From an uncultured Pseudomonadota bacterium (lineage in GTDB: Bacteria; Pseudomonadota; Gammaproteobacteria; Steroidobacterales; Steroidobacteraceae): a DNA stretch of 64,000 nt. Position 1 is the stretch's first letter, and each line of letters begins with the position of its first letter. The notes beneath the pieces are model-generated. The model ran no database searches, was not told the DNA's origin, and saw only the letters and a program-made list of their open reading frames with translations. Below, in pieces: positions 1 through 64,000 of the stretch. The translations under genes and the position numbers were made by a program. The stretch is taken from positions 180,569-244,568 of the forward strand of contig CAVYKG010000010.1 of the NCBI GenBank assembly GCA_963769065.1, read 5' to 3'.

Positions 1-34
1 CGTCAGACGATAGCCCGGCGACTGCAGCGCGCCA

Positions 35-1279
35 ATGGCGGGGAGTCCGGTGAGCTTGTCAGAAAAATCAGTGCCCTATAGTCCGGGTTACCGGTGGGTC
101 ATCGTCGGCCTCGGCGCCCTGATGGGATGCATGGCGGTCGGCTCGATGTTCTCGCTGGCCGTCTTCCTCGATCCGATGGCGCGTGACACCGGCTGGAGCC
201 GGGCGACGATTTCGAGCGCGATGACGGTGGACTTCCTGGTGATGGGGGTGGCCGGCTTCGGCTGGGGCGCGCTCACTGACCGCATCGGCCCGCGACCGGT
301 CGTTGCGTGCGGGGCGGTGCTGCTCGGGCTCGGGCTTTGGATCGCGAGCCGGGCAACCACACCGCTCGCGTTCCAGCTCGGCTTCGGCGTCTTCGTGGGG
401 TTGGCCGCCGGCGCGTTCTTCGCGCCGATGATCGCGACCGTCACGAGCTGGTTCGACACGCGGCGCGCGCTGGCCGTGTCGCTCGTGTCGGTGGGCGTGG
501 GCACGGCGCCGCTGACGGTCTCGCCGTTTGCCGCCTGGCTCATCACCCACTACGACTGGCGGACGTCCATGGGCGCGATCGCGCTGCTCGCGTGGCTGGT
601 GCTGATCCCCGCCGCGCTGTTCGTGCGCGCCCGACCGCGCGGCACGGGTGGCGCCACGGCGAGCGTCGATTCCGGCCCGACCGTGGCCGCGGCACTGACG
701 TCCCCTCAGTTCATCACCCTCGCGCTGACGTTCTTCCTCTGCTGCGCGGCGCACTCCGGCCCGATCTTCCACACCGTGAGCTATGCGCAGCTGTGCGGCC
801 TTTCGACGCTCGCGGCGGTCAGCGTCTACAGCATGGAAGGCTTCGCGGGCCTGTTCGGCCGCCTGTTCTGCGGCGCGGCGGCCGACCGGTTCGGCACACG
901 CCGGATACTCGTGATCGGTCTGCTGACGCAAGCCATCGCTATCTCACTCTATCCCGCGATCGCGACCCTCACCGGCTTCTACGCGGTCGCCGCGGTATTC
1001 GGCCTCGCCTACGGCGGAGTGATGCCGCTGTATGCGGTCCTGGCGCGCGAGTACTTCGGCCAGCGGATCATGGGCACCGTGTTCGGCGCGGCGACGATGG
1101 CTTCGAGCCTCGGCATGGCGCTCGGCCCGCTTGGCGGCGGCTGGATCTTCGACCGCACGCACGGCTATGGCGGAATGTATGTCGCCGCGGCAGCGGTCGG
1201 CCTCACGGCGGCGGCGATGGCGCTCGCGTTCCCGGCGGCAGGCCGCTCGCCTGCCCCGCCGCTCGAGTCTCCGGCGTGA
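35..1279 (+). CDS. MFS transporter (oxalate/formate-antiporter-like)
   Basis: 414-aa ORF starting at ATG 35. Multi-TM hydrophobic pattern with '[26 protein letters not shown]' near the N-terminus. Its stop overlaps the next start (GTGA at 1276-1279). Confidence 0.8.
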
Positions 1280-1533
1280 ACTGCCGAAGCCACTGCGGCG
1301 CGTGCTGTACGGCGCCCTCGATCTCGAGTCCGATCCCCGGCATGCCCGCCGGCAAACCGGCGGGCTCGCGCTGCGTGCAGCTCGACGAGCACGAACGTTG
1401 CCGCCTCTTCGGCCATCCCGATCGGCCCGCCGTCTGTGCCTCGCTGCGTCCGATGCCCGCGATGTGCGGAGACACACGCGATCAGGCGATGCGCGCGCTC
1501 GGCAGCCTCGAGCGGCAGACCCGACCTGATTGA
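1276..1533 (+). CDS. YkgJ-family cysteine-cluster (zinc/iron-chelating) protein
   Basis: GTG at 1276 is in frame with the tail of ORF 307..1533. The 85-aa product '[13 protein letters not shown]...[25 protein letters not shown]' has the CxxxCxxCC plus distal Cys pattern of UPF0153/YkgJ. Confidence 0.65.
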
Positions 1534-1642
1534 GGCGTACGGCGCGTAGGAGCACGCGCAGTGCGGTTCGCGACCGATGCCTGTGCACGGCGTGTCCGCC
1601 GGGGCGTTAGCGTGGCTGCCCTCACGACCCGTGGAGTCTCCG

Positions 1643-2248
1643 ATGGCAAAACCCCTGGAAGGCAAGAATGTCGCGATCCTGACTGCGGAAGGGTTCGAGC
1701 AATCCGAGCTGCTCGAGCCGCGCAAGGCCCTCCAGGAGGCCGGGGCCGCGACGTTCGTCATCTCCCCTGCCGAGGGCCGGGTGCAGGGCTGGAAACACTT
1801 CGACAAGGGCGAGCACGTGGACGTCGATGTGCCGCTCGCCGACGCCGACCCCGCCGACTACGACGCGCTGCTGTTGCCGGGCGGCGTTGCGAACCCTGAT
1901 CAGCTGCGCCTGCTGCCCGAAGCCGTGCGGTTCGTTCGCGCGATGTTCGAGGCCGGCAAGCCGATCGCCGCCATCTGCCATGGTCCGTGGACGCTGATCG
2001 AGGCAGGCGTGGTCGAGAACCGCAACGTGACCTCGTGGCCATCGCTGAAGACCGACCTCACCAACGCCGGCGCGCGATGGTCCGACCAGGAGGTCGTGGT
2101 CGACCAGGGGCTCGTCACCAGCCGCAAACCGGATGACATCCCCGCCTTCAACCGCCGGATGATCGAGGAGTTCGCCGAAGGTCCGCACGGTGCGGCGCGG
2201 ACGGAGGCCAAAGCGCGCACCCCCGGCGACCGCTCCGTGGCGCACTGA
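1643..2248 (+). CDS. DJ-1/PfpI family protease/amidase (type 1 glutamine amidotransferase-like)
   Basis: ATG at 1643 preceded by GGAG. 'KNVAILTAEGFEQSEL', 'YDALLLPGG' and the nucleophile elbow 'AAICHGPW' are typical PfpI-family motifs. Confidence 0.85.
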   Translation: MAKPLEGKNVAILTAEGFEQSELLEPRKALQEAGAATFVISPAEGRVQGWKHFDKGEHVDVDVPLADADPADYDALLLPGGVANPDQLRLLPEAVRFVRAMFEAGKPIAAICHGPWTLIEAGVVENRNVTSWPSLKTDLTNAGARWSDQEVVVDQGLVTSRKPDDIPAFNRRMIEEFAEGPHGAARTEAKARTPGDRSVAH

Positions 2249-2262
2249 CGGACGATCGATGC

Positions 2263-2282
2263 GCGCGCCCGCTCAGGCGCGC
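2263..2282. terminator. Candidate bidirectional hairpin between convergent genes
   Basis: GCGCGCC (2263-2269) and GGCGCGC (2276-2282) form a 7-bp stem with a 6-nt loop between the pfpI-like and SDR stops. There is no U-tract, so this is weak. Confidence 0.2.
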
Positions 2283-3031
2283 TGCATGTCCCCGTCGATC
2301 GGCAGCACCTGACCCGAGATCGACTTCGCCGCATCGGAGGCGAGGAACAGCGCCAGTGAGGCGATGTCGCGCGGATCGACCAGCTGTTTCAGCGACTGGT
2401 TCGCCATGGCCAGTCGCCGCACGTCCTCGAGTGACTGTCCGGTCGCCTCGACGCGACCGAGGAACACGCGTTCAGCGCGCTCGCCGGCGACGGCGCCCGG
2501 CGCAATCGCATTGACGCGGATGCGATGCTCGCCGAGCTCGAGTGCCAGCGTCTTCGTGAGCCCGATAAGGGCCCACTTCGATGCCGCATAAGGACTGCGG
2601 TTGGCATAGCCGAACCGGCCTGCCGCCGAAGACATGTTGATGAGGGTTCCGCCGCCGGCGGCGATGAGATGCGGAATGGCGAGCCGTGCGACGTCGAACG
2701 CACCGGTCAGGTTGATGCGCAGCACCGCGTCCCAGTCGGCCGGATCGAGATCCTTGACCGGCCTGGTGGGGCCACCGATGCCGGCGTTGTTGACCAGTAC
2801 GTCCAGCCCGCCGAGGCGTTCGACCGCATCGGCAACCATCGTCGTGACGGCTCCACGGTCACCGACGTCGCAGCGTCGTGACGCAAGACCGGGCATTTCG
2901 GCCTCGGCTCGCGCGAGCCCCGGGGCGTCGATGTCGCAGGTGAACACCCGTGCGCCGGTGCCGTGAAACGCCCGCACGATGGCGAGGCCGATGCCGGATG
3001 CTCCGGCCGTGACGAGTACGCGCAGGCTCAT
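2273..3031 (-). CDS. SDR-family oxidoreductase
   Basis: 'VLVTAGASGIGLAI' (TGxxxGxG), 'NNAG' and 'YAASKWAL' (YxxxK). Starts at MSLRV (3031), 16 nt downstream of the mdtC stop, so probably the last gene of the efflux operon. Confidence 0.85.
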   Translation of the reverse strand: MSLRVLVTAGASGIGLAIVRAFHGTGARVFTCDIDAPGLARAEAEMPGLASRRCDVGDRGAVTTMVADAVERLGGLDVLVNNAGIGGPTRPVKDLDPADWDAVLRINLTGAFDVARLAIPHLIAAGGGTLINMSSAAGRFGYANRSPYAASKWALIGLTKTLALELGEHRIRVNAIAPGAVAGERAERVFLGRVEATGQSLEDVRRLAMANQSLKQLVDPRDIASLALFLASDAAKSISGQVLPIDGDMQRA

Positions 3032-3047
3032 GAGGGCGATTCCAGCT

Positions 3048-6000
3048 TCAGGGCCGCGCTGGGGGCGACGCCGCGATGGCATCGGTGCGCGGGCTGCGCG
3101 CCAGCTTCGCGCGCAGTCGCTCGACCAGCAGATAGACGACCGGGGTCGAGAACAGCACGAGGAACGGACTGGTCAGCAGTCCGCCGAGCATCGCGATGCC
3201 GAGCGGCCGCCGCAGCTCCGAACCCTCGCCTGCGCCGAGCAGCAGCGGCAGCGCGCTGAGCAAAGCCGCAAGCGTCACCATCAGGATGGGCCGCAACCGC
3301 AGCACGGCCGCGTGGTGAATCGCCTCGCGCGGGGTCATGCCCCTGCGCCGCTGCGCATCGAGCGCGAAGTCCACCATGATGATGGCGTTCTTCATCGCCA
3401 GCCCGATGAGCAGGAACAGGCCGAGCAGCGCGATGAGGCTGAACTCGGTGTCGCTCGCACGCAGCGCGAGCAGCGCGCCGATGCCGGCCGGCGGCAGCGT
3501 CGACAGGATCGTCAGTGGCTGCAGCGTGCTTTCGTAGAGGATGCCCAGCACGAAATACACCGCGATGAGCACACCGAGCAACAAGATCGGCTGACGGGCG
3601 AGCGTCTGCGCGATGCCGCCGGTGGACCCGCCCGGCGTTGCGATGACGTTCTGCGGCAGGAACAGCTCGGCGATCGCGAGGTCGATCGCGGCGAGCGCCT
3701 GCTGCTCGGTCACCCCTTCGACGATCGAATAGCCGACGCCGGTCGAGGCGAACTGGTTCTGGTGATAGACGCGGTCAGGCGCCGACCCGAACTTGTAGGT
3801 CGTGAACGTCGAGAGCGGCACGCGCCGGCCATCGGATGCGACGACCTGCACCTGGTCGAGCACGGTCGGGCTGCTGGTGTAGCCCGGTTCGAGCTCCATG
3901 ACGACGCGATACTGGTTCAGGTCGTCGTACAGCGTCGCGACCTGCCGCTGCGAGAACGAGTTGTTCAGCACCGAGGAGATCATCCGCATGTCGACCCCGA
4001 GCCGGCGCGCGGCCTCGCGGTCGATCTCGACGTGCACCTGCTGCGTGCCCTCGTTGCCGAACGCGCTGACATCGGCGAGCTCGGGCAGCGTCTTCAGCTT
4101 CTCGCTGACCTTCGGGGCCCATTCGCGCAGCACGGCGACGTCGTCGGACAGCAGCAGCACCTCGTTCGCGCTCTGGCCCCAGTTGCCGCCGAACTGGATG
4201 TCCTGGTCGGGGAACAGGTTCAGCATCGAGCCGGCGACCTGCGGGTTGTTGCGCCGGATGCGGTCGGCGACCGCACGCGCCGGCAGCTTGCGTTCGGCCA
4301 GCGGCTTCAGGCGTACGCTGATCTGCGCATTGCCCGCCCCACCATTGCCGCCCGACGTGCCGGTGACATCCTGCACGGCCGGGTCTTTCAGCAGCGCCTG
4401 GCGGAACACTTCGATCTTCGGCTGCATCACCTGGAACGAGAAGCCGTCATCGCCGCGCACGAACCCGCGCAGCTGCCCGGTGTCCTGCTGCGGAAGAGCG
4501 GTCTTCGGGATGCTGATGTACAGGTACACGTTCAGGCCCACCACGGCCAGGAACGCGATCATCACCACGGCCCGATGGCGCAGCGCCCAGCCGAGCGCGC
4601 GCGCGTAGCCGTCACGCAGTGTGCCGAACGTCGATCCGGTCGAAGCCGGCGCGTCGCCCTTCGCCTTCAGCAGTCGCGCGCACAGGCTCGGCGTCAGCGT
4701 CAGTGACACGGCCAGCGAAATGAGCATCGCCGCGGCAAGGGTGAGCGAGAACTCGCGGAACAGGCGCTCGACCACGCCGCCCATGAACAGGATCGACACG
4801 AAGATGACGAGGAGCGAGGCGTTCATCGCGACCAGCGTGAAGCCGACTTCGGCCGAGCCTCGCAGTGCCGCGCGATAGGGCGAGAGCCCGCGCTCGACGT
4901 GCCGCTTCGCGTTCTCGAGCACGACCATCGCATCGTCGACGACCAGCGCGGTGCCGAGGATCAGCGCCATCATCGACAGGTTGTTCAGCGAGAAGCCCAT
5001 CAGGTACATCGCCGCGAAGCTGCCGATCAGCGAGGCGGCCACCGCGGTGGCCGGAATCAGGGCCGCGCGCCAGCTGCCGAGGAACACCCATACGACCAGC
5101 ACGACCAGCGTCATCGAGGCGATCAAAGTCGTCTGGCCCTCGCGCAGCGTCGTGCGGATGCCGGGCGAGCGATCCATCACGACCGACAGCTGTGCATCGG
5201 CCGGCAGCAGCGTGCGCAGCGACGGCAGCTGCTCGGCGATGGCGTCGAGCGTCTTCACCATGTTGGCGCCAGGCTGCCGGCTCACCTGCAGGATCACGGC
5301 CAGATCGTTGTTGTGGAAGCCGGTCGTGTAGCGGTTCTCGACCGAGTCGGTGACCGTCGCGACGTCGCCGAGCCGTACCGGCGAGCCGTCGCGATAGCGG
5401 ACGATCAGCGGCAGGTAGTCGGACGCATGGCGCAGCGGCTCGGACAACCGGACAGCCCAGCGCCGTTCGTCGTTCTCGAGCGCGCCCATCGGCCGCAGCG
5501 CGTTCGCGCTCGAGATTGCGTTACGGACATCGTCGAGGGAGATGCCGTGATGCGCGAGCGCACCGGGATTGAGCTGCACGCGCACCGCCGGCAGCGAGCT
5601 GCCGCCGACGCTCACCTCGCCGACGCCGGTGATCTGCGCGATCTTCTGCGCGATCACGGTCGACGCGAGATCGTACAACGCACCCTGCGAGAGGTTCTTC
5701 GACGACAGCGCGAGCGCCATGATGGGCGACTGCGACGGGTTTACCTTGCGGAAGCTCGGATTGCCCGGCATGCCGGCCGGGCAGCTGGCTGCGGGCCGCA
5801 TTGATCGCCGCCTGCACATCGCGCGCGGCATCGTCGATGTTGCGGTCGAGCACGAACTCCATGCGCACCTGCGTGCGGCCCTGGCGGTTGTCGGAGGTGA
5901 TCGACTGCACGCCGGCGATTGCGCCGAGCGAGCGCTCGAGCGGCGTCGACACCGTTGCCGCCATGCTCTCGGGGCTGGCGCCGGGCAGGTTCGCGATGAC

Positions 6001-6138
6001 CACGATGTTCGGGAACTCGACCTGCGGCAGTGGCGCCACCGGCAGCACGCGCCACGACAGCAGACCGCACAGCACGAGAGCCACCGCGAGCAACAGCGTT
6101 GCGACCGGTCGACGGATGAACGGTCGCGCGAGGTTCAC
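3048..6138 (-). pseudogene. mdtC: RND multidrug efflux permease MdtC-like, one frameshift
   Basis: The N-terminus '[17 protein letters not shown]...[11 protein letters not shown]' lies in the frame of ORF 5521..6654. The rest, '[26 protein letters not shown]...', lies in ORF 3048..5831. Total length is 3091 nt (3n+1). The extra base maps to the GGG run at 5779-5781. The GTG start at 6138 overlaps the mdtB stop (GTGA). Confidence 0.85.
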
Positions 6139-9100
6139 GGATCGCTCCGCAGGACCGGCACGGTGGCTGCCCGCCTGCGCGTCAGGCCGTCGAAGAAGAG
6201 ATAGACGACCGGCGTCGTGAACACCGTCAGCACCTGGCTGACGAGCAGACCGCCGACCATCACGATGCCGAGCGGCGCACGGAGCTCGGCGCCCGAGCCG
6301 CCCGCGAGCATCAGCGGCAGAGCCCCGACCAGCGCGGCGAGCGTGGTCATCAGGATCGGGCGGAAGCGGAGCTGCGCCGCGCGGCGGATCGCCTCGCGGG
6401 GGGTCGCGCCCTCGCGCTGCGCCTCGAGCGCGAAGTCGACCATCATGATGCCGTTCTTCTTGACGAGACCGATCAGCAGCACGATGCCGATGACCGCGAT
6501 GAGATCGAGCGGCTCGCGCGCGACGAACAACGCGAGCAGCGCACCGACCGTCGCGGAGGGCAGCGTCGAAAGGATAGTGACCGGATGGATGTAGCTCTCG
6601 TACAGCACGCCGAGGACGATATACATCGTCACGATGGCGGCGAGGATCAGCCACAACGTGTTCGAGAGCGATGACCGGAACGCTTCCGACGCGCCCTGGA
6701 AGCGGCTCTCGACCGACAGCGGCAACCCGATCTCGCGCTGCGACCGCTCGATCGCTTCGACCGCCTCACCGAGCGACGCGCCCGGCGCGAGATTGAACGA
6801 CACCGTGGCCGAGGGGAACTGGCCCTGGTGGTTGATCACGAGCGGCGTCGGGCGCTGCGTCACGGTCGCGACGTTCGACAGCGGCACCGGCCCGCCGTCC
6901 CGAGTCGGCACGAACGTCGTGTCGAGTGCATCGAGCCCTTCGCTGCGCGAGGGATCGACCTCGAGCACGATGCGATACTGGTTCGCCTGCGTGAACAGCG
7001 TCGCGATCTGGCGCTGGCCGAACGCGCTGTACAACGCGTTGGCGATGTCCGACACGCTGACGCCGAGGCGCGCTGCCTGGTCGCGGTTGATCTCGACGTA
7101 CGCCTGCAGGCCCTCGTTCTGCAGGTCGCTCGCGACGTCCGCGAGCGCAGGCTCGGTCTGCAGCCGGTCGAGCAGCCGCCCGTTCCACAGCGCGAGCTCG
7201 GCCATGTCGGGCGAGGTCAGCGTCAGCTGGTACTGCGTGCGGCTGACGCGATCCTCGATGCTGAGCTCCTGCACCGGCTGGAACCAGCCGCGGATGCCGA
7301 GCACGCCTGACGCCGGGTCGTCCAGACGCGCCTGCAGGCGCTGGATGATCTCCTGCGCGCTGTGATCCCGGTCGGCATGCGGCTTCAGGTTGACCAGCAT
7401 GCGGCCGCTGTTCAGCGTCGTGTTGCTGCCGTCCACGCCGATGAACGAAGTCAGGCTCTGCACCGCGTCGTCCTCGAGGAGGCGGGCGGCCAGCTGCTGC
7501 TGCCGCGTCGACATCGCCGCAAACGACACATCCTGCGGCGCCTCGGTGACGATCTGCAGCACGCCGCTGTCCTGCGACGGGAAGAAGCCCTTCGGCACCG
7601 CGACGTACAGCACTGCGGTCAGCGCCAGCGTCGCGATCATCACCAGCAGGGTCGCGCGCTGCCGGTCGAGCACCCAGTCGAGGCCGACCATGTAACGCTC
7701 GATGACGCGCGTGAGGAAGTCGGGCTTGTCGTGCGACGCTCCGCCGGTCTTCAGCATGCGCGCCGCCATCATCGGCGTGAGCGTCAGCGATACCAGCAGC
7801 GAGATGGCGATGGCGACCGCGAGGGTGACCGCGAACTCGTGGAACAGGCGCCCGACCACGTCCCCCATGAACAGCAGCGGTATGAGCACGGCGATCAGCG
7901 AGATGGTCAGCGAGATCAGCGTGAAGCCGATCTCGCGCGCGCCGGCGAGCGCGGCCTGCATCGGCGAGAGTCCTGCCTCGCGATGCCGCGCGATGTTCTC
8001 GAGCATGACGATCGCATCGTCCACGACGAAGCCGGTCGCGATGGTCAGGGCCATCAGCGACAGGTTGTTGATCGAGAAGTCGAGCAGGTACATCGCGCCG
8101 AACGTTCCGACCAGCGAGAGCGGCACGACCACGCTCGGAATCAGTGTCGCCGACACGCTGCGCAGGAACAGCAACGTGACCAGCACGACCAGCCCGACCG
8201 CGAATGCGAGCTCCTTCTGCACGTCGCGCACGGAAGCGCGGATGCTGCCCGTGCGATCGGTCAGCACCGAGAGCTCGGTTGCCGCCGGCATCGTGGCAGT
8301 AAGCCGCGGCAGCAGCTCGCGAACGCGGTCCGCGACGTCGATGACGTTCGCGCCGGGCTGGCGCTGGATGTTGATCAGAACCGCCGGTAACTGGTTGGCC
8401 CAGGCGGCGAGATAGCGGTTCTCCGCGCCATCCTCGATGTCGGCCACGTCACCCAGCCGCAGCGGCGCGCCATTGCGCCAGGCGACGATCAGCTGGCGGT
8501 ATTCCTCGACCGAGCGGATCTGGTCGTTGGCATCGAGCATCGTGAACCGGTACGGGCCATCGAAGCTCCCCTTCGGCTGGTTGACGTTTGCGGCGGAGAT
8601 CGCCGTCCGCACATCCTCGAGGCTGAGATCGTATGCGGCGATCGCGGCGGGATTCACCTGCACCCGGATCGCGGGCCGCTGGCCGCCGGCGAGGCTGACC
8701 ATGCCGACACCCGGCAGCTGCGCGAGCCGCTGCGCGATGCGGGTGTCGACCAGGTCGTGCACGCGCGGCAGCGGCAGCGTCTTCGAAGTCACTGCAAGCG
8801 TGAGGATCGGCGCATCGGCCGGATTGACCTTGCGATACACCGGCGGGGCTGGCAGGTCGTTGGGCAGCAGATTGCCGGCCGCGTTCAGGCCCGCCTGCAC
8901 CTCCTGCTCGGCGACGCCGAGGTCGACCTCGAGGGAGAACTGCAGCGTCACCACCGACGCGCCGCCCGAACTCGTCGACGACATCTGCTTCAGGCCCGGA
9001 ATCTGGCCCAGGCTGCGTTCGAGCGGCGCGCTGATCGCGCGCGTGACGACGTCCGGACTCGCGCCCGGGTAGAACGTGAACACCTGGATGATCGGGTAGT

Positions 9101-9221
9101 CGACCTGCGGCAGTGCGGCCACCGGCAGCAGGCGGTACGACAGGATGCCCGCGACCAGCACCGCCAGCATCAGCAGCGTGGTGGCGACTGGTCGCTCGAT
9201 GAACGGGCGTGAGATGGACAT
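6135..9221 (-). CDS. mdtB: RND multidrug efflux permease MdtB-like
   Basis: Uninterrupted 1028-aa ORF, '[25 protein letters not shown]...', with an AcrB/MdtB-type 12-TM architecture. Confidence 0.9.
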
Positions 9222-9233
9222 GACGCGTCTCGC

Positions 9234-10517
9234 CTACCGCGGCGGGCCGCCCTGAGGCCGACCACCGCCACCACCACCGCCCCCCTGGCCATTGGGGCGT
9301 CCGCCGCCCGGCCGCTGTCCCGGCGGCCCGTTGAAACCGCCCGGCCCACCCTGCGCCGGCACGGCCTTCGGTGGCGGCGCGAAGCCTGCCTCCGGCATCA
9401 GCGTCACCGGGCTGCCCTCGCGCAGGCGATCGAGCCCCTCGAGTACCACCGGCTCGCCTGCAGCGAGGCCTTCGGTGACTGCCGTTCGGCCATCGACGGT
9501 GGGACCGAGCTTCACGTCGCGCAGCTGGGCCTTCTCGTCCGCGATGACGTAGACGTAGGTGCCGCGCGAACCATGCTGAACGGCGTCGGCCGGCACGGTG
9601 ACGGCGTTCTGCAGCCGCCCGACCTCGAGCACGGTGTTGACGAACTGGTTCGGGAACAACGCGTCGTTCTGGTTCGCGAATTCGGCTTTCAGCCGCAGCG
9701 TGCCGGTGGTCGCGTCGATCTGGTTGTCGAGCGTCTTGAGCATGCCCTCGGCGATGCGCTCGCGGCCGTTGCGGTCCCACGCCTGCACCGGCAGCGCCCC
9801 CTTCGACGCGAGCCCTTCGCGCACCGCTGGCAGGTCGACCTCCGACACCGTCAGCAGCACCGAGATCGGCTGCGTCTGCGTGATCGTCGCCAGACCCTCG
9901 GTCGAGTTCGCGCTGACGAGGTTGCCCGCGTCTACCCGGCGCAGGCCGACGCGGCCGGAGATCGGCGCGACGATGCGCGTGTAGCTGAGCTGCAGGCGCG
10001 CCTCGTCCACCTGTGCCTGGTCGGACTTGATGGTGCCGCGCAGCTGGTTGACGAGCGCCTGCTGCCGGTCGAGCGTCTGGCGCGGGATCGTGCCGGCATC
10101 GATCACGCGCGTGTACTGCGCGAGCTCGAGCTCGGCGTTGCGCAGCTGCGCGACATTCTGCTGCTGCGAACCCTCGGCCTGCGCGAGGCGGATGCGGTAC
10201 GGCTCGGGGTCGATCTCGGCGAGCACCTCGCCTTCCTTGACGAACTGGCCTTCCTGGAACCGCAGCCGCAGCAGCGTGCCGTCGACGCGGCTGCGGACGA
10301 CCACCGTATTGAACGGCGTGACGGTGCCGATGCTGCGCACCTGGAGCGACAGGTCTTCCTGCTTGGCCGGCACCGTGCGCACCGGGGTGGGCATGTTCCA
10401 CGGGTTGAACCCCGGGCCGCCCGGCCCCTGGCGAGGGTCCTGGCGTGTGATCAGATACCAGCCGCCACCGAGCAGGACGGCGGCGACCCCGGCAATCAGT
10501 ATTGTTCTGCGAGACAT
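9234..10517 (-). CDS. mdtA: RND efflux membrane-fusion (periplasmic adaptor) protein MdtA-like
   Basis: Contains 'VRSRVDGTLLRLRFQEGQFVKEGEVLAEIDPEPY' and 'LSYTRIVAPISGRVG' (HlyD/biotin-lipoyl-like hairpin). Start is placed at MSRRTIL (10517); an alternative ATG is at 10556. The C-terminal tail is unusually rich in Gly and Pro. Confidence 0.85.
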   Translation of the reverse strand: MSRRTILIAGVAAVLLGGGWYLITRQDPRQGPGGPGFNPWNMPTPVRTVPAKQEDLSLQVRSIGTVTPFNTVVVRSRVDGTLLRLRFQEGQFVKEGEVLAEIDPEPYRIRLAQAEGSQQQNVAQLRNAELELAQYTRVIDAGTIPRQTLDRQQALVNQLRGTIKSDQAQVDEARLQLSYTRIVAPISGRVGLRRVDAGNLVSANSTEGLATITQTQPISVLLTVSEVDLPAVREGLASKGALPVQAWDRNGRERIAEGMLKTLDNQIDATTGTLRLKAEFANQNDALFPNQFVNTVLEVGRLQNAVTVPADAVQHGSRGTYVYVIADEKAQLRDVKLGPTVDGRTAVTEGLAAGEPVVLEGLDRLREGSPVTLMPEAGFAPPPKAVPAQGGPGGFNGPPGQRPGGGRPNGQGGGGGGGGRPQGGPPR

Positions 10518-10582
10518 CGGACGGAAAGACCACGCTGCCGCGAAAGAATTCCCCATCTTGCCACCGGTCGGCGGCGATGGGT

Positions 10583-11119
10583 TCAGGGGGCGTCGCGGCC
10601 CCGTGCCATCGCGGCAAAGACTCCGTCACGGCGCACCCAGGCGTGGTAGAGCGCTGCCGCCAGGTGCGCGAGCACGATGAGAAACAGCAGGCCGGCGAGC
10701 AGGCCGTGAGCCTGGCGGAGCGTCGCGTACAGGGCGGCGTCGTGGGGTGCGATGGCCGGCAGGGTCATGCCGGCGAACAGCGTGACCGGGAAACCGCTGG
10801 CCGACAGCATCGCCCAGCCGATGACGGGCAGCGTCAGCATCAGCGCGTACAGCGCCCAATGTGAGGCCTTGGCCGCGATGACCTGCAGCGGAGGCAGATC
10901 GGCAGGCAGAGGCGGCGGACTGTGCTTCAGCCGGTTGACCAGCCGCACGATCGCGAGCAGCCCGATGGCGATGCCGAGCGGCCGGTGCAGGGAAATGAGC
11001 CAGGGCCGCTCGGTCAGCGATGAGACCATCACGACGCCGATGAAGAGCATCGCAAGGATCATCGCTGCCATGGTCCAGTGCAACGTGCGGGCGAGGCCGT
11101 TGAAGTGGCCGGCTCTCAC
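10583..11119 (-). CDS. cybB: Cytochrome b561 family protein
   Basis: The GTG start at 11119 overlaps the upstream stop (GTGA). The 178-aa product has 'LHWTMAAMILAMLFIG' and 'HRPLGIAIG...HLAAALYH' (His ligands in TM helices). Confidence 0.8.
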   Translation of the reverse strand: MRAGHFNGLARTLHWTMAAMILAMLFIGVVMVSSLTERPWLISLHRPLGIAIGLLAIVRLVNRLKHSPPPLPADLPPLQVIAAKASHWALYALMLTLPVIGWAMLSASGFPVTLFAGMTLPAIAPHDAALYATLRQAHGLLAGLLFLIVLAHLAAALYHAWVRRDGVFAAMARGRDAP

Positions 11120-12183
11120 TGCGCCGCCCCGGTGGCCTCGGCCGCGCCGCCCTGGGCGATCTCGCGCTGCCGCCGGTTGAACGACTCGGCATACACCGAG
11201 CCCCGCGCAGCGAGCACCGGATCGCGCGATGGCGCCATGCCGGTCGGCACGATCAACGGGTCGAAATTGACGTCGCGACAGGCACCCGTCGCCTGCTCGC
11301 TCGCGCTGGCGAGCGAGACGGTGCCCGCGATCACCTGCGCGCGGCCGGCCGGCCACGGTCGCGAGGGGTCTTCGACGGCGTCGTCCGGCTCGGCGATCGT
11401 CAGCACCAGATCCCATGTCACCGGGCCACGCGCAAGACGCTCGGCCAGTTCCCGCGACAGGAACTCGGGGCCGGCGGACTTGCGTTGCTCGGCGGTCATC
11501 TCGACGACCGGCACCGTCGGCCGGAGCGTCCAGCGCACGAACCGTTCGCTGCCGTCGGTGGCGGTGAAACGGAAGGCGTGGATGCCGTTGTATTCGGTGC
11601 TGGCCCAGCTGTCGGACCACGGCGCGCTGCCCGCCCACTGCTGGAACGCGCGGAGCTCGGGATGCCGCTCGACGACGTCGGCCATGCGCGCCGGATCGGG
11701 CTTGCCGGTGACCGGGTCGGGGCGCTGCGCGGCCACCTGCTCGTAGAACGCTTCGGGCGTCGCCACGGCGAAGAACGGAAAGCTGTTCATCGCCGTGCGC
11801 CACTCCTGCCCGTCGTCGGTCCGCAGCAGCATCGCGATGCTGCGCACCCGGGCCGAGTCGTCGCCGCTGTGAGGGTCGCCGCCGGCGATCGAGATGCGCC
11901 CGAGCACCGGCGTCTCGGTCTGCGCAAACACGCGCGCCGACGACAGCGGGACCGCATCGCCGGTCGGCCGGAACGAGCCCGCGAAACAGAGGCCCTTGCT
12001 GTGCGCGCGGCGATAACCCGGCCACGACGTCGCGTTGTTGGCCTCGATCGCATCGACGACCTGTCTCGCGGTCACCCGCCCGCCGACTGCACCCGCCGCA
12101 TAGGCGAAGGCGAACGCCACCGCGATGACGATCGCGGCGATGGCGACGACGGGCAACCAGCGCGCTCGGGGTTCGGTCTGCAT
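11116..12183 (-). CDS. Catalase-related peroxidase (catalase-family haem protein)
   Basis: 'GYRRAHSKGLCFAGSFRP', 'RFVRWTL' and 'ARGSVYAESFNRRQ' are catalase-core-like motifs, preceded by an N-terminal TM/signal. Pairing with a downstream cytochrome b561 is a known arrangement. Confidence 0.8.
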   Translation of the reverse strand: MQTEPRARWLPVVAIAAIVIAVAFAFAYAAGAVGGRVTARQVVDAIEANNATSWPGYRRAHSKGLCFAGSFRPTGDAVPLSSARVFAQTETPVLGRISIAGGDPHSGDDSARVRSIAMLLRTDDGQEWRTAMNSFPFFAVATPEAFYEQVAAQRPDPVTGKPDPARMADVVERHPELRAFQQWAGSAPWSDSWASTEYNGIHAFRFTATDGSERFVRWTLRPTVPVVEMTAEQRKSAGPEFLSRELAERLARGPVTWDLVLTIAEPDDAVEDPSRPWPAGRAQVIAGTVSLASASEQATGACRDVNFDPLIVPTGMAPSRDPVLAARGSVYAESFNRRQREIAQGGAAEATGAAQ

Positions 12184-12290
12184 CGCGGAATCATATGCCC
12201 GTTCCACCGTCGCGGTACGATCGACCCGCCTCGATGCAAGGAGACGCCCATGTCCCAGATGATTCTCGTCGCTCCGCTGGTGATCGCCGC

Positions 12291-12494
12291 ATGAGCGACC
12301 GGCTCGACGATATCGAGACGAAGATCGCGTTCCTCGAACAGGCGAACGCGCAGCTCAGCGACGTCGTCTACCGGCAGCAGCAGGAACTCGACGCGCTGCG
12401 GGCGCGCATTGCGGCACTGGTCGACCGTTTCGAGACGGCACAGAGCGCGCCGACTGCCTACACGGCCGACGACGAGAAGCCGCCGCACTACTGA
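12291..12494 (+). CDS. slyX: SlyX family protein
   Basis: 67-aa coiled-coil protein, 'MSDRLDDIETKIAFLEQANAQLSDVVYRQQQELDALR...'. Confidence 0.8.
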   Translation: MSDRLDDIETKIAFLEQANAQLSDVVYRQQQELDALRARIAALVDRFETAQSAPTAYTADDEKPPHY

Positions 12495-13127
12495 TCAGTC
12501 GCCGAGTTGCCAGGCGGTCTCGACGGCGGGGATGCGACCACGCAGACCGCCGGGCACGTCGCGACGCTCGAGAACCGCGGCCGACGCCTGCGGGTACAGC
12601 AACGGCACCTCCGCGTCCTCGACGGAAAACGGCGGGCCGCTCGCTGCCCCGGCGTCGTAGGTGAGCGTGATGAGCAGCTGTCGTGCCCCCGTCGCCAGCG
12701 CGTGCAGATGCACCGCATAGGCTCGCCGCATGGTGCTCGGCAACGCAATGAGCGCCGCACGATCGTAGACGGCATCGACGTGACCGAGCTGCGCCGGGGT
12801 CAGTCCGAACAGGTCGCCGACGAACACGTCGATGCCTTCGGCGCTCCAGCACTCGAGCTTGCCCGCCCGCGTGATCGTCGGTTCGAGTCGCAGGCGCTCG
12901 AACAGCTGCCCGACCGCGAGGGGGCTCAATTCGGCGCCGGCGACGCGACAGCCGCGATCGCGCAGCCAGTCGATGTCGACCGTCTTGCCGCACATCGGCA
13001 GGAAGACCCGGCCGCCTGACGGAACACAGAGCTCGCCGAAGTGGCGCTCGAGCAGCGGATGCACCGCGGCTTCGTGGAAGGCGATCTGGTTGGTCGCCCA
13101 GCGTTCGTGCCAGAAATCCGGTTGCAT
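12495..13127 (-). CDS. tpm: Thiopurine S-methyltransferase
   Basis: 'MQPDFWHERWATNQIAFHEAAVHPLL' and 'RVFLPMCGKTVDIDWL' form the TPMT signature. Confidence 0.85.
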   Translation of the reverse strand: MQPDFWHERWATNQIAFHEAAVHPLLERHFGELCVPSGGRVFLPMCGKTVDIDWLRDRGCRVAGAELSPLAVGQLFERLRLEPTITRAGKLECWSAEGIDVFVGDLFGLTPAQLGHVDAVYDRAALIALPSTMRRAYAVHLHALATGARQLLITLTYDAGAASGPPFSVEDAEVPLLYPQASAAVLERRDVPGGLRGRIPAVETAWQLGD

Positions 13128-13211
13128 GCGCCGGAGGCTACGCCATCGCGGGCCCATCAGACATACTGCCACCACCCCGCTGCGAGACTCTGCCGCAACA
13201 AGGACATCCCG

Positions 13212-14081
13212 ATGTCAGACGTCCAGGACAATTTTCCGCCCGGCTACGAACCCGAGAAGGTCTGGCGCTGGAAACAGCCGAGCGGCGGCACGTTCGCGAG
13301 CATCAACCGGCCCGTCGCCGGCGCTACCCGCGAGAAGGAGCTGCCGGTCGGCAAGCATCCGATGCAGCTCTACTCCCTCGCGACGCCGAACGGTGTCAAG
13401 GTGACGATCCTGCTCGAAGAGCTGCTCGCGCTCGGTCACACCGGCGCCGAGTACGACGCGTGGCTCATCCGGATCAACGAGGGCGACCAGTTCGGCAGCG
13501 GCTTCGTCGCCGTCAATCCGAACTCGAAGATCCCCGCGCTGATGGACCGCAGCGGCGCATCGCCCCTGCGCGTATTCGAGTCGGGCGCGATTTTGCTCCA
13601 CCTTGCGGAAAAGTTCGGCGCCTTCCTGCCGAACGATGCGGCCGGCCGCGCCGAATGCCTCGCGTGGCTCTTCTGGCAGGTAGGCAGCGCGCCGTACCTC
13701 GGCGGCGGTTTCGGCCACTTCTACGTCTATGCGCCGATCAAGATCGAATACGCCATCGACCGCTTCGCGATGGAAGCGAAGCGGCAGCTCGATGTGCTCG
13801 ACCGGCACCTCGCGGAGCATCGGTATCTCGCGGGCAGCGAGTACTCCATCGCCGACATGGCAGTGTGGCCCTGGTACGGCACCCTGGTTCTCGGCCAGGT
13901 GTACGGCGCGGCCGAATATCTCGCCGTGCATGAGTACTCGAACGTCCTGCGCTGGGCCACGGAACTCGCGGCTCGCCCGGCGGTGCAACGCGGGCGTCGG
14001 GTCAACCGCGTGATGGGTGATCCGGCCGAACAGCTCGCCGAGCGGCATGACGCACGGGACTTCGACGCGCCCGCAAGCTGA
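13212..14081 (+). CDS. yghU: Glutathione S-transferase, YghU-like (Nu class)
   Basis: 'HPMQLYSLATPNGVKVTILLEE', 'INEGDQFGSGFVAVNPNSKIPAL' and 'FESGAILLHLAEKFG'. Confidence 0.85.
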   Translation: MSDVQDNFPPGYEPEKVWRWKQPSGGTFASINRPVAGATREKELPVGKHPMQLYSLATPNGVKVTILLEELLALGHTGAEYDAWLIRINEGDQFGSGFVAVNPNSKIPALMDRSGASPLRVFESGAILLHLAEKFGAFLPNDAAGRAECLAWLFWQVGSAPYLGGGFGHFYVYAPIKIEYAIDRFAMEAKRQLDVLDRHLAEHRYLAGSEYSIADMAVWPWYGTLVLGQVYGAAEYLAVHEYSNVLRWATELAARPAVQRGRRVNRVMGDPAEQLAERHDARDFDAPAS

Positions 14082-14089
14082 CCGCTGTA

Positions 14090-15430
14090 TTGGACGGGCT
14101 TCCGAAACCGCAGCGCTACTGGTCGGCGATCGCGATATGGCTCGCCATCTCGATGTCGGTGCTCGACAGTTCGATTGCGAACGTCGCGTTGCCGACCATC
14201 GCGCAGAAGCTGAATGCCGAGCCGTCGACGTCGATCTGGATCATCAACGCCTACCAGCTCGCGATCACGATGCTGCTGCTGCCGCTCGCGGCGCTCGGCG
14301 ACCGCATCGGCTATCGCCGCGTGTATTTGCCCGGTCTCCTGCTGTTCGTCCTGGGCTCGCTGGCCTGCGCGCTGGCGGGCAGCCTCACCCTGCTGATCGC
14401 CGCCCGCATGTTCCAGGGCATTGGCGCGGCGGCCGTCATGAGCATGAACGCGGCGATGGTGCGGGCTACTTACCCGCTGACGATGCTCGGGCGAGGTATC
14501 GGCTACAACGCACTCGTGCTGTCGCTGTCGGCGGCCGCCGGTCCGACGATTGCCGCCGGCATCCTGCAGGTCGCGCCGTGGCCGTGGCTGTTCGCGATCA
14601 ACGTGCCGGTCGGTCTCGCCGCCTTCGCCATCGGCGTGCGTGCGCTGCCTCGCGTCGCCGGTCATGGTCGGAAGGCCAACTACCCCTCGGCGGCGCTCAG
14701 CGCGGTGACGCTCGGCAGCCTCGTCTACGGGGCGGAGTCGATGGCGCGGGGTGATCCGAGCATCGGCGCGCCACTGCTCGCCCTCGCGGCGGTCGCGGGA
14801 ACGGTGCTGGTCCGCCGCGAGCGCACCCGACCCGCGCCGCTGCTGCCGCTCGACCTGCTGCGCATTCCGGTCTTCGCGCTGTCGATCGGCACGTCCATCA
14901 CGTCGTTCGCGGCGCAGATGCTCGCGTTCGTCACGCTGCCTTTCCTGTTGCAGAGCGTGCTCGGCCGCAACGTGCTCGAGACCGGGCTGCTGATGAGCCT
15001 GTGGCCGATCTCGATCGCCGTGGCGGCGCCGGTCGCGGGACGACTGTCGGACCGCTATCCGGCCGGGCTACTCGGAGGCATCGGGCTTGCGACCTTCTCG
15101 GTCGGGCTGCTGTCGCTGTCGCTGCTCGGCGAGCACCCGGATACCGTCCATCTGCTGTGGCCGATGGCCCTGTGCGGGGCGGGGTTCGGGTTCTTCCAGT
15201 CACCCAACAATCGCGTGCTGGTCAGTTCGGCGCCGCGCGAACGATCGGGTGCGGCCGGCGGGATGCTCGCGACCGCGCGACTGCTCGGTCAGACGACCGG
15301 CGCGGTGACCGTGGCGGTGGGCTTCCACTGGATGGGCGTGGGCTCGTCGCCGATGCTGCTGCGGATCGCCGCCGCCGCGGCCGCAATCGCCGCGATGATC
15401 AGCCTGCTCCGGCTGCGGCTCGGGCGCTGA
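14090..15430 (+). CDS. MFS transporter (drug:H+ antiporter-like)
   Basis: 446-aa ORF containing 'SVLDSSIANVALPTIA' and 'LGDRIGYRRVY' MFS motifs. Confidence 0.8.
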   Translation: MDGLPKPQRYWSAIAIWLAISMSVLDSSIANVALPTIAQKLNAEPSTSIWIINAYQLAITMLLLPLAALGDRIGYRRVYLPGLLLFVLGSLACALAGSLTLLIAARMFQGIGAAAVMSMNAAMVRATYPLTMLGRGIGYNALVLSLSAAAGPTIAAGILQVAPWPWLFAINVPVGLAAFAIGVRALPRVAGHGRKANYPSAALSAVTLGSLVYGAESMARGDPSIGAPLLALAAVAGTVLVRRERTRPAPLLPLDLLRIPVFALSIGTSITSFAAQMLAFVTLPFLLQSVLGRNVLETGLLMSLWPISIAVAAPVAGRLSDRYPAGLLGGIGLATFSVGLLSLSLLGEHPDTVHLLWPMALCGAGFGFFQSPNNRVLVSSAPRERSGAAGGMLATARLLGQTTGAVTVAVGFHWMGVGSSPMLLRIAAAAAAIAAMISLLRLRLGR

Positions 15431-15438
15431 TCGCGCGT

Positions 15439-17041
15439 TCAGGTCGCTTTCGCGGAGAGCGCCGCGAGTTCCTCGAGATCGAGGTCGCGCTCCAGCTCGT
15501 GCAGCGTGCGGTCGTCGATCTCGCCCGGCGCGATGCAGCCGCAGCAGCTCCGCGCGGCCGGCCGCGACGGCCTCCAGCACCAGGTCGAAATGTGCCTGCA
15601 GCCGCGGCTGGTACTGCGCCTTCGTTGCCGGCGTAGTTCGCCGATGCCTGCGCGCGCCGGCGATAGCGCTCGAGCAGTTGCGGATGGATCAGCGTGCCGT
15701 CGGCCGCGTAGGCCCGCCGCTCGATGACCTTGCACCTGCGCCTGCGCCATCGCGGCCTCTGCCTGCGACATGCTCAGACGCGCGCGGCGTGCGCCGCGCC
15801 TCGGGCGGTCGCACCCAGCGGATGACCGCGGCCGAGCGTCGTGCCCTGGATGAGCACGGTGACCAGGATCACCGCGAACGCCGCGACCAGCATGAAGTCG
15901 CGGCCCGGCAGCGTCGGCGGGCACGCTCAGCGCGACGGCCAGCGTGACGACGCCGCGCATGCCGGCCCAGCTGAGCACCGTCGACGCACGCCAGCCCATC
16001 GGTCTCGAAGCGTCGCCAGCCGAGGGCGCGACGCAGCGCGATGATCGCCGTCGCAGGCGAAGATCCAGGCGAAGCGCGCCAGCGTCAGCGCCAGCAGGAT
16101 CCACAGGATGGGCACGGTCATCTGCTCGACCACCACGCCGAAGCCGCCGACGCGATCGATGACGTCGCGCAGCGACGAGCCGATCAGCATGAACACGCTG
16201 GCTTCGAGCAGGAAGATCAGCACGTTCCAGAACGACGTGCCGCGCAGCCGGATGGCCGCCGAGAACACCGACGTGCTGGTACCAGCCGCAGATGAGGCCC
16301 GCGACCACCGTGGCGATGACGCCCGACACGTGCAGCATCTCGGCCAAGATGTAGGCGGCCCAGCACAGCAGCACCGAGGAGGCGATGACGAGGTATTCGT
16401 CGCGCAGCCGTCGCGACGACGAAGACCCAGGCTGCGCCGCGTGGCGACGCCGACCAGCCGCGCCGCCCAGCGCGAGCAGCGCGAAGCTGCCGAGCGCGTC
16501 CGCGACGCTGAAGGTGCCGGTGACCGCCGCGGCCACCGCGAAGCGGAACAGCACCAGGCCGGTGGCATCGTTCAGCAGGCTCTCGCCTTCGAGCAGGATG
16601 GACAGCCGCTGCGGCAGGTGCACCCGCTGCAGCACGGCGCGCGCCGACGATCGCATCGGGCGGCGAGACGATGGCGCCCAGCGCCGCGCACGCCGCCCAC
16701 GGCAGCGACGGCAACAGCCAGTGCGTCACCACCGCGACCACCACGGTGGTGAACACCACCGCGCCGATCGCCAGCGACAGGATGCCGATGAGGTGCCGGC
16801 GCAGGTGGCGCAGTGGGATGAACCAGGCGCCATCCATCAGCAGCGGCGGCAGGAAGATGACGAGCACCAGCTCCGGATCGAGCGAGATGAGCGGCAGACC
16901 CGGCATGAAGGCGAGCGCCGCGCCGCCGATGATCAGCGCGACCGCCGGCGGCAGACGCAGCCGGTGGGCGAGGTAGTGCAGCGCGATGACCGCGAACAGC
17001 ATCGCGATCAGCAGTTCGAACAGTGCGGTCGCGTGCATCAA
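15439..17041 (-). pseudogene. CPA1-family Na+/H+ antiporter (YjcE/NhaP-like), multiply frameshifted
   Basis: Homologous segments alternate among three frames. Examples: 'MMHATALFELLIAMLF...GAIVSPPDA' (ORF 16217..17041), 'LPQRLSILLEGESLLNDATGLVLFRFA' and 'DEYLVIASSVLLCWAAYILAEMLHVSGVIATVVAGL' (ORF 15439..16656), and 'SFWNVLIFLLEASVFMLIGSSL' (ORF 15927..16568). By hand I count at least 8 frame changes. Length is 3n+1. Confidence 0.8.
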
Positions 17042-17979
17042 CGGGCCGGCAGCGCGTCCCAGAACCGCTCCATCCGCCCGCGCATCGCGGCATCCGGCAG
17101 CCGGCCGCGCCCGGCCGCCTGGTTGTCGCGCAGGTGATCGACGTTCGTCGTACCCGGGATCACCGCGGTGATGGCCGGGTGGGACAGGTTGTACTTCAGC
17201 AGGAACTGCGCCCAGGAGCGCGCCCCGAAGTCGGCTGCGAAATCGGGCAGCGGCACATTCGCGACGCGCGGGAACAGGCTTGCATTGCGCCCGCCGAGCG
17301 GCATGTTGTTCAGCACTGCGATGCCCCGTTCAGCCGCGAGCGGCAGCAGGTCTGCCGCGGCGGCGCGGTTCGCGATCGAGTAGTCGACCTGCACGAAGTC
17401 GAGCCGGTGACGCCGCATCACCTCGAGGAACTGCTGGTGCTGCCGGGGCGAGGCGGTGGTTGCGCCGATGTACCGGATGCGCGTGTCCTGCTGGTATTCG
17501 CGCAGCAGCGGCATGACGTCGTCGAAGCGCACGAGACTGTGGACCTGCGCGAGGTCTATGACGGGGACGCGAAGGTCGGCGAACGACTGGTCGATGAGCT
17601 GGCGCGTGATGGCCGCATCGGCCTGCGGCGCCGAGACGGGCTTGGTCGCGAGGAAGAAGCGCTGGCGGTTGCCGAGCTCGGCGACCAGCTGGCCGATGAC
17701 CTTCTCGGACCGTCCGTAGCCCCGCGCCGAGTCGACGACACTGCCACCGAGAGCCGGCATTGCGCGCAGCACCTCGCGCAGCGGCGCGAGCGCTTGGGGT
17801 GCTTCGACATCGAACGCATTCGTGCCGATGCCGACCACGGGTAATTTCTCGCCGGTCGATGGCACGGTGCGCAGCAAGGGTTCGCCCGCGTCGTCGGTCG
17901 CCGCCGGCAACCGCGCAGCGCGGGCTGCGGCAGCCACGCCGAGTGCGGCGCGAAGCATCGATCGGCGTGAGATTTCCAT
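17038..17979 (-). CDS. Aldo/keto reductase with Tat-type signal
   Basis: 'MEISRRSMLRAALGVAAAA' has a twin-arginine motif, and the AKR core is continuous. Its stop overlaps the antiporter start by 4 nt. Confidence 0.8.
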   Translation of the reverse strand: MEISRRSMLRAALGVAAAARAARLPAATDDAGEPLLRTVPSTGEKLPVVGIGTNAFDVEAPQALAPLREVLRAMPALGGSVVDSARGYGRSEKVIGQLVAELGNRQRFFLATKPVSAPQADAAITRQLIDQSFADLRVPVIDLAQVHSLVRFDDVMPLLREYQQDTRIRYIGATTASPRQHQQFLEVMRRHRLDFVQVDYSIANRAAAADLLPLAAERGIAVLNNMPLGGRNASLFPRVANVPLPDFAADFGARSWAQFLLKYNLSHPAITAVIPGTTNVDHLRDNQAAGRGRLPDAAMRGRMERFWDALPAR

Positions 17980-18027
17980 CGGTCCCTCCGCGCAACAGCA
18001 TACCGTCACCGGCGTTACACTGGCGGC

Positions 18028-18861
18028 ATGAAAACGCTAGCAACCAGCAAGTCCTTCGGCGGAATGCAGTCGGTCCACACGCATGCCTCCGAGGCCTGCG
18101 CCTGTGACATGACCTTCGCGGTCTTCCTGCCCCCCCAGGCCGAGGCCGGCAAGGTACCGGTGCTGTGGTACCTGTCCGGCCTCACCTGCACGCATCAGAA
18201 CGTCATGGACAAGGGCGAATATCGGCGCGCGGCAGCGGAGCTCGGCGTCGCGATCGTCTGTCCCGACACCAGCCCGCGCGGCGCCGAGGTTCCCGACGAA
18301 AAGGACAACTGGCAGTTCGGCCAGGGCGCCGGGTTCTACGTCGACGCGACCGAGGCACCCTTCGCACGCAACTACCGCATGCAGCATTACGTGCTGAACG
18401 AGCTGCCGTCGCTGGTGGCCGCAATGGCGCCGATCGATCTCGACCGGCAGGGCATCTTCGGTCACTCGATGGGTGGGCACGGCGCCCTCACGCTCGCGTT
18501 GAAGAACCCGGGCCGCTTCGGTTCCGTGTCCGCGTTCGCACCGATCGTGCACCCGTCGACCGCGGACTGGTCGAAACCCGCGCTGACGAAATACCTCGGG
18601 ACCAACGAACAGGCATGGCGTGCCTACGACGCCGTCAGCCTGATCGAGGACGGTCATCGCGTGAACGAGCTGCTGGTCGATCAGGGCACTGCCGACTCGT
18701 TCCTCGACAGTGGTCTGCGGCCCTGGCTGCTGACCGACGCATGCGCGAAGGCCGGCATCGCGCTGACGCTGAACATGCGCGAGGGATACGACCACTCGTA
18801 CCACTTCATCTCGACGTTCATGGCGGACCACATCGCGTGGCACGCCGCGCGCCTGCGTTGA
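18028..18861 (+). CDS. fghA: S-formylglutathione hydrolase (esterase D)
   Basis: 'PVLWYLSGLTCTHQN', the 'GHSMGGHGAL' nucleophile elbow and 'GYDHSYHFI'. Confidence 0.9.
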   Translation: MKTLATSKSFGGMQSVHTHASEACACDMTFAVFLPPQAEAGKVPVLWYLSGLTCTHQNVMDKGEYRRAAAELGVAIVCPDTSPRGAEVPDEKDNWQFGQGAGFYVDATEAPFARNYRMQHYVLNELPSLVAAMAPIDLDRQGIFGHSMGGHGALTLALKNPGRFGSVSAFAPIVHPSTADWSKPALTKYLGTNEQAWRAYDAVSLIEDGHRVNELLVDQGTADSFLDSGLRPWLLTDACAKAGIALTLNMREGYDHSYHFISTFMADHIAWHAARLR

Positions 18862-18862
18862 T

Positions 18863-19693
18863 TCACCGGACGATGCTGAGCAGCTCGGCGATGTTGCCTA
18901 GAATGCGGTGCGGCCTTCGCAGGCCGCGCTCTTTGGCCCAGCCTTTCGCATCGAGCACGCCGGTCGTCACCCCGAACGCCGTGGCGCCGAGGCGCCGAGC
19001 CATCACCGTCTCGACGCCCGGGTCATCGCCCACCACGCCGACCTCGCGCGGACGCACGCCGAGCCGGCGCGCGACGAAACGCAGCGCATGCAGCGAGGGC
19101 TTGCCGGTGAGGATCATCGGTGCCCTGGTCATGTGCCGGATCGCGCCGACGATCGCGCTCGAGTAACCCATCGTCCGCCCGTGCCGCGTCGCGAAGAACG
19201 GCACGTTCGATGCGACGTACAGTCGCGCGCCGGCCCAGACGGCCTGGCAAGCCGCCTCGATATCGCGCATGTGGCAGTCGGGGTGCCAGCCGACGTAGAC
19301 CGCGTCGACGCGGGCTGCGTCCTTGTCGCCCGGGAACACGATGTCGATGCCGGCCTGCTCGAGCGCGTAGCCGACGCCTCGCTCACCGAGTATCAGTGTC
19401 CGCTCGATGCCACCGCGACTCATGACTTCCGCCGTCACGCTGGAGGGCGTGAGCATCTCGGTGTCGGCCACATCGAGACCGATGTCGCGCAGCTTCGCTG
19501 CCTGCTGCGCAGGCGGGTAGGCACTGCCGTTGGTCAGTACGACGTACGGAACGCCGCGCTCGCGCAGCCGCTTCAGGACGTCGATCGCGCCCGGCAGTAC
19601 CTGGTAACCACCGAGCGACTTGTCGCTGAGCAACAGCGTTCCATCGAGATCGAACATGAAGCCCTTGATGGGCGGCAGCCGGACGGCGGACAT
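18863..19693 (-). CDS. HAD-IIA family hydrolase (NagD/phosphatase-like)
   Basis: 'GFMFDLDGTLLL' (motif I DxDGT) and 'GKPS...VGDD' motifs. ATG at 19693. This is the last gene of the carboxylase operon. Confidence 0.8.
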   Translation of the reverse strand: MSAVRLPPIKGFMFDLDGTLLLSDKSLGGYQVLPGAIDVLKRLRERGVPYVVLTNGSAYPPAQQAAKLRDIGLDVADTEMLTPSSVTAEVMSRGGIERTLILGERGVGYALEQAGIDIVFPGDKDAARVDAVYVGWHPDCHMRDIEAACQAVWAGARLYVASNVPFFATRHGRTMGYSSAIVGAIRHMTRAPMILTGKPSLHALRFVARRLGVRPREVGVVGDDPGVETVMARRLGATAFGVTTGVLDAKGWAKERGLRRPHRILGNIAELLSIVR

Positions 19694-19710
19694 GCGATTC
19701 CTTTGTCTCT

Positions 19711-21180
19711 TCAGTTCGAATGGCGGCGCAGGGTCAGCCGGAAGCCCGGCTTCTGCACCGAGATCTCGTCGATGTCGCGCCGGTCCACGAGGCCACGCAG
19801 CAACTGCAGCGCCGGGCGCAGCCGCGGATCGTAGCTGCGAGGCGCGGGCCCCGCCGCGCGCATCGCGTCGACCTGCCCTGCGGGCATGGTCGCGCGCAGC
19901 AGGAACTCCTCGTCCGAGTACTGCAGGCCGATGCGCCGACGCAATTCGGCCAGCGGCGCCATGTCGGGCTCCGCGGCAAGCTCGCGCGTGCGCGGCAGCG
20001 AGTGCAGACGGTCGAGCACGGCCGGGTCGATCGGCACGTTGGGGCGACCGAAGCGTCCGAGCGCGTAGCGGATGATCTCGTCGGGGAACATCGCGTAGCG
20101 TTCCTTGCCCGTCACGTTCATCACCGCCTGGGTCAGCAGCATCTGCGCGAACGGCGTCATGACGATGGGCCAGCCGAGTTCCTGCCGCACGCGGCCGAGT
20201 TCGTCGATCACCGCGCTCTCGAGATGACCGAGGCGGTTCTCGGCCAGCTGTCGTCGCATCGTGCCGATCATGCCGCCGGGCAGCTGGTGGTGCAGATAGG
20301 CCGCGTCGAACGCCTGCGGCCGACCGACCGGCAAGCCCTCGGCCGCCGCCAGCGCATCGAAATACGCGCTCACCCGCCTCTGGGCATCGAGGTCGATGTC
20401 GACGGCCTGACCGAGCGCGCGCAGGTTCGTGACGACGCGCTCGGCCGGCGGGTTGGACGTGCCGTCCCCTGCCGCGCCGGAAGCGCACTGGAGTGCGGCG
20501 ATGCCGTAGTCGACGGCATCGAGATAGACGTCTTCGGCCTGGCCGATCGTGCTGTGCGCGTGCAGCTCGAGCGGCTTGTCGCCAACCACCGCGCGAATTG
20601 CGGGCAGCAGGCGGCGCGCTCGCGCAGGCGTCAGCAGTCCGCCCGGATCCTTGACGTACAAGGCATCCACATCGGGACAGGCGGCCAGCTTGCGCGCGCA
20701 GGCGACGTAGTGGGCATCGTCGTGCACGGGGCTCAGCGTGTAGACCAGCGCCGCGATCACGTAGTCGCCGCCGGCCTGCTTGACCATCCTCGCGCAGGCG
20801 ATGTTCGCATCCGCATCGTTGGAGGGGTCTGCGAGGCAGAAACGCCGGATGCCGTTGCGGGCGAGCGTAGCGAAGGCGAGCGACATGAACTCGGGGCTGG
20901 CCGTTTCCCAGGAAATGAAACGGAACCCGGTCGACATGAACTGCAGCGGCGTGCGCGGCGTCGCCTCGGCCATCAACCGGATGCGCTCCCACGGATCCTC
21001 GCGCTTGTAACGCACGGCGACGCCCATGTGCGTCGAAGTGGTGAAATCGATGGCGCGATAGCCGACCGAGTCCATCACCGGCGCGATCGCCAGCGTGCGC
21101 GCGGTGTCGACTCCGAGTGCAGCCCACAGGCTCTGGTTGCCGTCGCGCAGCGACGTCTCGACGATCTGCAGCTGAGCCAT
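19711..21180 (-). CDS. Carboxyltransferase subunit (pyruvate carboxylase B / oxaloacetate decarboxylase alpha-like, no biotinyl domain)
   Basis: 'MAQLQIVETSLRDGNQSLWA' and 'LELHAHSTIGQAEDVYLDAVDYG' are HMGL-like TIM-barrel motifs. The 489 aa are uninterrupted. The ATG shares its A with the upstream TGA (TGATG). Confidence 0.8.
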   Translation of the reverse strand: MAQLQIVETSLRDGNQSLWAALGVDTARTLAIAPVMDSVGYRAIDFTTSTHMGVAVRYKREDPWERIRLMAEATPRTPLQFMSTGFRFISWETASPEFMSLAFATLARNGIRRFCLADPSNDADANIACARMVKQAGGDYVIAALVYTLSPVHDDAHYVACARKLAACPDVDALYVKDPGGLLTPARARRLLPAIRAVVGDKPLELHAHSTIGQAEDVYLDAVDYGIAALQCASGAAGDGTSNPPAERVVTNLRALGQAVDIDLDAQRRVSAYFDALAAAEGLPVGRPQAFDAAYLHHQLPGGMIGTMRRQLAENRLGHLESAVIDELGRVRQELGWPIVMTPFAQMLLTQAVMNVTGKERYAMFPDEIIRYALGRFGRPNVPIDPAVLDRLHSLPRTRELAAEPDMAPLAELRRRIGLQYSDEEFLLRATMPAGQVDAMRAAGPAPRSYDPRLRPALQLLRGLVDRRDIDEISVQKPGFRLTLRRHSN

Positions 21181-22533
21181 CAGGGTTCCTTCCTCGCGCG
21201 AGCCAGCCGGTGTCGACACCACCGGCCGCAAAGGCCGGATCGTCGACCAGCGAGGACTGGAATGCGAGATTCGTAGCGATGCCTTCGAGGCGCGTCGCCG
21301 CGAGCGCGGCACGCAACCGTGCGAGTGCGGTATCGCGATCGTCGCCGTGCGCGATGATCTTCGCGAGCAGCGAGTCGTAGTACGGCGGCACGCCGCGCCC
21401 CGCTGACGATGTGGGTAGTCGACGCGAATGCCTTCGCCGCCCGGCCACGCGACGTGCGGTCAGCGTGCCCGGGACTCGGCCGGAAAGCCGTCGGCCGGAT
21501 CCTCGGCGTTGATGCGGCATTCGATTGCCGCAGCCACGCGAGCTCGACGGTGCGGCCTGCGCCAGCCGCAGGCCCTCGCCCGATGCGATGGCGATCTGTT
21601 CGGCGACGAGGTCGACGCCCGTCACCGCCTCGGTGACCGGATGCTCGACCTGGATGCGCGCGTTCATCTCGAGGAAGTAGAACTCCCGCGCGCGACGTCG
21701 ACGAGGAACTCGACGGTGCCAGCGCCCCGATAGTCGAGACGCTTCGGCGAACGCGACCGCGGCCGCATGCAGTGCGGACCGCAGCGGCGCAGGCAGCGCG
21801 GGGGCGGGCGTCTCCTCGATCAGCTTCTGGTAGCGGCGCTGCACCGAGCAGTCGCGCTCACCGAGATGCATGACGGCGCCGCGCCCGTCGCCGAGCACCT
21901 GCACCTCGACGTGCCGGCCGCTGCGCGACGTACCGCTCGAGGTACACGCGCGCATCGCCGAACGCGGCGCCGGCTTCCGCGCTCGGCGAGGTCGAGTGCT
22001 TCGGGCAGGTCCTCCAGACGTTCGACCGCTTCATGCCGCGCCCGCCGCCGCCGCCCACCGCCTTGACCAGCAATGGCGCACCGACCCGGGCGCCGAGTGC
22101 GAGCGCCGCTTCGCGCGAGTCGGCCGCTCCGCCTGGCACCACCGGGACACCGGCCGCCTCGGCGGCCTCGCGTGCGCGCAGCTTGTCGCCGACAGCCGCG
22201 ATCTGCGCCGCCGTCGGGCCCGATGAAGATGAGCCCGGCTTCTTCCGCGCAGTTCGGCCAGTACCGCGCGTTCGGAGAGGAAGCCGTAGCCGGGATGGAT
22301 CGCGTCGCAGCCGCTCGCCTCCGCCGCCTGCACGACGGTTCGGCGCCGACAGGTAGCTGTCGGCAGGACGCGCCGGACCGATGCACAGCGTCGGTCCGCC
22401 AGCCGCGCCGGCAGCGAGTCGCAGATCGGCCTCGGATGCGCCGAGCACCGTGCTCGATTCCGAGCCGTCGGCACGTGCGCATGATGCGCAGCGCGATCTC
22501 GCCGCGGTTGGCGATGAAGACGCGCCGGATCAC
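21180..22533 (-). pseudogene. Biotin carboxylase (AccC/PycA-like), multiply frameshifted
   Basis: Segments 'VIRRVFIANRGEIALRIMRTCRRLGIE', 'AIHPGYGFLSE', 'AGVPVVPG', 'LLVKAVGGGGGRGMK', 'HVEVQVLGDGRGAVMHLGERDCSVQRRYQKLIEE', 'FYFLEMNARIQVEHPVTE' and 'PPYYDSLLAKIIAHG' are spread over three frames. I count at least 10 frame changes. Length is 3n+1. Confidence 0.75.
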
Positions 22534-23009
22534 GACTTCGCGGCCGACCCGCAACAGCGGCTGGCCATGCTCGACCAGACTCGCCGTCGGTGACCAGCAG
22601 CTCGACCACCCGTCCCGCTGCGCCCGGCGCGGACGCGTGTTCATCAGCTTCATCACCTCGATGATGCCGATGACGGTCTCTTCGCTCGACCTCGGACGCC
22701 GACCTCGACGAACGGCGGCGCGCCAGGCTTCGGCGCGCGGTAGAACGTGCCCAGGATCGGCGACGACCACCTCGTCGCCGCGCAGCGCGTCCGGCGGCAG
22801 CCGCGGTCGCGCAGCCGCGGCGTACTGGCGCCGCGGCAGCGGGCGCGGTTTCGAGCCGGTGCTGCCGCACCCGCGCGTCGCAGGTTCAGCTTCACATCGC
22901 CGATCTGCAGTTCCAGTTCGATCGAAGCTGCGAGCTCTCGAGCAGGCGCGAGGATCTCCGCCACTTCCGTCGCAGTCAGACTCACCGTCGTGCCTCCGAA
23001 GATCGACAT
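22530..23009 (-). pseudogene. Biotin carboxyl carrier protein, frameshifted
   Basis: 'LTATEVAEIL...ELELQIGDVKLNLRR', 'SPILGTFYRAPKPGAPPFVEVG' and the biotinyl-Lys motif 'IIEVMKLMN' lie in different frames. Net length is 3n. Its boundaries are TGATG with the upstream gene and GTGA with accC. Confidence 0.65.
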
Positions 23010-24045
23010 CACATGCTGCGCGTGGATCGGCAGCGGGCTTCGCGACGCGGCGCCGCCTCGCGTCGTTGCCCACACCGTCTCGGGGCGGCTCTGCAGCAGC
23101 AGCAGCGCTTGCCTGCCGCGCTCGACCGCCCACTCGATGTCCTGCGGCGTGCCGTAGTGGCGCTCGACCTGCGCGGCCCGACCGCGCGCAACTGCTGCAG
23201 CTCCTCGTCGCTGAGGCACGGCGCGGTGCGCAGGTCCGCCGGCGTCTCGACCGACTCCGATGCCGCCGCCCGGGCTCGGGACGATGCCGGACGTGCTTGT
23301 CCGAGATGTCGCGCACGCGTGATCTCGCCGGTGATCTTGCCGACCACCCAGCGGTCCGGGGTGACTTCGCCGCCGACGACGGCCGAGCCGAGCCCCCAGC
23401 GCCTTCGATCGTGATCACCGACCGGTCGCCCGGTCAGCGGGCTGCGGGTGAACATCACGCCGGCGCATGCGCGCGTCGACCATGCGCTGGACGACGACCG
23501 CCATCGCCACGCCGCTCTTCGGGCAGGCCGCGCTTGCGGCGATAGGTCATCGACTCGACCGAATAGAGGCTCGCCCAGCACCGGCGCACGTGCGAGCACG
23601 GTCTGCGCGCGATCGGTCACCCACAGGAAGGTGTCCTGCAGGCCGGCGAAGCTCGCGTCGGCGGCGTCCTCGGTCGTCGCGGAGGAGCGCACCGCGACCG
23701 GGCTCGCCGTTGCGCGCAGAGCTCGCGCGTACGCCGCGCGCGATGTCCGCGTGCGAGCATCGTCCGGCAGCGGCGCCGCCTCGATGCGCGCGCGCAGGAC
23801 TTCGCGCACGCGCTCCGTCGACGGCATCGAGGTCGTCCGGGTCGAGCGCCTCGACCGGCTGCGCGCACCGGCTCAGCGCGCTCCGAGCGCTGCGAGGAAC
23901 GCTCGAACGCCGCGGTGCGTCACGACGAACCCCGGCGGCACCGGCGATGCCGGCGCGCGTCAGTTCGCCGAGGCTCGCGCCCTTGCCGCCGGCACGGTCG
24001 GCCGGTCGCCGATGCCGACGTCCGGCGAACCAGCGCGATCGGCAT
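23009..24045 (-). pseudogene. PEP-synthase N-terminal (PPDK_N ATP-binding) subunit, PpsB-like, frameshifted
   Basis: 'GGKGASLGEL', 'VAVRSSATTEDAADASFAGLQDTFLWV', 'GVMFTRSPLTG', 'GLGSAVVGGEVTPDRWVV' and 'PQDIEWAVERG...LLLLQSRPETVW' are scattered over three frames. Length is 3n+2. Confidence 0.65.
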
Positions 24046-24064
24046 CAGCGTCTCAGCACGGCTC

Positions 24065-25919
24065 TCAGTCCAGGATCGTCACGATGCCGCGCCCGCCGTC
24101 GACGCGGATGCGCTGGCCGTCCGGATCCGCGACGTGGCGTTGCCCGGTGCCGACGACGGCCGGCAGGCCGTATTCGCGCGCGACGATCGCCGCGTGGCTC
24201 ATCGAGCCGCCGATGTCGGACACCGCGGCGCGCGATCTTCTGGAACATCGGCGCCCAGGTCGGATTGGTCACCTGGCAGACGAGGATGTCGCCCTGCTGG
24301 AGTGCGGCCGATCTCCTCCACCGACTTGACGCACGCGCGCGGTGCCTTCGACCACGCCGCGCGAGGCGGCGAAGCCCTTCAGCTCGTTGCTCGGTCGCAT
24401 CGCTGCTCGACGTCGAGCCAGGCATCGAGGTTCTCGCGGGTGATGCCCCACAGCATGACGATCGCCGGGATCGTCGATGACGTCGGGCACCGGGCCGAGC
24501 GCCGGCGGCGTCGTCGTGCCTGGCCCATGCCTTCAGATCGCCGCCTTGCGCTCGGCGACGATCGGCCGGCCAGTGCTGCGGCCCGCGCGGCGGCGCCGCC
24601 CGAGGCCCAGCGAGCATCAGGTCGATGATCGCCGCTTCGAGCTCGTAGTGCGTCAGGTGGAACACGTCGTCTTCCGTCGGCGAAGAAGCCGTGCTCGGCC
24701 AGCAGCGCGCCGAACTCGCGGATCTTGTTGAAGAACAGGTTGGTGTACCAGTGCTCGCAGTAGAACTTGTGGCCCTCGACGTAGGGGAACACGCGGTGCG
24801 CGAGCGTCGATCATCTGGTCGTAGGCCGCGCGCTCCTCGTCCGGTGTCGAGCAGCTCGCGGTAGTCCTCGAGCGAGCTGCTTGCGCTCGGCCTGCAGCCG
24901 CTCCATCGGCCGCTCGAGGTTCTCGCCGGCCTTGCATCTGCTCGATGTAGTCCGGGCAGCGCCGGCGAACGGCATGGTCAGGTCGTCGTTCCAGCTGCGG
25001 TGGTAGTGGTAGAAGCCGTCGCCGACGTTGACGTTGAACCACGGGTCGCGCGACGGTCTCGAGCTCCTCGAGCCACTTCGTGCCCGGCGCGCCCACGCCT
25101 GTCGAGCGATGCCGAGCACCTGCTCGGCACTGTCGCGCCATCGATGAAGTGGTGCGTCGACGCCGAGCTCGACGGCGCAGCGCGCGAGGCGCTTCAGCTC
25201 GTCGTCGGGGCGGAAGATCTCGGCCTCCATGCCGGCGACCATGCGCGCTGATCGTCTGGTCGCTGATCTCCGGGAAGGCCTTCTTGCAGAAGTCGAAGAA
25301 GGTCATGTACGCGCCGTAGCCGAGCAGCAGGAACTCGAAGTGGTGGTGCCACATCCGGAAGTAGCCTTCGAGCGTGCTTGCTGGTAGGTCTCGAGCAGCT
25401 CGTGGTTGGAGGCGATGCCGCGTGCCGGCGTGCACGTGTCTCGAGCGGCTCGTAACTCGGGCAGCGTCGAGCTTCGGCAGCGCCTGCGCGTCCGCGATCA
25501 GCGCCTTCATCTTGACCTTCCACTGGTCGTAGAGCCGTCTCCCAGTGCTCGTAGTAGTAGAACGCGCGCTGCTGGAACTCGCCGGTGCGCTCGCCGATCT
25601 CGGCCGGGTCGGTCACCGCGTACGCCGCCGATGTAGACGCGGCCGTTGATGATGCGGTGGTCGATGCCCTTGGTGGTCGGCAGGCACGTGGACGCGGGTG
25701 TTGGCGGCGCCCAGCGCGCAGTAGGCGGCCTCGGCCGTGACCATGTCGAAGTGCTGCATCGGCTCGGGGAAGTGCATCGAGTTGTAGAACCAGAAGCGCT
25801 CGTCGTCCTCCGGCGCGAACTGGATGTAGTACGGGATAGGCCGCCTGCGCGCGCTCGGTGCCGGGCACGACCTTCAGCGAGCTCGGCAGCGGAAACGTCT
25901 GGTTTGCCGGCGTACTCAT
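24065..25919 (-). pseudogene. Phenylphosphate-synthase alpha (PpsA)-like PEP-utilising His-domain subunit, frameshifted
   Basis: Reconstructed by hand across frames: 'MSTPANQTFPLPSSLKVVPGTERAQAAYP|YYIQFAPEDDERFWFYNSMHFPEPMQHFD|LPTTKGIDHRIINGRVYIGGV|VTDPAEIGERTGEFQQRAFYYYEHWE', 'WHHHFEFLLLGYGAYMTFFDFCKKAFP', 'IFRPDDELKRLA', 'DPWFNVNVGDGFYHYHRSWNDDL', 'FPYVEGHKFYCEHWYTNLFFNKIRE' and '[21 protein letters not shown]|[29 protein letters not shown]...[14 protein letters not shown]'. Length is 3n+1. Confidence 0.6.
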
Positions 25920-26085
25920 ATGGCTCTCCTGCAACGGCCATTTGTGCGGGGTCGATCTGACTTTCCCGAGCGTAACCCGTTGCCACCACGGCCGCGCGCA
26001 CCATCCGGGCCGGGGTCTGTGCCGGGCGCGAGTTGACGTCGTCGGCAGGTTGCCGCCCGTGCCGCGCCCGGTCAAGCTCGCGCTG

Positions 26086-26700
26086 ATGCGCACTGCTGTC
26101 GTCGTCACGCTGATCGCACTGCTCGCGATCTCCGGTATCCACCCCTACGACCGCCTCACCTGGCTGATGGAAGTCGCGCCGGTCATCGTCGGGCTGCCGC
26201 TCGCCGTCACGCTGCATCGCCCCTTTCCATTGACGCCACTCGTCAGCGCGTGCCTGTTCGCGCTTGCCTGTGTACTCATGCTCGGCGGCGCCTACACCTA
26301 TGCGCGCGTCCCGTTCGGCTTCGTGCTGCAGGACTGGATGCATCTCGACCGTAATCCCTACGATCGCATCGGCCATCTGATGCAGGGGTTCGTACCGGCG
26401 ATGCTGGTGCGCGAGATCCTGATCCGCGGCGATTTCGTGCGCCGCACTCCGGTGCGACCGGTGCTGGTCGTCTGCGTCGCGCTTGCCATCAGCGCGTCGT
26501 ACGAACTGGTCGAATGGCTCTCTGCGCTTCTGCTCGGACAGGCGGCGGATGATTTCCTCGGGACACAGGGCGATCCCTGGGACACGCAGTGGGACATGTT
26601 CTGTGCGTTGCTCGGCGCCATCGCCGCCCAGCTGCTGCTCTCGCGCTGGCACGATCGCCAGCTCGCGCGCCTGCCGGAAGGCGCACAATGGCGGGCATGA
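26086..26700 (+). CDS. YjdF/DUF2238 family inner-membrane protein
   Basis: 'HPYDRLTWLMEVAPVIVG', 'NPYDRIGHLMQGFVPA' and 'GTQGDPWDTQWDM'. Confidence 0.75.
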   Translation: MRTAVVVTLIALLAISGIHPYDRLTWLMEVAPVIVGLPLAVTLHRPFPLTPLVSACLFALACVLMLGGAYTYARVPFGFVLQDWMHLDRNPYDRIGHLMQGFVPAMLVREILIRGDFVRRTPVRPVLVVCVALAISASYELVEWLSALLLGQAADDFLGTQGDPWDTQWDMFCALLGAIAAQLLLSRWHDRQLARLPEGAQWRA

Positions 26701-26864
26701 CCCGCCTCATCCTCGCCATCCTCATCGTGGTCGCGGTTCTGCTCGGCGCGCTGATGGCATTGCGGCGCAATCGGGTGCAGCTGCCGCCGCCCGAAGTGCT
26801 CGATCGCGTGAAGAAGCGGGAGGTGGCGCTCGAAGCGCGGGAGCGAGAGGCGCACGACGACTGA
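26688..26864 (+). CDS. Small single-TM protein (DUF2897-like)
   Basis: 58 aa, 'MAGMTRLILAILIVVAVLLGALMALRR...', with a charged C-terminus. It overlaps the yjdF-like stop; an alternative ATG at 26697 gives an ATGA overlap. Confidence 0.45.
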   Translation: MAGMTRLILAILIVVAVLLGALMALRRNRVQLPPPEVLDRVKKREVALEAREREAHDD

Positions 26865-26951
26865 TCCGTCACCAAAGCGTCGCATGGCCGTCAACTCGAC
26901 GCCGCATCGGCTCCGTACCGTCTGAACGTCGTCAACGTTCGGAGAGTCGAT

Positions 26952-28274
26952 ATGCCCACCGCCCTGCACGCCGCCGCCCGCGTCACCATCGCCGTCGCCG
27001 CCGTCATCGCCGCATCGTCGAGCCACGCTGAGGAGCGTGATCGTCGCTGGAACGGTGACCCCTGGCAGGACGACAACGTCCAGGTCGGACCGCGCCCCTA
27101 TTACCTCGTGGACGGACTCGACGACGGCGCGCTGAAGGCCCGACTGGAGAAATGCAAGGACGAGCCGGTGCGGCGCACCGATTTCTCGATCGGCCATCGC
27201 GGCGCGCCGCTGATGTTCCCGGAACACACCCGCGAATCGTACGAGGCGGCCGCACGCATGGGCGCCGGCATCGTGGAGTGCGACGTCACCTTCACGAGTG
27301 ATGGCTCGCTCGTCTGCCGGCATGCGCAGAACGATCTGCACACGACCACCGATATCCTGTCGACCGCGCTCGCCAGCTCGTGCAAGGTGCCGTTCACCGC
27401 GGCGACGCGCGACCCCGCGGGCAAGGTGCTGACACCGGCAGCGGTGGAGTGCCGGACGTCGGAGCTGACGCTGGAGCAGTTCCGCACGCTGCGCGGCAAG
27501 ATGGACGCATTCAATCCCGGCGCTGCGACCCCGGCCGACTACCAGATCGGCACCGCCACCTGGCGCACCGACCTGTACACCGGCCGCGGCACGGTGATGA
27601 CGCTCCGCGAGAGCATCGAACTGAACCGGAAGCTCGGCGTAAAGCACACGCCGGAGCTGAAGGCCGGCGACCCGGCGACGATCACCGCGGTGTTCGGCAG
27701 CCAGGACCGTTACGCGCAACGGCTGGTCGACGAGCTGATCGCTGGCGGCGTCCGCCCGAAGGACGCGTGGCCGCAGTCGTTCAACCCGAACGACGTGCTG
27801 TACTGGGTCCGCAACACCGCGTTCGGCCAGCAGGCCGTGTTCCTCGTCGACTACGACGCGACCGCGAACAACATCGTGCTGTTCGACACGACGGGGCGGC
27901 AGCTCGTGGCGCGCGCCGAGCAGCTCGCATTCTTCAAGACCCTGCGCAAGGCTGGAGTACGCATCATCGCGCCGTCGATCCCGGCATTGCTCGAGGTCGA
28001 GGGATCGAATGTCGTGCCCTCGTTGCTCGCGAAAGAACTGAAGGACATGGGCTTCGACCTGATCTCCTGGTCGTTCGAGCGCTCGGACCTGCGCAAGGGC
28101 GCTGCCACCGCGGGCTCGTACTACGACTTCGATCCCGCCGGCACGGCAATCCGCAAGGACGCCGACCTGTACAAGGCGCTGCACACGCTTGCGCGCGACG
28201 TGAAGGTGATCGGGCTGTTCTCGGACTGGCCGGGTACGGTCAGCTATTACGCGAGCTGCATGAAGCTCAAGTAA
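26952..28274 (+). CDS. Secreted glycerophosphodiester phosphodiesterase family protein
   Basis: Signal peptide followed by 'FSIGHRGAPLMFPEHTRESY' and 'GAGIVECDVTFTSDGSLVCRH' (GDPD catalytic His/Glu/Asp region). Confidence 0.8.
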   Translation: MPTALHAAARVTIAVAAVIAASSSHAEERDRRWNGDPWQDDNVQVGPRPYYLVDGLDDGALKARLEKCKDEPVRRTDFSIGHRGAPLMFPEHTRESYEAAARMGAGIVECDVTFTSDGSLVCRHAQNDLHTTTDILSTALASSCKVPFTAATRDPAGKVLTPAAVECRTSELTLEQFRTLRGKMDAFNPGAATPADYQIGTATWRTDLYTGRGTVMTLRESIELNRKLGVKHTPELKAGDPATITAVFGSQDRYAQRLVDELIAGGVRPKDAWPQSFNPNDVLYWVRNTAFGQQAVFLVDYDATANNIVLFDTTGRQLVARAEQLAFFKTLRKAGVRIIAPSIPALLEVEGSNVVPSLLAKELKDMGFDLISWSFERSDLRKGAATAGSYYDFDPAGTAIRKDADLYKALHTLARDVKVIGLFSDWPGTVSYYASCMKLK

Positions 28275-29166
28275 CGCGCGGCGCAAGCAACGCCGGCTTC
28301 AGCACGCTCACGCACCATTCCCGAAAGGACGTGGGCGTGCTGTTCTGCGGAGAGCGCGCCTCGCCATTGTCGAGCCCGCTGTTCTTGGCCCACATCATGT
28401 CGATTCGACCGGTCGCCATCGCCTCGGACATGCCGGCCTTGATGAAGCCGGCTTTCGACAATTCGAGCGGCAACTGCTGATACCGCACCGGAACGCCGAG
28501 CGTGTCCGACAGGATGTGCGCCATGTCGTCGTGCGAGAGGTCGTCGGGACCGAGCACCGCGTCGTGCCCGGCGCCAGTCCACGTGTCGTCGAGCAGGAGG
28601 CGAGCCGCCGCATCGGCGATGTCGCGGCTCGCGCACAGCGGCAGCTTGCGACTCCCGTCGATCTGACCGAAGAAGACCCCTTGCGTGCGCAGGGGTTCGA
28701 GCTGCCGCAACAGGTTGTCCATGAAGGAGGGCATCGTCAGCGCGCGAAACGCGGTGCCGGTTTCCGCCAGCAGGTCGTCCATCGCAAGCGACGCCGTGAC
28801 GAAGCCGGCGCGATCGGCGACCGCCGTTCCACGTCCCAGCGCCGAGATGCTGACCACGCGCCCGACCGAATGCCGGACGATCGCCTCGCAGGCAGGCCGC
28901 GTGAAGTCCTGGTAGACCTCCTCGAGGCGCGCGGCGCGGAAGTTCGGCGGCGGGAGCCAGAAGAGCGCATCGGCACCGACGAGCGCCCGGTCGATGACGT
29001 CCGCGTCGCCATGAGACCCTTCCACCACTTCGATGCGCTCGCGCAGCGTCGGCACGATCGACGCGGGCTTGCGCGCGATGGCACGGACGTCGGCACCTGC
29101 TGCGACGAGCCGCTGCAGCACCTGACGACCGATCGCGCCCGTCGGGGCCGTGACGACGATTTTCAG
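28267..29166 (-). CDS. NmrA-like NAD(P)-binding protein, no canonical start codon
   Basis: The Rossmann N-terminus 'KIVVTAPTGAIGRQVLQRL' is encoded upstream of the first ATG (29121). Further upstream in frame I find only CTG (29166) and ATC codons. The 5' end is therefore uncertain. Confidence 0.65.
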   Translation of the reverse strand: MKIVVTAPTGAIGRQVLQRLVAAGADVRAIARKPASIVPTLRERIEVVEGSHGDADVIDRALVGADALFWLPPPNFRAARLEEVYQDFTRPACEAIVRHSVGRVVSISALGRGTAVADRAGFVTASLAMDDLLAETGTAFRALTMPSFMDNLLRQLEPLRTQGVFFGQIDGSRKLPLCASRDIADAAARLLLDDTWTGAGHDAVLGPDDLSHDDMAHILSDTLGVPVRYQQLPLELSKAGFIKAGMSEAMATGRIDMMWAKNSGLDNGEARSPQNSTPTSFREWCVSVLKPALLAPRVT

Positions 29167-29177
29167 GCCAGCGATGA

Positions 29178-29672
29178 TCAGGCTCCCGTCAGCGCGGAGG
29201 CCAGCTTCCGGTCCGCCTCGAGAACCGGCAGCGTTCGTTTCGCGAATGCAGCCAGATCGGCATCCTTCATCCGGGTTGCGGCCTCGAACAACGCGATGGC
29301 CCGCACGTGCTCGGTATGCGCGTGCAATGCGAACCAGCCGTCGAATTCCGCGCCCGGATCAGCCGGAGCAGTCGCGAGCATCTGCTCATCGCTGAACACC
29401 ATCGTCGCGGGGACGTCGAGCCGCTTCCGGCCGGCAACCGTCTGCAAACCCTTGCGCAGCGCCTGCTGGTTCGCAACGATGTGGTCGGCGAAAGACTGCA
29501 CTCCCGCGCTCTGCGAGCGGCTCCGCGCGAGCTTTGCCAATGCCACGAGCGTCAGGGCGCCGAGCGCCGCGCCCTTGACGAACACGGTCGGGTCTTCGAT
29601 CACCGACTCTTCCGACTCGCGCACCACCGCATCGGCGCGTTCGACCTTCTCACGATCGGGATCGGCATTCAT
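29178..29672 (-). CDS. DUF4142 domain protein
   Basis: 'FADHIVANQQAL', 'FDGWFALHAHTEHVRAIALFE' and 'LAAFAKRTLPVLEADRKLA' match the DUF4142 repeat pattern. Its ATG overlaps the rlmE stop (TGATG). Confidence 0.65.
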   Translation of the reverse strand: MNADPDREKVERADAVVRESEESVIEDPTVFVKGAALGALTLVALAKLARSRSQSAGVQSFADHIVANQQALRKGLQTVAGRKRLDVPATMVFSDEQMLATAPADPGAEFDGWFALHAHTEHVRAIALFEAATRMKDADLAAFAKRTLPVLEADRKLASALTGA

Positions 29673-30301
29673 CAGGACGCTCCGGGTTTGAATTCTTTCG
29701 CGACGAAATAGACCTCGCGCGACTCTGACCGCGACGCATCGGGCTTGCGGATCGACACCTTGCCGAACGATCTGCGCACGTCCTTCAGGAACTGTTCCGA
29801 ACCGACACCCTGGAACACCTTGACGACGAACGTGCCGCCCGACTTCAGCGTCTTGCGCACCATGTCGAGTGCGAGCTCGACGAGGTACATGGATTTCGCC
29901 TGGTCGGAGGAGTCGATGCCGCTGAGGTTCGGCGAAATGTCGCAGATGATCACCTCGGGCTTCTTGTCACCGAGCGCCGCGATGACCTGTTCGAGGACGG
30001 CATCGTCGGTGAAGTCGCCCTGGATGAAGTCGACGTTGGGCAGCGCGTCCATCGGCAGGATGTCGGTCGCGACGACGCGCCCGCGGCGGCCGATCAGCCG
30101 GCCGGCCACCTGGCACCAGCCGCCCGGCGCAGACCCCAGGTCGACCACCAGCGCGTTCGGATGCAGGAAGCGGTCCTTCTCGTTCAGCTGGATGAGCTTG
30201 TACGCCGCACGCGAGCGGTAGCCCTCCTTCTGCGCCTGCTTGACGAAGGGATCGCTGACGTGCCGCTGCAGCCACTCGCCGCTGCTTTTCGATCGGGCCA
30301 T
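29672..30301 (-). CDS. rlmE: 23S rRNA (uridine2552-2'-O)-methyltransferase
   Basis: 'SSGEWLQRHVSDPFVKQAQKEGYRSRAAYKL' and 'VVDLGSAPGGWCQV'; 209 aa. Confidence 0.9.
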   Translation of the reverse strand: MARSKSSGEWLQRHVSDPFVKQAQKEGYRSRAAYKLIQLNEKDRFLHPNALVVDLGSAPGGWCQVAGRLIGRRGRVVATDILPMDALPNVDFIQGDFTDDAVLEQVIAALGDKKPEVIICDISPNLSGIDSSDQAKSMYLVELALDMVRKTLKSGGTFVVKVFQGVGSEQFLKDVRRSFGKVSIRKPDASRSESREVYFVAKEFKPGAS

Positions 30302-30386
30302 GGAGGGATCGGGAACCGCTACAATTGCGGCCGATTCTAGCGCCGCAATGCTCCTCTGTCGGGATAACCGTCCAGGTGCGCCGAAG

Positions 30387-31996
30387 ATGATCCGCCTGAC
30401 CGAACTCTCCGTCCCGCTCCAATCGTCGGCGGATGCCCTGCGTCGGGCGATCGTCCGCCGGCTGGCATCGAAGACGCCGACCTGCTCGATTTCGCCGTGT
30501 TCAAGCGCAGCTATGACGCGCGACGCAAGAGCAGCGTCATCACGTTCGTCTACATCGTCGATGTCACGCTGCGCGACGAGATACCCGTGCTGCGCCGGTT
30601 CGCGACCGACGTGAACGTCCGTCGCGCCGGATACCACCTACCGTCCGGTTGGGCAGGCACCCGTGGACCGCACGCTGCCCCGCCCGGTCGTCGTCGGTTT
30701 CGGTCCGTGCGGGATGTTCGCCGGGCTGCTGCTCGCGCAGATGGGCTTCAAGCCGATCGTCCTCGAACGCGGCAACGAAGTTCGCCAGCGCACCAAGGAC
30801 ACCTGGGGCCTGTGGCGCAAAAGCATGCTCACGCCCGAATCGAACGTGCAGTTCGGAGAAGGCGGTGCGGGCCTCTTCTCCGACGGCAAGCTCTACAGCC
30901 AGATCAAGGACCCGAAATTCTACGGCCGCAAGGTCCTGCACGAGTTCGTCAAGGCCGGCGCGCCGGAGGAAATCCTCTACGTCAGCAAGCCGCACATCGG
31001 TACGTTCCGCCTGACCGGCGTCGTCGAAAACATGCGTGAGCAGATCATCGCGCTGGGCGGCGAAGTGCGCTTCGAGCAGCGCGTCACCGACGTGCTGATC
31101 GACGACGGCCAATTGGTCGGCGTGCAGCTCAACGGTGGCGAGACAGCTGCAGTCGAAACACGTGGTGCTGGCCCTCGGCCACAGCGCCCGCGACACCTTC
31201 CGCATGCTCCACGGCCGTGGCGTGTTCATGGAAGCCAAGCCGTTCTCGGTGGGTTTCCGCATCGAGCACCCGCAGTCGCTGATCGACCGCGCGCGCCTGG
31301 GCAAGTACGCCGGCCACCCGAAACTTGGGGCCGCCGACTACAAACTGGTGCACCACGCCAAGAACGGACGTTCGGTCTACAGCTTCTGCATGTGCCCGGG
31401 CGGCACCGTGGTCGCGGCGACGTCCGAACCGAATCGCGTCGTCACCAACGGCATGAGCCAGTACTCGCGTAACGAGCGCAATGCCAACTGCCGGGCATCG
31501 TCGTCGGCATCACCCCGGAAGCGATTACCCGGGCGGCCCGCTGGCCGGAATCGAACTGCAGGAGCGTCTCGAATCCCACGCCTTCGTGCTCGGCGGCAGC
31601 AACTACGAAGCGCCGGCGCAACTGGTCGGCGACTTCATGCGCGGCAAGCCGTCCACCGAGCTGGGCGACGTCGAACCCTCGTACAAGCCGGGCGTGCGCT
31701 GGGTGATCTGGCGCTGGCCTTGCCGGCCTTCGCCATCGAAGCGATTCGCGAAGCCCTGCCGGCGTTCGGGAAGCAGATTCGCGGTTGACTCGCTGCACGA
31801 CGCGGTGTTGACCGGGATCGAGACGCGCACCTCGTCACCGCTGCGCATTACCCGTGAGCGAGTCGATGCAGAGCCTGAACGTGACGGGCTGTTTCCCGGC
31901 GGTGAAGGCGCAGGTTACGCGGGCGGGATTCTGTCGGCGGGTGTGGACGGCATCCGCCTCGCCGAAGCGGTCACGCGGTCGATGCTGGCGGCATGA
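30387..31996 (+). pseudogene. FAD-dependent oxidoreductase (COG2509-type), multiply frameshifted
   Basis: 'MIRLTELSVPLQSSADALRRAIVRRL|GIEDADLLDFAVFKRSYDARRKSS|APDTTYRPV...PVVVGFGPCGMFAGLLLAQMGFKPIVLERG...|LQSKHVVLALGHSARDTF...CMCPGGTVVAA...|GIVVGITPE|DYPGGPLAGIELQ...|GDLALALPAFAIEAIREALPAFGKQIRG|...LFPGGEGAGYAGGILSAGVDG'. I count about 9 frame changes. Length is 3n+2. Confidence 0.75.
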
Positions 31997-32739
31997 AGCT
32001 CGACGACGTCAAGAAGCTGCACCTGAAGCGCTATCGCGAGGAACTTGGCCACTTTCTCGTCGAAGGCGAACACCTCGTGCTCGAACTCGAGAAGGCGGCG
32101 AAGGTCACAGCCCCTGCTGCGCGACTGCGAGCTGTACGTGACGCACGAGCACGAGCACTGGCCGAGCCCGTTCCGCAAGCACCTCATCAGCGGTTCGCAC
32201 ATGGCGGCGGTCGCGGACACCAAGACGCCGCAAGGCATCGTCGCGCTGGTGCCGATGCTGCCGACGCCGCCGATGCGTGCCGGCGAGCGCGCCATCTACC
32301 TGAGCGAGATCCAGGATCCCGGCAATCTCGGCACCATCCTGCGCACGCTCGCGTGGTTCGGCGGATTCCGCTGCGTGCTCGGGCCGGGCAGCGTCGACCC
32401 CTGGAATCCGAAGGTGGTGCGGGCGAGCGCGGGCGCCATCTTCCACGTGCCGATCGAACCGGACGTCCGCATCCAGACGCTGAACCGAACGGTTCCCGCG
32501 CATCGCATCGCTGGACATGCGTGGCGAGTCCATCGTCGCCCGCTCGTTCCGCGAATTTGATTGCTATGTGTTCGGCAACGAGGCGCGCGGACTGCCGCAC
32601 GACCAGCTGTCGCGACGTCGGTGCGCTGGCCTACACGATCGCCGGCAGCGGCACGCTCGAATCGCTGAATGTCGCGTCGGCGGTCAATCTCTGCGCATAC
32701 GAACTCACGCGCGAGGACGCCGGCGGCAAGCTCAGGTGA
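31993..32739 (+). pseudogene. TrmH/SpoU-family RNA 2'-O-methyltransferase, frameshifted
   Basis: 'MKLDDVKKLHLKRYREELGHFLVEGEHLV', 'DTKTPQGIVALVP', 'IYLSEIQDPGNLGTILRTLAWFG', 'YVFGNEARGLP' and 'GTLESLNVASAVNLCAYEL' lie in three frames, with shifts near 32110, 32495 and 32612. The ATG overlaps the previous stop (ATGA). Confidence 0.7.
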
Positions 32740-33526
32740 GCTGCCGATAGCGGCTGAGGTGCCGCAGCGCCCGCTGCCGCTCGCCGATCGCGAGCAGGAG
32801 CTGCCCAAGATTGTGGTGCGCGTCGGCCAGTTCGTCGTCGCGCGCGAGCGCCTGCTCGTAGGCCTTCATCGCCTCGGCCGACTCGCCGAGATCTTCCAGC
32901 GCAACGCCCAGGTTGAAGAGCACGACGGCGTCGGGGTCGGTGACGCTGCGATAGTGCGCGACTGCGTCGGCGGGTCGACCCGACAGGTGCAGCAGCCGGC
33001 CGAGGTTCGCGTGCACCGCGGGATGGGGGTGCCGCTTCGCACAGCGCCGGTAGGCCTCGATCGCGGCCTGCGGATCGCCCTCCTCGAGTTCGAGCGCCTG
33101 CTGGAAGGCGGCTTCGCAATCATCCGGTGAGGCCTGCACGAAGTCGACGACCCGGACGCGCCCTTCGCTGACGCGCACTTCGAAACCGAGCAGCAGCTGG
33201 CCGCTGTGAGGCTCTCTCGCGATGCCGGCCTCCCGCACGATCACCTCGTCTCCTACCGCCGCGACACTCAGGCCGCCGAGCGGCGCATCATTGGGCAGCT
33301 GGGCCTGCAACGCGCGCAAGGCATGGCCGACGCGTCGCGCCGGAACCTTCGCATCCTTGAGTCCGCGAGCGGCCCGCAGCACGACCACGTCGCGGAAGGA
33401 GAAGCGCAGCGCGCCGCGCGCATCTTTCGCCGGTGACACGTATCGCGCCCGCACCATGGAGCGGACCGCGGCCACCGTGACGCCCGCGAGCCTTGCGACC
33501 TCGGCTGTCGCGAAGGACGCCGGCAT
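32732..33526 (-). CDS. MerR-type HTH protein with C-terminal TPR repeats
   Basis: The N-terminus 'FATAEVARLAGVTVAAVRSMVRARYVSP...FSFRDVVVLRAARGL' is MerR HTH-like. The C-terminus has TPR-like 'AIEAYRRCAKRHP...ANLGRLL...FNLGVALEDLGESAEAMKAYEQAL'. Its ATG overlaps the ku stop. Confidence 0.7.
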   Translation of the reverse strand: MPASFATAEVARLAGVTVAAVRSMVRARYVSPAKDARGALRFSFRDVVVLRAARGLKDAKVPARRVGHALRALQAQLPNDAPLGGLSVAAVGDEVIVREAGIAREPHSGQLLLGFEVRVSEGRVRVVDFVQASPDDCEAAFQQALELEEGDPQAAIEAYRRCAKRHPHPAVHANLGRLLHLSGRPADAVAHYRSVTDPDAVVLFNLGVALEDLGESAEAMKAYEQALARDDELADAHHNLGQLLLAIGERQRALRHLSRYRQLT

Positions 33527-34419
33527 CAGGCGCCGCGGCCGGCCCGCTTGGTCGTGCCGGTCTTCGTCAGGGTCGAGGCGACACGCTTCGGCGGCTTGCG
33601 CGACGGCGCCGCCTTCGCCGCGCCTTTCTGGTTCAGGCTGCGCTGGAGCACTTCCATGAGGTCGACGACGTTGCCCGAGCTCGACACCGGCGCTTCCGGC
33701 GCCTCGATGCGCGAGATGCTCTTGCCGCTCTTCAGCTTCTTCTGGATCGCGGCGTCGACGCGCTCGCGGAATTCGTCGTGGAACTGGTTCGCGTCGAAAC
33801 GCTTCTCGGTGCGCTGGTCGATCAGCAGTCGTGCGAGCTTCAGTTCAGCGTCGGCGACCGGCGGGAGATCGCCGAGCGCAATGTCCTTGATGGTCCGCAC
33901 TTCGTCCTTGAAATACAGCTGGTGCATTGCAAGGCCTTCGCCCATCGGCCGGACGATCACGATGTGCTCGCGGCCACGCGCGGCCCAGCGCCCGACCGCG
34001 CAGCGCTTCGATTCCGCGAGCGCGGCGACCAGCAACGCATAGGGCCGCTCGCCGTGACGCGCGGGCGCCAGCAGGTACGTCTTGTCGAAATAGGCCGGAT
34101 CGACCGTCTCCAGTGGCACGAACTGCGAGATGTCGATCGAATCCGAGCCTGCCTCTTCCAGCGCCTTGATCTCCTCCGGCTCGAACAGCACGTACTGGTC
34201 CTTCTGCACCTCGTAGCCCTTGACCATCTCCTCGCGCGGCACGATCTTGCCGTCGAGCGCGCAGACATACTGCTGCTTCAGGCGCGAGCCATCCTTCTTG
34301 TGCAACAGGTTGAACGACAGCCGGCTCGACGCGATGGCGGCCGAGTAGACGTCGATCGGGATGCTGACCAGACCGAACGTCAGGGTGATCGATGCGATCG
34401 AACGGGCGGCTGCGGCCAT
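33526..34419 (-). CDS. ku: Ku protein (NHEJ DNA-end binding)
   Basis: 'ITLTFGLVSIPIDVYSA', 'KGYEVQKDQYVLFEPEEI' and 'VDPAYFDKTYLLAP', followed by a basic C-terminal tail. Confidence 0.9.
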   Translation of the reverse strand: MAAAARSIASITLTFGLVSIPIDVYSAAIASSRLSFNLLHKKDGSRLKQQYVCALDGKIVPREEMVKGYEVQKDQYVLFEPEEIKALEEAGSDSIDISQFVPLETVDPAYFDKTYLLAPARHGERPYALLVAALAESKRCAVGRWAARGREHIVIVRPMGEGLAMHQLYFKDEVRTIKDIALGDLPPVADAELKLARLLIDQRTEKRFDANQFHDEFRERVDAAIQKKLKSGKSISRIEAPEAPVSSSGNVVDLMEVLQRSLNQKGAAKAAPSRKPPKRVASTLTKTGTTKRAGRGA

Positions 34420-34446
34420 GGGCGTCTCCCAAGTCTGTTAGGACCG

Positions 34447-34821
34447 ATGATGGCGGGATCGGCTGACCGGCCCTGTAGGACGGTCCGCACTGAGCGGTCA
34501 GCGGGCGGCGGTCCAAGCCGATCCTGCGCTGCGAGAGCCCGCGCCGCGGGGCTTCTCGAGGGGCAGGACGCCATCAAGACCGCGATGGAGAAGATCTTCG
34601 CCGACGCAGCGGGCGACATTCCCAAAGGCGCCAACTTCCACGTCATGTCGAACTTCATCATCGAGGTCGACGGCGATCGCGCGACCGCGAACTCGATGTT
34701 CATCTTCTACCGGATGAACAAGTCCGTTCCGGAGGCGACCGTCGCCGGACGCTATGAGGACGTGCTGATCCGCGAAAACGGCGCGTGGCGCTTCCTGCTC
34801 CGCAACGCACGCAACCCTTGA
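34447..34821 (+). CDS. SnoaL-like (NTF2 superfamily) domain protein, probably 5'-truncated remnant
   Basis: The C-terminal ~85 aa, 'GQDAIKTAMEKIF...HVMSNFIIEVDGDRATANSMFIFY...GRYEDVLIRENGAWRFLLR', fit the SnoaL_4 beta-sheet half. The first ~35 aa are Arg/Gly-rich and not helical. I found no homologous N-terminus in the other frames. Confidence 0.4.
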   Translation: MMAGSADRPCRTVRTERSAGGGPSRSCAARARAAGLLEGQDAIKTAMEKIFADAAGDIPKGANFHVMSNFIIEVDGDRATANSMFIFYRMNKSVPEATVAGRYEDVLIRENGAWRFLLRNARNP

Positions 34822-34869
34822 GACATTCATGGGGAGTCCTGTGACCGCCTCGTTCGCGCGGCCGCTCGT

Positions 34870-35463
34870 TCAGGGGACTCTTTTGACGGCGACGATCCTC
34901 ACCGGCTCGGCGAGCATCTGGCCCTGCATGGTCTCGCTGCGTGCTTCCTTCGAGCGCGGCAGCCGCATCATCCGCCGCACCAGCGGCATGCCCGAGACGA
35001 CGCGTCCGAACACTGCGAAGCCCGGGTCGCCGCCATTCGGCACGCCGTCGTAGGGGATCATGCCGCCGACCACGATGAAGAATTCGGCACGCGCCGAGCC
35101 GGGTTTGCCACGCGCCATGGAGACCGCACCGTCGACGTGGCTCAGCCCGGTCTCGACCGTCGACTCGTGCGCGACCGGCGGAAACGCGAGCCGGTTGTTA
35201 CCCTGCAACCCGCCCTGCACCAGGCCTTCGGTTCCCGACCGGTCGTAATTCAGCGCGCGGTAGAAGGTCGTGCCGTCGAACCGGCCGGCGTCGACGTACC
35301 GCAGGAAATTGGCCGACGTGAGCGGTGCACGCCCGGTCTCGAGGGCGATGCGGATCTCGCCGAGCGAAGTCTGCAGCACGACGATCGTCGGCGCTGCCGA
35401 CTGCGCGCCGGCGGGCAGCGTGAGAATCAGGGCCAACAGCAGGCCGGCGAGGCGACGAATCAT
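34870..35463 (-). CDS. Periplasmic peptidyl-prolyl cis-trans isomerase (cyclophilin type)
   Basis: Signal peptide followed by 'TSLGEIRIALETGRAPLTSANFLRYV', 'GAVSMARG' and 'EFFIVVG'. Confidence 0.85.
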   Translation of the reverse strand: MIRRLAGLLLALILTLPAGAQSAAPTIVVLQTSLGEIRIALETGRAPLTSANFLRYVDAGRFDGTTFYRALNYDRSGTEGLVQGGLQGNNRLAFPPVAHESTVETGLSHVDGAVSMARGKPGSARAEFFIVVGGMIPYDGVPNGGDPGFAVFGRVVSGMPLVRRMMRLPRSKEARSETMQGQMLAEPVRIVAVKRVP

Positions 35464-35556
35464 GCCCGCGATCGTAAACCGGCGTTCGGGCCGGCGTCGC
35501 CGTCGATGGATCGGCGTTCGCTGCCCGTGTAGATTCAGTCCGATATCGGAGGGTCG

Positions 35557-36925
35557 ATGAACAAGAACAACAGACCTGCCTGCTGGTCGCTGCTCGCGGC
35601 CGTGCTGCTTGCCACCACCGCAGCGGCGCAGGTGATGCCGCCAATCGGCTTCAAGAGCGTCGGACGCGGGGCGCCCGTTGCGAACGTGCACGATGGCAAG
35701 ACCGTCGGCCCGTCCTGGACGGGCCCGCGCGACAAGCAGACCCTCGACGGGTTCGCGCCGAATGCGCTGCCCAAGAACATCAAGCCGCTGCCGGTCGACC
35801 TCTTCACCAGCAAGGATTTCTACGCGGACCGGAAGCTGTGGAGCGACCCACGCTACTTCCGCTGCAACAGCCCGATGGCGACCGAGTTCCAGCGCGGCAT
35901 CCTCACGTCGAACCCGGTCAACAAGACGCTCGACCCGGTCAACGGCCCCTGGGGCCACTGCGACGTCGACTACCCCCGCGACTCGATCGTCAGTCCGTAC
36001 GGGTTCAAGACCGCGCAGGAGCATTTCGAGGCGCTGAAGAAGGAAACCGCCGCGCGCGGCGGACCGGCGAAGCCGACCTTCAAGAATTTCCCCGCCGAGG
36101 AATGGAACGGCGTGTACGAGCGCCCGTCGACGTCGGCGGCGCGTCAGCAGAGCTGGGCCTGGGGTGCGCACGGTCAGATCTCGACACTGGTCTCGGTGCT
36201 GACGCCTGAATACCAGCAGCGAACGGTGCAGGAGGCGTACCACCAGGTCCGCGGCAACGCGCTGTGGCCGTCGTCGTTCTGCTGGCCTGAAGGCTTCATG
36301 CGGCGCTGGTACCCGTTCGCGGTGTGGGAACAGCACGTCATCGCAACCCCCAACCTCGTGCAGATCGCGGCCGGCGTCGCCGACAACTTCGTCACGAACA
36401 TCTACATCGGGCGCGACTTCAACATGGAAGACGTGCCGAAGGGCGGCGTGCCGAGGCTCGGCGCGGCGGTGCCGCGCTGGTACGGCGAGACGATCGGGTT
36501 CTGGGATGGCGACGTGCTGATCACGTGGACCAGCAACATCCAGGGCTGGAAGTCACACTCGTTCTTCGAGTTTTCAGGAAAGATGCAGTCGATCGAGATC
36601 TATACGCCGATCCGGGACGGCGCGGGAAAGTTCGTCGGCCTGAATCACGAGGCCGTGTTCTATGACGCGGAGGCGCTCGCGGTGCCAGTGCGCATCGTCC
36701 GCAATCTCCACAAGACGCACGCGTTCACCGACGCGAGCGAGACGCCGCTTGCCTTCATCGAGTGCATTCCGACGCTGTTCCCGATCAAGGGCAACGCGGC
36801 CGCCGTCGCGCCCGGCGAGACGATCCAGTACGAAGTGCCCGACATGTACGGCCGCCCGTGGGACACGATCTGGCAGAAGTACTTCGAGCAGGGCATGAGC
36901 GGCCCGGCGGCAGACGAAAGCCTGT

Positions 36926-36939
<14 letters not shown>
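35557..36939 (+). CDS. Secreted protein of unknown function
   Basis: 460-aa ORF preceded by GGAGGG, with signal peptide 'WSLLAAVLLATTAAAQ'. It contains 'WYGETIGFWDGDVLITWTSN', a motif shared with the protein at 49911-50957. Confidence 0.7.
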
Positions 36940-39190
<2,251 letters not shown>

Positions 39191-39303
39191 GGCGCAGAGC
39201 GTAGGTCGCCTCCTTCCGGCCGCCAAGGACAACCACCGGACAAATCCGGCCACTCGACGGACGGCTTCCGCCCGCGCCGCGATCGCGTACGATCGATCGC
39301 CAC

Positions 39304-40473
39304 ATGAGCTCACGCCTCCCGCCGCTGCATTCGTGGACGTCGGCCTTCATCGCGATCGTGATCGGCTTCGGCGGCACCATCCCGCTGGTCATCTCGGCGC
39401 TGCGCACGCTCGGTGCTTCGGTCGAGCAGACGGCATCGGCGGTCACCGCCTTGTGCTTCGGCATCGCGCTCGGCAGCGCAGTGCTGTCGGTGCGTATGCG
39501 CATGCCCATCGTGCTCGCGTGGTCGGTCCCCGGTGCCGCCCTGCTGGTCGCCTCGACTCCCGGACTCGCCTGGCCGGTCGCCATCGGCGTGTTCATCGCG
39601 GCGGGCGTGATGATGGCGCTCGTGGGGCTGGTACCGGCACTCGGTCGACTCGCCGAACGCATCCCCATGTCGATCGCCGCCGCGATGCTCGCCGGTGTGC
39701 TGCTGCCGTTCTGCCTCGATGCGTTCCGTCTCGGCGCGACCGATCCGCTGCTGATCGGCACACTCCTCGGTGTCTTCATCCTCGCGCGTCAGCGCGCGCC
39801 ACTCTATGCGCTGCTGCTCGTGCTCGTCGCCGCCATGGCGCTGACGCTGCTGCGACGGCAGGTGGGCGAGCTGCCGACCGGCTCGACTTTCGGCACGCTG
39901 GTACCGGTGCTGCCCCGCTTCGAGGTCGGCGCGGTGGTCAGCCTCGCGATACCGTTCTTCCTGGTCACACTCATCTCGCAGAACCTGGCTGGAATAGTCG
40001 TGCTGCGCACGGCTGGCTATGCGCCAAGCCCCGGCGGCCTGCTGGTCGGCACCGGCATCGCATCGGTGCTGGCGGCGCCGTTCGGCGCGCCCGGCGTCAA
40101 CCTCGCGGCGATCACCGCGGCGCTGTGCACCAACGACGAGGCGCATCCCGACCGCGGACGGCGCTGGGTGGTCGGCGTGATCTACGCCCTTCTGTACGCG
40201 GCCCTTGGCGTGTTCTCGCCCGCACTGGTGCGATTCTTCCTGGCGCTGCCGCACGCGGTCATCGGCGCGCTGGCCGGGCTTGCGCTTATCCCGGCATTGC
40301 TCAGCTCGCTCGAGAACATGCTGGTGCGGACCGAAGACCGCGATGCGGCGTTGCTGACATTCCTCGCTACCGGCTCGGGACTTGCCCTTTACGGCCTCGG
40401 TTCCGCGTTCTGGGGCCTGATCGTCGGGTTCGTGGCACTCGGTGCCCGCAGCGTGCTCAGCCGGCGCAGGTAA
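39304..40473 (+). CDS. benE: Benzoate/H+ symporter BenE family transporter
   Basis: 389-aa polytopic protein containing 'AFIAIVIGFGGTIPLV', 'PIVLAWSVPGAALL' and 'NLAAITAALC'. Confidence 0.8.
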   Translation: MSSRLPPLHSWTSAFIAIVIGFGGTIPLVISALRTLGASVEQTASAVTALCFGIALGSAVLSVRMRMPIVLAWSVPGAALLVASTPGLAWPVAIGVFIAAGVMMALVGLVPALGRLAERIPMSIAAAMLAGVLLPFCLDAFRLGATDPLLIGTLLGVFILARQRAPLYALLLVLVAAMALTLLRRQVGELPTGSTFGTLVPVLPRFEVGAVVSLAIPFFLVTLISQNLAGIVVLRTAGYAPSPGGLLVGTGIASVLAAPFGAPGVNLAAITAALCTNDEAHPDRGRRWVVGVIYALLYAALGVFSPALVRFFLALPHAVIGALAGLALIPALLSSLENMLVRTEDRDAALLTFLATGSGLALYGLGSAFWGLIVGFVALGARSVLSRRR

Positions 40474-40478
40474 CGCTG

Positions 40479-40694
40479 CTACTTCATCGCCCCGAGGCGA
40501 GCGAGCATGGCCGACAGGTCTTCGGGGCTGATGTCGAAATGTTCGCACACCCGTCCCCACAGCATCGCAGTGGGCACGTTGCGGCCCCCACGCTCTTTCT
40601 GCGTCTCGTGCAGCACGTGGAGCACGATGCGTTCGCGGCGCGTCAGCCCGTCACGTACGTCTGGCAGGAACTCGTTCAGCGGATTGCGGCTCAC
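40479..40694 (-). CDS. 71-aa protein with GyrA/ParC N-terminal signature (function unknown)
   Basis: The GTG start overlaps the GNAT stop (GTGA). Product: '[71 protein letters not shown]'. 'LPDVRDGL' is identical to the motif in E. coli GyrA ('[21 protein letters not shown]'). Confidence 0.5.
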   Translation of the reverse strand: [71 protein letters not shown]

Positions 40695-41149
40695 GTCAGC
40701 CGCTTCTCGAACGTGATGCCATCTTCGACGCCCGAATACATGCGCTTGACGATCACCTGCTCGTGGTAGCCCAGCGAGCCGTAGAAATTGCGCGCCGGTT
40801 CGTTCTCTCGCCGGCACTCGAGGACGACACGCTCGAGCGACGCGGCGCGAGCCACCGCTTCCAGCCAGGCGACTATCGCGGCACCCACTCCCTGACGTCG
40901 ATGAGCCGGATGAACCGCGAACAGCAGCAGATGCGCCTCCTCGTCGGCGTAACGCATGATGCCGAAGCCGAGCAGGCTCGCCCCCCTGCGCGCAACCGCG
41001 ACGTTCGTGTCCGGCGACTGCAGCGCGAGCCGGACGCGACGCGGCGTCCATCGCCACGGCAGCCCGTGCTCGATGACCTGGCGCGACAGCGTCGCGATGG
41101 CATCGATGTCGCTCGACCGCCCAAGCCGGATCGGGATCTCGCCCTTCAT
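40691..41149 (-). CDS. GNAT family N-acetyltransferase (RimI-like)
   Basis: 'LLLFAVHPAHRRQGVGAAIVAWLE' (acetyl-CoA binding Q/RxxGxG/A motif) and 'NEPARNFYGSLGY'. Confidence 0.8.
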   Translation of the reverse strand: MKGEIPIRLGRSSDIDAIATLSRQVIEHGLPWRWTPRRVRLALQSPDTNVAVARRGASLLGFGIMRYADEEAHLLLFAVHPAHRRQGVGAAIVAWLEAVARAASLERVVLECRRENEPARNFYGSLGYHEQVIVKRMYSGVEDGITFEKRLT

Positions 41150-41253
41150 GCGGCGATTCTAAGCCTGAGAAGTCGGGTGCGGCATTGGCCGACAGGAGGC
41201 GGCCCTGAGGCGGACGGCTGCGTACGCATTCGCCGACTTCTCACGCCCGACGG

Positions 41254-41275
41254 TGTGCCGGAAGCTGTCGGCACA
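41254..41275 (+). promoter_or_regulatory. Hairpin in the leader of the HPF/RaiA-like gene
   Basis: TGTGCCG (41254-41260) pairs with CGGCACA (41269-41275) around an 8-nt loop, about 10 nt upstream of the GAGGAG RBS. It is nested downstream of a 10-bp long-range pairing between 41167-41176 and 41233-41242. Confidence 0.25.
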
Positions 41276-41293
41276 GACAAGCGAGGAGTCGAC

Positions 41294-41614
41294 ATGCAGA
41301 TACAAGTGAACGCCGGCAACGGCGTGCGCGTTCAGCAGGACGTCGCGAGCCGCATCCAGGGCGACGTCGAGGCGGCGCTGTCCCAGTTTGCCGACGACAT
41401 CGGCCGGGTCGAGATCCACCTGAGCGACGAGAACCGCGGCAAGCGTGGTGCCGACGACAAGCGTTGCCTGATGGAGGCACGGATCGAAGGGGTCGGCCCC
41501 ATCGCGGTTACGCATTTTGCCGATGAACTGCCGCTCGCCATCGACGGCGCGACCACGAAGCTGCAGAAAGCCGTGCGACACGAACTGAGCCGGCTGCGCG
41601 ACCGTCACATCTAG
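41294..41614 (+). CDS. HPF/RaiA-family ribosome-associated protein (short form)
   Basis: 106 aa, 'MQIQVNAGNGVRVQQDVASRIQGDVEAALSQFADDIGRVEIHLSDEN...CLMEARIEG'. A GAGGAG RBS lies 5 nt upstream. Confidence 0.65.
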   Translation: MQIQVNAGNGVRVQQDVASRIQGDVEAALSQFADDIGRVEIHLSDENRGKRGADDKRCLMEARIEGVGPIAVTHFADELPLAIDGATTKLQKAVRHELSRLRDRHI

Positions 41615-41626
41615 CGAACGGTCGCG

Positions 41627-42721
41627 CTATTTCGCGCGGTCGAGGTATCCCTGCGCCAGCGTCGGAATCGTGATGATGCGGTTCCGCGCGCTGGGCGTAC
41701 CCCAGCCGCCGTAGAAGACCACACCGACGAGCGTCTTCTTGTCGCGGCCGGCGAAGGCGACGCCGTGCAGTCCCTGCGGGCCGGGGATGCTGCCGAGGAA
41801 TTCGCCCTTCTGCGAAAACACATCGACGCTGCGGCCGGTCGAGACATACAGGCGCCCCTCGGAATCGATCGCCGTCCCGTCGCCGCCCTGCCCGCCCCGC
41901 AGCTTGCCGAATTCGCGCGGATTGGCGAGCGCGCCATCGGCGCGGACATCGAACGCCACGACGTCGCCACCATTCGTGACGTACAGCGTCTTCTCGTCGC
42001 GGCTGAGCACGATGCCGTTGGTCGATTTCAGATCGCGCCCGAACGCCGACACCTCGCCTTTCGGATTCGCGTACAGCACTCCAGCAACGCCACCCGACAG
42101 CGTCGCGTAGACACCGCCGCGCGCATCGACCGCGAGATCGTTCAACGAACCGCTGAGGCACTCGAGCGGCTCGCCCTGGAACGTGCTCGCGAACGGCTTC
42201 CGCTGCGGCTCGAGCTGCACGATGCCGCCACCCACGCCGCGGGAAACCATGAACAGCTGCCCGTTCTTGCCGCGGGACACCGCGCCGCTCGTGTTGGTGT
42301 CGGCGTGGACGATGCGCGCGAGGCCCGTGGCGAGGTCGAGACGCATGACGTTGCTCGCGTCGTTGTTCGCGAACAGCAGTGTTCCGTCACGGTCGGCGAT
42401 CGGGCCGTCGGCGTTGTTGCCCTCCCACTGCCACACCACCTTCCACGTCTGCTCCGCGGCGATGACGCCGGGAATGGCGCTCGAAGGCGCGGGCATGGCG
42501 GGCTCGGGCGGCGGATTCGGCGGCGCCGCGGCGTTGGCGCCAGCGCCCCGATTACCGCCCAGCGAGAACGGCGCCGGCGGCGACTTGCACTTCGACTGGA
42601 TCGCCGCGGTGGCCGGATCCTGCCAGGCCTGCTTGCTCGAGCCCCGGTCGAACGACGAGGCCGGACTCTGCGCGAAGCCGACCGAAGCCGACAGCAGCGC
42701 AACTGTAATCAGTGCTTTCAT
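41627..42721 (-). CDS. Secreted SMP-30/gluconolactonase/LRE-like beta-propeller protein
   Basis: Signal peptide 'MKALITVALLSASVGFAQ', then propeller-type repeats 'DGTLLFAN', 'NGQLFMVS', 'RGGVYAT', 'NGIVLSRDEKTLYVTN' and 'DSEGRLYVS'. Confidence 0.7.
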   Translation of the reverse strand: MKALITVALLSASVGFAQSPASSFDRGSSKQAWQDPATAAIQSKCKSPPAPFSLGGNRGAGANAAAPPNPPPEPAMPAPSSAIPGVIAAEQTWKVVWQWEGNNADGPIADRDGTLLFANNDASNVMRLDLATGLARIVHADTNTSGAVSRGKNGQLFMVSRGVGGGIVQLEPQRKPFASTFQGEPLECLSGSLNDLAVDARGGVYATLSGGVAGVLYANPKGEVSAFGRDLKSTNGIVLSRDEKTLYVTNGGDVVAFDVRADGALANPREFGKLRGGQGGDGTAIDSEGRLYVSTGRSVDVFSQKGEFLGSIPGPQGLHGVAFAGRDKKTLVGVVFYGGWGTPSARNRIITIPTLAQGYLDRAK

Positions 42722-42778
42722 TTCGTTCCCCCGGCGCAGCGACCTCACGAGCTTAGCGCCAACTTGCGCCCGTATGCG

Positions 42779-43843
42779 ATGCTTCCGGCGATGAAGCCGA
42801 ACAGCAGTGGCCCGCTTCAGTTCATCCCGCCCATGGAGGCGAAGCGCGTCGATGACCTGCCTGCCCAGGGACACTGGCAGTTCGAGCCGAAATGGGACGG
42901 CTTCCGTTGCCTCGCCGTGAAAGAGGGTCCGGATGTGCGGCTGTATGCGAAATCGGGCAAGCCGCTCGACCGCTACTTCCCCGAGATCGTCGCCGCCGTC
43001 CGCGAGCTGTCCCCGAAGCGATTCGTCCTCGACGGCGAACTGGTACTTCCGCAGGGAACGGGGCTGTCGTTCGACGCGCTGCAGATGCGGCTGCATCCGG
43101 CTGCCTCCCGCATCGCCCGACTCTCGGCTGAAACGCCGGCGCTGTATGTGCTGTTCGACCTGCTGGTCGAGGGCCGGACGCGCTGGCTCGAACGTCCGCT
43201 GCGCGAGCGGCGAACAGCACTCGAACAATTCGCCGCGGCGAATCTCGCCGGAGGTGCCTCGCGCGGGTTCCTGCCATCCGCCCTGAAGCGCAAGGCGGCG
43301 GGTGCGCCGGGCCTGCGCATTTCCGCCGCGACGACCCGCATGGCCGAGGCTCGTCGATGGCTCGCGTCGTCGGGCGGTACGCTCGACGGGCTGATAGCGA
43401 AGTCGCTCGATGGCCCGTACGTGAGTGGCGAGCGGGCGATGTTCAAGTTCAAGCCGGTGCGCACGGCCGATTGCGTCGTGGGCGGGTTCCGGTATGCGAC
43501 GGGCAAGCGCGTCGTCGGGTCGCTGCTGCTCGGCCTGTACGACGACGAGGGCAAGCTGAACCACGTCGGCTTCACCTCGTCGATCCCGGCGGCTCAGCGG
43601 GCGGCCCTCACGACCCGCCTCGAGGCGCTGCGCAGTCCGCCTGGATTCACGGGCGACGCGCCAGGCGGTCCGAGTCGCTGGTCGACCGAACGGTCGGCGC
43701 AATGGGAGCCGCTGGCACCGGAACTCGTCGTCGAGGTCAGTTTCGACCATGTCACCGGTGGCCGCTTCAGGCACGGGACGAGGCTGTTGCGCTGGCGCCC
43801 TGACAAGGCGCCGCACCAGTGCACGTTCGACCAGATCGCCTGA
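42779..43843 (+). CDS. ATP-dependent DNA ligase (ligase domain only; LigC/LigD-LIG type)
   Basis: Adenylation motif I 'FEPKWDGFRC', plus 'VLDGELV', 'LDGLIAKSLDGPY', 'KFKPVRTADCVVGG' and the OB-fold tail 'RFRHGTRLLRWRPDK'. No polymerase or phosphoesterase domains are present. Confidence 0.85.
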   Translation: MLPAMKPNSSGPLQFIPPMEAKRVDDLPAQGHWQFEPKWDGFRCLAVKEGPDVRLYAKSGKPLDRYFPEIVAAVRELSPKRFVLDGELVLPQGTGLSFDALQMRLHPAASRIARLSAETPALYVLFDLLVEGRTRWLERPLRERRTALEQFAAANLAGGASRGFLPSALKRKAAGAPGLRISAATTRMAEARRWLASSGGTLDGLIAKSLDGPYVSGERAMFKFKPVRTADCVVGGFRYATGKRVVGSLLLGLYDDEGKLNHVGFTSSIPAAQRAALTTRLEALRSPPGFTGDAPGGPSRWSTERSAQWEPLAPELVVEVSFDHVTGGRFRHGTRLLRWRPDKAPHQCTFDQIA

Positions 43844-43900
43844 CGGCGCTGGTAAGCTAGCCGCGGCCCGAAGCCTGAGAACCAACCGGAGGGTTAAAGA

Positions 43901-44425
43901 GTGAAGCTACCCATCGCACTGACCGTCGCGGCAATCGCCATCGCCGGACCTGCCTTCGCCCAGACGCCCATGCGTTCGCTGGCGGATCCCGTGAAGGCCC
44001 ACCCCGATCCCGAATCGCTCTTCACCAGCAAGGACGCGAAGCTCAACAAGAACAAGCAGGCGTCGCTGCGCATCATGCGCGAGCTCCTGCAGTGCAATCA
44101 GTGGGATCGCGCCGGTGAGTGGCTGACCGACAAGTACATCCAGCACAACCCGATGGCGGCCTCGGGCCTCGCGGGCGTGAAGAAGTACTTCATCGAAGTC
44201 GCGAAGCGCACCCCGACCCCGACGTGCACCAAGCTGACGAGCCCGGTCGTCGCGGTGCAGGCCGAAGGCGACTACGTCACGGTGCTGGCCGTGCGCGAGA
44301 TGAAGTACGCGGACGACCCGAGCAAGTCGTATACGACGACGTGGTTCGACACCTGGCGCTTCGTCGACGGCAAGGCCGACGAGCATTGGGACCCGGCGAC
44401 GCTGCCGGCTCCGGCCGCGCGCTGA
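43901..44425 (+). CDS. Secreted SnoaL-like (NTF2 superfamily) protein
   Basis: GTG start preceded by GGAGGG; signal peptide 'ALTVAAIAIAGPAFAQ'. 'YIQHNPMAASGLAGVKKYF' and 'WFDTWRFVDGKADEHWD' are typical of COG4922-type proteins. Confidence 0.7.
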   Translation: MKLPIALTVAAIAIAGPAFAQTPMRSLADPVKAHPDPESLFTSKDAKLNKNKQASLRIMRELLQCNQWDRAGEWLTDKYIQHNPMAASGLAGVKKYFIEVAKRTPTPTCTKLTSPVVAVQAEGDYVTVLAVREMKYADDPSKSYTTTWFDTWRFVDGKADEHWDPATLPAPAAR

Positions 44426-44483
44426 TGAGCGAGGCGGACTGCATCGAGGGGTGCAGTCCGCCGGCCGGCGCCTGCCTGCACTC

Positions 44484-45140
44484 ATGAAGGCAGGCCGGCT
44501 CGTCTCCGTCCAGGTCGGGCGGGTAGCGGCGCTCGGCCCTCGAGGGGTTCCGAGCGCGTTCGTGAAACAGCCGGTCGACGGCGTCGTGGACGTTCGTGCT
44601 GGTGGCCTCACGGGCGACACGCAGGCCGATCGCCGCGTTCACGGCGGACCACACAAGGCCGTGTACGGTTATGCGGCCGCACATTTCCCCGCCTGGGCCG
44701 CCGAATGGCCCGAGCACGCGAGCCAGTTCGCGAGTGGCGGTTTCGGCGAGAACCTCACGATCGACGGGCTGACCGAAACCGACCTGTGTGTCGGTGATGT
44801 CCACGGTATTGGCAGCGCCCGACTGCAGGTGTGCCAGCCACGCCAACCCTGTTTCAAGCTCGCACTGCATTTCGGCGAAGCGCGGCTCGGCAAGGCGATG
44901 GTGCGGACCGGTCGCTCGGGCTGGTACTACCGGGTGATCGAACCGGGTGCGCTTCGCAATGGCGACGATATCCACCTGCTCGAACGCCCTCGCCCCGACT
45001 TTCCCTTCGAAGACCTGCTCGACTTCCTGTACACGCGCGGGCTTGATGAGGACGTGCTGCAGCGGGTCGCCGACTCGGACGTGCTGCCACCGGGCCTGCG
45101 CGCCGATGCACGGCGCGAACTCGCCGCACGGCGACCCTGA
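44484..45140 (+). CDS. MOSC domain protein (YiiM-like)
   Basis: 'GLTGDTQADRRVHGGPHKAVY', 'GENLTIDGLTE' and 'LQVCQPRQPCFKL'. Confidence 0.8.
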   Translation: MKAGRLVSVQVGRVAALGPRGVPSAFVKQPVDGVVDVRAGGLTGDTQADRRVHGGPHKAVYGYAAAHFPAWAAEWPEHASQFASGGFGENLTIDGLTETDLCVGDVHGIGSARLQVCQPRQPCFKLALHFGEARLGKAMVRTGRSGWYYRVIEPGALRNGDDIHLLERPRPDFPFEDLLDFLYTRGLDEDVLQRVADSDVLPPGLRADARRELAARRP

Positions 45141-45149
45141 AGCTGCGCG

Positions 45150-46191
45150 CTAACCCGCTCGCGGCGGCTCCTCGCCATGCTGCCGCCGGTACTTCGCCAC
45201 GGCTCGCCGCGCCATGATTCGCGCGGCATCGGCAGCATTCGCGTACAGACGTTCCTCGCCGAGTTCCTCGACACGCTGCTGTTGCGCCTCGATGAACAGC
45301 TTGTCCTCGGCGATAGCCGCCTCGACCTGCTCGACGATGATGCGGGTCGCGTGCGGATCGTCGAGCGCCGTGACCGTTTGCGACCGAGTAGAAGTAGTAG
45401 CAGGTGTTGTCGGTGGCCGGGGTGGCGGAATGGAAGATGCGCATGTCGAACCGCGGCGCCCGCGCGGTGGCACGATCTTCACCCGCGGGGACGCCGCCGG
45501 AGTATTGCAGCACCGTGCTCGGCGCGATGAAGTCGAACTCCTGCCAGCGATCGATATGACCGTCGAAGGCGACACACGCGGAATAGGCGGGTGGCGCGGG
45601 CGCATCGCGCATCAACCGCTCGAAGCGCAGGCCGGCTGTCGTCGGGCGCAACGAATTCTGCGCGGTCATGTGCACGTCCGGATTCGCGCCGCCGACCGTG
45701 GCGCCGTGTACGTAGGCGAGATGGGTCGCATCGAGCAGGTTGTCGGCGATGAGCTGGAAGTCGCTTCTCACCGGAGCCATCAGTTGTCGGCAGGGCCAGC
45801 GTGGGTCGCCATGGAACGGGTAGTCGACGATCAACGATTCGTCGGCCGCCGACACATCGCCGATCCAGATCCACAGCATCTGGTCCTTCTCGACCAGCGG
45901 GAAACCCGTGACGCGCGCCTGGGGTGGAATGACATCCTGATTCGGAATCCTCGCGCAGACACCGGAGGCCGCAAAGACGACGCCATGGTAGTTGCAGCGG
46001 ATGCCCTCCTCGACGACCGTGCCGAGGCTCAGCGGCGCGCCCCGATGGGCGCAGCTGTCGATCAGCGCCGCGGCGCGACCCGCCAGAGTGCGGAACAGTA
46101 CGATCGGCCGGTTGCAGATCCGGCGCGCCAGCGGCTTCGAGCCGACTTCGCTCGACCAGGCCGCCAGGTACCACGCGTTCTCGACGATCAT
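45150..46191 (-). pseudogene. Rieske [2Fe-2S] oxygenase alpha subunit (VanA-like), one frameshift
   Basis: Rieske motif 'CAHRGAPLSLG...CNYHG' and iron site 'NLLDATHLAYVHG'. The C-terminus 'LDDPHATRIIVEQVEAAIAEDKLFIEAQQ' continues in ORF 45150..45605. The shift is near 45385-45395. Length is 3n+1. Confidence 0.75.
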
Positions 46192-46292
46192 TAGGTTGCC
46201 CCCGGCACGGAGGATAACGCCTGCGGTGACGTCCTGCAGTCGCCGCGGCAAGCCGGTGCTACGATCCGCGCCGCCAAACCCGGAGACCAGAC

Positions 46293-47636
46293 GTGCCCGA
46301 TTCCGCATCCGACATCGAGCGCGTCTTCGCGCTGCAGAAAGCGCATCAGTGGGAAGTGAAGGCCTCGACGGCTGAACAGCGCAAGGCGAAACTGCGCAGG
46401 CTCCGGGCGGCAGTCGAAGCCCATGCCGACGACATCATCGCGGCAGTCCGGCGCGACACGCGCAAACCCGAGCACGAGATCCGCGTCACCGAAGTGCTGA
46501 ACGTGCTCGGCAACATCGATCGCAACATCGACGAACCTCGACGACTGGATGAAGCCGGTCGAGGTCTCGCCCTCGCTGAACAAGGACGACAGCGCGCGGA
46601 TCATGTACGAGGCGCGCGGCGTGTGCCTGATTCTCGGGCCGTGGAACTTTCCGCTCGGCCTGCGTCATGGGGCCGCTGGCGGCCGCCATCGCGGCTGGCA
46701 ACTGCTGCATCGTCAAGCTCACCGATCTGTGCCCGGCGACGGCGAACGTTGCCGCAAGAATCGTCGCGCGACGCTTTCGAGGCGAACGAAGTCACGGTGT
46801 TCGAAGGAGACGTGTCCGTGGCGACGGCGCTGCTCGAGCTGCCGTTCAACCACATCTTCTTCACCGGCAGCACGCGCGTCGGCAAGCTGGTGATGGCCGC
46901 AGCGGCGAAGCACCTCGCGAGCGTCACGCTCGAGCTCGGCGGCAAGTCACCGGTCATCGTCGATCGCGACGCGGACATTGGCAAGGTCGCCGCCGACCTC
47001 GCCGCCGCGAAGCAGTTCAACGGTGGCCAGGCCTGCATCTCGCCCGACTACGTGTTCGTGACCGAGCAGCAGAAGGCCACGCTGATCGACGCGTTCGGCG
47101 CGCGCGTGAAGCAGAACCTGTACCGCGATGACGGCAGCTTGAAGAAAGACAGCATCGCGCAGATCGTCAACGAGGCGAATTTCGCGCGCATCCGCAAGCT
47201 GCTGGACGATGCGGTCGCAAAGGGCGCGAACGTTGCGTTCGGCGGAACGCTCGAAGCGGCCGACCGCACCATTCACCCGACGCTGCTGACCGACGTGACG
47301 CCCGACATGACGATCATGCAGGAGGAGATCTTCGGGCCGATCGTGCCGGTGATGACCTACGACGACGCTCGACGCGGTCATCAACTTCATCACCGAGCGC
47401 GCGACAAGCCGCTGGCGCTGTACATCTACAGCAACACGCCCGCGAACGTCGACCGCATCCTGCAGCGGACCTCATCGGGTGGCGTCACGATCAACGGGTT
47501 CTTCTCGCACTACCTCGAGAACCAGCTGCCGTTCGGCGGCGTCAACCAGAGCGGCACCGGCAGCTATCACGGCGTGTTCGGCTTCAGGGCGTTCTCGCAC
47601 GAGCGGGGAATCTACGCGGTGCGTGCTAACCCTTGA
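46293..47636 (+). pseudogene. Aldehyde dehydrogenase (class-3/coniferyl-aldehyde-DH-like) with internal out-of-frame segments
   Basis: The ORF stays open, but homology leaves the frame at about 46533 ('WMKPVEVSPSL...ILGPWNFPLGL'), about 46660 ('MGPLAAAIAAGNCCIVKLTDLCPATA') and returns at about 46768. 'FTGSTRVGKLVMAAAAKHLASVTLELGGKSP' is in frame. A second excursion at 47367-47402 hides 'LDAVINFITER'. Confidence 0.75.
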
Positions 47637-47862
47637 GGTAGGGCTCGACGACGCCCTTCAGCGTGATCGTCAGCGGCCTGCCCTTGCGGTCGAGCGCCTT
47701 GCCGACCGTCGCCCGGATCCAGCCTCCGGAAACGCAGTATTCCTCTACGGTCGTGCGTTCGACGCCATTCAGGCGGATGCCGACTCCGCGCGCGAGCAAC
47801 TGCTCGTCGTAGTACGGGCTGTCGGGATCCACGCTCAGGCGGTCTGGCAAGCTCTCGGTCAT
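47626..47862 (-). CDS. DUF3297 family protein
   Basis: 78 aa, 'PDRLSVDPDSPYYDEQLLARGVGIRLNGVERTTVEEYCVSGGWIR...'. Confidence 0.65.
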   Translation of the reverse strand: MTESLPDRLSVDPDSPYYDEQLLARGVGIRLNGVERTTVEEYCVSGGWIRATVGKALDRKGRPLTITLKGVVEPYLKG

Positions 47863-47914
47863 CGGCGTCGCTCCGGCGGAATGCGGCGCATCATCGCATG
47901 CACGGGAAGCGCCG

Positions 47915-48490
47915 TCAGGACGGCGACGGCGCTTCGTCGGCCAGCAGATCAGGCTGTATCGGCGGATAGGTGATCGACCCGTCCTGCACCTTCGCGAAGG
48001 GCGTCAGCTTGTGGGGCCGATGACTTGTCCCGGACAAGATTTCCTCCACTGGAACGCCCCTGGCGTTCAGAGCATCGGCGATCAGCGAGCGATGGCAGCG
48101 CCACGGCACCGCTTCGGCACACATGATCGCGACGCGAGCGCCGGAAGCGAGCTCGACCAGCGCTGAAAGGCCGGTCTGAAAGTCGGCGCTCTGCATGTAG
48201 TCGGCGTAGCCACGAAAGCTCTGGTTGCGCCACCCGCCGTTCGGCGAATCCTTGCGGGAATGCCGCAACCCGCCGAGCAGCGGCATCGGCACGTACTCGA
48301 TGCGGCAGGCCGCGAGGCTGCTCGCGAGTTCGGCGGCGTTGAACTGCGGATTGTGCCGCGACCGAGGCACGGTCCGGACATCGGCGAGCCGCTCGATTCC
48401 ATACGCCTGCAGCAGCGCTACGAACCGTTCGATCGGCAGGGTCGAATGCCCGACCGTGAAGATCGAGCCGTCAGCCGGCGGTTTGCTCAT
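47915..48490 (-). CDS. DUF488 domain protein
   Basis: 'IFTVGHSTLPIERFVALLQAYGIERLADVR', 'RHNPQF' and 'AIMCAEAVPWRCHRSLIAD'. Confidence 0.8.
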   Translation of the reverse strand: MSKPPADGSIFTVGHSTLPIERFVALLQAYGIERLADVRTVPRSRHNPQFNAAELASSLAACRIEYVPMPLLGGLRHSRKDSPNGGWRNQSFRGYADYMQSADFQTGLSALVELASGARVAIMCAEAVPWRCHRSLIADALNARGVPVEEILSGTSHRPHKLTPFAKVQDGSITYPPIQPDLLADEAPSPS

Positions 48491-48595
48491 GGCAATGAAA
48501 TTAGCCTCGCACCGCGCCCGGTTCAACGGGATGGAGCAGACCGGCCGGGAGGGCTAAGCTTGCGCGGGGCCTACCGGGCGGCTGGGAGAACGACG

Positions 48596-49492
48596 ATGAC
48601 GCGAAATCACCGGCTCCGGCTGGTTCTGCTGCTGGCAGCACTTTCAGGCAGCGCGGTTGCATCCGCCGAAAGCTGGCAGGGCACGGGGGAAATGCCGCTC
48701 GATTACCGCGCCTACGTCCGCGATTTCAACACCGGCGACGATCGAGGCCTGGTCGAGAAGTATTTCGCTGCCGATACCCAGATGATCAGCGGCAGCGGCG
48801 TACGCACGGGCCACAAGGGAATGAACGAATTCCTCGCGTGGGCCCATGACGGTGTGCGCGAGATCATCCGACCGCAAGTCGTCATGTGGGACAAGGACCA
48901 CATTTTCGCCGAGGTCGACATGGACTTCGTCGCATCCAAGCCGCGACCGGACTTCACGTTCGGCGCGCTGCTGCCGGGCGACATATTGACGGTGAAGTTC
49001 TTTGCGCATTACACGGTCGTCAACGGCAAGATCAAGACGCTGAAGACGATGACGTGGAAGCCCGAGACCGGCGTCACCAAGGCACCGCGCCTCGGCGATG
49101 AGGCCGGACAGCGCGCCTCCTTCCTCGCCTACACGCGTGCCTTTTCGAGCGCACTGCCAGAGAAGTACTCCGCGTTCTACACCGACGACGTGACGTTGCA
49201 GCTGAGCTCCGTCGGCGAGCTCAAGGGCAAGAAGGCGATCGTCGACTTCTATACGAAGATGTTCCGCACCGTCCGCGAGGACCTGGTCGTGAACCAGATC
49301 GTCTACGACGAGGGCGCGATCGTCGGCGACTTCGTCAGTGTCTTCACCGCGGTGGAAGACGCGCCCGACTTCGTCGTCGCCCCGCTGAAGAAGGGCCAGT
49401 CGATACGCGTGCCGGTGTTCGTGTACTACACGCTGCGGGACGGACTCATTGCCAATATTCGCGTCGCGCGTTCCGGCGCCCCGACCCGGTAG
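48596..49492 (+). CDS. Secreted protein with two NTF2/SnoaL-like halves
   Basis: Signal peptide 'RLVLLLAALSGSAVASA'. The two halves both show the pattern 'Y..F..(dd) ... (V/L) ... G..EF/DFY ... F(A/S)(E/V).. ... V.(N/D)G.I'. This assignment is by pattern only. Confidence 0.55.
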   Translation: MTRNHRLRLVLLLAALSGSAVASAESWQGTGEMPLDYRAYVRDFNTGDDRGLVEKYFAADTQMISGSGVRTGHKGMNEFLAWAHDGVREIIRPQVVMWDKDHIFAEVDMDFVASKPRPDFTFGALLPGDILTVKFFAHYTVVNGKIKTLKTMTWKPETGVTKAPRLGDEAGQRASFLAYTRAFSSALPEKYSAFYTDDVTLQLSSVGELKGKKAIVDFYTKMFRTVREDLVVNQIVYDEGAIVGDFVSVFTAVEDAPDFVVAPLKKGQSIRVPVFVYYTLRDGLIANIRVARSGAPTR

Positions 49493-49495
49493 CGC

Positions 49496-49921
49496 ATGAA
49501 ATACGCCGACCACTCCGGATCCGTCGCCTGCCCTTGCGGAACTCCGGCAACTTTCGATCACTGCTGCGGGCGCTGGCACGGTGGCGCACAGCGGTTGATG
49601 GCGCCCGACGCGGAGGCGCTGATGCGGTCGCGTTACAGTGCCTATGTGCTCGGCGATCTCGACTACGTGCTCGAGACCTGGCACCAGCGCACCAGGCCGT
49701 CGAGGCTCGACCCCGACCCGCCCGAGCTTCGCTGGCTCGGGCTGGAAGTGCGCAAGCACGTCGCACTGGATGACGACCACGCAACGGTCGAGTTCGTGGC
49801 GCGCTACCGTCACGCGGGCCGCGCCACGCGCCTGCACGAGCTGAGCCGTTTCGAGCGCGTGGACGGCCGCTGGATGTACCTCGACGGGGTCGACGCAGTT
49901 TCCGACCGGACTACTTCCTGA
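49496..49921 (+). CDS. ychJ: YchJ family protein (SEC-C motif, UPF0225)
   Basis: 'CPCGTPATFDHCCGRWH' and 'PDAEALMRSRYSAYVLGDLDYVLETWH'. Confidence 0.8.
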   Translation: MKYADHSGSVACPCGTPATFDHCCGRWHGGAQRLMAPDAEALMRSRYSAYVLGDLDYVLETWHQRTRPSRLDPDPPELRWLGLEVRKHVALDDDHATVEFVARYRHAGRATRLHELSRFERVDGRWMYLDGVDAVSDRTTS

Positions 49922-50957
49922 TCGTGCCGTCCACGCCTTCCGGCGAGCAGTCGAACGGTTCCAGCTTCAGCTCCGAGGGCTGGAACTCGAGCACCGCGGG
50001 ATCGAAATCGCGGCTGAAGAACTCAGGGTCCTTCAGGGTCGTCTCGACCACGAGACGCTGGCGCGCAGCATCGAGCCGCACGCGCTCGACCGACGTCAGG
50101 GCGGCCGAATGCAGCAGCCCGCGCGTCGGCTGCCCGGGCATCTCGACGTACTGGTTGAGCACGCCGGCCGAGTAGTTCCCGGTCTCGATGACGAGCGTGT
50201 CGCCTTCGAAGTGGCCGATGGAATGGCCGAGGGACGTGCGTGGTCCGTTCTTCGGATGCTCGCGCTGGTCGAGGAAGACGGTGCGCCTGACGTCCATCCA
50301 CTCGTGCCGAAGGATGACGCGATTGGCCTCACGCGTGATGGAGAGCGGCGTGCCCGGCGCGCCCCACACGCGGCGCACCGCGACAGGGTCACACCGAAAA
50401 GCGGGATCGTCCTTGAACGGGTCGTACTTCGCGACCGCAGCCTTCCCGGCCTCGGTCATGTGTTCGATCATCGCCTGCGGCCCGCTGGTGCTCCGGTTCG
50501 GCATCGGTGCCAGCAGCCAGGTGCCGGTGATGTCGCGCCGGGCCGTCCTGACCGCGGGCGCCTGCTGCGCGTCCTTTGGCCCATTGACGTTCAGCGCTCG
50601 GCCGTCCGGGAAATAGACATCGGTGAAGAAGCAGCGATGCGGATCGTTGCGCGAGCGCGAACCTTCGATTCGCACTTCCGTGCCCGCCTTCAGCGCCGCG
50701 GGGGTGATGCCGTTGCGGCTCAGCTGCGTGAACCCGTGCGACTCGCAGATGTACTCCTCCGACCGGCCGTTCTCGTCGACTGCGCGGATGTGCAGGTAGC
50801 TGTGGGGATTGCGCGCCTCGAACTCGGTGATCCGCCCGCTGATGCTGACCGGCTTCTTGATGTCGAAGTGCGGCGCGAAACTGTGGTGCGCGTTCGCGAC
50901 GGCGGCGACGCCGATCAGCGCGGAGAACCCGGCGGCAATGCTGCGAATCGTGCGCAT
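49911..50957 (-). CDS. Secreted protein of unknown function (DUF6152-like N-terminal domain)
   Basis: Signal peptide followed by 'AHHSFAPHFDIKKPVSISGRITEFEARNPHSYLHI'. The C-terminal half has 'GHSIGHFEGDTLVIETGN', similar to the motif in the protein at 35557-36939. Confidence 0.6.
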   Translation of the reverse strand: MRTIRSIAAGFSALIGVAAVANAHHSFAPHFDIKKPVSISGRITEFEARNPHSYLHIRAVDENGRSEEYICESHGFTQLSRNGITPAALKAGTEVRIEGSRSRNDPHRCFFTDVYFPDGRALNVNGPKDAQQAPAVRTARRDITGTWLLAPMPNRSTSGPQAMIEHMTEAGKAAVAKYDPFKDDPAFRCDPVAVRRVWGAPGTPLSITREANRVILRHEWMDVRRTVFLDQREHPKNGPRTSLGHSIGHFEGDTLVIETGNYSAGVLNQYVEMPGQPTRGLLHSAALTSVERVRLDAARQRLVVETTLKDPEFFSRDFDPAVLEFQPSELKLEPFDCSPEGVDGTIRK

Positions 50958-51004
50958 GGGTGACCCTTGTTGTCGTGGAACGAGTTTAGGCCGCCGGCCC
51001 GCCG

Positions 51005-52303
51005 CTACGGCAGCGGCTCCGCGCTGGCTTCGACGCCCCCGCGCGTGAAGGCGAATCGCAGCCGCATCGATCGCTGCGCGGGCGCATCCGTCGGCGCGAA
51101 CGTCCACTGTCTCGCCGCCTCGAGTGAACGTCGTTCGAAATAACGACTCGGACCGGGGTCCACTGCGGTGGCGGAAACGACGCTGCCGCTCGAGTCGACG
51201 CCCACGCGTACCGTTACCCGAAGGGTGCCGCGGACCGTGTCGAGCGCGCTACGGGAGACGTTCGGCATCACCTCGTTGGTCGCGGTTTCGGGCGATACGG
51301 CCGGCGCAGCGCGTGGCGGTGCGACGGGTGTGGGCGCCGGCGGCACAGGACTCACGGCGGTGGCAACCTCCGCGGGCGGCGGCGAGTCGTCCACCGGCCG
51401 GCTGGACGAAGACAGGCGGTAAGCCATGAAGCCCAGCGCCAGCACCACCACGGCGCCGACGGCCCAGGGCAGCACCCCGACGGACCTGCGCGGCGGTGGC
51501 GGCGTAACCCTCGGGCGTTCTTCGCCCGGAAGCTCGACGCGTATCACGAGCCGCGTCGCCGCGGCCTGGGCTGGTTCTTCGGCGACCACGGTATCGACCG
51601 GGAGCAGCGAGTGCAGCTCCGCCACCTCCGGTCGATCGCGCGGATCACGGCTGAGACACCGCGCGACGAACCCGGCGAAACGCACCGGCAACCCGGGCGG
51701 CGGCACGAAATCGCCTGCCGCAGGTCGGACGCGCGTGAGCGCCTCGCAGATCGTGAGCCCGAGCGCGCGGATGTCGTCGCTTGCCTCGTCCGGATTCCCG
51801 ATCGGCCCGACGGTATCGCTGGCGAGTTTCAGGCGGTCGCCGACCACCAGCAGATTGGAGGGCTTCAAGGCCCCGTGCGCAAAGCCGTTCTGGTGCAGAT
51901 ATTCGAGCGCGCCGAGCGTCTGGTCGACCATTTCGCCGACTTCGTCTTCGGTCAGCGCGCGTTGCTCGAGCACCTCCGCGAGCGTCTGCTCGGCGAACTC
52001 CATGCGCGCGTACAGCCAGGGCTGGCCGTCGAGCCTGCACTCGCCCGCCTCGAATATCCGCAGCAGATGTGGATGCGAGAGTTCGATGGCCGCTCGCCAC
52101 CGAGACAGCTGCGCCTCCGCGGTGCGCGGGTCGAAGGGCACGACCTTCAGGGCTGCCGCGGACGGGGCATGCGGGGTGGACTGCGTCAGGAATACACCGC
52201 TGTGCTCGGTGCTTCCGACACAGCGCTGCAGTGGAAACGCGCCGTTTACCGTGTGCGTTTCCAGCTTCGCCCAGGCCGCCCTCATTCGATAGCCTTCTAC
52301 CAT
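51005..52303 (-). CDS. Protein-kinase-like (predicted pseudokinase) / TM / TonB-C-like fusion protein
   Basis: Kinase-fold landmarks: 'ALKVV' (VAIK-like Lys), 'HPHLLRIFE', and the catalytic loop 'HGALKPSNLLV' in place of HRDLKPxN. 'KLASDTVG' replaces DFG. This is followed by 'CLSRDPRDRP', a TM segment 'VLPWAVGAVVVLALGFMAY', a Pro-rich linker, and 'VRGTLRVTVRVGVDSSGSVVSATAV...LEAARQWTF' (TonB C-terminal-like). Confidence 0.65.
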   Translation of the reverse strand: MVEGYRMRAAWAKLETHTVNGAFPLQRCVGSTEHSGVFLTQSTPHAPSAAALKVVPFDPRTAEAQLSRWRAAIELSHPHLLRIFEAGECRLDGQPWLYARMEFAEQTLAEVLEQRALTEDEVGEMVDQTLGALEYLHQNGFAHGALKPSNLLVVGDRLKLASDTVGPIGNPDEASDDIRALGLTICEALTRVRPAAGDFVPPPGLPVRFAGFVARCLSRDPRDRPEVAELHSLLPVDTVVAEEPAQAAATRLVIRVELPGEERPRVTPPPPRRSVGVLPWAVGAVVVLALGFMAYRLSSSSRPVDDSPPPAEVATAVSPVPPAPTPVAPPRAAPAVSPETATNEVMPNVSRSALDTVRGTLRVTVRVGVDSSGSVVSATAVDPGPSRYFERRSLEAARQWTFAPTDAPAQRSMRLRFAFTRGGVEASAEPLP

Positions 52304-53169
52304 ACGCGGGTCGGACCGAGCATCGGACGGTCGAGGAAGTCGAAGAGCCCCGGCGCGTGCACGAGGTAGGCGTTCAGATGCTCGCCGCCCGCAACACGCT
52401 GGAACTCCGCTTCGACGCCTTTCGACCGCAACTCGCCCGCGAGGCGCTCCGACGCCGTGATGGTCCAGGCCGCGTCCTTGTCGCCCGCCAGCAGCAGTAC
52501 CCCCGTCCTGCCCGCGAGGTTCTCGAATGGGTAGCCCGCGGTCACGATCGGGCCCGCACTGACGACGATCCTGCCGAAGAGGCCCGGATACTTGGCGGCG
52601 AAATGGAACGCGCCGGAACCCGACGGATTCTGCCCGTGAAGGAACAGGCGTGACGTATCGGCGCCGTACTCGGCGGCGACGAGGTTGAGCACGAACAGCA
52701 CGTCGAGTTCGGCACGCTGATCGTCCTGCGCGGACCAGCCTTCGGCCGGCGTCGAGGGGCCGCCCTCCCGATCGACGGGATACCGGCTGCCGTAGTACGG
52801 CTGTGCATAGCCGCGGTAGCCGAGCGGTGAGATCAGGATGTAGCCGCGCTCGCGCGCGAGCTTCACGAGCTCGTTGCCGCCCCGGTGGTTGTTGTTGATG
52901 CTGGTGCCGGCGCGCAGCGTCACGAGTACCGGCAACCGTGCGCCCGGCCGCCACGTCTCGGGCACGAACAGCCGATACGGAATCGGCTCGCCCGTGCCGG
53001 GGAATTCGTAGACGCGGTACTGCTCGCCGGTCGCGCGATAAAGGGGCGCCGCCGGAGCGGGCACCGGGGCCTGCGCCAGCTGTGTTTCCGGCACGCCTGG
53101 CAGCGCGGCCGCGACCGGACCCGCCAGCACCAGGGCTGCTATCCAGCCCATCACCGTGATGATCTTCAT
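52297..53169 (-). CDS. Secreted alpha/beta-hydrolase-fold protein (esterase-like)
   Basis: Signal peptide 'MKIITVMGWIAALVLAGPVAA', then 'LPVLVTLRAG...' and 'LFLHGQNPSGSGAFHFAAKYP'. Its end overlaps the kinase-like start by 7 nt (ATGGTAG). The nucleophile motif is atypical. Confidence 0.55.
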   Translation of the reverse strand: MKIITVMGWIAALVLAGPVAAALPGVPETQLAQAPVPAPAAPLYRATGEQYRVYEFPGTGEPIPYRLFVPETWRPGARLPVLVTLRAGTSINNNHRGGNELVKLARERGYILISPLGYRGYAQPYYGSRYPVDREGGPSTPAEGWSAQDDQRAELDVLFVLNLVAAEYGADTSRLFLHGQNPSGSGAFHFAAKYPGLFGRIVVSAGPIVTAGYPFENLAGRTGVLLLAGDKDAAWTITASERLAGELRSKGVEAEFQRVAGGEHLNAYLVHAPGLFDFLDRPMLGPTRVW

Positions 53170-53294
53170 GACGCCCCCGCTGCTTGAGCATCGAGCTTCT
53201 CCCGCTCGGGCGGCGCGGGCAACCGCTGCAGGCCTCTTGACCTGTCATCCTGTCGAATCCACCCTCGAGGAAACGAAGGGATACGGGCTTCCTC

Positions 53295-55359
53295 ATGACG
53301 ATTCGCGCCGTCTCGAGCACGCTGCTGGCGTGCGCCCTGGTCGTGTCGGCGGCGGTTGCTCCCGCCGCTCAGCCGCGGGAGGAATTCTCCTCCCAGGCGC
53401 TGTCCGCGTTGCCTCGCGCCGGGTGGCTGACGAACGGCGGCAACCTCGCGAACCAGCGGTTTTCGCCGCTCGACGCCATCAATCGCGACAACGTCGGAAA
53501 GCTGAAGGGCGTCTGGCGGACGCACCTGAATGGCTCGGGCTCGGGCCGCAGTATCTCGGGCGCGGCACAGCCGATCGTGCACGACGGCCGCATCTATCTC
53601 GCCACCGGCGCCAACGACGTCTTCGCGCTCGACGCCGACAGCGGCGCCATCCTCTGGCAGTACTCCGCGCAGCTCGACCCGAAGATCTCGACGGTCTGCT
53701 GCGGCTGGACCAATCGCGGCGTCGGCATCGGCGACGACAAGTTGTTCTTCGGCACAGCTCGATGGCCGTCTGATCGCGCTCGACCGGCAGACCGGCAAGG
53801 AGGCCTGGTCGGTGCAGGCCGAGCGATGCGCAGGACGGCTTCTCGATCACCAGCGCGCCGCTGTATCTCGACGGCGTCGTCATCACCGGCTTTGCCGGCG
53901 CCGAGTACGGCGTGCGCGGACGCGTCAAGGCGTTCGATGCGAGGAACGGCAAGCTGCTGTGGACGTTCTACACGATTCCCGGGCCGGGCGAGCCGGGTCA
54001 CGACACATGGCCGAAGGACATCGAATGCCTGGCAGCGCGGCGGCGGCACGGTCTGGCAGACGCCGGCCGTCGATCCCGAACTCGGCCTGATCTACTTCTC
54101 GACCGGCAATGCGGGCCCCGATTTCAACGGCGCCGTGCGCCCCGGCGACAACCTGTTCACCGTCGTCGATCGTCGCCATCGAAGCGAAGACCGGCAAGTA
54201 CCGCTGGCACTTCCAGCAGGTGCACCACGACATCTGGGACTACGACGCGCCGAACCCCGTCATCCTGTTCGACGCGCGCGTCGACGGCCGGCTGCGCAAG
54301 GGCCTGGTGGAGGTCGGCAAGACCGGCTGGGCGTACATCCTCGACCGCGAGACCGGCGAGCCGCTGATCGGCATCGACGAACGCGCCGTGCCGCAGGAGC
54401 CGCGCCAGGCCACCGCGGCGACGCAGCCCTATCCGCGCGGCGACGCGATCGTTCCGCAGCACGTCGACATCGCGCCCGAGGGCTATGCGCTCGTCAACGG
54501 CGGCCGCATCTTCACGCCGTTCTTCGGCAATGCCGGCCTGATCGCGAGCCCGAGCCTGTACGGCGGCGCCAACTGGCCGCCGAGCTGCCTACGATCCCGC
54601 TGCGCCAGCACCTCTTCGTCTGCGCGTCGGACGTGCCCGGCAACTTCATCGGCGGTGGTGACGACGCGGAGCCCGCCGGCTCGGCAAGGAATACCTCGGC
54701 GGCAAGGTGGGGTTCGCGCCCCTGCCCCGCAGCGGCATCTTCGCCGCGCTCGACGTGACCACCAACAAGCTCGTGTGGCGCCAGCGCTGGCTGGACCAGT
54801 GCTACAGCGGCGTCGGTCGCGACCGCGGGCGGGCTGCTGTTCGTCGGCCGCAACGACGGCCGACTGACGGCGCTCGATTCCGACACGGGCAGCAAGCTGT
54901 GGGAGTTCCAGACCGGCGCGGGGATGAACGCGACCGTCAGCACCTTCGAGCGTGACGGCAAGCAATACGTCGTGGCGTATTCGGCCGGCAACGTGCTGGC
55001 CGGCACCAGCCAAGGGCGACAGCGTCTGGCTGTTCGCGCTCGACGGCACGCTGCCGCAGGCCAAGGAGCGCGACACGCAACCGGCACCGGTGGCCGCGCC
55101 GCCTTCGGCGGCGGCCGCCAATACGCTCGGCAGCGCAGGGGCCGACATCTATCGCCAGGCCTGCCTGCCCTGCCATGGGCCGGACGGCAAGGGGGGGCAT
55201 GGCGGAGGCGCCCCGCTCGACCAGGCAAAGGACATCGCGAGTGTGCTGCTCGTCATCCGCGAAGGGCGCAAGAACATGCCGCCCTTCAATGCCGCGCTGA
55301 CCCCCGAGCAGATCGAGGCCGTCGGCGCGTTCGTCGTCGCAGGGCGGTTCGTGCCCTAG
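53295..55359 (+). pseudogene. Quinohemoprotein (PQQ + cytochrome c) alcohol dehydrogenase, multiply frameshifted
   Basis: 'WLTNGGNLANQRFSPL', 'GRIYLATGANDVFALDADSGAILW', '[18 protein letters not shown]', '[18 protein letters not shown]', '[29 protein letters not shown]', '[28 protein letters not shown]', '[18 protein letters not shown]' and 'LTALDSDTGSKLWEF' are present, plus the C-terminal haem site 'CLPCHGPDG'. I count at least 8 frame changes, near 53750, 53820, 54020, 54160, 54590, 54680, 54815 and 55010. Length is 3n+1. Confidence 0.8.
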
Positions 55360-55367
55360 CGGTCGTG

Positions 55368-55673
55368 CTACTGAAGGCCCTTGAAATAGCCACGCGAGCA
55401 TTCGAGCGCATTGATCAGCTTCTCGAGCCGCGCGATGCGCGACTCCTGCACCGGCGAGGCGGTCGCCTGCAGCAGCTCGCCCGCCTGGGCGCAGCGTTCG
55501 GCGAACACCTCGACCTGGAAGCCGGCTTCGCGCGTGCCCAACGCACCCCGGGCACGAGCCGTCGCGAGCAGCTGCCGCGAATGCTCGCAGAGTACGTGCG
55601 CCATCCTCTCGAGCGCCCGCTGCTCGAGGTGGGCGACCAGCAGAGGGTCTCGTTGCAACGCCAGGGTTTCCAT
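55368..55673 (-). CDS. Hypothetical helical protein
   Basis: 101-aa ORF from METLAL with no family recognised. Its coding status rests only on ORF length and position. Confidence 0.3.
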   Translation of the reverse strand: METLALQRDPLLVAHLEQRALERMAHVLCEHSRQLLATARARGALGTREAGFQVEVFAERCAQAGELLQATASPVQESRIARLEKLINALECSRGYFKGLQ

Positions 55674-55796
55674 CGCGCGGCGATCATAGAACGTCGCGCC
55701 TCCCGTTCCGTGAATCAATCATGCCGGCTTGCGGGAAACCGTTCACGAATTCCGTTTCTGGCTCCGCGCTTGACAGTCGACCGCACCCGAGCGAAT

Positions 55797-55812
55797 TTAA
55801 CCGCAAGGTTAA
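55797..55812. promoter_or_regulatory. Perfect AT-rich palindrome, candidate ArsR-family operator
   Basis: TTAACC-GCAA-GGTTAA lies 13 nt upstream of the ArsR-family ATG (55825), within the most AT-rich patch of the window. A TTGACA hexamer sits at 55770-55775. Confidence 0.35.
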
Positions 55813-55824
55813 TTACTGCTGCCG

Positions 55825-56172
55825 ATGCCAACCGATCGTCTTTCCGCCCAGTTCGCCGCCCTCGCCGACCCCACCCGCAGGGCGATCCTTGCGCGCCTGA
55901 TCAAGGGCGAGGCCGGGGTCAACGAGCTCGCGGAGCCGTTCGACATGAGCGTGCCTGCGGTGTCGAAGCATCTGAAGGTGCTCGAGAACGCCGGCTTGAT
56001 CAGTCGCAGCAGGGAAGCCCAGTGGCGACCGGCGCGACTCAAGCCGATGGCGCTGAAAGACGTGGCCGACTGGGTCGAGCACCACCGGCGGTACTTCGAC
56101 GCAAGCTTCGACCGCCTCGACGACTACCTGCGCAAAGTCCAGAAGGGAGATGACAGTGGCGAACGAAATTGA
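55825..56172 (+). CDS. ArsR/SmtB family transcriptional regulator
   Basis: 'FAALADPTRRAILARLIKGEAGVNELAEPFDMSVPAVSKHLKVLENAGLI' (winged HTH). Confidence 0.85.
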   Translation: MPTDRLSAQFAALADPTRRAILARLIKGEAGVNELAEPFDMSVPAVSKHLKVLENAGLISRSREAQWRPARLKPMALKDVADWVEHHRRYFDASFDRLDDYLRKVQKGDDSGERN

Positions 56173-56659
56173 CGACAACCCGTGCGACACCGACGGCGTG
56201 GCACACCCCTTCGACCTGGTGCTCCATCGCATCATCGATGCGCCGCCGGAGAAGGTCTATCGCGCCTATACCGACCCGAAGATCCTCGCGCAGTGGTTTG
56301 CGCCGAAGCCGTGGAGCATCAGCGACGCGGTGGTGGAGCCTCGCGCCGGGGGCCGCTTCAACTTCGTCATGCACGGGCCGAACGGCGAGCGGTTCCCGAA
56401 CTCGGGCATCTTCCTCGAAGTCATCCCGAACCGCAGGCTCATCTCGACCGATGCGCTGACGCGGGAATGGAAACCGGCCGGTGCGCCGTTCATGGTCTCG
56501 CGGATCGAGCTCGAGCCCACCGACGACGGCAAGACGCGCTATACCGCCACCGCGAGCCACTGGAGCGAAGCCTCGATGAAGCAGCACGAGCAGATGGGCT
56601 TCCACGAAGGCTGGGGCACGGTCGCCGGGCAGCTCAACGAGCTCCTCCGCAAACCGTGA
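56150..56659 (+). CDS. SRPBCC (AHSA1/Aha1-domain) protein
   Basis: 'RIIDAPPEKVYRAYTDPKILAQWFAP' and 'GGRFNFVMHGPNGERFPNSGIFLEVIPNRRL...GWGTVAGQL'. It overlaps the arsR-family gene by 23 nt, a common ArsR-SRPBCC pairing. Confidence 0.8.
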   Translation: MTVANEIDDNPCDTDGVAHPFDLVLHRIIDAPPEKVYRAYTDPKILAQWFAPKPWSISDAVVEPRAGGRFNFVMHGPNGERFPNSGIFLEVIPNRRLISTDALTREWKPAGAPFMVSRIELEPTDDGKTRYTATASHWSEASMKQHEQMGFHEGWGTVAGQLNELLRKP

Positions 56660-56708
56660 GCTGCGCTGCGGTGCTGATGCACCACGCGCGCCCGGCTCGC
56701 TGGTCTGA

Positions 56709-56942
56709 CGGCTCAGGTCACCCGACACTCGCGACGAGCTCTGGGAAGGCGGCAACCACGAAGACGGCACACCGGTCGACACGCTGGTCACCGTCGAGCT
56801 GCGGGAGGCCGCCGACGGCCGCACCGACATGTCGTTCAGCCAGGAGGGCCTCAAGGACGAGCGCAGCGTCGCGAACCATTCCTACGGCTGGAACTCGACC
56901 GTGGACCGCTTGCAGAACTGGCTCGCCGCGCATCCCGACTGA
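56709..56942 (+). pseudogene. 3' remnant of a second SRPBCC/AHSA1 gene
   Basis: My own translation in the frame ending at TGA 56940-56942 reads '...EDGTPVDTLVTVELREAADGRTDMSFSQEGLKDERSVANHSYGWNSTVDRLQNWLAAHPD*'. This is the C-terminal third of the family. There is no start codon, and an upstream in-frame stop lies at 56706. Confidence 0.5.
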
Positions 56943-57014
56943 GCGGCGCGCGCACGACCTCGTCGCGTCGCGGCGTTTCGTGCTATCTACCCCTGCACAT
57001 CACAGGGGCATTTC

Positions 57015-58850
57015 ATGACGGGTATCCGCTCGGGGTTCATGCCGCTCGCATTGGTTTCGTCGTGGCTCCTCGCATCGCCGGTGCTGGCGCAGACGCAGAG
57101 CGACGTCACCTTCCCCTGCGATCGCGCCTGCCTCACCCGCGTGGTCGACACCTACATCGCGGGCCTCATCGCCAACGATCCGGCGCGGTTGCCGCTGGCA
57201 CCCGGCGCGAAGCTCACGCTGAACGACGACATCGTCACGCCGGCCCGGTTGTTCTGGGACGCGGCCGCACGCGTGCAGGCTCGTGTGGACATCGCCAACC
57301 CGCGCTGGGGCGACACCGGCACGCAGGCGGTCATCACGAATGCCGACGGTTCGCAGGTCATCTACGCGTTCCGGCTCAAGATCAAGGCGAACCGCATCAC
57401 CGAGGTCGAGGCCATCCTGGTGCGCAACGCGCAGGAAGGCGGCCTCTACGACGTCTCGACGATCCAGCGGGCGAACCCTGCATTCGGCACGCGCATCCGG
57501 CCGGCCGAGCAGGACTCGTACTACGACCTCGTGGCCGCCGCCGAGGGCTACTGGCGTGCGTTCAACACGAACGGCACGCCCGCCTATCGCCGCGCCGAAT
57601 TCTGGCCGAACGTCACGCGACTGGAGAACGGCTTCAGGACCACCGACGTTGCGGTGGCCGGGGCAGCGCCCATGAGCGCCGCGGAACAGTTCGATCGCGG
57701 CTTCCACGCCGGCCGCAACGTCTGGGACCTTCGCTACCCGGTCGTCGACCAGGAATACGGCGTCGTCATGAGCTTTGCCCGGTTCGGCCTGAAATCGGGC
57801 GTGAAACCGTCGCGTCCGGCCCAGGCGTCGGAGCGGCTGGTCGCCGAATTCTTCGCGGTCCGCAAGGGGATCATCGCGGACATCCAGGCGGTGATGGTCA
57901 ACCGCGACGAAAAGCTGCCGTCCGCCTGGCCGGCCGACTACGGCCCGACGCGCGGCGGCCTTGCGGCAAGCGCCTGCGACCGCGCCTGTCTCACCGGCTT
58001 CATCGACGCGTACTACGCCGCGCTGCTCGCCAACGACCCGCGCGCCTTGCCGCAGGCTGCCGCCGCCCGCATTACCCTGAACGGCACCCAGACGGCGCTC
58101 GCCAACGCGTTCTGGCCGGCGGCCAGGACCGTGCGCTGGCGATTCGACGCGGTCAACGAGCAGCTCGGCGACACCGGCACCCAGGTCGTGGTGGTGAACG
58201 ACGACGGCTCCGAAACGATGGAGATCGTGCGACTGAAGGTGGTCCGCGGGGCCATTGCCGAAATGGAGATCCTGCGCTGCTCCAAGGGCTGCTCCGGTGC
58301 GCAGTGGTGGGGACCCGAGCAGCTCGACAAGGAACCGTCGGCGTTCCTGAAGCTGCCGATCCCGCCCTCCGAGCGCGACTCGTACTACGGGCTCGCCGCC
58401 GTCGCCGATGGCTACTTCCGCGCCTTCCAGACCAATGGCTCGCCCGACTACCACCCGGCCGACCTGCTGCCTGACACGCGCCGGTTCGAGAACGGCGTGA
58501 ACTTCACCGGCCTCGTGCGCAATGGCGTGTACACCACCGCCGCCTCCGGGTTCGAGGCAGGCCGTTTCATCGGACGCAACCTGTGGGATCGGCGTTACGC
58601 GGTCATCGACGAGGAGCGGGGCATCGTCTTGACGCTGCTGCGCTTCGGCAAGGTGGACGGGGCTCAGAACGCAGCCTCCGTCGCCTCGATCGACCGGCTG
58701 GTCGGTGAATTCTTCACCGTGAAGTCGGGCAAGATCCAGGAAATCCAGGCGGTGATGCTAGACCGCAGTGATGCGGAGCCCATGGGGTGGGATACTCCGT
58801 GGTTCGGGCCCGGCCGAGGTGGCTGGACGAACCTGCCGACGGGTCAGTAG
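57015..58850 (+). CDS. Secreted protein of unknown function, internal tandem duplication
   Basis: 611-aa ORF with a signal peptide. The two ~286-aa halves share 'CDRACLT', 'ANDP', 'GDTGTQ', 'E(Q/R)DSYY', 'GY(W/F)RAF(N/Q)TNG(T/S)P', 'GRN(V/L)WD(L/R)RY' and 'EFF(A/T)V(R/K).G.I..IQAVM'. Confidence 0.7.
   Translation: MTGIRSGFMPLALVSSWLLASPVLAQTQSDVTFPCDRACLTRVVDTYIAGLIANDPARLPLAPGAKLTLNDDIVTPARLFWDAAARVQARVDIANPRWGDTGTQAVITNADGSQVIYAFRLKIKANRITEVEAILVRNAQEGGLYDVSTIQRANPAFGTRIRPAEQDSYYDLVAAAEGYWRAFNTNGTPAYRRAEFWPNVTRLENGFRTTDVAVAGAAPMSAAEQFDRGFHAGRNVWDLRYPVVDQEYGVVMSFARFGLKSGVKPSRPAQASERLVAEFFAVRKGIIADIQAVMVNRDEKLPSAWPADYGPTRGGLAASACDRACLTGFIDAYYAALLANDPRALPQAAAARITLNGTQTALANAFWPAARTVRWRFDAVNEQLGDTGTQVVVVNDDGSETMEIVRLKVVRGAIAEMEILRCSKGCSGAQWWGPEQLDKEPSAFLKLPIPPSERDSYYGLAAVADGYFRAFQTNGSPDYHPADLLPDTRRFENGVNFTGLVRNGVYTTAASGFEAGRFIGRNLWDRRYAVIDEERGIVLTLLRFGKVDGAQNAASVASIDRLVGEFFTVKSGKIQEIQAVMLDRSDAEPMGWDTPWFGPGRGGWTNLPTGQ
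57096..58811 (+). repeat. Two tandem intragenic repeat units, about 858-861 nt each
   Basis: TGCGA(T/C)CGCGCCTG at 57117 and 57975 (offset 858). An identical 15-mer ATCCAGGCGGTGATG occurs at 57882 and 58743 (offset 861). Confidence 0.7.
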
Positions 58851-58871
58851 CCACACCGACTGGAGCGTTCC

Positions 58872-59129
58872 ATGAACAAGACAAACCTGGTTTGCGGTCT
58901 CGCCGTCCTCGTCGCGCTGGCAGCGTGCGGTCAGCGCTCCGAACCGGCGGCGACGCCTGCCGACTCGAAGATCAACGCGGGCGCGACGGTTCCTGGCGCC
59001 ACCACGGGCCGGCCGGCGGGCCAGGCCGACGTCGAGGATCCGAAGACGCAGACGAACAGCGGGCGCCCCGATGCACCCGAAGACCTGAAGCCCGGAACCG
59101 ACGGGAATCCGAATCTGCCTGCGCGATGA
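58872..59129 (+). CDS. Small lipoprotein, low-complexity
   Basis: Lipobox 'LVALAAC' (Cys19). The mature part is Pro/Gly/Ala/Asp-rich. Confidence 0.5.
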   Translation: MNKTNLVCGLAVLVALAACGQRSEPAATPADSKINAGATVPGATTGRPAGQADVEDPKTQTNSGRPDAPEDLKPGTDGNPNLPAR

Positions 59130-59166
59130 CCGCCATCGGGCAGGCCTTTTGAAAGGAGAAGAAGAA

Positions 59167-59604
59167 ATGGCGAAATACAATGCGGGTTGCGAGCACGTTC
59201 ACGTCACCATCGACGCTGAACCGATCGACAACCACGAATGTCACTGCAACGTCTGCAAGACGGTGACGGGGCAGCACACCACCCACGTTGCGTTCTTCAA
59301 CTACGCCGACGTGAAGGTCGATCACCCGGAGAAGATCAAGCGGGTGCCATTCAACGGCCAGAACCCGAACGGCCCCCTCGAGATCTGCCTGTGCACCGAG
59401 TGCAATGCCGTGCTCATGCTCGATGACAAGGAGAAGCGCATCCGCGTCGGTGTGCCGAACGTCATGGGCTATGGCGACGGGTTCCCCAAGGCGACCTACC
59501 ACGCTTTCTGGGACGAGTCGAAGGGTTACGCGAAGCCGTCCGACGGCCTCCCCGTCTACGCCGGTCTTCGCCCGGATTTCACCTGGCCGAAATCGGCAGC
59601 CTGA
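59167..59604 (+). CDS. GFA (glutathione-dependent formaldehyde-activating/CENP-V) family protein
   Basis: AAGGAG RBS. 'CHCNVCKTVTGQ' and 'CLCTECNAVL' are Cys-rich zinc motifs. Confidence 0.7.
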   Translation: MAKYNAGCEHVHVTIDAEPIDNHECHCNVCKTVTGQHTTHVAFFNYADVKVDHPEKIKRVPFNGQNPNGPLEICLCTECNAVLMLDDKEKRIRVGVPNVMGYGDGFPKATYHAFWDESKGYAKPSDGLPVYAGLRPDFTWPKSAA

Positions 59605-60797
59605 CCTTCGGGTTCCCTGACCCCTCCCGATGTCGTCGAGGCATCGGGAGGGGTCTCGCCGCTTGATGCCTTGGCGAGCTTGCCGACTCGCACCCCGAGC
59701 AGGCGAATTCGTCGCGACAGGTCGATGCGCTTCAGGCCCTGCCCGGCGAAACGCCGGATGGTGGCCGCATCGGCCGTGAATGCGGGCATCGTCGTGTCGC
59801 GCGTGACCGTCGCGAAGTCATCGAATCGCAGCTTGATGCCGATCGTTCTCCCGACGTAGCCCTTGCGCGCAAGGTCTGCGGCCACGTGTTCGCACAGGCC
59901 GGTGAAGATGCGGCCGAGCTCGGCACGGTCGCGCACGGCGTGCAGGTCGCGCTGAAGGTCGTCTCGCGGCTCATGCTCACCGGCTCGCGACTCGATCACC
60001 ACGGGCCGGTCGTCGCGGCCGAAGGCCACCTCGTGCAGCCAGGCGCCGTAACTCCTGCCGAAGGTTTCGATGAGCCACTGCGGTTCGCGGGCCGCAAGGT
60101 CGCCGATCGTGTGGATCCCGAGCGCTGCCAGCTTCGCGTCGGACTTCGGTCCGATCCCGTTGACCTTGCGGCAGGCGAGCGGCCAGATGCGCGACTCGAG
60201 GTCCGCCTCGGTGAGCACCGTGATGCCGTTCGGCTTCTGGAACTCGCTTGCGAGCTTTGCGAGCAGCTTGTTCGGCGCGACACCGATCGAGCAGGTGAGC
60301 CGCGTCGCAGCGAAGACGCGCTGCTGGATGAGCTCCGCGATCCGCCGGCCGCCTTCGATCTCCGCCTCCGGCACTTCGGTGAGATCGATGTAGACCTCGT
60401 CGATGCCGCGGTCCTGGATGATCGGCGCGATCTCGCGGATGGTGTCCTTGAAGAGACGCGAGAGCCGGCGCACCTCGTCGAAGTCGACCGGCAGCAGGAT
60501 GGCGTGCGGACAGAGCCGCGCGGCCTTCATCAACCCCATGGCCGAGCCGACGCCGAACTGCCGCGCCGGATAGGTCGCCGTGGTGATGACGCCGCGCCCG
60601 ACGTAGTCGGCGAGGCGCGGGAAATCATCGACCGGTATGCGATCGGTCGATGCGTGTGACGATTCGCGCCATTCGTCTTCGCGCCGACGGCGTCCGCCGA
60701 TCACGACCGGCAGCCCTTTCAGCTGTGGATAGCGCAGCAGCTCGACTGACGCGAAGAACGCGTCCATGTCGAGGTGCGCGATGCGGCGCGTGGCCAC
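59556..60797 (-). CDS. dinB: DNA polymerase IV with a short out-of-frame patch
   Basis: GTG at 60797 gives 'ATRRIAHLDMDAFFASVE...'. 'SIGVAPNKLLAKLAS', 'KVNGIGPKS' and other core motifs are in frame. The conserved 'S..SRETTF' block ('EPVSMSRETTF') is readable only in the frame of ORF 59732..59980, between about 59953 and 59988. The 3' end overlaps the GFA gene by 49 nt. Confidence 0.8.
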   Translation of the reverse strand: MATRRIAHLDMDAFFASVELLRYPQLKGLPVVIGGRRRREDEWRESSHASTDRIPVDDFPRLADYVGRGVITTATYPARQFGVGSAMGLMKAARLCPHAILLPVDFDEVRRLSRLFKDTIREIAPIIQDRGIDEVYIDLTEVPEAEIEGGRRIAELIQQRVFAATRLTCSIGVAPNKLLAKLASEFQKPNGITVLTEADLESRIWPLACRKVNGIGPKSDAKLAALGIHTIGDLAAREPQWLIETFGRSYGAWLHEVAFGRDDRPVVIESRAGEHEPRDDLQRDLHAVRDRAELGRIFTGLCEHVAADLARKGYVGRTIGIKLRFDDFATVTRDTTMPAFTADAATIRRFAGQGLKRIDLSRRIRLLGVRVGKLAKASSGETPPDASTTSGGVREPEGQAADFGQVKSGRRPA

Positions 60798-60808
60798 CGT
60801 CCGTTCGA

Positions 60809-62302
60809 TCAGTGCCGGTCGTGCTGCACGGAGGCGGCCGGCGCGGCGCCTTTCGCGGGCAGCACCTGCAGGTGCGCCATCATGCCGACCTCGGCGTGGT
60901 CGAGGATGTGACAGTGGTACATCCAGATGCCGGGTCGCTCGTCGAAGTCGATGGCAATGCGGACCTTCGATTTCACCGGCACATTGATGGTGTCCTTCCA
61001 TTCCGGCACACGCTTGTCGTCCAGCACCTGGAAGAAATAGCCGTGCAGATGGAAAGGATGATCGAAGGCGGAGTTGTTGACCAGCGTCCACACGTGCCGC
61101 TCGCCCACTCGCGCCACGAGTGGCTTCGCCCGCCAGTACGGTACACCGTTGATGCCCATTTCCACGCGTTCGCCGTCGAGGTTGATGGTCAGGTCCATCG
61201 TGTGCTCGACCACCTTCGCGGTGTCGACGGGCGCGATGTTGCGGAGCTTCTCCGGGATGACCGCGGGCTGCACCGGTGCGTCGGCGACGCTCACGATCGC
61301 CATGACGTTCTCCGGCGGCCGTGCCACGGTCGTGCCGTAGCCGCGATCGTAGGCGAGCCAGCGCAGATTGGTGCTCGAGCCCGGCTCGAGCGTCGGCGTG
61401 TAGACGAGATCCATCCGCTCGCCGGGCACGATGGAGATGCGCGGCAGTTGCTCGGAACGGGCCGCGAGGCCGTTGTCCCCGCCGAGGCGGGTGAAGACGT
61501 TGTTGCGCAAGGCAAACGTCCAGTAGCGCGAGCGCGCGGCGTTGATGATGCGCCAGCGCTGCTGCTTGCCTTGCCGCACCTTGAGCGTCGGCATCACGCG
61601 CCCGTTGATCAGCAGCACGCCGCCTTCGCGACCGAACAGGTCACCGAAATTGCCGCCCTCGTCCTTGGCCAACAGCTGTCGTGACGGATCGAGACTCATG
61701 TCCGACAGCATCAGCACCAGGTCGTCGCCGAACTCCTTCGGATCGGCGGGATCGGTGACGACGATCGGCCCGTACAGGCCGAAACCCACCTGCGCCGCCG
61801 AGTCGGCATGCGGGTGGTACCAGTAGGTACCCGCGTCGCGCAGCTGGAAGTCATAGGTGAACTCCCCGCCGGGCTGCACCAGTGGCTGCGTCAGCCCCGG
61901 TGTGCCATCCATGTCGTTCGGCACGCGCACGCCGTGCCAGTGGATCGTGGTGGGGTCGGGCAGCGAGTTGCGGAAGTGGACGATCAGGCGGTCGCCCTTC
62001 GCGGCGCGGATGTACGGCCCCGGCAGGAGGCCGTTGTACGTCCACACCTTGGTCTTGACGCCCGGCGTCAGCTCGAGCTCGACGATCCTGGCCTCGAGCG
62101 CGATCTCGAGGATGTGCGGGTCGGGGTTCAGGTCTTGCGGCTGCGGCAGGGCGAGCTCGCGATCCCAGCCGACGGGCTGGGCGACGTCGAGCGCGCCGAG
62201 TGCGGGCTCCGCGGCCTGCGCCGTGCCCGGCACCGACGCCAGGAGCAGCAGCGGCAACACGTCACGGAAGCGGGGCAGGACGGGAAGCAAGCCGTTTTCC
62301 AT
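60809..62302 (-). CDS. Multicopper oxidase (three-domain, laccase/CueO-like), secreted
   Basis: Copper ligand motifs 'HWHGV', 'WYHPH', 'HPFHLHG' and 'HCHILDHAEVGMM', preceded by a signal peptide. Confidence 0.85.
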   Translation of the reverse strand: MENGLLPVLPRFRDVLPLLLLASVPGTAQAAEPALGALDVAQPVGWDRELALPQPQDLNPDPHILEIALEARIVELELTPGVKTKVWTYNGLLPGPYIRAAKGDRLIVHFRNSLPDPTTIHWHGVRVPNDMDGTPGLTQPLVQPGGEFTYDFQLRDAGTYWYHPHADSAAQVGFGLYGPIVVTDPADPKEFGDDLVLMLSDMSLDPSRQLLAKDEGGNFGDLFGREGGVLLINGRVMPTLKVRQGKQQRWRIINAARSRYWTFALRNNVFTRLGGDNGLAARSEQLPRISIVPGERMDLVYTPTLEPGSSTNLRWLAYDRGYGTTVARPPENVMAIVSVADAPVQPAVIPEKLRNIAPVDTAKVVEHTMDLTINLDGERVEMGINGVPYWRAKPLVARVGERHVWTLVNNSAFDHPFHLHGYFFQVLDDKRVPEWKDTINVPVKSKVRIAIDFDERPGIWMYHCHILDHAEVGMMAHLQVLPAKGAAPAASVQHDRH

Positions 62303-62439
62303 ACAGCCACTTTTCGTGTCGCCGGGAGGGGCGTCAATAGTGGTTTGCCGTACCGGCACCCCCGAGGCTGGTGACTTCCGGCCCGCTCGCCTACGCTTCG
62401 GGCGTGATCGCCTCGCAAGGGACTGCAGGATTGGTACCC

Positions 62440-63627
62440 ATGCCCGAACGACTGCCGCTGTGGCCCATCCTGCTGTGCGCGCTGGCAGTGTTCTTCGACG
62501 GCTACGAAGCGCAGATGCTCGCGATGGCCATTCCGCTGCTGGCGAAGCACCTCGACGTGCCGCCGACCGCGTTCGCGCTCGCCGCCTCCGCCTCGCTTGC
62601 CGGAATGGCCATCGGCGCCCTCGTGCTCGGGCCGCTGTCGGACCGTCTCGGTCGTAAGCCCATGCTGCTCCTCAGCCTGCTGCTCTTCGGCGGTGGCACC
62701 CTCGCCGCCCTTACCCTCCGCAGTCCCGGCGAGCTCGCCGGCTGGCGCCTGCTGGCGGGCTGCGGCCTCGGCGCCGCCGTGCCAGTCACGATCGCGATGG
62801 TGTCGGAGTGGGCGCCGACCGCGAAACGCGTGCGCATCGTCACCCTGATGGCGATGGGTTTCCCCATCGGTGCGTCGTCCGCCGGTCTGATCGCACCGCT
62901 GCTCACGTCGCGCTGGGGCTGGGAAGGCCTGTTCGTCTACGGCGGTGTCGGACCGCTGATCATCGCGGCGCTCATCGCCGCGAGCGTGCGCGAACCGCCA
63001 CGGTCGCTGACCAGCGAGAAGCCGGTGTGGCGCCGCATCGGCGCGTTGTTCACGCCGCTGCTGCGTTCGCGCACCCTGCTGCTGTGTGCGCTGAACGTGG
63101 TGAATCTGTTTGCGAACTACGGGCTCGCCAGCTGGCTGCCGACCTTGCTGGTGCAGAACGGCTGGTCGCTGGCAGCCGCCTCGCGCGCCACCAGCCTGCT
63201 CGCCATCGGCGGCCTCTCCGGCAGCTTTCTCGCCTCCGGCATGGCCGACCGGGGTCGCATCGGGCTCGGGCTCGGCGGCGCGTACCTGATCGCCGCGACC
63301 GGGCTCGCGTTGTGCGCCACCAATCCGCAGTCGACGTTCGCGTGGGTCGTGCTGCTGATTCTCATCGGCTGCTCGATGGGCACGGCGCTGACGCTCGGCC
63401 CCCTCGCATCGGCACACTATCCGCCCGATCTGCGCGCCACCGGCGTCGGCTTCGCGAACGGCATCGGACGCTTCGGATCGCTGTTCGGTCCACTCGCGCT
63501 CGCAGCGCTGATGAACCAGCAGCTGTCGCCCTCCTACGTGCTGGGCACGCTGATGGTGCCGATGGTGTTCTGCGCGGTGCTGATCGGATGGCTCGCCAGA
63601 GTGTTGAGGCGCGCACCGGCCCAGTAG
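62440..63627 (+). CDS. MFS transporter (aromatic acid:H+ symporter-like)
   Basis: 'FFDGYEAQMLAMAIPLL', 'GPLSDRLGRKPMLL' and 'RLLAGCGLGAAVP'. Confidence 0.8.
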   Translation: MPERLPLWPILLCALAVFFDGYEAQMLAMAIPLLAKHLDVPPTAFALAASASLAGMAIGALVLGPLSDRLGRKPMLLLSLLLFGGGTLAALTLRSPGELAGWRLLAGCGLGAAVPVTIAMVSEWAPTAKRVRIVTLMAMGFPIGASSAGLIAPLLTSRWGWEGLFVYGGVGPLIIAALIAASVREPPRSLTSEKPVWRRIGALFTPLLRSRTLLLCALNVVNLFANYGLASWLPTLLVQNGWSLAAASRATSLLAIGGLSGSFLASGMADRGRIGLGLGGAYLIAATGLALCATNPQSTFAWVVLLILIGCSMGTALTLGPLASAHYPPDLRATGVGFANGIGRFGSLFGPLALAALMNQQLSPSYVLGTLMVPMVFCAVLIGWLARVLRRAPAQ

Positions 63628-63667
63628 ACTCGGCTGCAGCTGGACGCGACCCATCGAAGGAATCGAC

Positions 63668-64000
63668 ATGAGAACTGCAGGGATCCTCGCGAGTGCCGCT
63701 CTCGCTCTGCTTTGTGCGGGCCTGCTGCACGCCGCGCAGCCGGCACTGCCCTTCTCGCTCGAACAACTGAAGATCGGCCTGCCGGAGGCAGGTGCGCCGC
63801 GTGCGGTAGTCGGCGCGCACGCGGTCGTCACCGAACGAACGGCCGGAACGCCGGCGCTGCAGGTCTATCGACCGCGCGACCTCGCGCCGTTCACCGGTAC
63901 GAACGCGCTGCCCGTCGTCGTCTGGGGCAACGGCTCATGTCTCGCTGACAGCAGCCAGTTCGCCGGCTATCTCTCGACGATCGCCTCACACGGCTTCCTC
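63668..64000 (+). CDS. Secreted alpha/beta hydrolase (dienelactone-hydrolase/cutinase-like), 5' part only
   Basis: Not in the ORF track because it has no stop before the window end. My translation from ATG 63668 reads 'MRTAGILASAALALLCAGLLHAAQ...LPVVVWGNGSCLADSSQFAGYLSTIASHGFL'. Confidence 0.5.
   Translation, partial: MRTAGILASAALALLCAGLLHAAQPALPFSLEQLKIGLPEAGAPRAVVGAHAVVTERTAGTPALQVYRPRDLAPFTGTNALPVVVWGNGSCLADSSQFAGYLSTIASHGFL

Follow-up and report, generated by a model that had tools for sequence, protein, structure and literature searches.

A probable orthologue of the acv/hpe operon for hydroxyphenyl methyl ketone catabolism in a genome of the Steroidobacteraceae

The acv/hpe operons and their relatives

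The acv/hpe operons specify the breakdown of lignin-derived hydroxyphenyl methyl ketones via phosphorylation, carboxylation and dephosphorylation. In Sphingobium sp. SYK-6, the genes acvABCDEF correspond one by one, in function and in order, to the six of the locus described here, and growth on acetovanillone requires all six of them (Higuchi et al., 2022, bioRxiv 10.1101/2022.04.28.489975). The homologous and syntenous hpeHICBAD genes have been characterized in Rhodococcus rhodochrous GD02: HpeHI phosphorylates both acetovanillone and 4-hydroxyacetophenone, HpeCBA carboxylates the phosphorylated forms only, and HpeD removes the phosphate from the carboxylated products (Dexter et al., 2022, PNAS, PMC9618137). 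The order set by these purified enzymes is thus kinase, carboxylase acting on the phospho-intermediate and finally phosphatase; the two 2022 papers differ on whether dephosphorylation comes before or after carboxylation. A preliminary description of the present locus, made from the sequence alone, had stated that no characterized pathway pairs a kinase of this family with a BCCP/AccC/PycB-type carboxylase, which these two systems, both from 2022, render out of date.

The anaerobic p-ethylphenol/4-hydroxyacetophenone pathway of Aromatoleum aromaticum EbN1 includes xccABC, whose carboxyltransferase (CT), biotin carboxylase (BC) and biotin carboxyl carrier protein (BCCP) are homologous and reported to be 55/63/45% identical to AcvE/D/C. 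These genes are clustered with homologues of the hpeHI kinase genes (Dexter et al., 2022), but differ in their order (xccA-xccC-xccB), in the anaerobic setting and in that their products lack biochemical characterization. In a later survey covering 17,510 genomes (Hall et al., 2025, PMC12624787), MarK-type cassettes were described that share with our locus the BCCP-BC-CT-HAD block as well as the logic of the pathway; however, a single UPF0261/Tm-1-like protein serves as their kinase in place of a two-subunit enzyme related to phenylphosphate synthase. The two-subunit kinase family, which operates by a ping-pong mechanism via phospho-histidine, is also represented by the phenylphosphate synthase of Thauera aromatica and CreHI of Corynebacterium glutamicum, the kinases of this type being 39-44% identical to AcvA and AcvB (Higuchi et al., 2022). 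Unlike the biotin-dependent enzyme considered here, the partner carboxylase in Thauera is a ring-carboxylating UbiD-type enzyme, while CreHI feeds oxidation rather than carboxylation. Finally, the two-subunit pyruvate carboxylase (PycA/PycB) and OadA share the CT fold (HMGL-like and PYC_OADA) and the metal-site motifs of AcvE, from which they differ in that AcvE has no C-terminal biotinyl domain and in that the acv/hpe carboxyltransferase has a published substrate other than pyruvate, namely an aryl methyl ketone phosphate.

Architecture and orthology of the locus

The window, i.e. the entire stretch of 64,000 nucleotides analyzed here, carries six tightly packed co-directional genes on the minus strand, running from 25919 to 18863, with the overlaps and the gaps of at most 19 nt given in the preliminary description; its three-frame translation contains every peptide motif quoted there. 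The first gene codes for an acvA/hpeH-like kinase alpha subunit (24065..25919); it starts with an ATG at 25919, with GGAGAG just upstream, and stops at 24065, 19 nt ahead of the gene for an acvB/hpeI-like kinase beta subunit (22982..24045). GTGA overlaps link the latter to an acvC/hpeC-like BCCP gene (22530..22985), and this in turn to an acvD-like biotin carboxylase gene (21180..22533), whose TGA stop overlaps the ATG of acvE (TGATG). The genes for the acvE-like carboxyltransferase (19711..21180; 489 aa) and the acvF/hpeD-like HAD-IIA phosphatase (18863..19693; 276 aa) are intact and separated by 17 nt. After conceptual repair of the frameshifts, acvA to acvF comprise ~606, 350, 149, 445, 489 and 276 codons, which slightly revises the earlier sizes of ~618 and ~345 codons for the first two genes.

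Pfam searches with both the gene fragments and the repaired proteins matched the following families, in operon order: PEP-utilizers (PF00391); PPDK_N (PF01326); Biotin_lipoyl (PF00364); Biotin_carb_N, CPSase_L_D2 and Biotin_carb_C; HMGL-like and PYC_OADA; and Hydrolase_6 with Hydrolase_like. All catalytic motifs are intact across the repaired proteins. AcvA combines a substrate-binding N-terminal domain with a C-terminal PEP-utilizer mobile His domain (His motif [15 protein letters not shown]), and AcvB is an ATP-binding PPDK_N protein (E = 3.9e-97) with the motifs GGKGASL, RSSATTED and DIEW. AcvC displays the biotinyl-lysine motif EVMKL, AcvD the motifs GGGGRGM and EMNARIQVEH, AcvE the metal-site motifs RDGNQ, KDPGG and HAH, and the TIGR01460-like AcvF the motifs DLDGT, TNG, GKP and GD; AcvE has no biotinyl domain. 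As had been proposed, the first two genes are unlike ordinary PpsA: AcvA passes the NCBIfam PRK08296 subfamily models NF006153 (754 bits, cut-off 578) and NF006151 (725 bits, cut-off 693) and fails every PEP synthase model (105 bits against a cut-off of 598). AcvE likewise falls under the cut-offs for PycB (277 bits against 402) and OadA (233 against 756), its closest solved structure being a pyruvate carboxylase subunit beta (5ks8_C).

Altererythrobacter atlanticus 26DY36 has been named as a holder of acv orthologues with conserved gene order (Higuchi et al., 2022). The A. atlanticus protein in our set (P0116) comes from a locus (L085) in which an AraC gene is followed by the six genes in the same order, and the repaired AcvA-AcvF are 76/66/46/71/69/51% identical to this cluster. 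Orthology to the tested enzymes is indirect, because the proteins compared were those of this A. atlanticus cluster rather than those of SYK-6, GD02 or EbN1; the numerical likeness to SYK-6 likewise passes through it (51-76% identity to the window proteins other than AcvC). AcvA is 79% identical to a Steroidobacteraceae orthologue, and AcvE 76% to the orthologue at locus L003.

The window shares with SYK-6 an identical gene order and domain set (PpsA-like, PPDK_N, BCCP, BC, CT without biotinyl domain and NagD-like HAD) in a single operon, but its host has a GC content of 68%, its acvA-acvD carry frameshifts, and no AraC-type regulator (acvR in SYK-6) lies next to acvA or elsewhere beside the operon. 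With GD02 it has in common the kinase, the three-component biotin carboxylase and the HAD phosphatase. The GD02 operon, whose cluster is flanked by transposases, additionally contains hpeE (CoA ligase) and hpeF (beta-ketoacyl-CoA hydrolase), whereas that in the window ends after the phosphatase gene. In view of the orthology via the A. atlanticus cluster and the identical architecture, we consider it highly probable that the six genes are another copy, i.e. an ordinary orthologue, of the already characterized acvABCDEF/hpeHICBAD operon. This assessment includes the reading of their frameshifts as artifacts of sequencing or assembly.

Predicted pathway and substrate

From orthology to the characterized systems, combined with their published enzymology, we infer that the locus is a catabolic operon for hydroxyphenylethanones (acetovanillone, acetosyringone or 4-hydroxyacetophenone), and the same applies to its substrate, to the sequence of its reactions and to its being active in the present organism. 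The mobile histidine of AcvA would be charged by AcvB at the expense of ATP, and AcvA would then use the beta-phosphate to phosphorylate the aryl methyl ketone at its 4-hydroxyl by phenylphosphate synthase chemistry, with AMP and Pi being formed. AcvD would carboxylate biotinyl-BCCP (AcvC) using bicarbonate and ATP, and the PycB-like AcvE would then hand the carboxyl group on to the phosphorylated ketone, at the methyl carbon of its acetyl side chain. Removal of the phosphate by the HAD-IIA protein AcvF is predicted to give an aroyl-acetic acid (vanilloyl acetic acid), which enzymes encoded elsewhere may convert to vanillate or 4-hydroxybenzoate. The mechanism proposed in the preliminary description was essentially right: a phenylphosphate-synthase-like two-subunit kinase paired with biotin-dependent carboxylation and with a phosphatase of its own, the substrate being phenolic or enolizable.

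In related loci, the genes that recur beside the operon encode an acetoacetyl-CoA-synthetase-like ligase (19 loci), AraC regulators (18), GcvT/LigM-like proteins (18) and LigAB (15); the neighborhood in the relatives is lignin-catabolic, and the ligase, which is hpeE-like, neighbors the operon in those 19 loci only. In the window, no next-step genes of the vceAB or hpeEF type adjoin the operon, and a VanA-like Rieske oxygenase, an aldehyde dehydrogenase and BenE are encoded ~14-21 kb from it. It is possible, if rather unlikely, that the same machinery serves a physiological substrate other than acetovanillone in this clade, e.g. acetosyringone, 4-hydroxyacetophenone arising when ethylphenol or bisphenol is degraded, or a different p-hydroxyaryl ketone; this would be a refinement of the best explanation rather than an alternative to it. 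HpeCBA favors the 4-hydroxyacetophenone-derived substrate ~tenfold (PMC9618137), whereas methoxylated, lignin-type substrates are suggested by the LigM-like and LigAB proteins of related loci and by the VanA-like oxygenase encoded in the window. Consistent with another substrate, SYK-6 also uses acetosyringone, the EbN1 homologues work in p-ethylphenol degradation and the window proteins are just 51-76% identical to the closest literature-named orthologue. The bisphenol A degraders Sphingomonas bisphenolicum AO1 and Pseudomonas putida YC-AE1 also have plasmids that carry related carboxylase cassettes, with a kinase of the MarK type; such plasmid examples are 51-56% identical to AcvE of the window. 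The clade is common in soil Steroidobacteraceae and Acidobacteriota.

Frameshifts and conservation of the gene set

In a frameshift-aware protein-to-DNA alignment, acvE and acvF need no frameshift at all, as against 28-29 for acvA, 16-17 for acvB, at least 6 for acvC and at least 18 for acvD. These frameshifts form an unstranded patch over acvA to acvD (21200..25835; ~68-72 frameshifts) with a density of ~1 per 65-70 nt, ~77% being single extra bases, and one of those in acvD lies immediately 5' of its stop. The earlier impression that the four upstream genes are frameshift-riddled is thus borne out, with ~68 frameshifts in all. Their most probable origin is faulty sequencing or assembly where the contig is locally of poor quality, rather than pseudogenization, because codon bias, motifs and identity are undiminished after repair and similar patches occur in unrelated genes. 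GC3 is 0.83-0.96 in the repaired frames, which contain no in-frame stops, and 0.86-0.88 in acvE and acvF, which are intact. The repaired acvA/acvB/acvD products are 79/68/73% identical to orthologues, as against 76/66% for the intact acvE/acvF; a pairwise comparison of two intact orthologues gives an equal level, 75/61/70/73/56%, and the repaired proteins are not excessively diverged. Similar patches elsewhere in the window, at 15.4-17.0, 30.5-32.7 and 53.3-55.4 kb, affect an antiporter, an FAD protein with a neighboring RNA methyltransferase-like gene (TrmH-type, by eye) and a PQQ dehydrogenase.

A true acv/hpe orthologue in which acvA-acvD are genuinely pseudogenized, with real frameshifts and a dead pathway, is an improbable reading. 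It takes the ~68 frameshifts of the sequence as given at face value and would fit both their ceasing close to the acvD/acvE boundary and the lack of a regulator or of next-step genes beside the operon; but ~70 independent indels without substitutions are unlike the product of neutral decay, and the GC3, preserved catalytic motifs, orthologue identities and patches in unrelated genes all speak against it. As the repaired genes bear no signs of decay and the same patches strike unrelated genes, the earlier caveat that the system may be inactive is probably wrong. If the patch is a random low-quality one, it is a mild coincidence that its edges lie close to where acvA begins and acvD ends.

The gene order is conserved elsewhere, all six genes being colinear in 52 of the 84 fetched loci, from several phyla. 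The same order recurs with different flanks in Altererythrobacter xixiisoli and a Steroidobacteraceae MAG, and the set travels together in Alpha-, Beta- and Gammaproteobacteria, Acidobacteriota and Verrucomicrobiia amid unrelated flanks; the intact orthologues are not a pyruvate carboxylase beside an unrelated gene. Chance adjacency of an ordinary PEP synthase or phenylphosphate synthase, a two-subunit pyruvate carboxylase or acetyl-CoA carboxylase and a stray HAD gene, to which the generic family matches to PEP synthase, AccB/AccC and PycB/OadA might have pointed, merits practically no credence and is rejected, ruled out by this synteny, the overlaps or 17-19-nt spacing of the six genes and the scores of AcvA, AcvB and AcvE far under the curated PEP synthase, PycB and OadA cut-offs.

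Organisation of the operon and its characterised counterparts

On the minus strand of the window (GC 68%), six genes, acvA-like to acvF-like, run from 25919 to 18863 in the order kinase alpha, kinase beta, biotin carboxyl carrier protein (BCCP), biotin carboxylase (BC), carboxyltransferase (CT) and HAD phosphatase. In the junction sequences, a GGAGAG lies 5' of the ATG of the acvA-like gene (25919-24065) and a 19-nt gap separates this gene from acvB (24045-22982). The genes for BCCP (22985-22530) and BC (22533-21180) each join the preceding gene by a GTGA overlap, that for the CT (21180-19711) overlaps the BC gene in TGATG, and a 17-nt gap leads to the HAD-IIA gene (19693-18863); no two consecutive genes are more than 19 nt apart. 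The same gene order is described for Sphingobium sp. SYK-6 and recurs, between unrelated flanks, in the loci of Altererythrobacter xixiisoli (L001), a Steroidobacteraceae MAG (L003) and Altererythrobacter atlanticus (L085).

Pfam searches, run on the raw fragments and again on the repaired proteins (frames restored across frameshifts), recovered PEP-utilizers (PF00391) in the alpha subunit and PPDK_N (PF01326) in the beta subunit of the kinase, Biotin_lipoyl in a free-standing BCCP with the biotinyl-lysine motif EVMKL, and Biotin_carb_N, CPSase_L_D2 and Biotin_carb_C in the BC. The 489-aa CT contains HMGL-like and PYC_OADA domains and gave no Pfam match to Biotin_lipoyl. The last gene encodes a NagD-like HAD-IIA phosphatase (Hydrolase_6, Hydrolase_like and a TIGR01460-type match; motifs DLDGT, TNG, GKP and GD). 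The catalytic motifs are all retained, namely the 15-residue phospho-histidine motif of AcvA, the ATP site, the biotinyl-lysine, the BC motifs, the CT metal site and the four HAD motifs. Among solved structures, none was found that covers the N-terminal domain of AcvA or a CT of the Acv type. The six-gene anatomy proposed in the preliminary description is upheld by junctions, motifs and Pfam domains, and every peptide motif that it cited is present when 26150 to 18800 is translated in three frames.

That description further held that no characterised pathway pairs these enzyme families, which is wrong, as the acv and hpe operons were published in 2022. In Sphingobium sp. SYK-6, acvABCDEF constitutes one operon, each gene of which is essential for growth on acetovanillone and acetosyringone, and the six genes suffice for the formation of aroyl-acetic acids from both compounds in a foreign host (Higuchi et al., 2022; bioRxiv 10.1101/2022.04.28.489975). 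There, AcvA shares 44% identity with protein 1 of the Thauera phenylphosphate synthase and AcvB 41% with its protein 2, AcvC is the BCCP, AcvD the BC, AcvE a PycB-like CT and AcvF a NagD-like HAD phosphatase; the same study names A. atlanticus 26DY36 as having acv orthologues in conserved order. The homologous and syntenous hpeHICBAD(EF) of Rhodococcus rhodochrous GD02 provides the order of reactions: HpeHI adds a phosphate to acetovanillone and 4-hydroxyacetophenone, HpeCBA accepts these for carboxylation only once phosphorylated, and HpeD removes the phosphate from the carboxylated products (Dexter et al., PNAS, PMC9618137). In Aromatoleum EbN1, the xcc carboxylase genes likewise cluster with kinase homologues (PMC9618137). 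The mechanism earlier suggested for the window operon (phosphorylation, biotin-dependent carboxylation and a dedicated phosphatase) agrees with this pathway. The pathway, enzymatically validated in 2022 and surveyed across 17,510 genomes in 2025 in a study that also described MarK, a single-subunit kinase variant (Hall et al., 2025; PMC12624787), is already known, and the discovery value of the window copy is small.

Family membership, distribution and cassette variants

AcvA clears the curated thresholds for NCBIfam NF006153 and NF006151 (PRK08296 family) and falls below those of the PEP synthase models. A chance neighbourhood of a kinase and a pyruvate carboxylase is ruled out by curated cut-off scores together with synteny. 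Assignment of the CT to OadA fails at 233 bits against a cut-off of 756.5 (TIGR01108) and for want of a match to the expected C-terminal biotinyl domain; pyruvate carboxylase subunit B, at 277 against 402 bits (NF006761), fares no better for a protein with no biotinyl domain. The preliminary description had asked whether the first two genes might be an ordinary PEP synthase (PpsA), and they are not: AcvA and AcvB reach 105 and 295 bits, far under the cut-off of 598 (NF005057). PpsA unites ATP-grasp, His and PEP/pyruvate-binding domains in one polypeptide of ~790 aa, whereas the window enzyme is split over two proteins, in neither of which Pfam found a PEP-utilizers_C domain.

Percent identities for A/B/C/D/E/F are 76/66/46/71/69/51 to the A. 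atlanticus cluster and 79/68/46/73/76/66 to the Steroidobacteraceae cluster. In the A. atlanticus locus, reached through protein P0116 in the AcvA homologue search, the six genes come after an AraC regulator. Via this cluster, named as orthologous in the SYK-6 paper, the window operon is indirectly linked to the Acv/Hpe operon, and sequence comparison points to an ordinary orthologue of that already known system.

A stitched AcvA query retrieved more than 5,396 homologues from the protein collection, the best ~74% identical, mostly unnamed or called 'PEP-utilizing enzyme' or 'pyruvate, water dikinase'. With the intact window CT as query and one genome per species, a genome scan gave 80 loci, 70-78% identical, which belong to Steroidobacteraceae, other Gammaproteobacteria, Acidobacteriota, Caulobacteraceae and Sphingobium, to one Burkholderiales MAG and to one Verrucomicrobiia MAG. 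Gene order is conserved elsewhere, a point left for checking in the preliminary description: 52 of 84 loci contain the complete set of six in colinear arrangement, the others being mostly cut by contig ends or devoid of the BC only. No flanking gene is common to the window and any of the 84 loci. The clade of the window copy, with over 5,000 database homologues, abounds among uncultured Steroidobacteraceae and Acidobacteriota of soil and retains 70-80% identity across phyla. It is rather unlikely, if conceivable, that its substrate range differs from or exceeds that of the tested acetovanillone/hydroxyacetophenone systems, or that its sub-variants work differently.

The 2025 survey, with its isolate-weighted representatives, found acvAB and acvCDEF colocalised in only 25 of 17,510 genomes (PMC12624787). 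For the acv-type kinase alpha subunit, the protein collection, which is rich in metagenomes, contains more than 5,000 homologues, and dozens of MAG species carry the cassette in colinear form. The cassette is apparently much commoner among uncultured bacteria of soil and freshwater than surveys built on isolates indicated, and its abundance bears on lignin-monomer turnover and on enzyme mining for lignin valorisation.

Several variants of the cassette were encountered. A five-gene form, acvA-B-C-E-F, has no dedicated BC between BCCP and CT (L020, L025, L044, L057, L066, L067, L069-L073, L076-L079, L081, L082 and L084) and might borrow the housekeeping AccC. Acidobacteriota versions carry a ~200-aa protein inserted between acvA and acvB (L025, 7860-8492; L020, 7850-8479), belonging to a ChrR-cupin-like (Cupin_7) cluster whose members also adjoin the cassette in other loci; in L020 this insertion holds an additional 166-aa ORF, and L067 shows a gap of similar size at the same place. 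The loci with the cupin insertion are also without the BC gene. A MarK-type cassette (Tm-1-like/UPF0261 kinase, BCCP, BC, CT and HAD) is found on plasmid pBAR1 of Sphingomonas bisphenolicum AO1 (L086) and on a megaplasmid of Pseudomonas putida YC-AE1 (L087), in both cases on mobilisable or conjugative plasmids and adjoining Tn3/IS5 transposases; RefSeq misnames its carboxyltransferase 'biotin carboxyl carrier protein'.

Frameshifts in acvA to acvD

Frameshift-aware dynamic-programming alignment of protein to DNA, guided by two different orthologues, counted 28-29 frameshifts in acvA, 16-17 in acvB, 6-9 in acvC, and 17 in acvD plus one immediately before its stop, with none in acvE or acvF; plain tblastn was unsuited to the broken genes, its HSPs continuing through wrong frames. 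Single extra bases make up ~77% of the events. A mechanical ORF list contains a 1,030-codon ORF (18863-21955, minus strand) which is an artefact, fusing the BC tail, a stop-free shadow frame across the whole of acvE, and acvF. The true acvD stop is the TGA overlapping the acvE ATG, reached only via one further frameshift near 21200.

The preliminary description took these lesions as a sign that the system may be inactive. Neutral decay that left ~70 indels would, however, have been accompanied by many substitutions and stop codons. The repaired frames contain no in-frame stops, their GC3 is 0.83-0.96 (acvE and acvF, which are intact, have 0.86-0.88), and they match orthologues as closely as two intact orthologues match each other (75/61/48/70/73/56% identity for A-F). 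The repaired genes look fully functional. Moreover, a frame-tracking HMM combined with three-frame views (a GC3-contrast scan alone was too noisy) revealed similar same-strand frame switching in patches over unrelated genes: an Na+/H+ antiporter-like gene (15426-17042, minus; identified by eye), a gene for an FAD-dependent protein with an adjoining RNA methyltransferase-like gene (30466-32733, plus; TrmH-type, by eye), a PQQ-dependent dehydrogenase with a C-terminal cytochrome c domain (53285-55354, plus; at least 10 switches) and possibly a further patch, perhaps in an aldehyde dehydrogenase gene (46290-47630, plus). Long genes between the patches are unbroken, e.g. two RND pump genes of 1,030 codons. 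Such a pattern points to stretches of poor local quality in the assembly. A link to extreme GC, as in short-read dropout, is not apparent, with 0.65-0.71 in patches versus 0.68 elsewhere.

Local sequence error is very probably the source of the frameshifts in acvA to acvD. The best genome-scan match shares 78% amino-acid identity, and no relative close enough to place single indels at the DNA level was found; an exact acvE 30-mer retrieved two metagenomic contigs only, 75-82% identical and too distant for this purpose. With GC3, motifs and identity undiminished and patches in unrelated genes, the apparent inactivity is probably itself an artefact. Such indel-error patches would make automatic annotation of the contig miss or pseudogenise real genes.

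Genomic neighbourhood

Recurrent neighbours of the cassette in related loci include acetoacetyl-CoA-synthetase-like ligases of the HpeE family (19 loci), AraC regulators (18), GcvT-family, LigM-like proteins (18), TonB-dependent receptors (17) and LigAB extradiol dioxygenases (15), as well as Amidohydro_2, SDR and zinc alcohol dehydrogenase genes. In the window itself, the operon adjoins unrelated genes (aldo-keto reductase, esterase, DUF2238 and GDPD-family protein). At ~14-21 kb from the operon lie a BenE benzoate transporter (39304-40473, plus), a VanA-like Rieske oxygenase (44854-46308, minus) and an aldehyde dehydrogenase (46293-47636, plus), which, with a multicopper oxidase (60809-62359, minus), could provide steps downstream of the acv operon. 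The neighbours in related loci and these window genes fit a putative role in lignin-monomer catabolism.

The window also encodes a bacterial non-homologous end-joining pair, Ku (33526-34419, minus) and a LigD-like ATP-dependent DNA ligase (41765-43843, plus), ~7 kb apart, and an IMS-family (impB/mucB/samB, Y-family polymerase) gene at 59556-61091.
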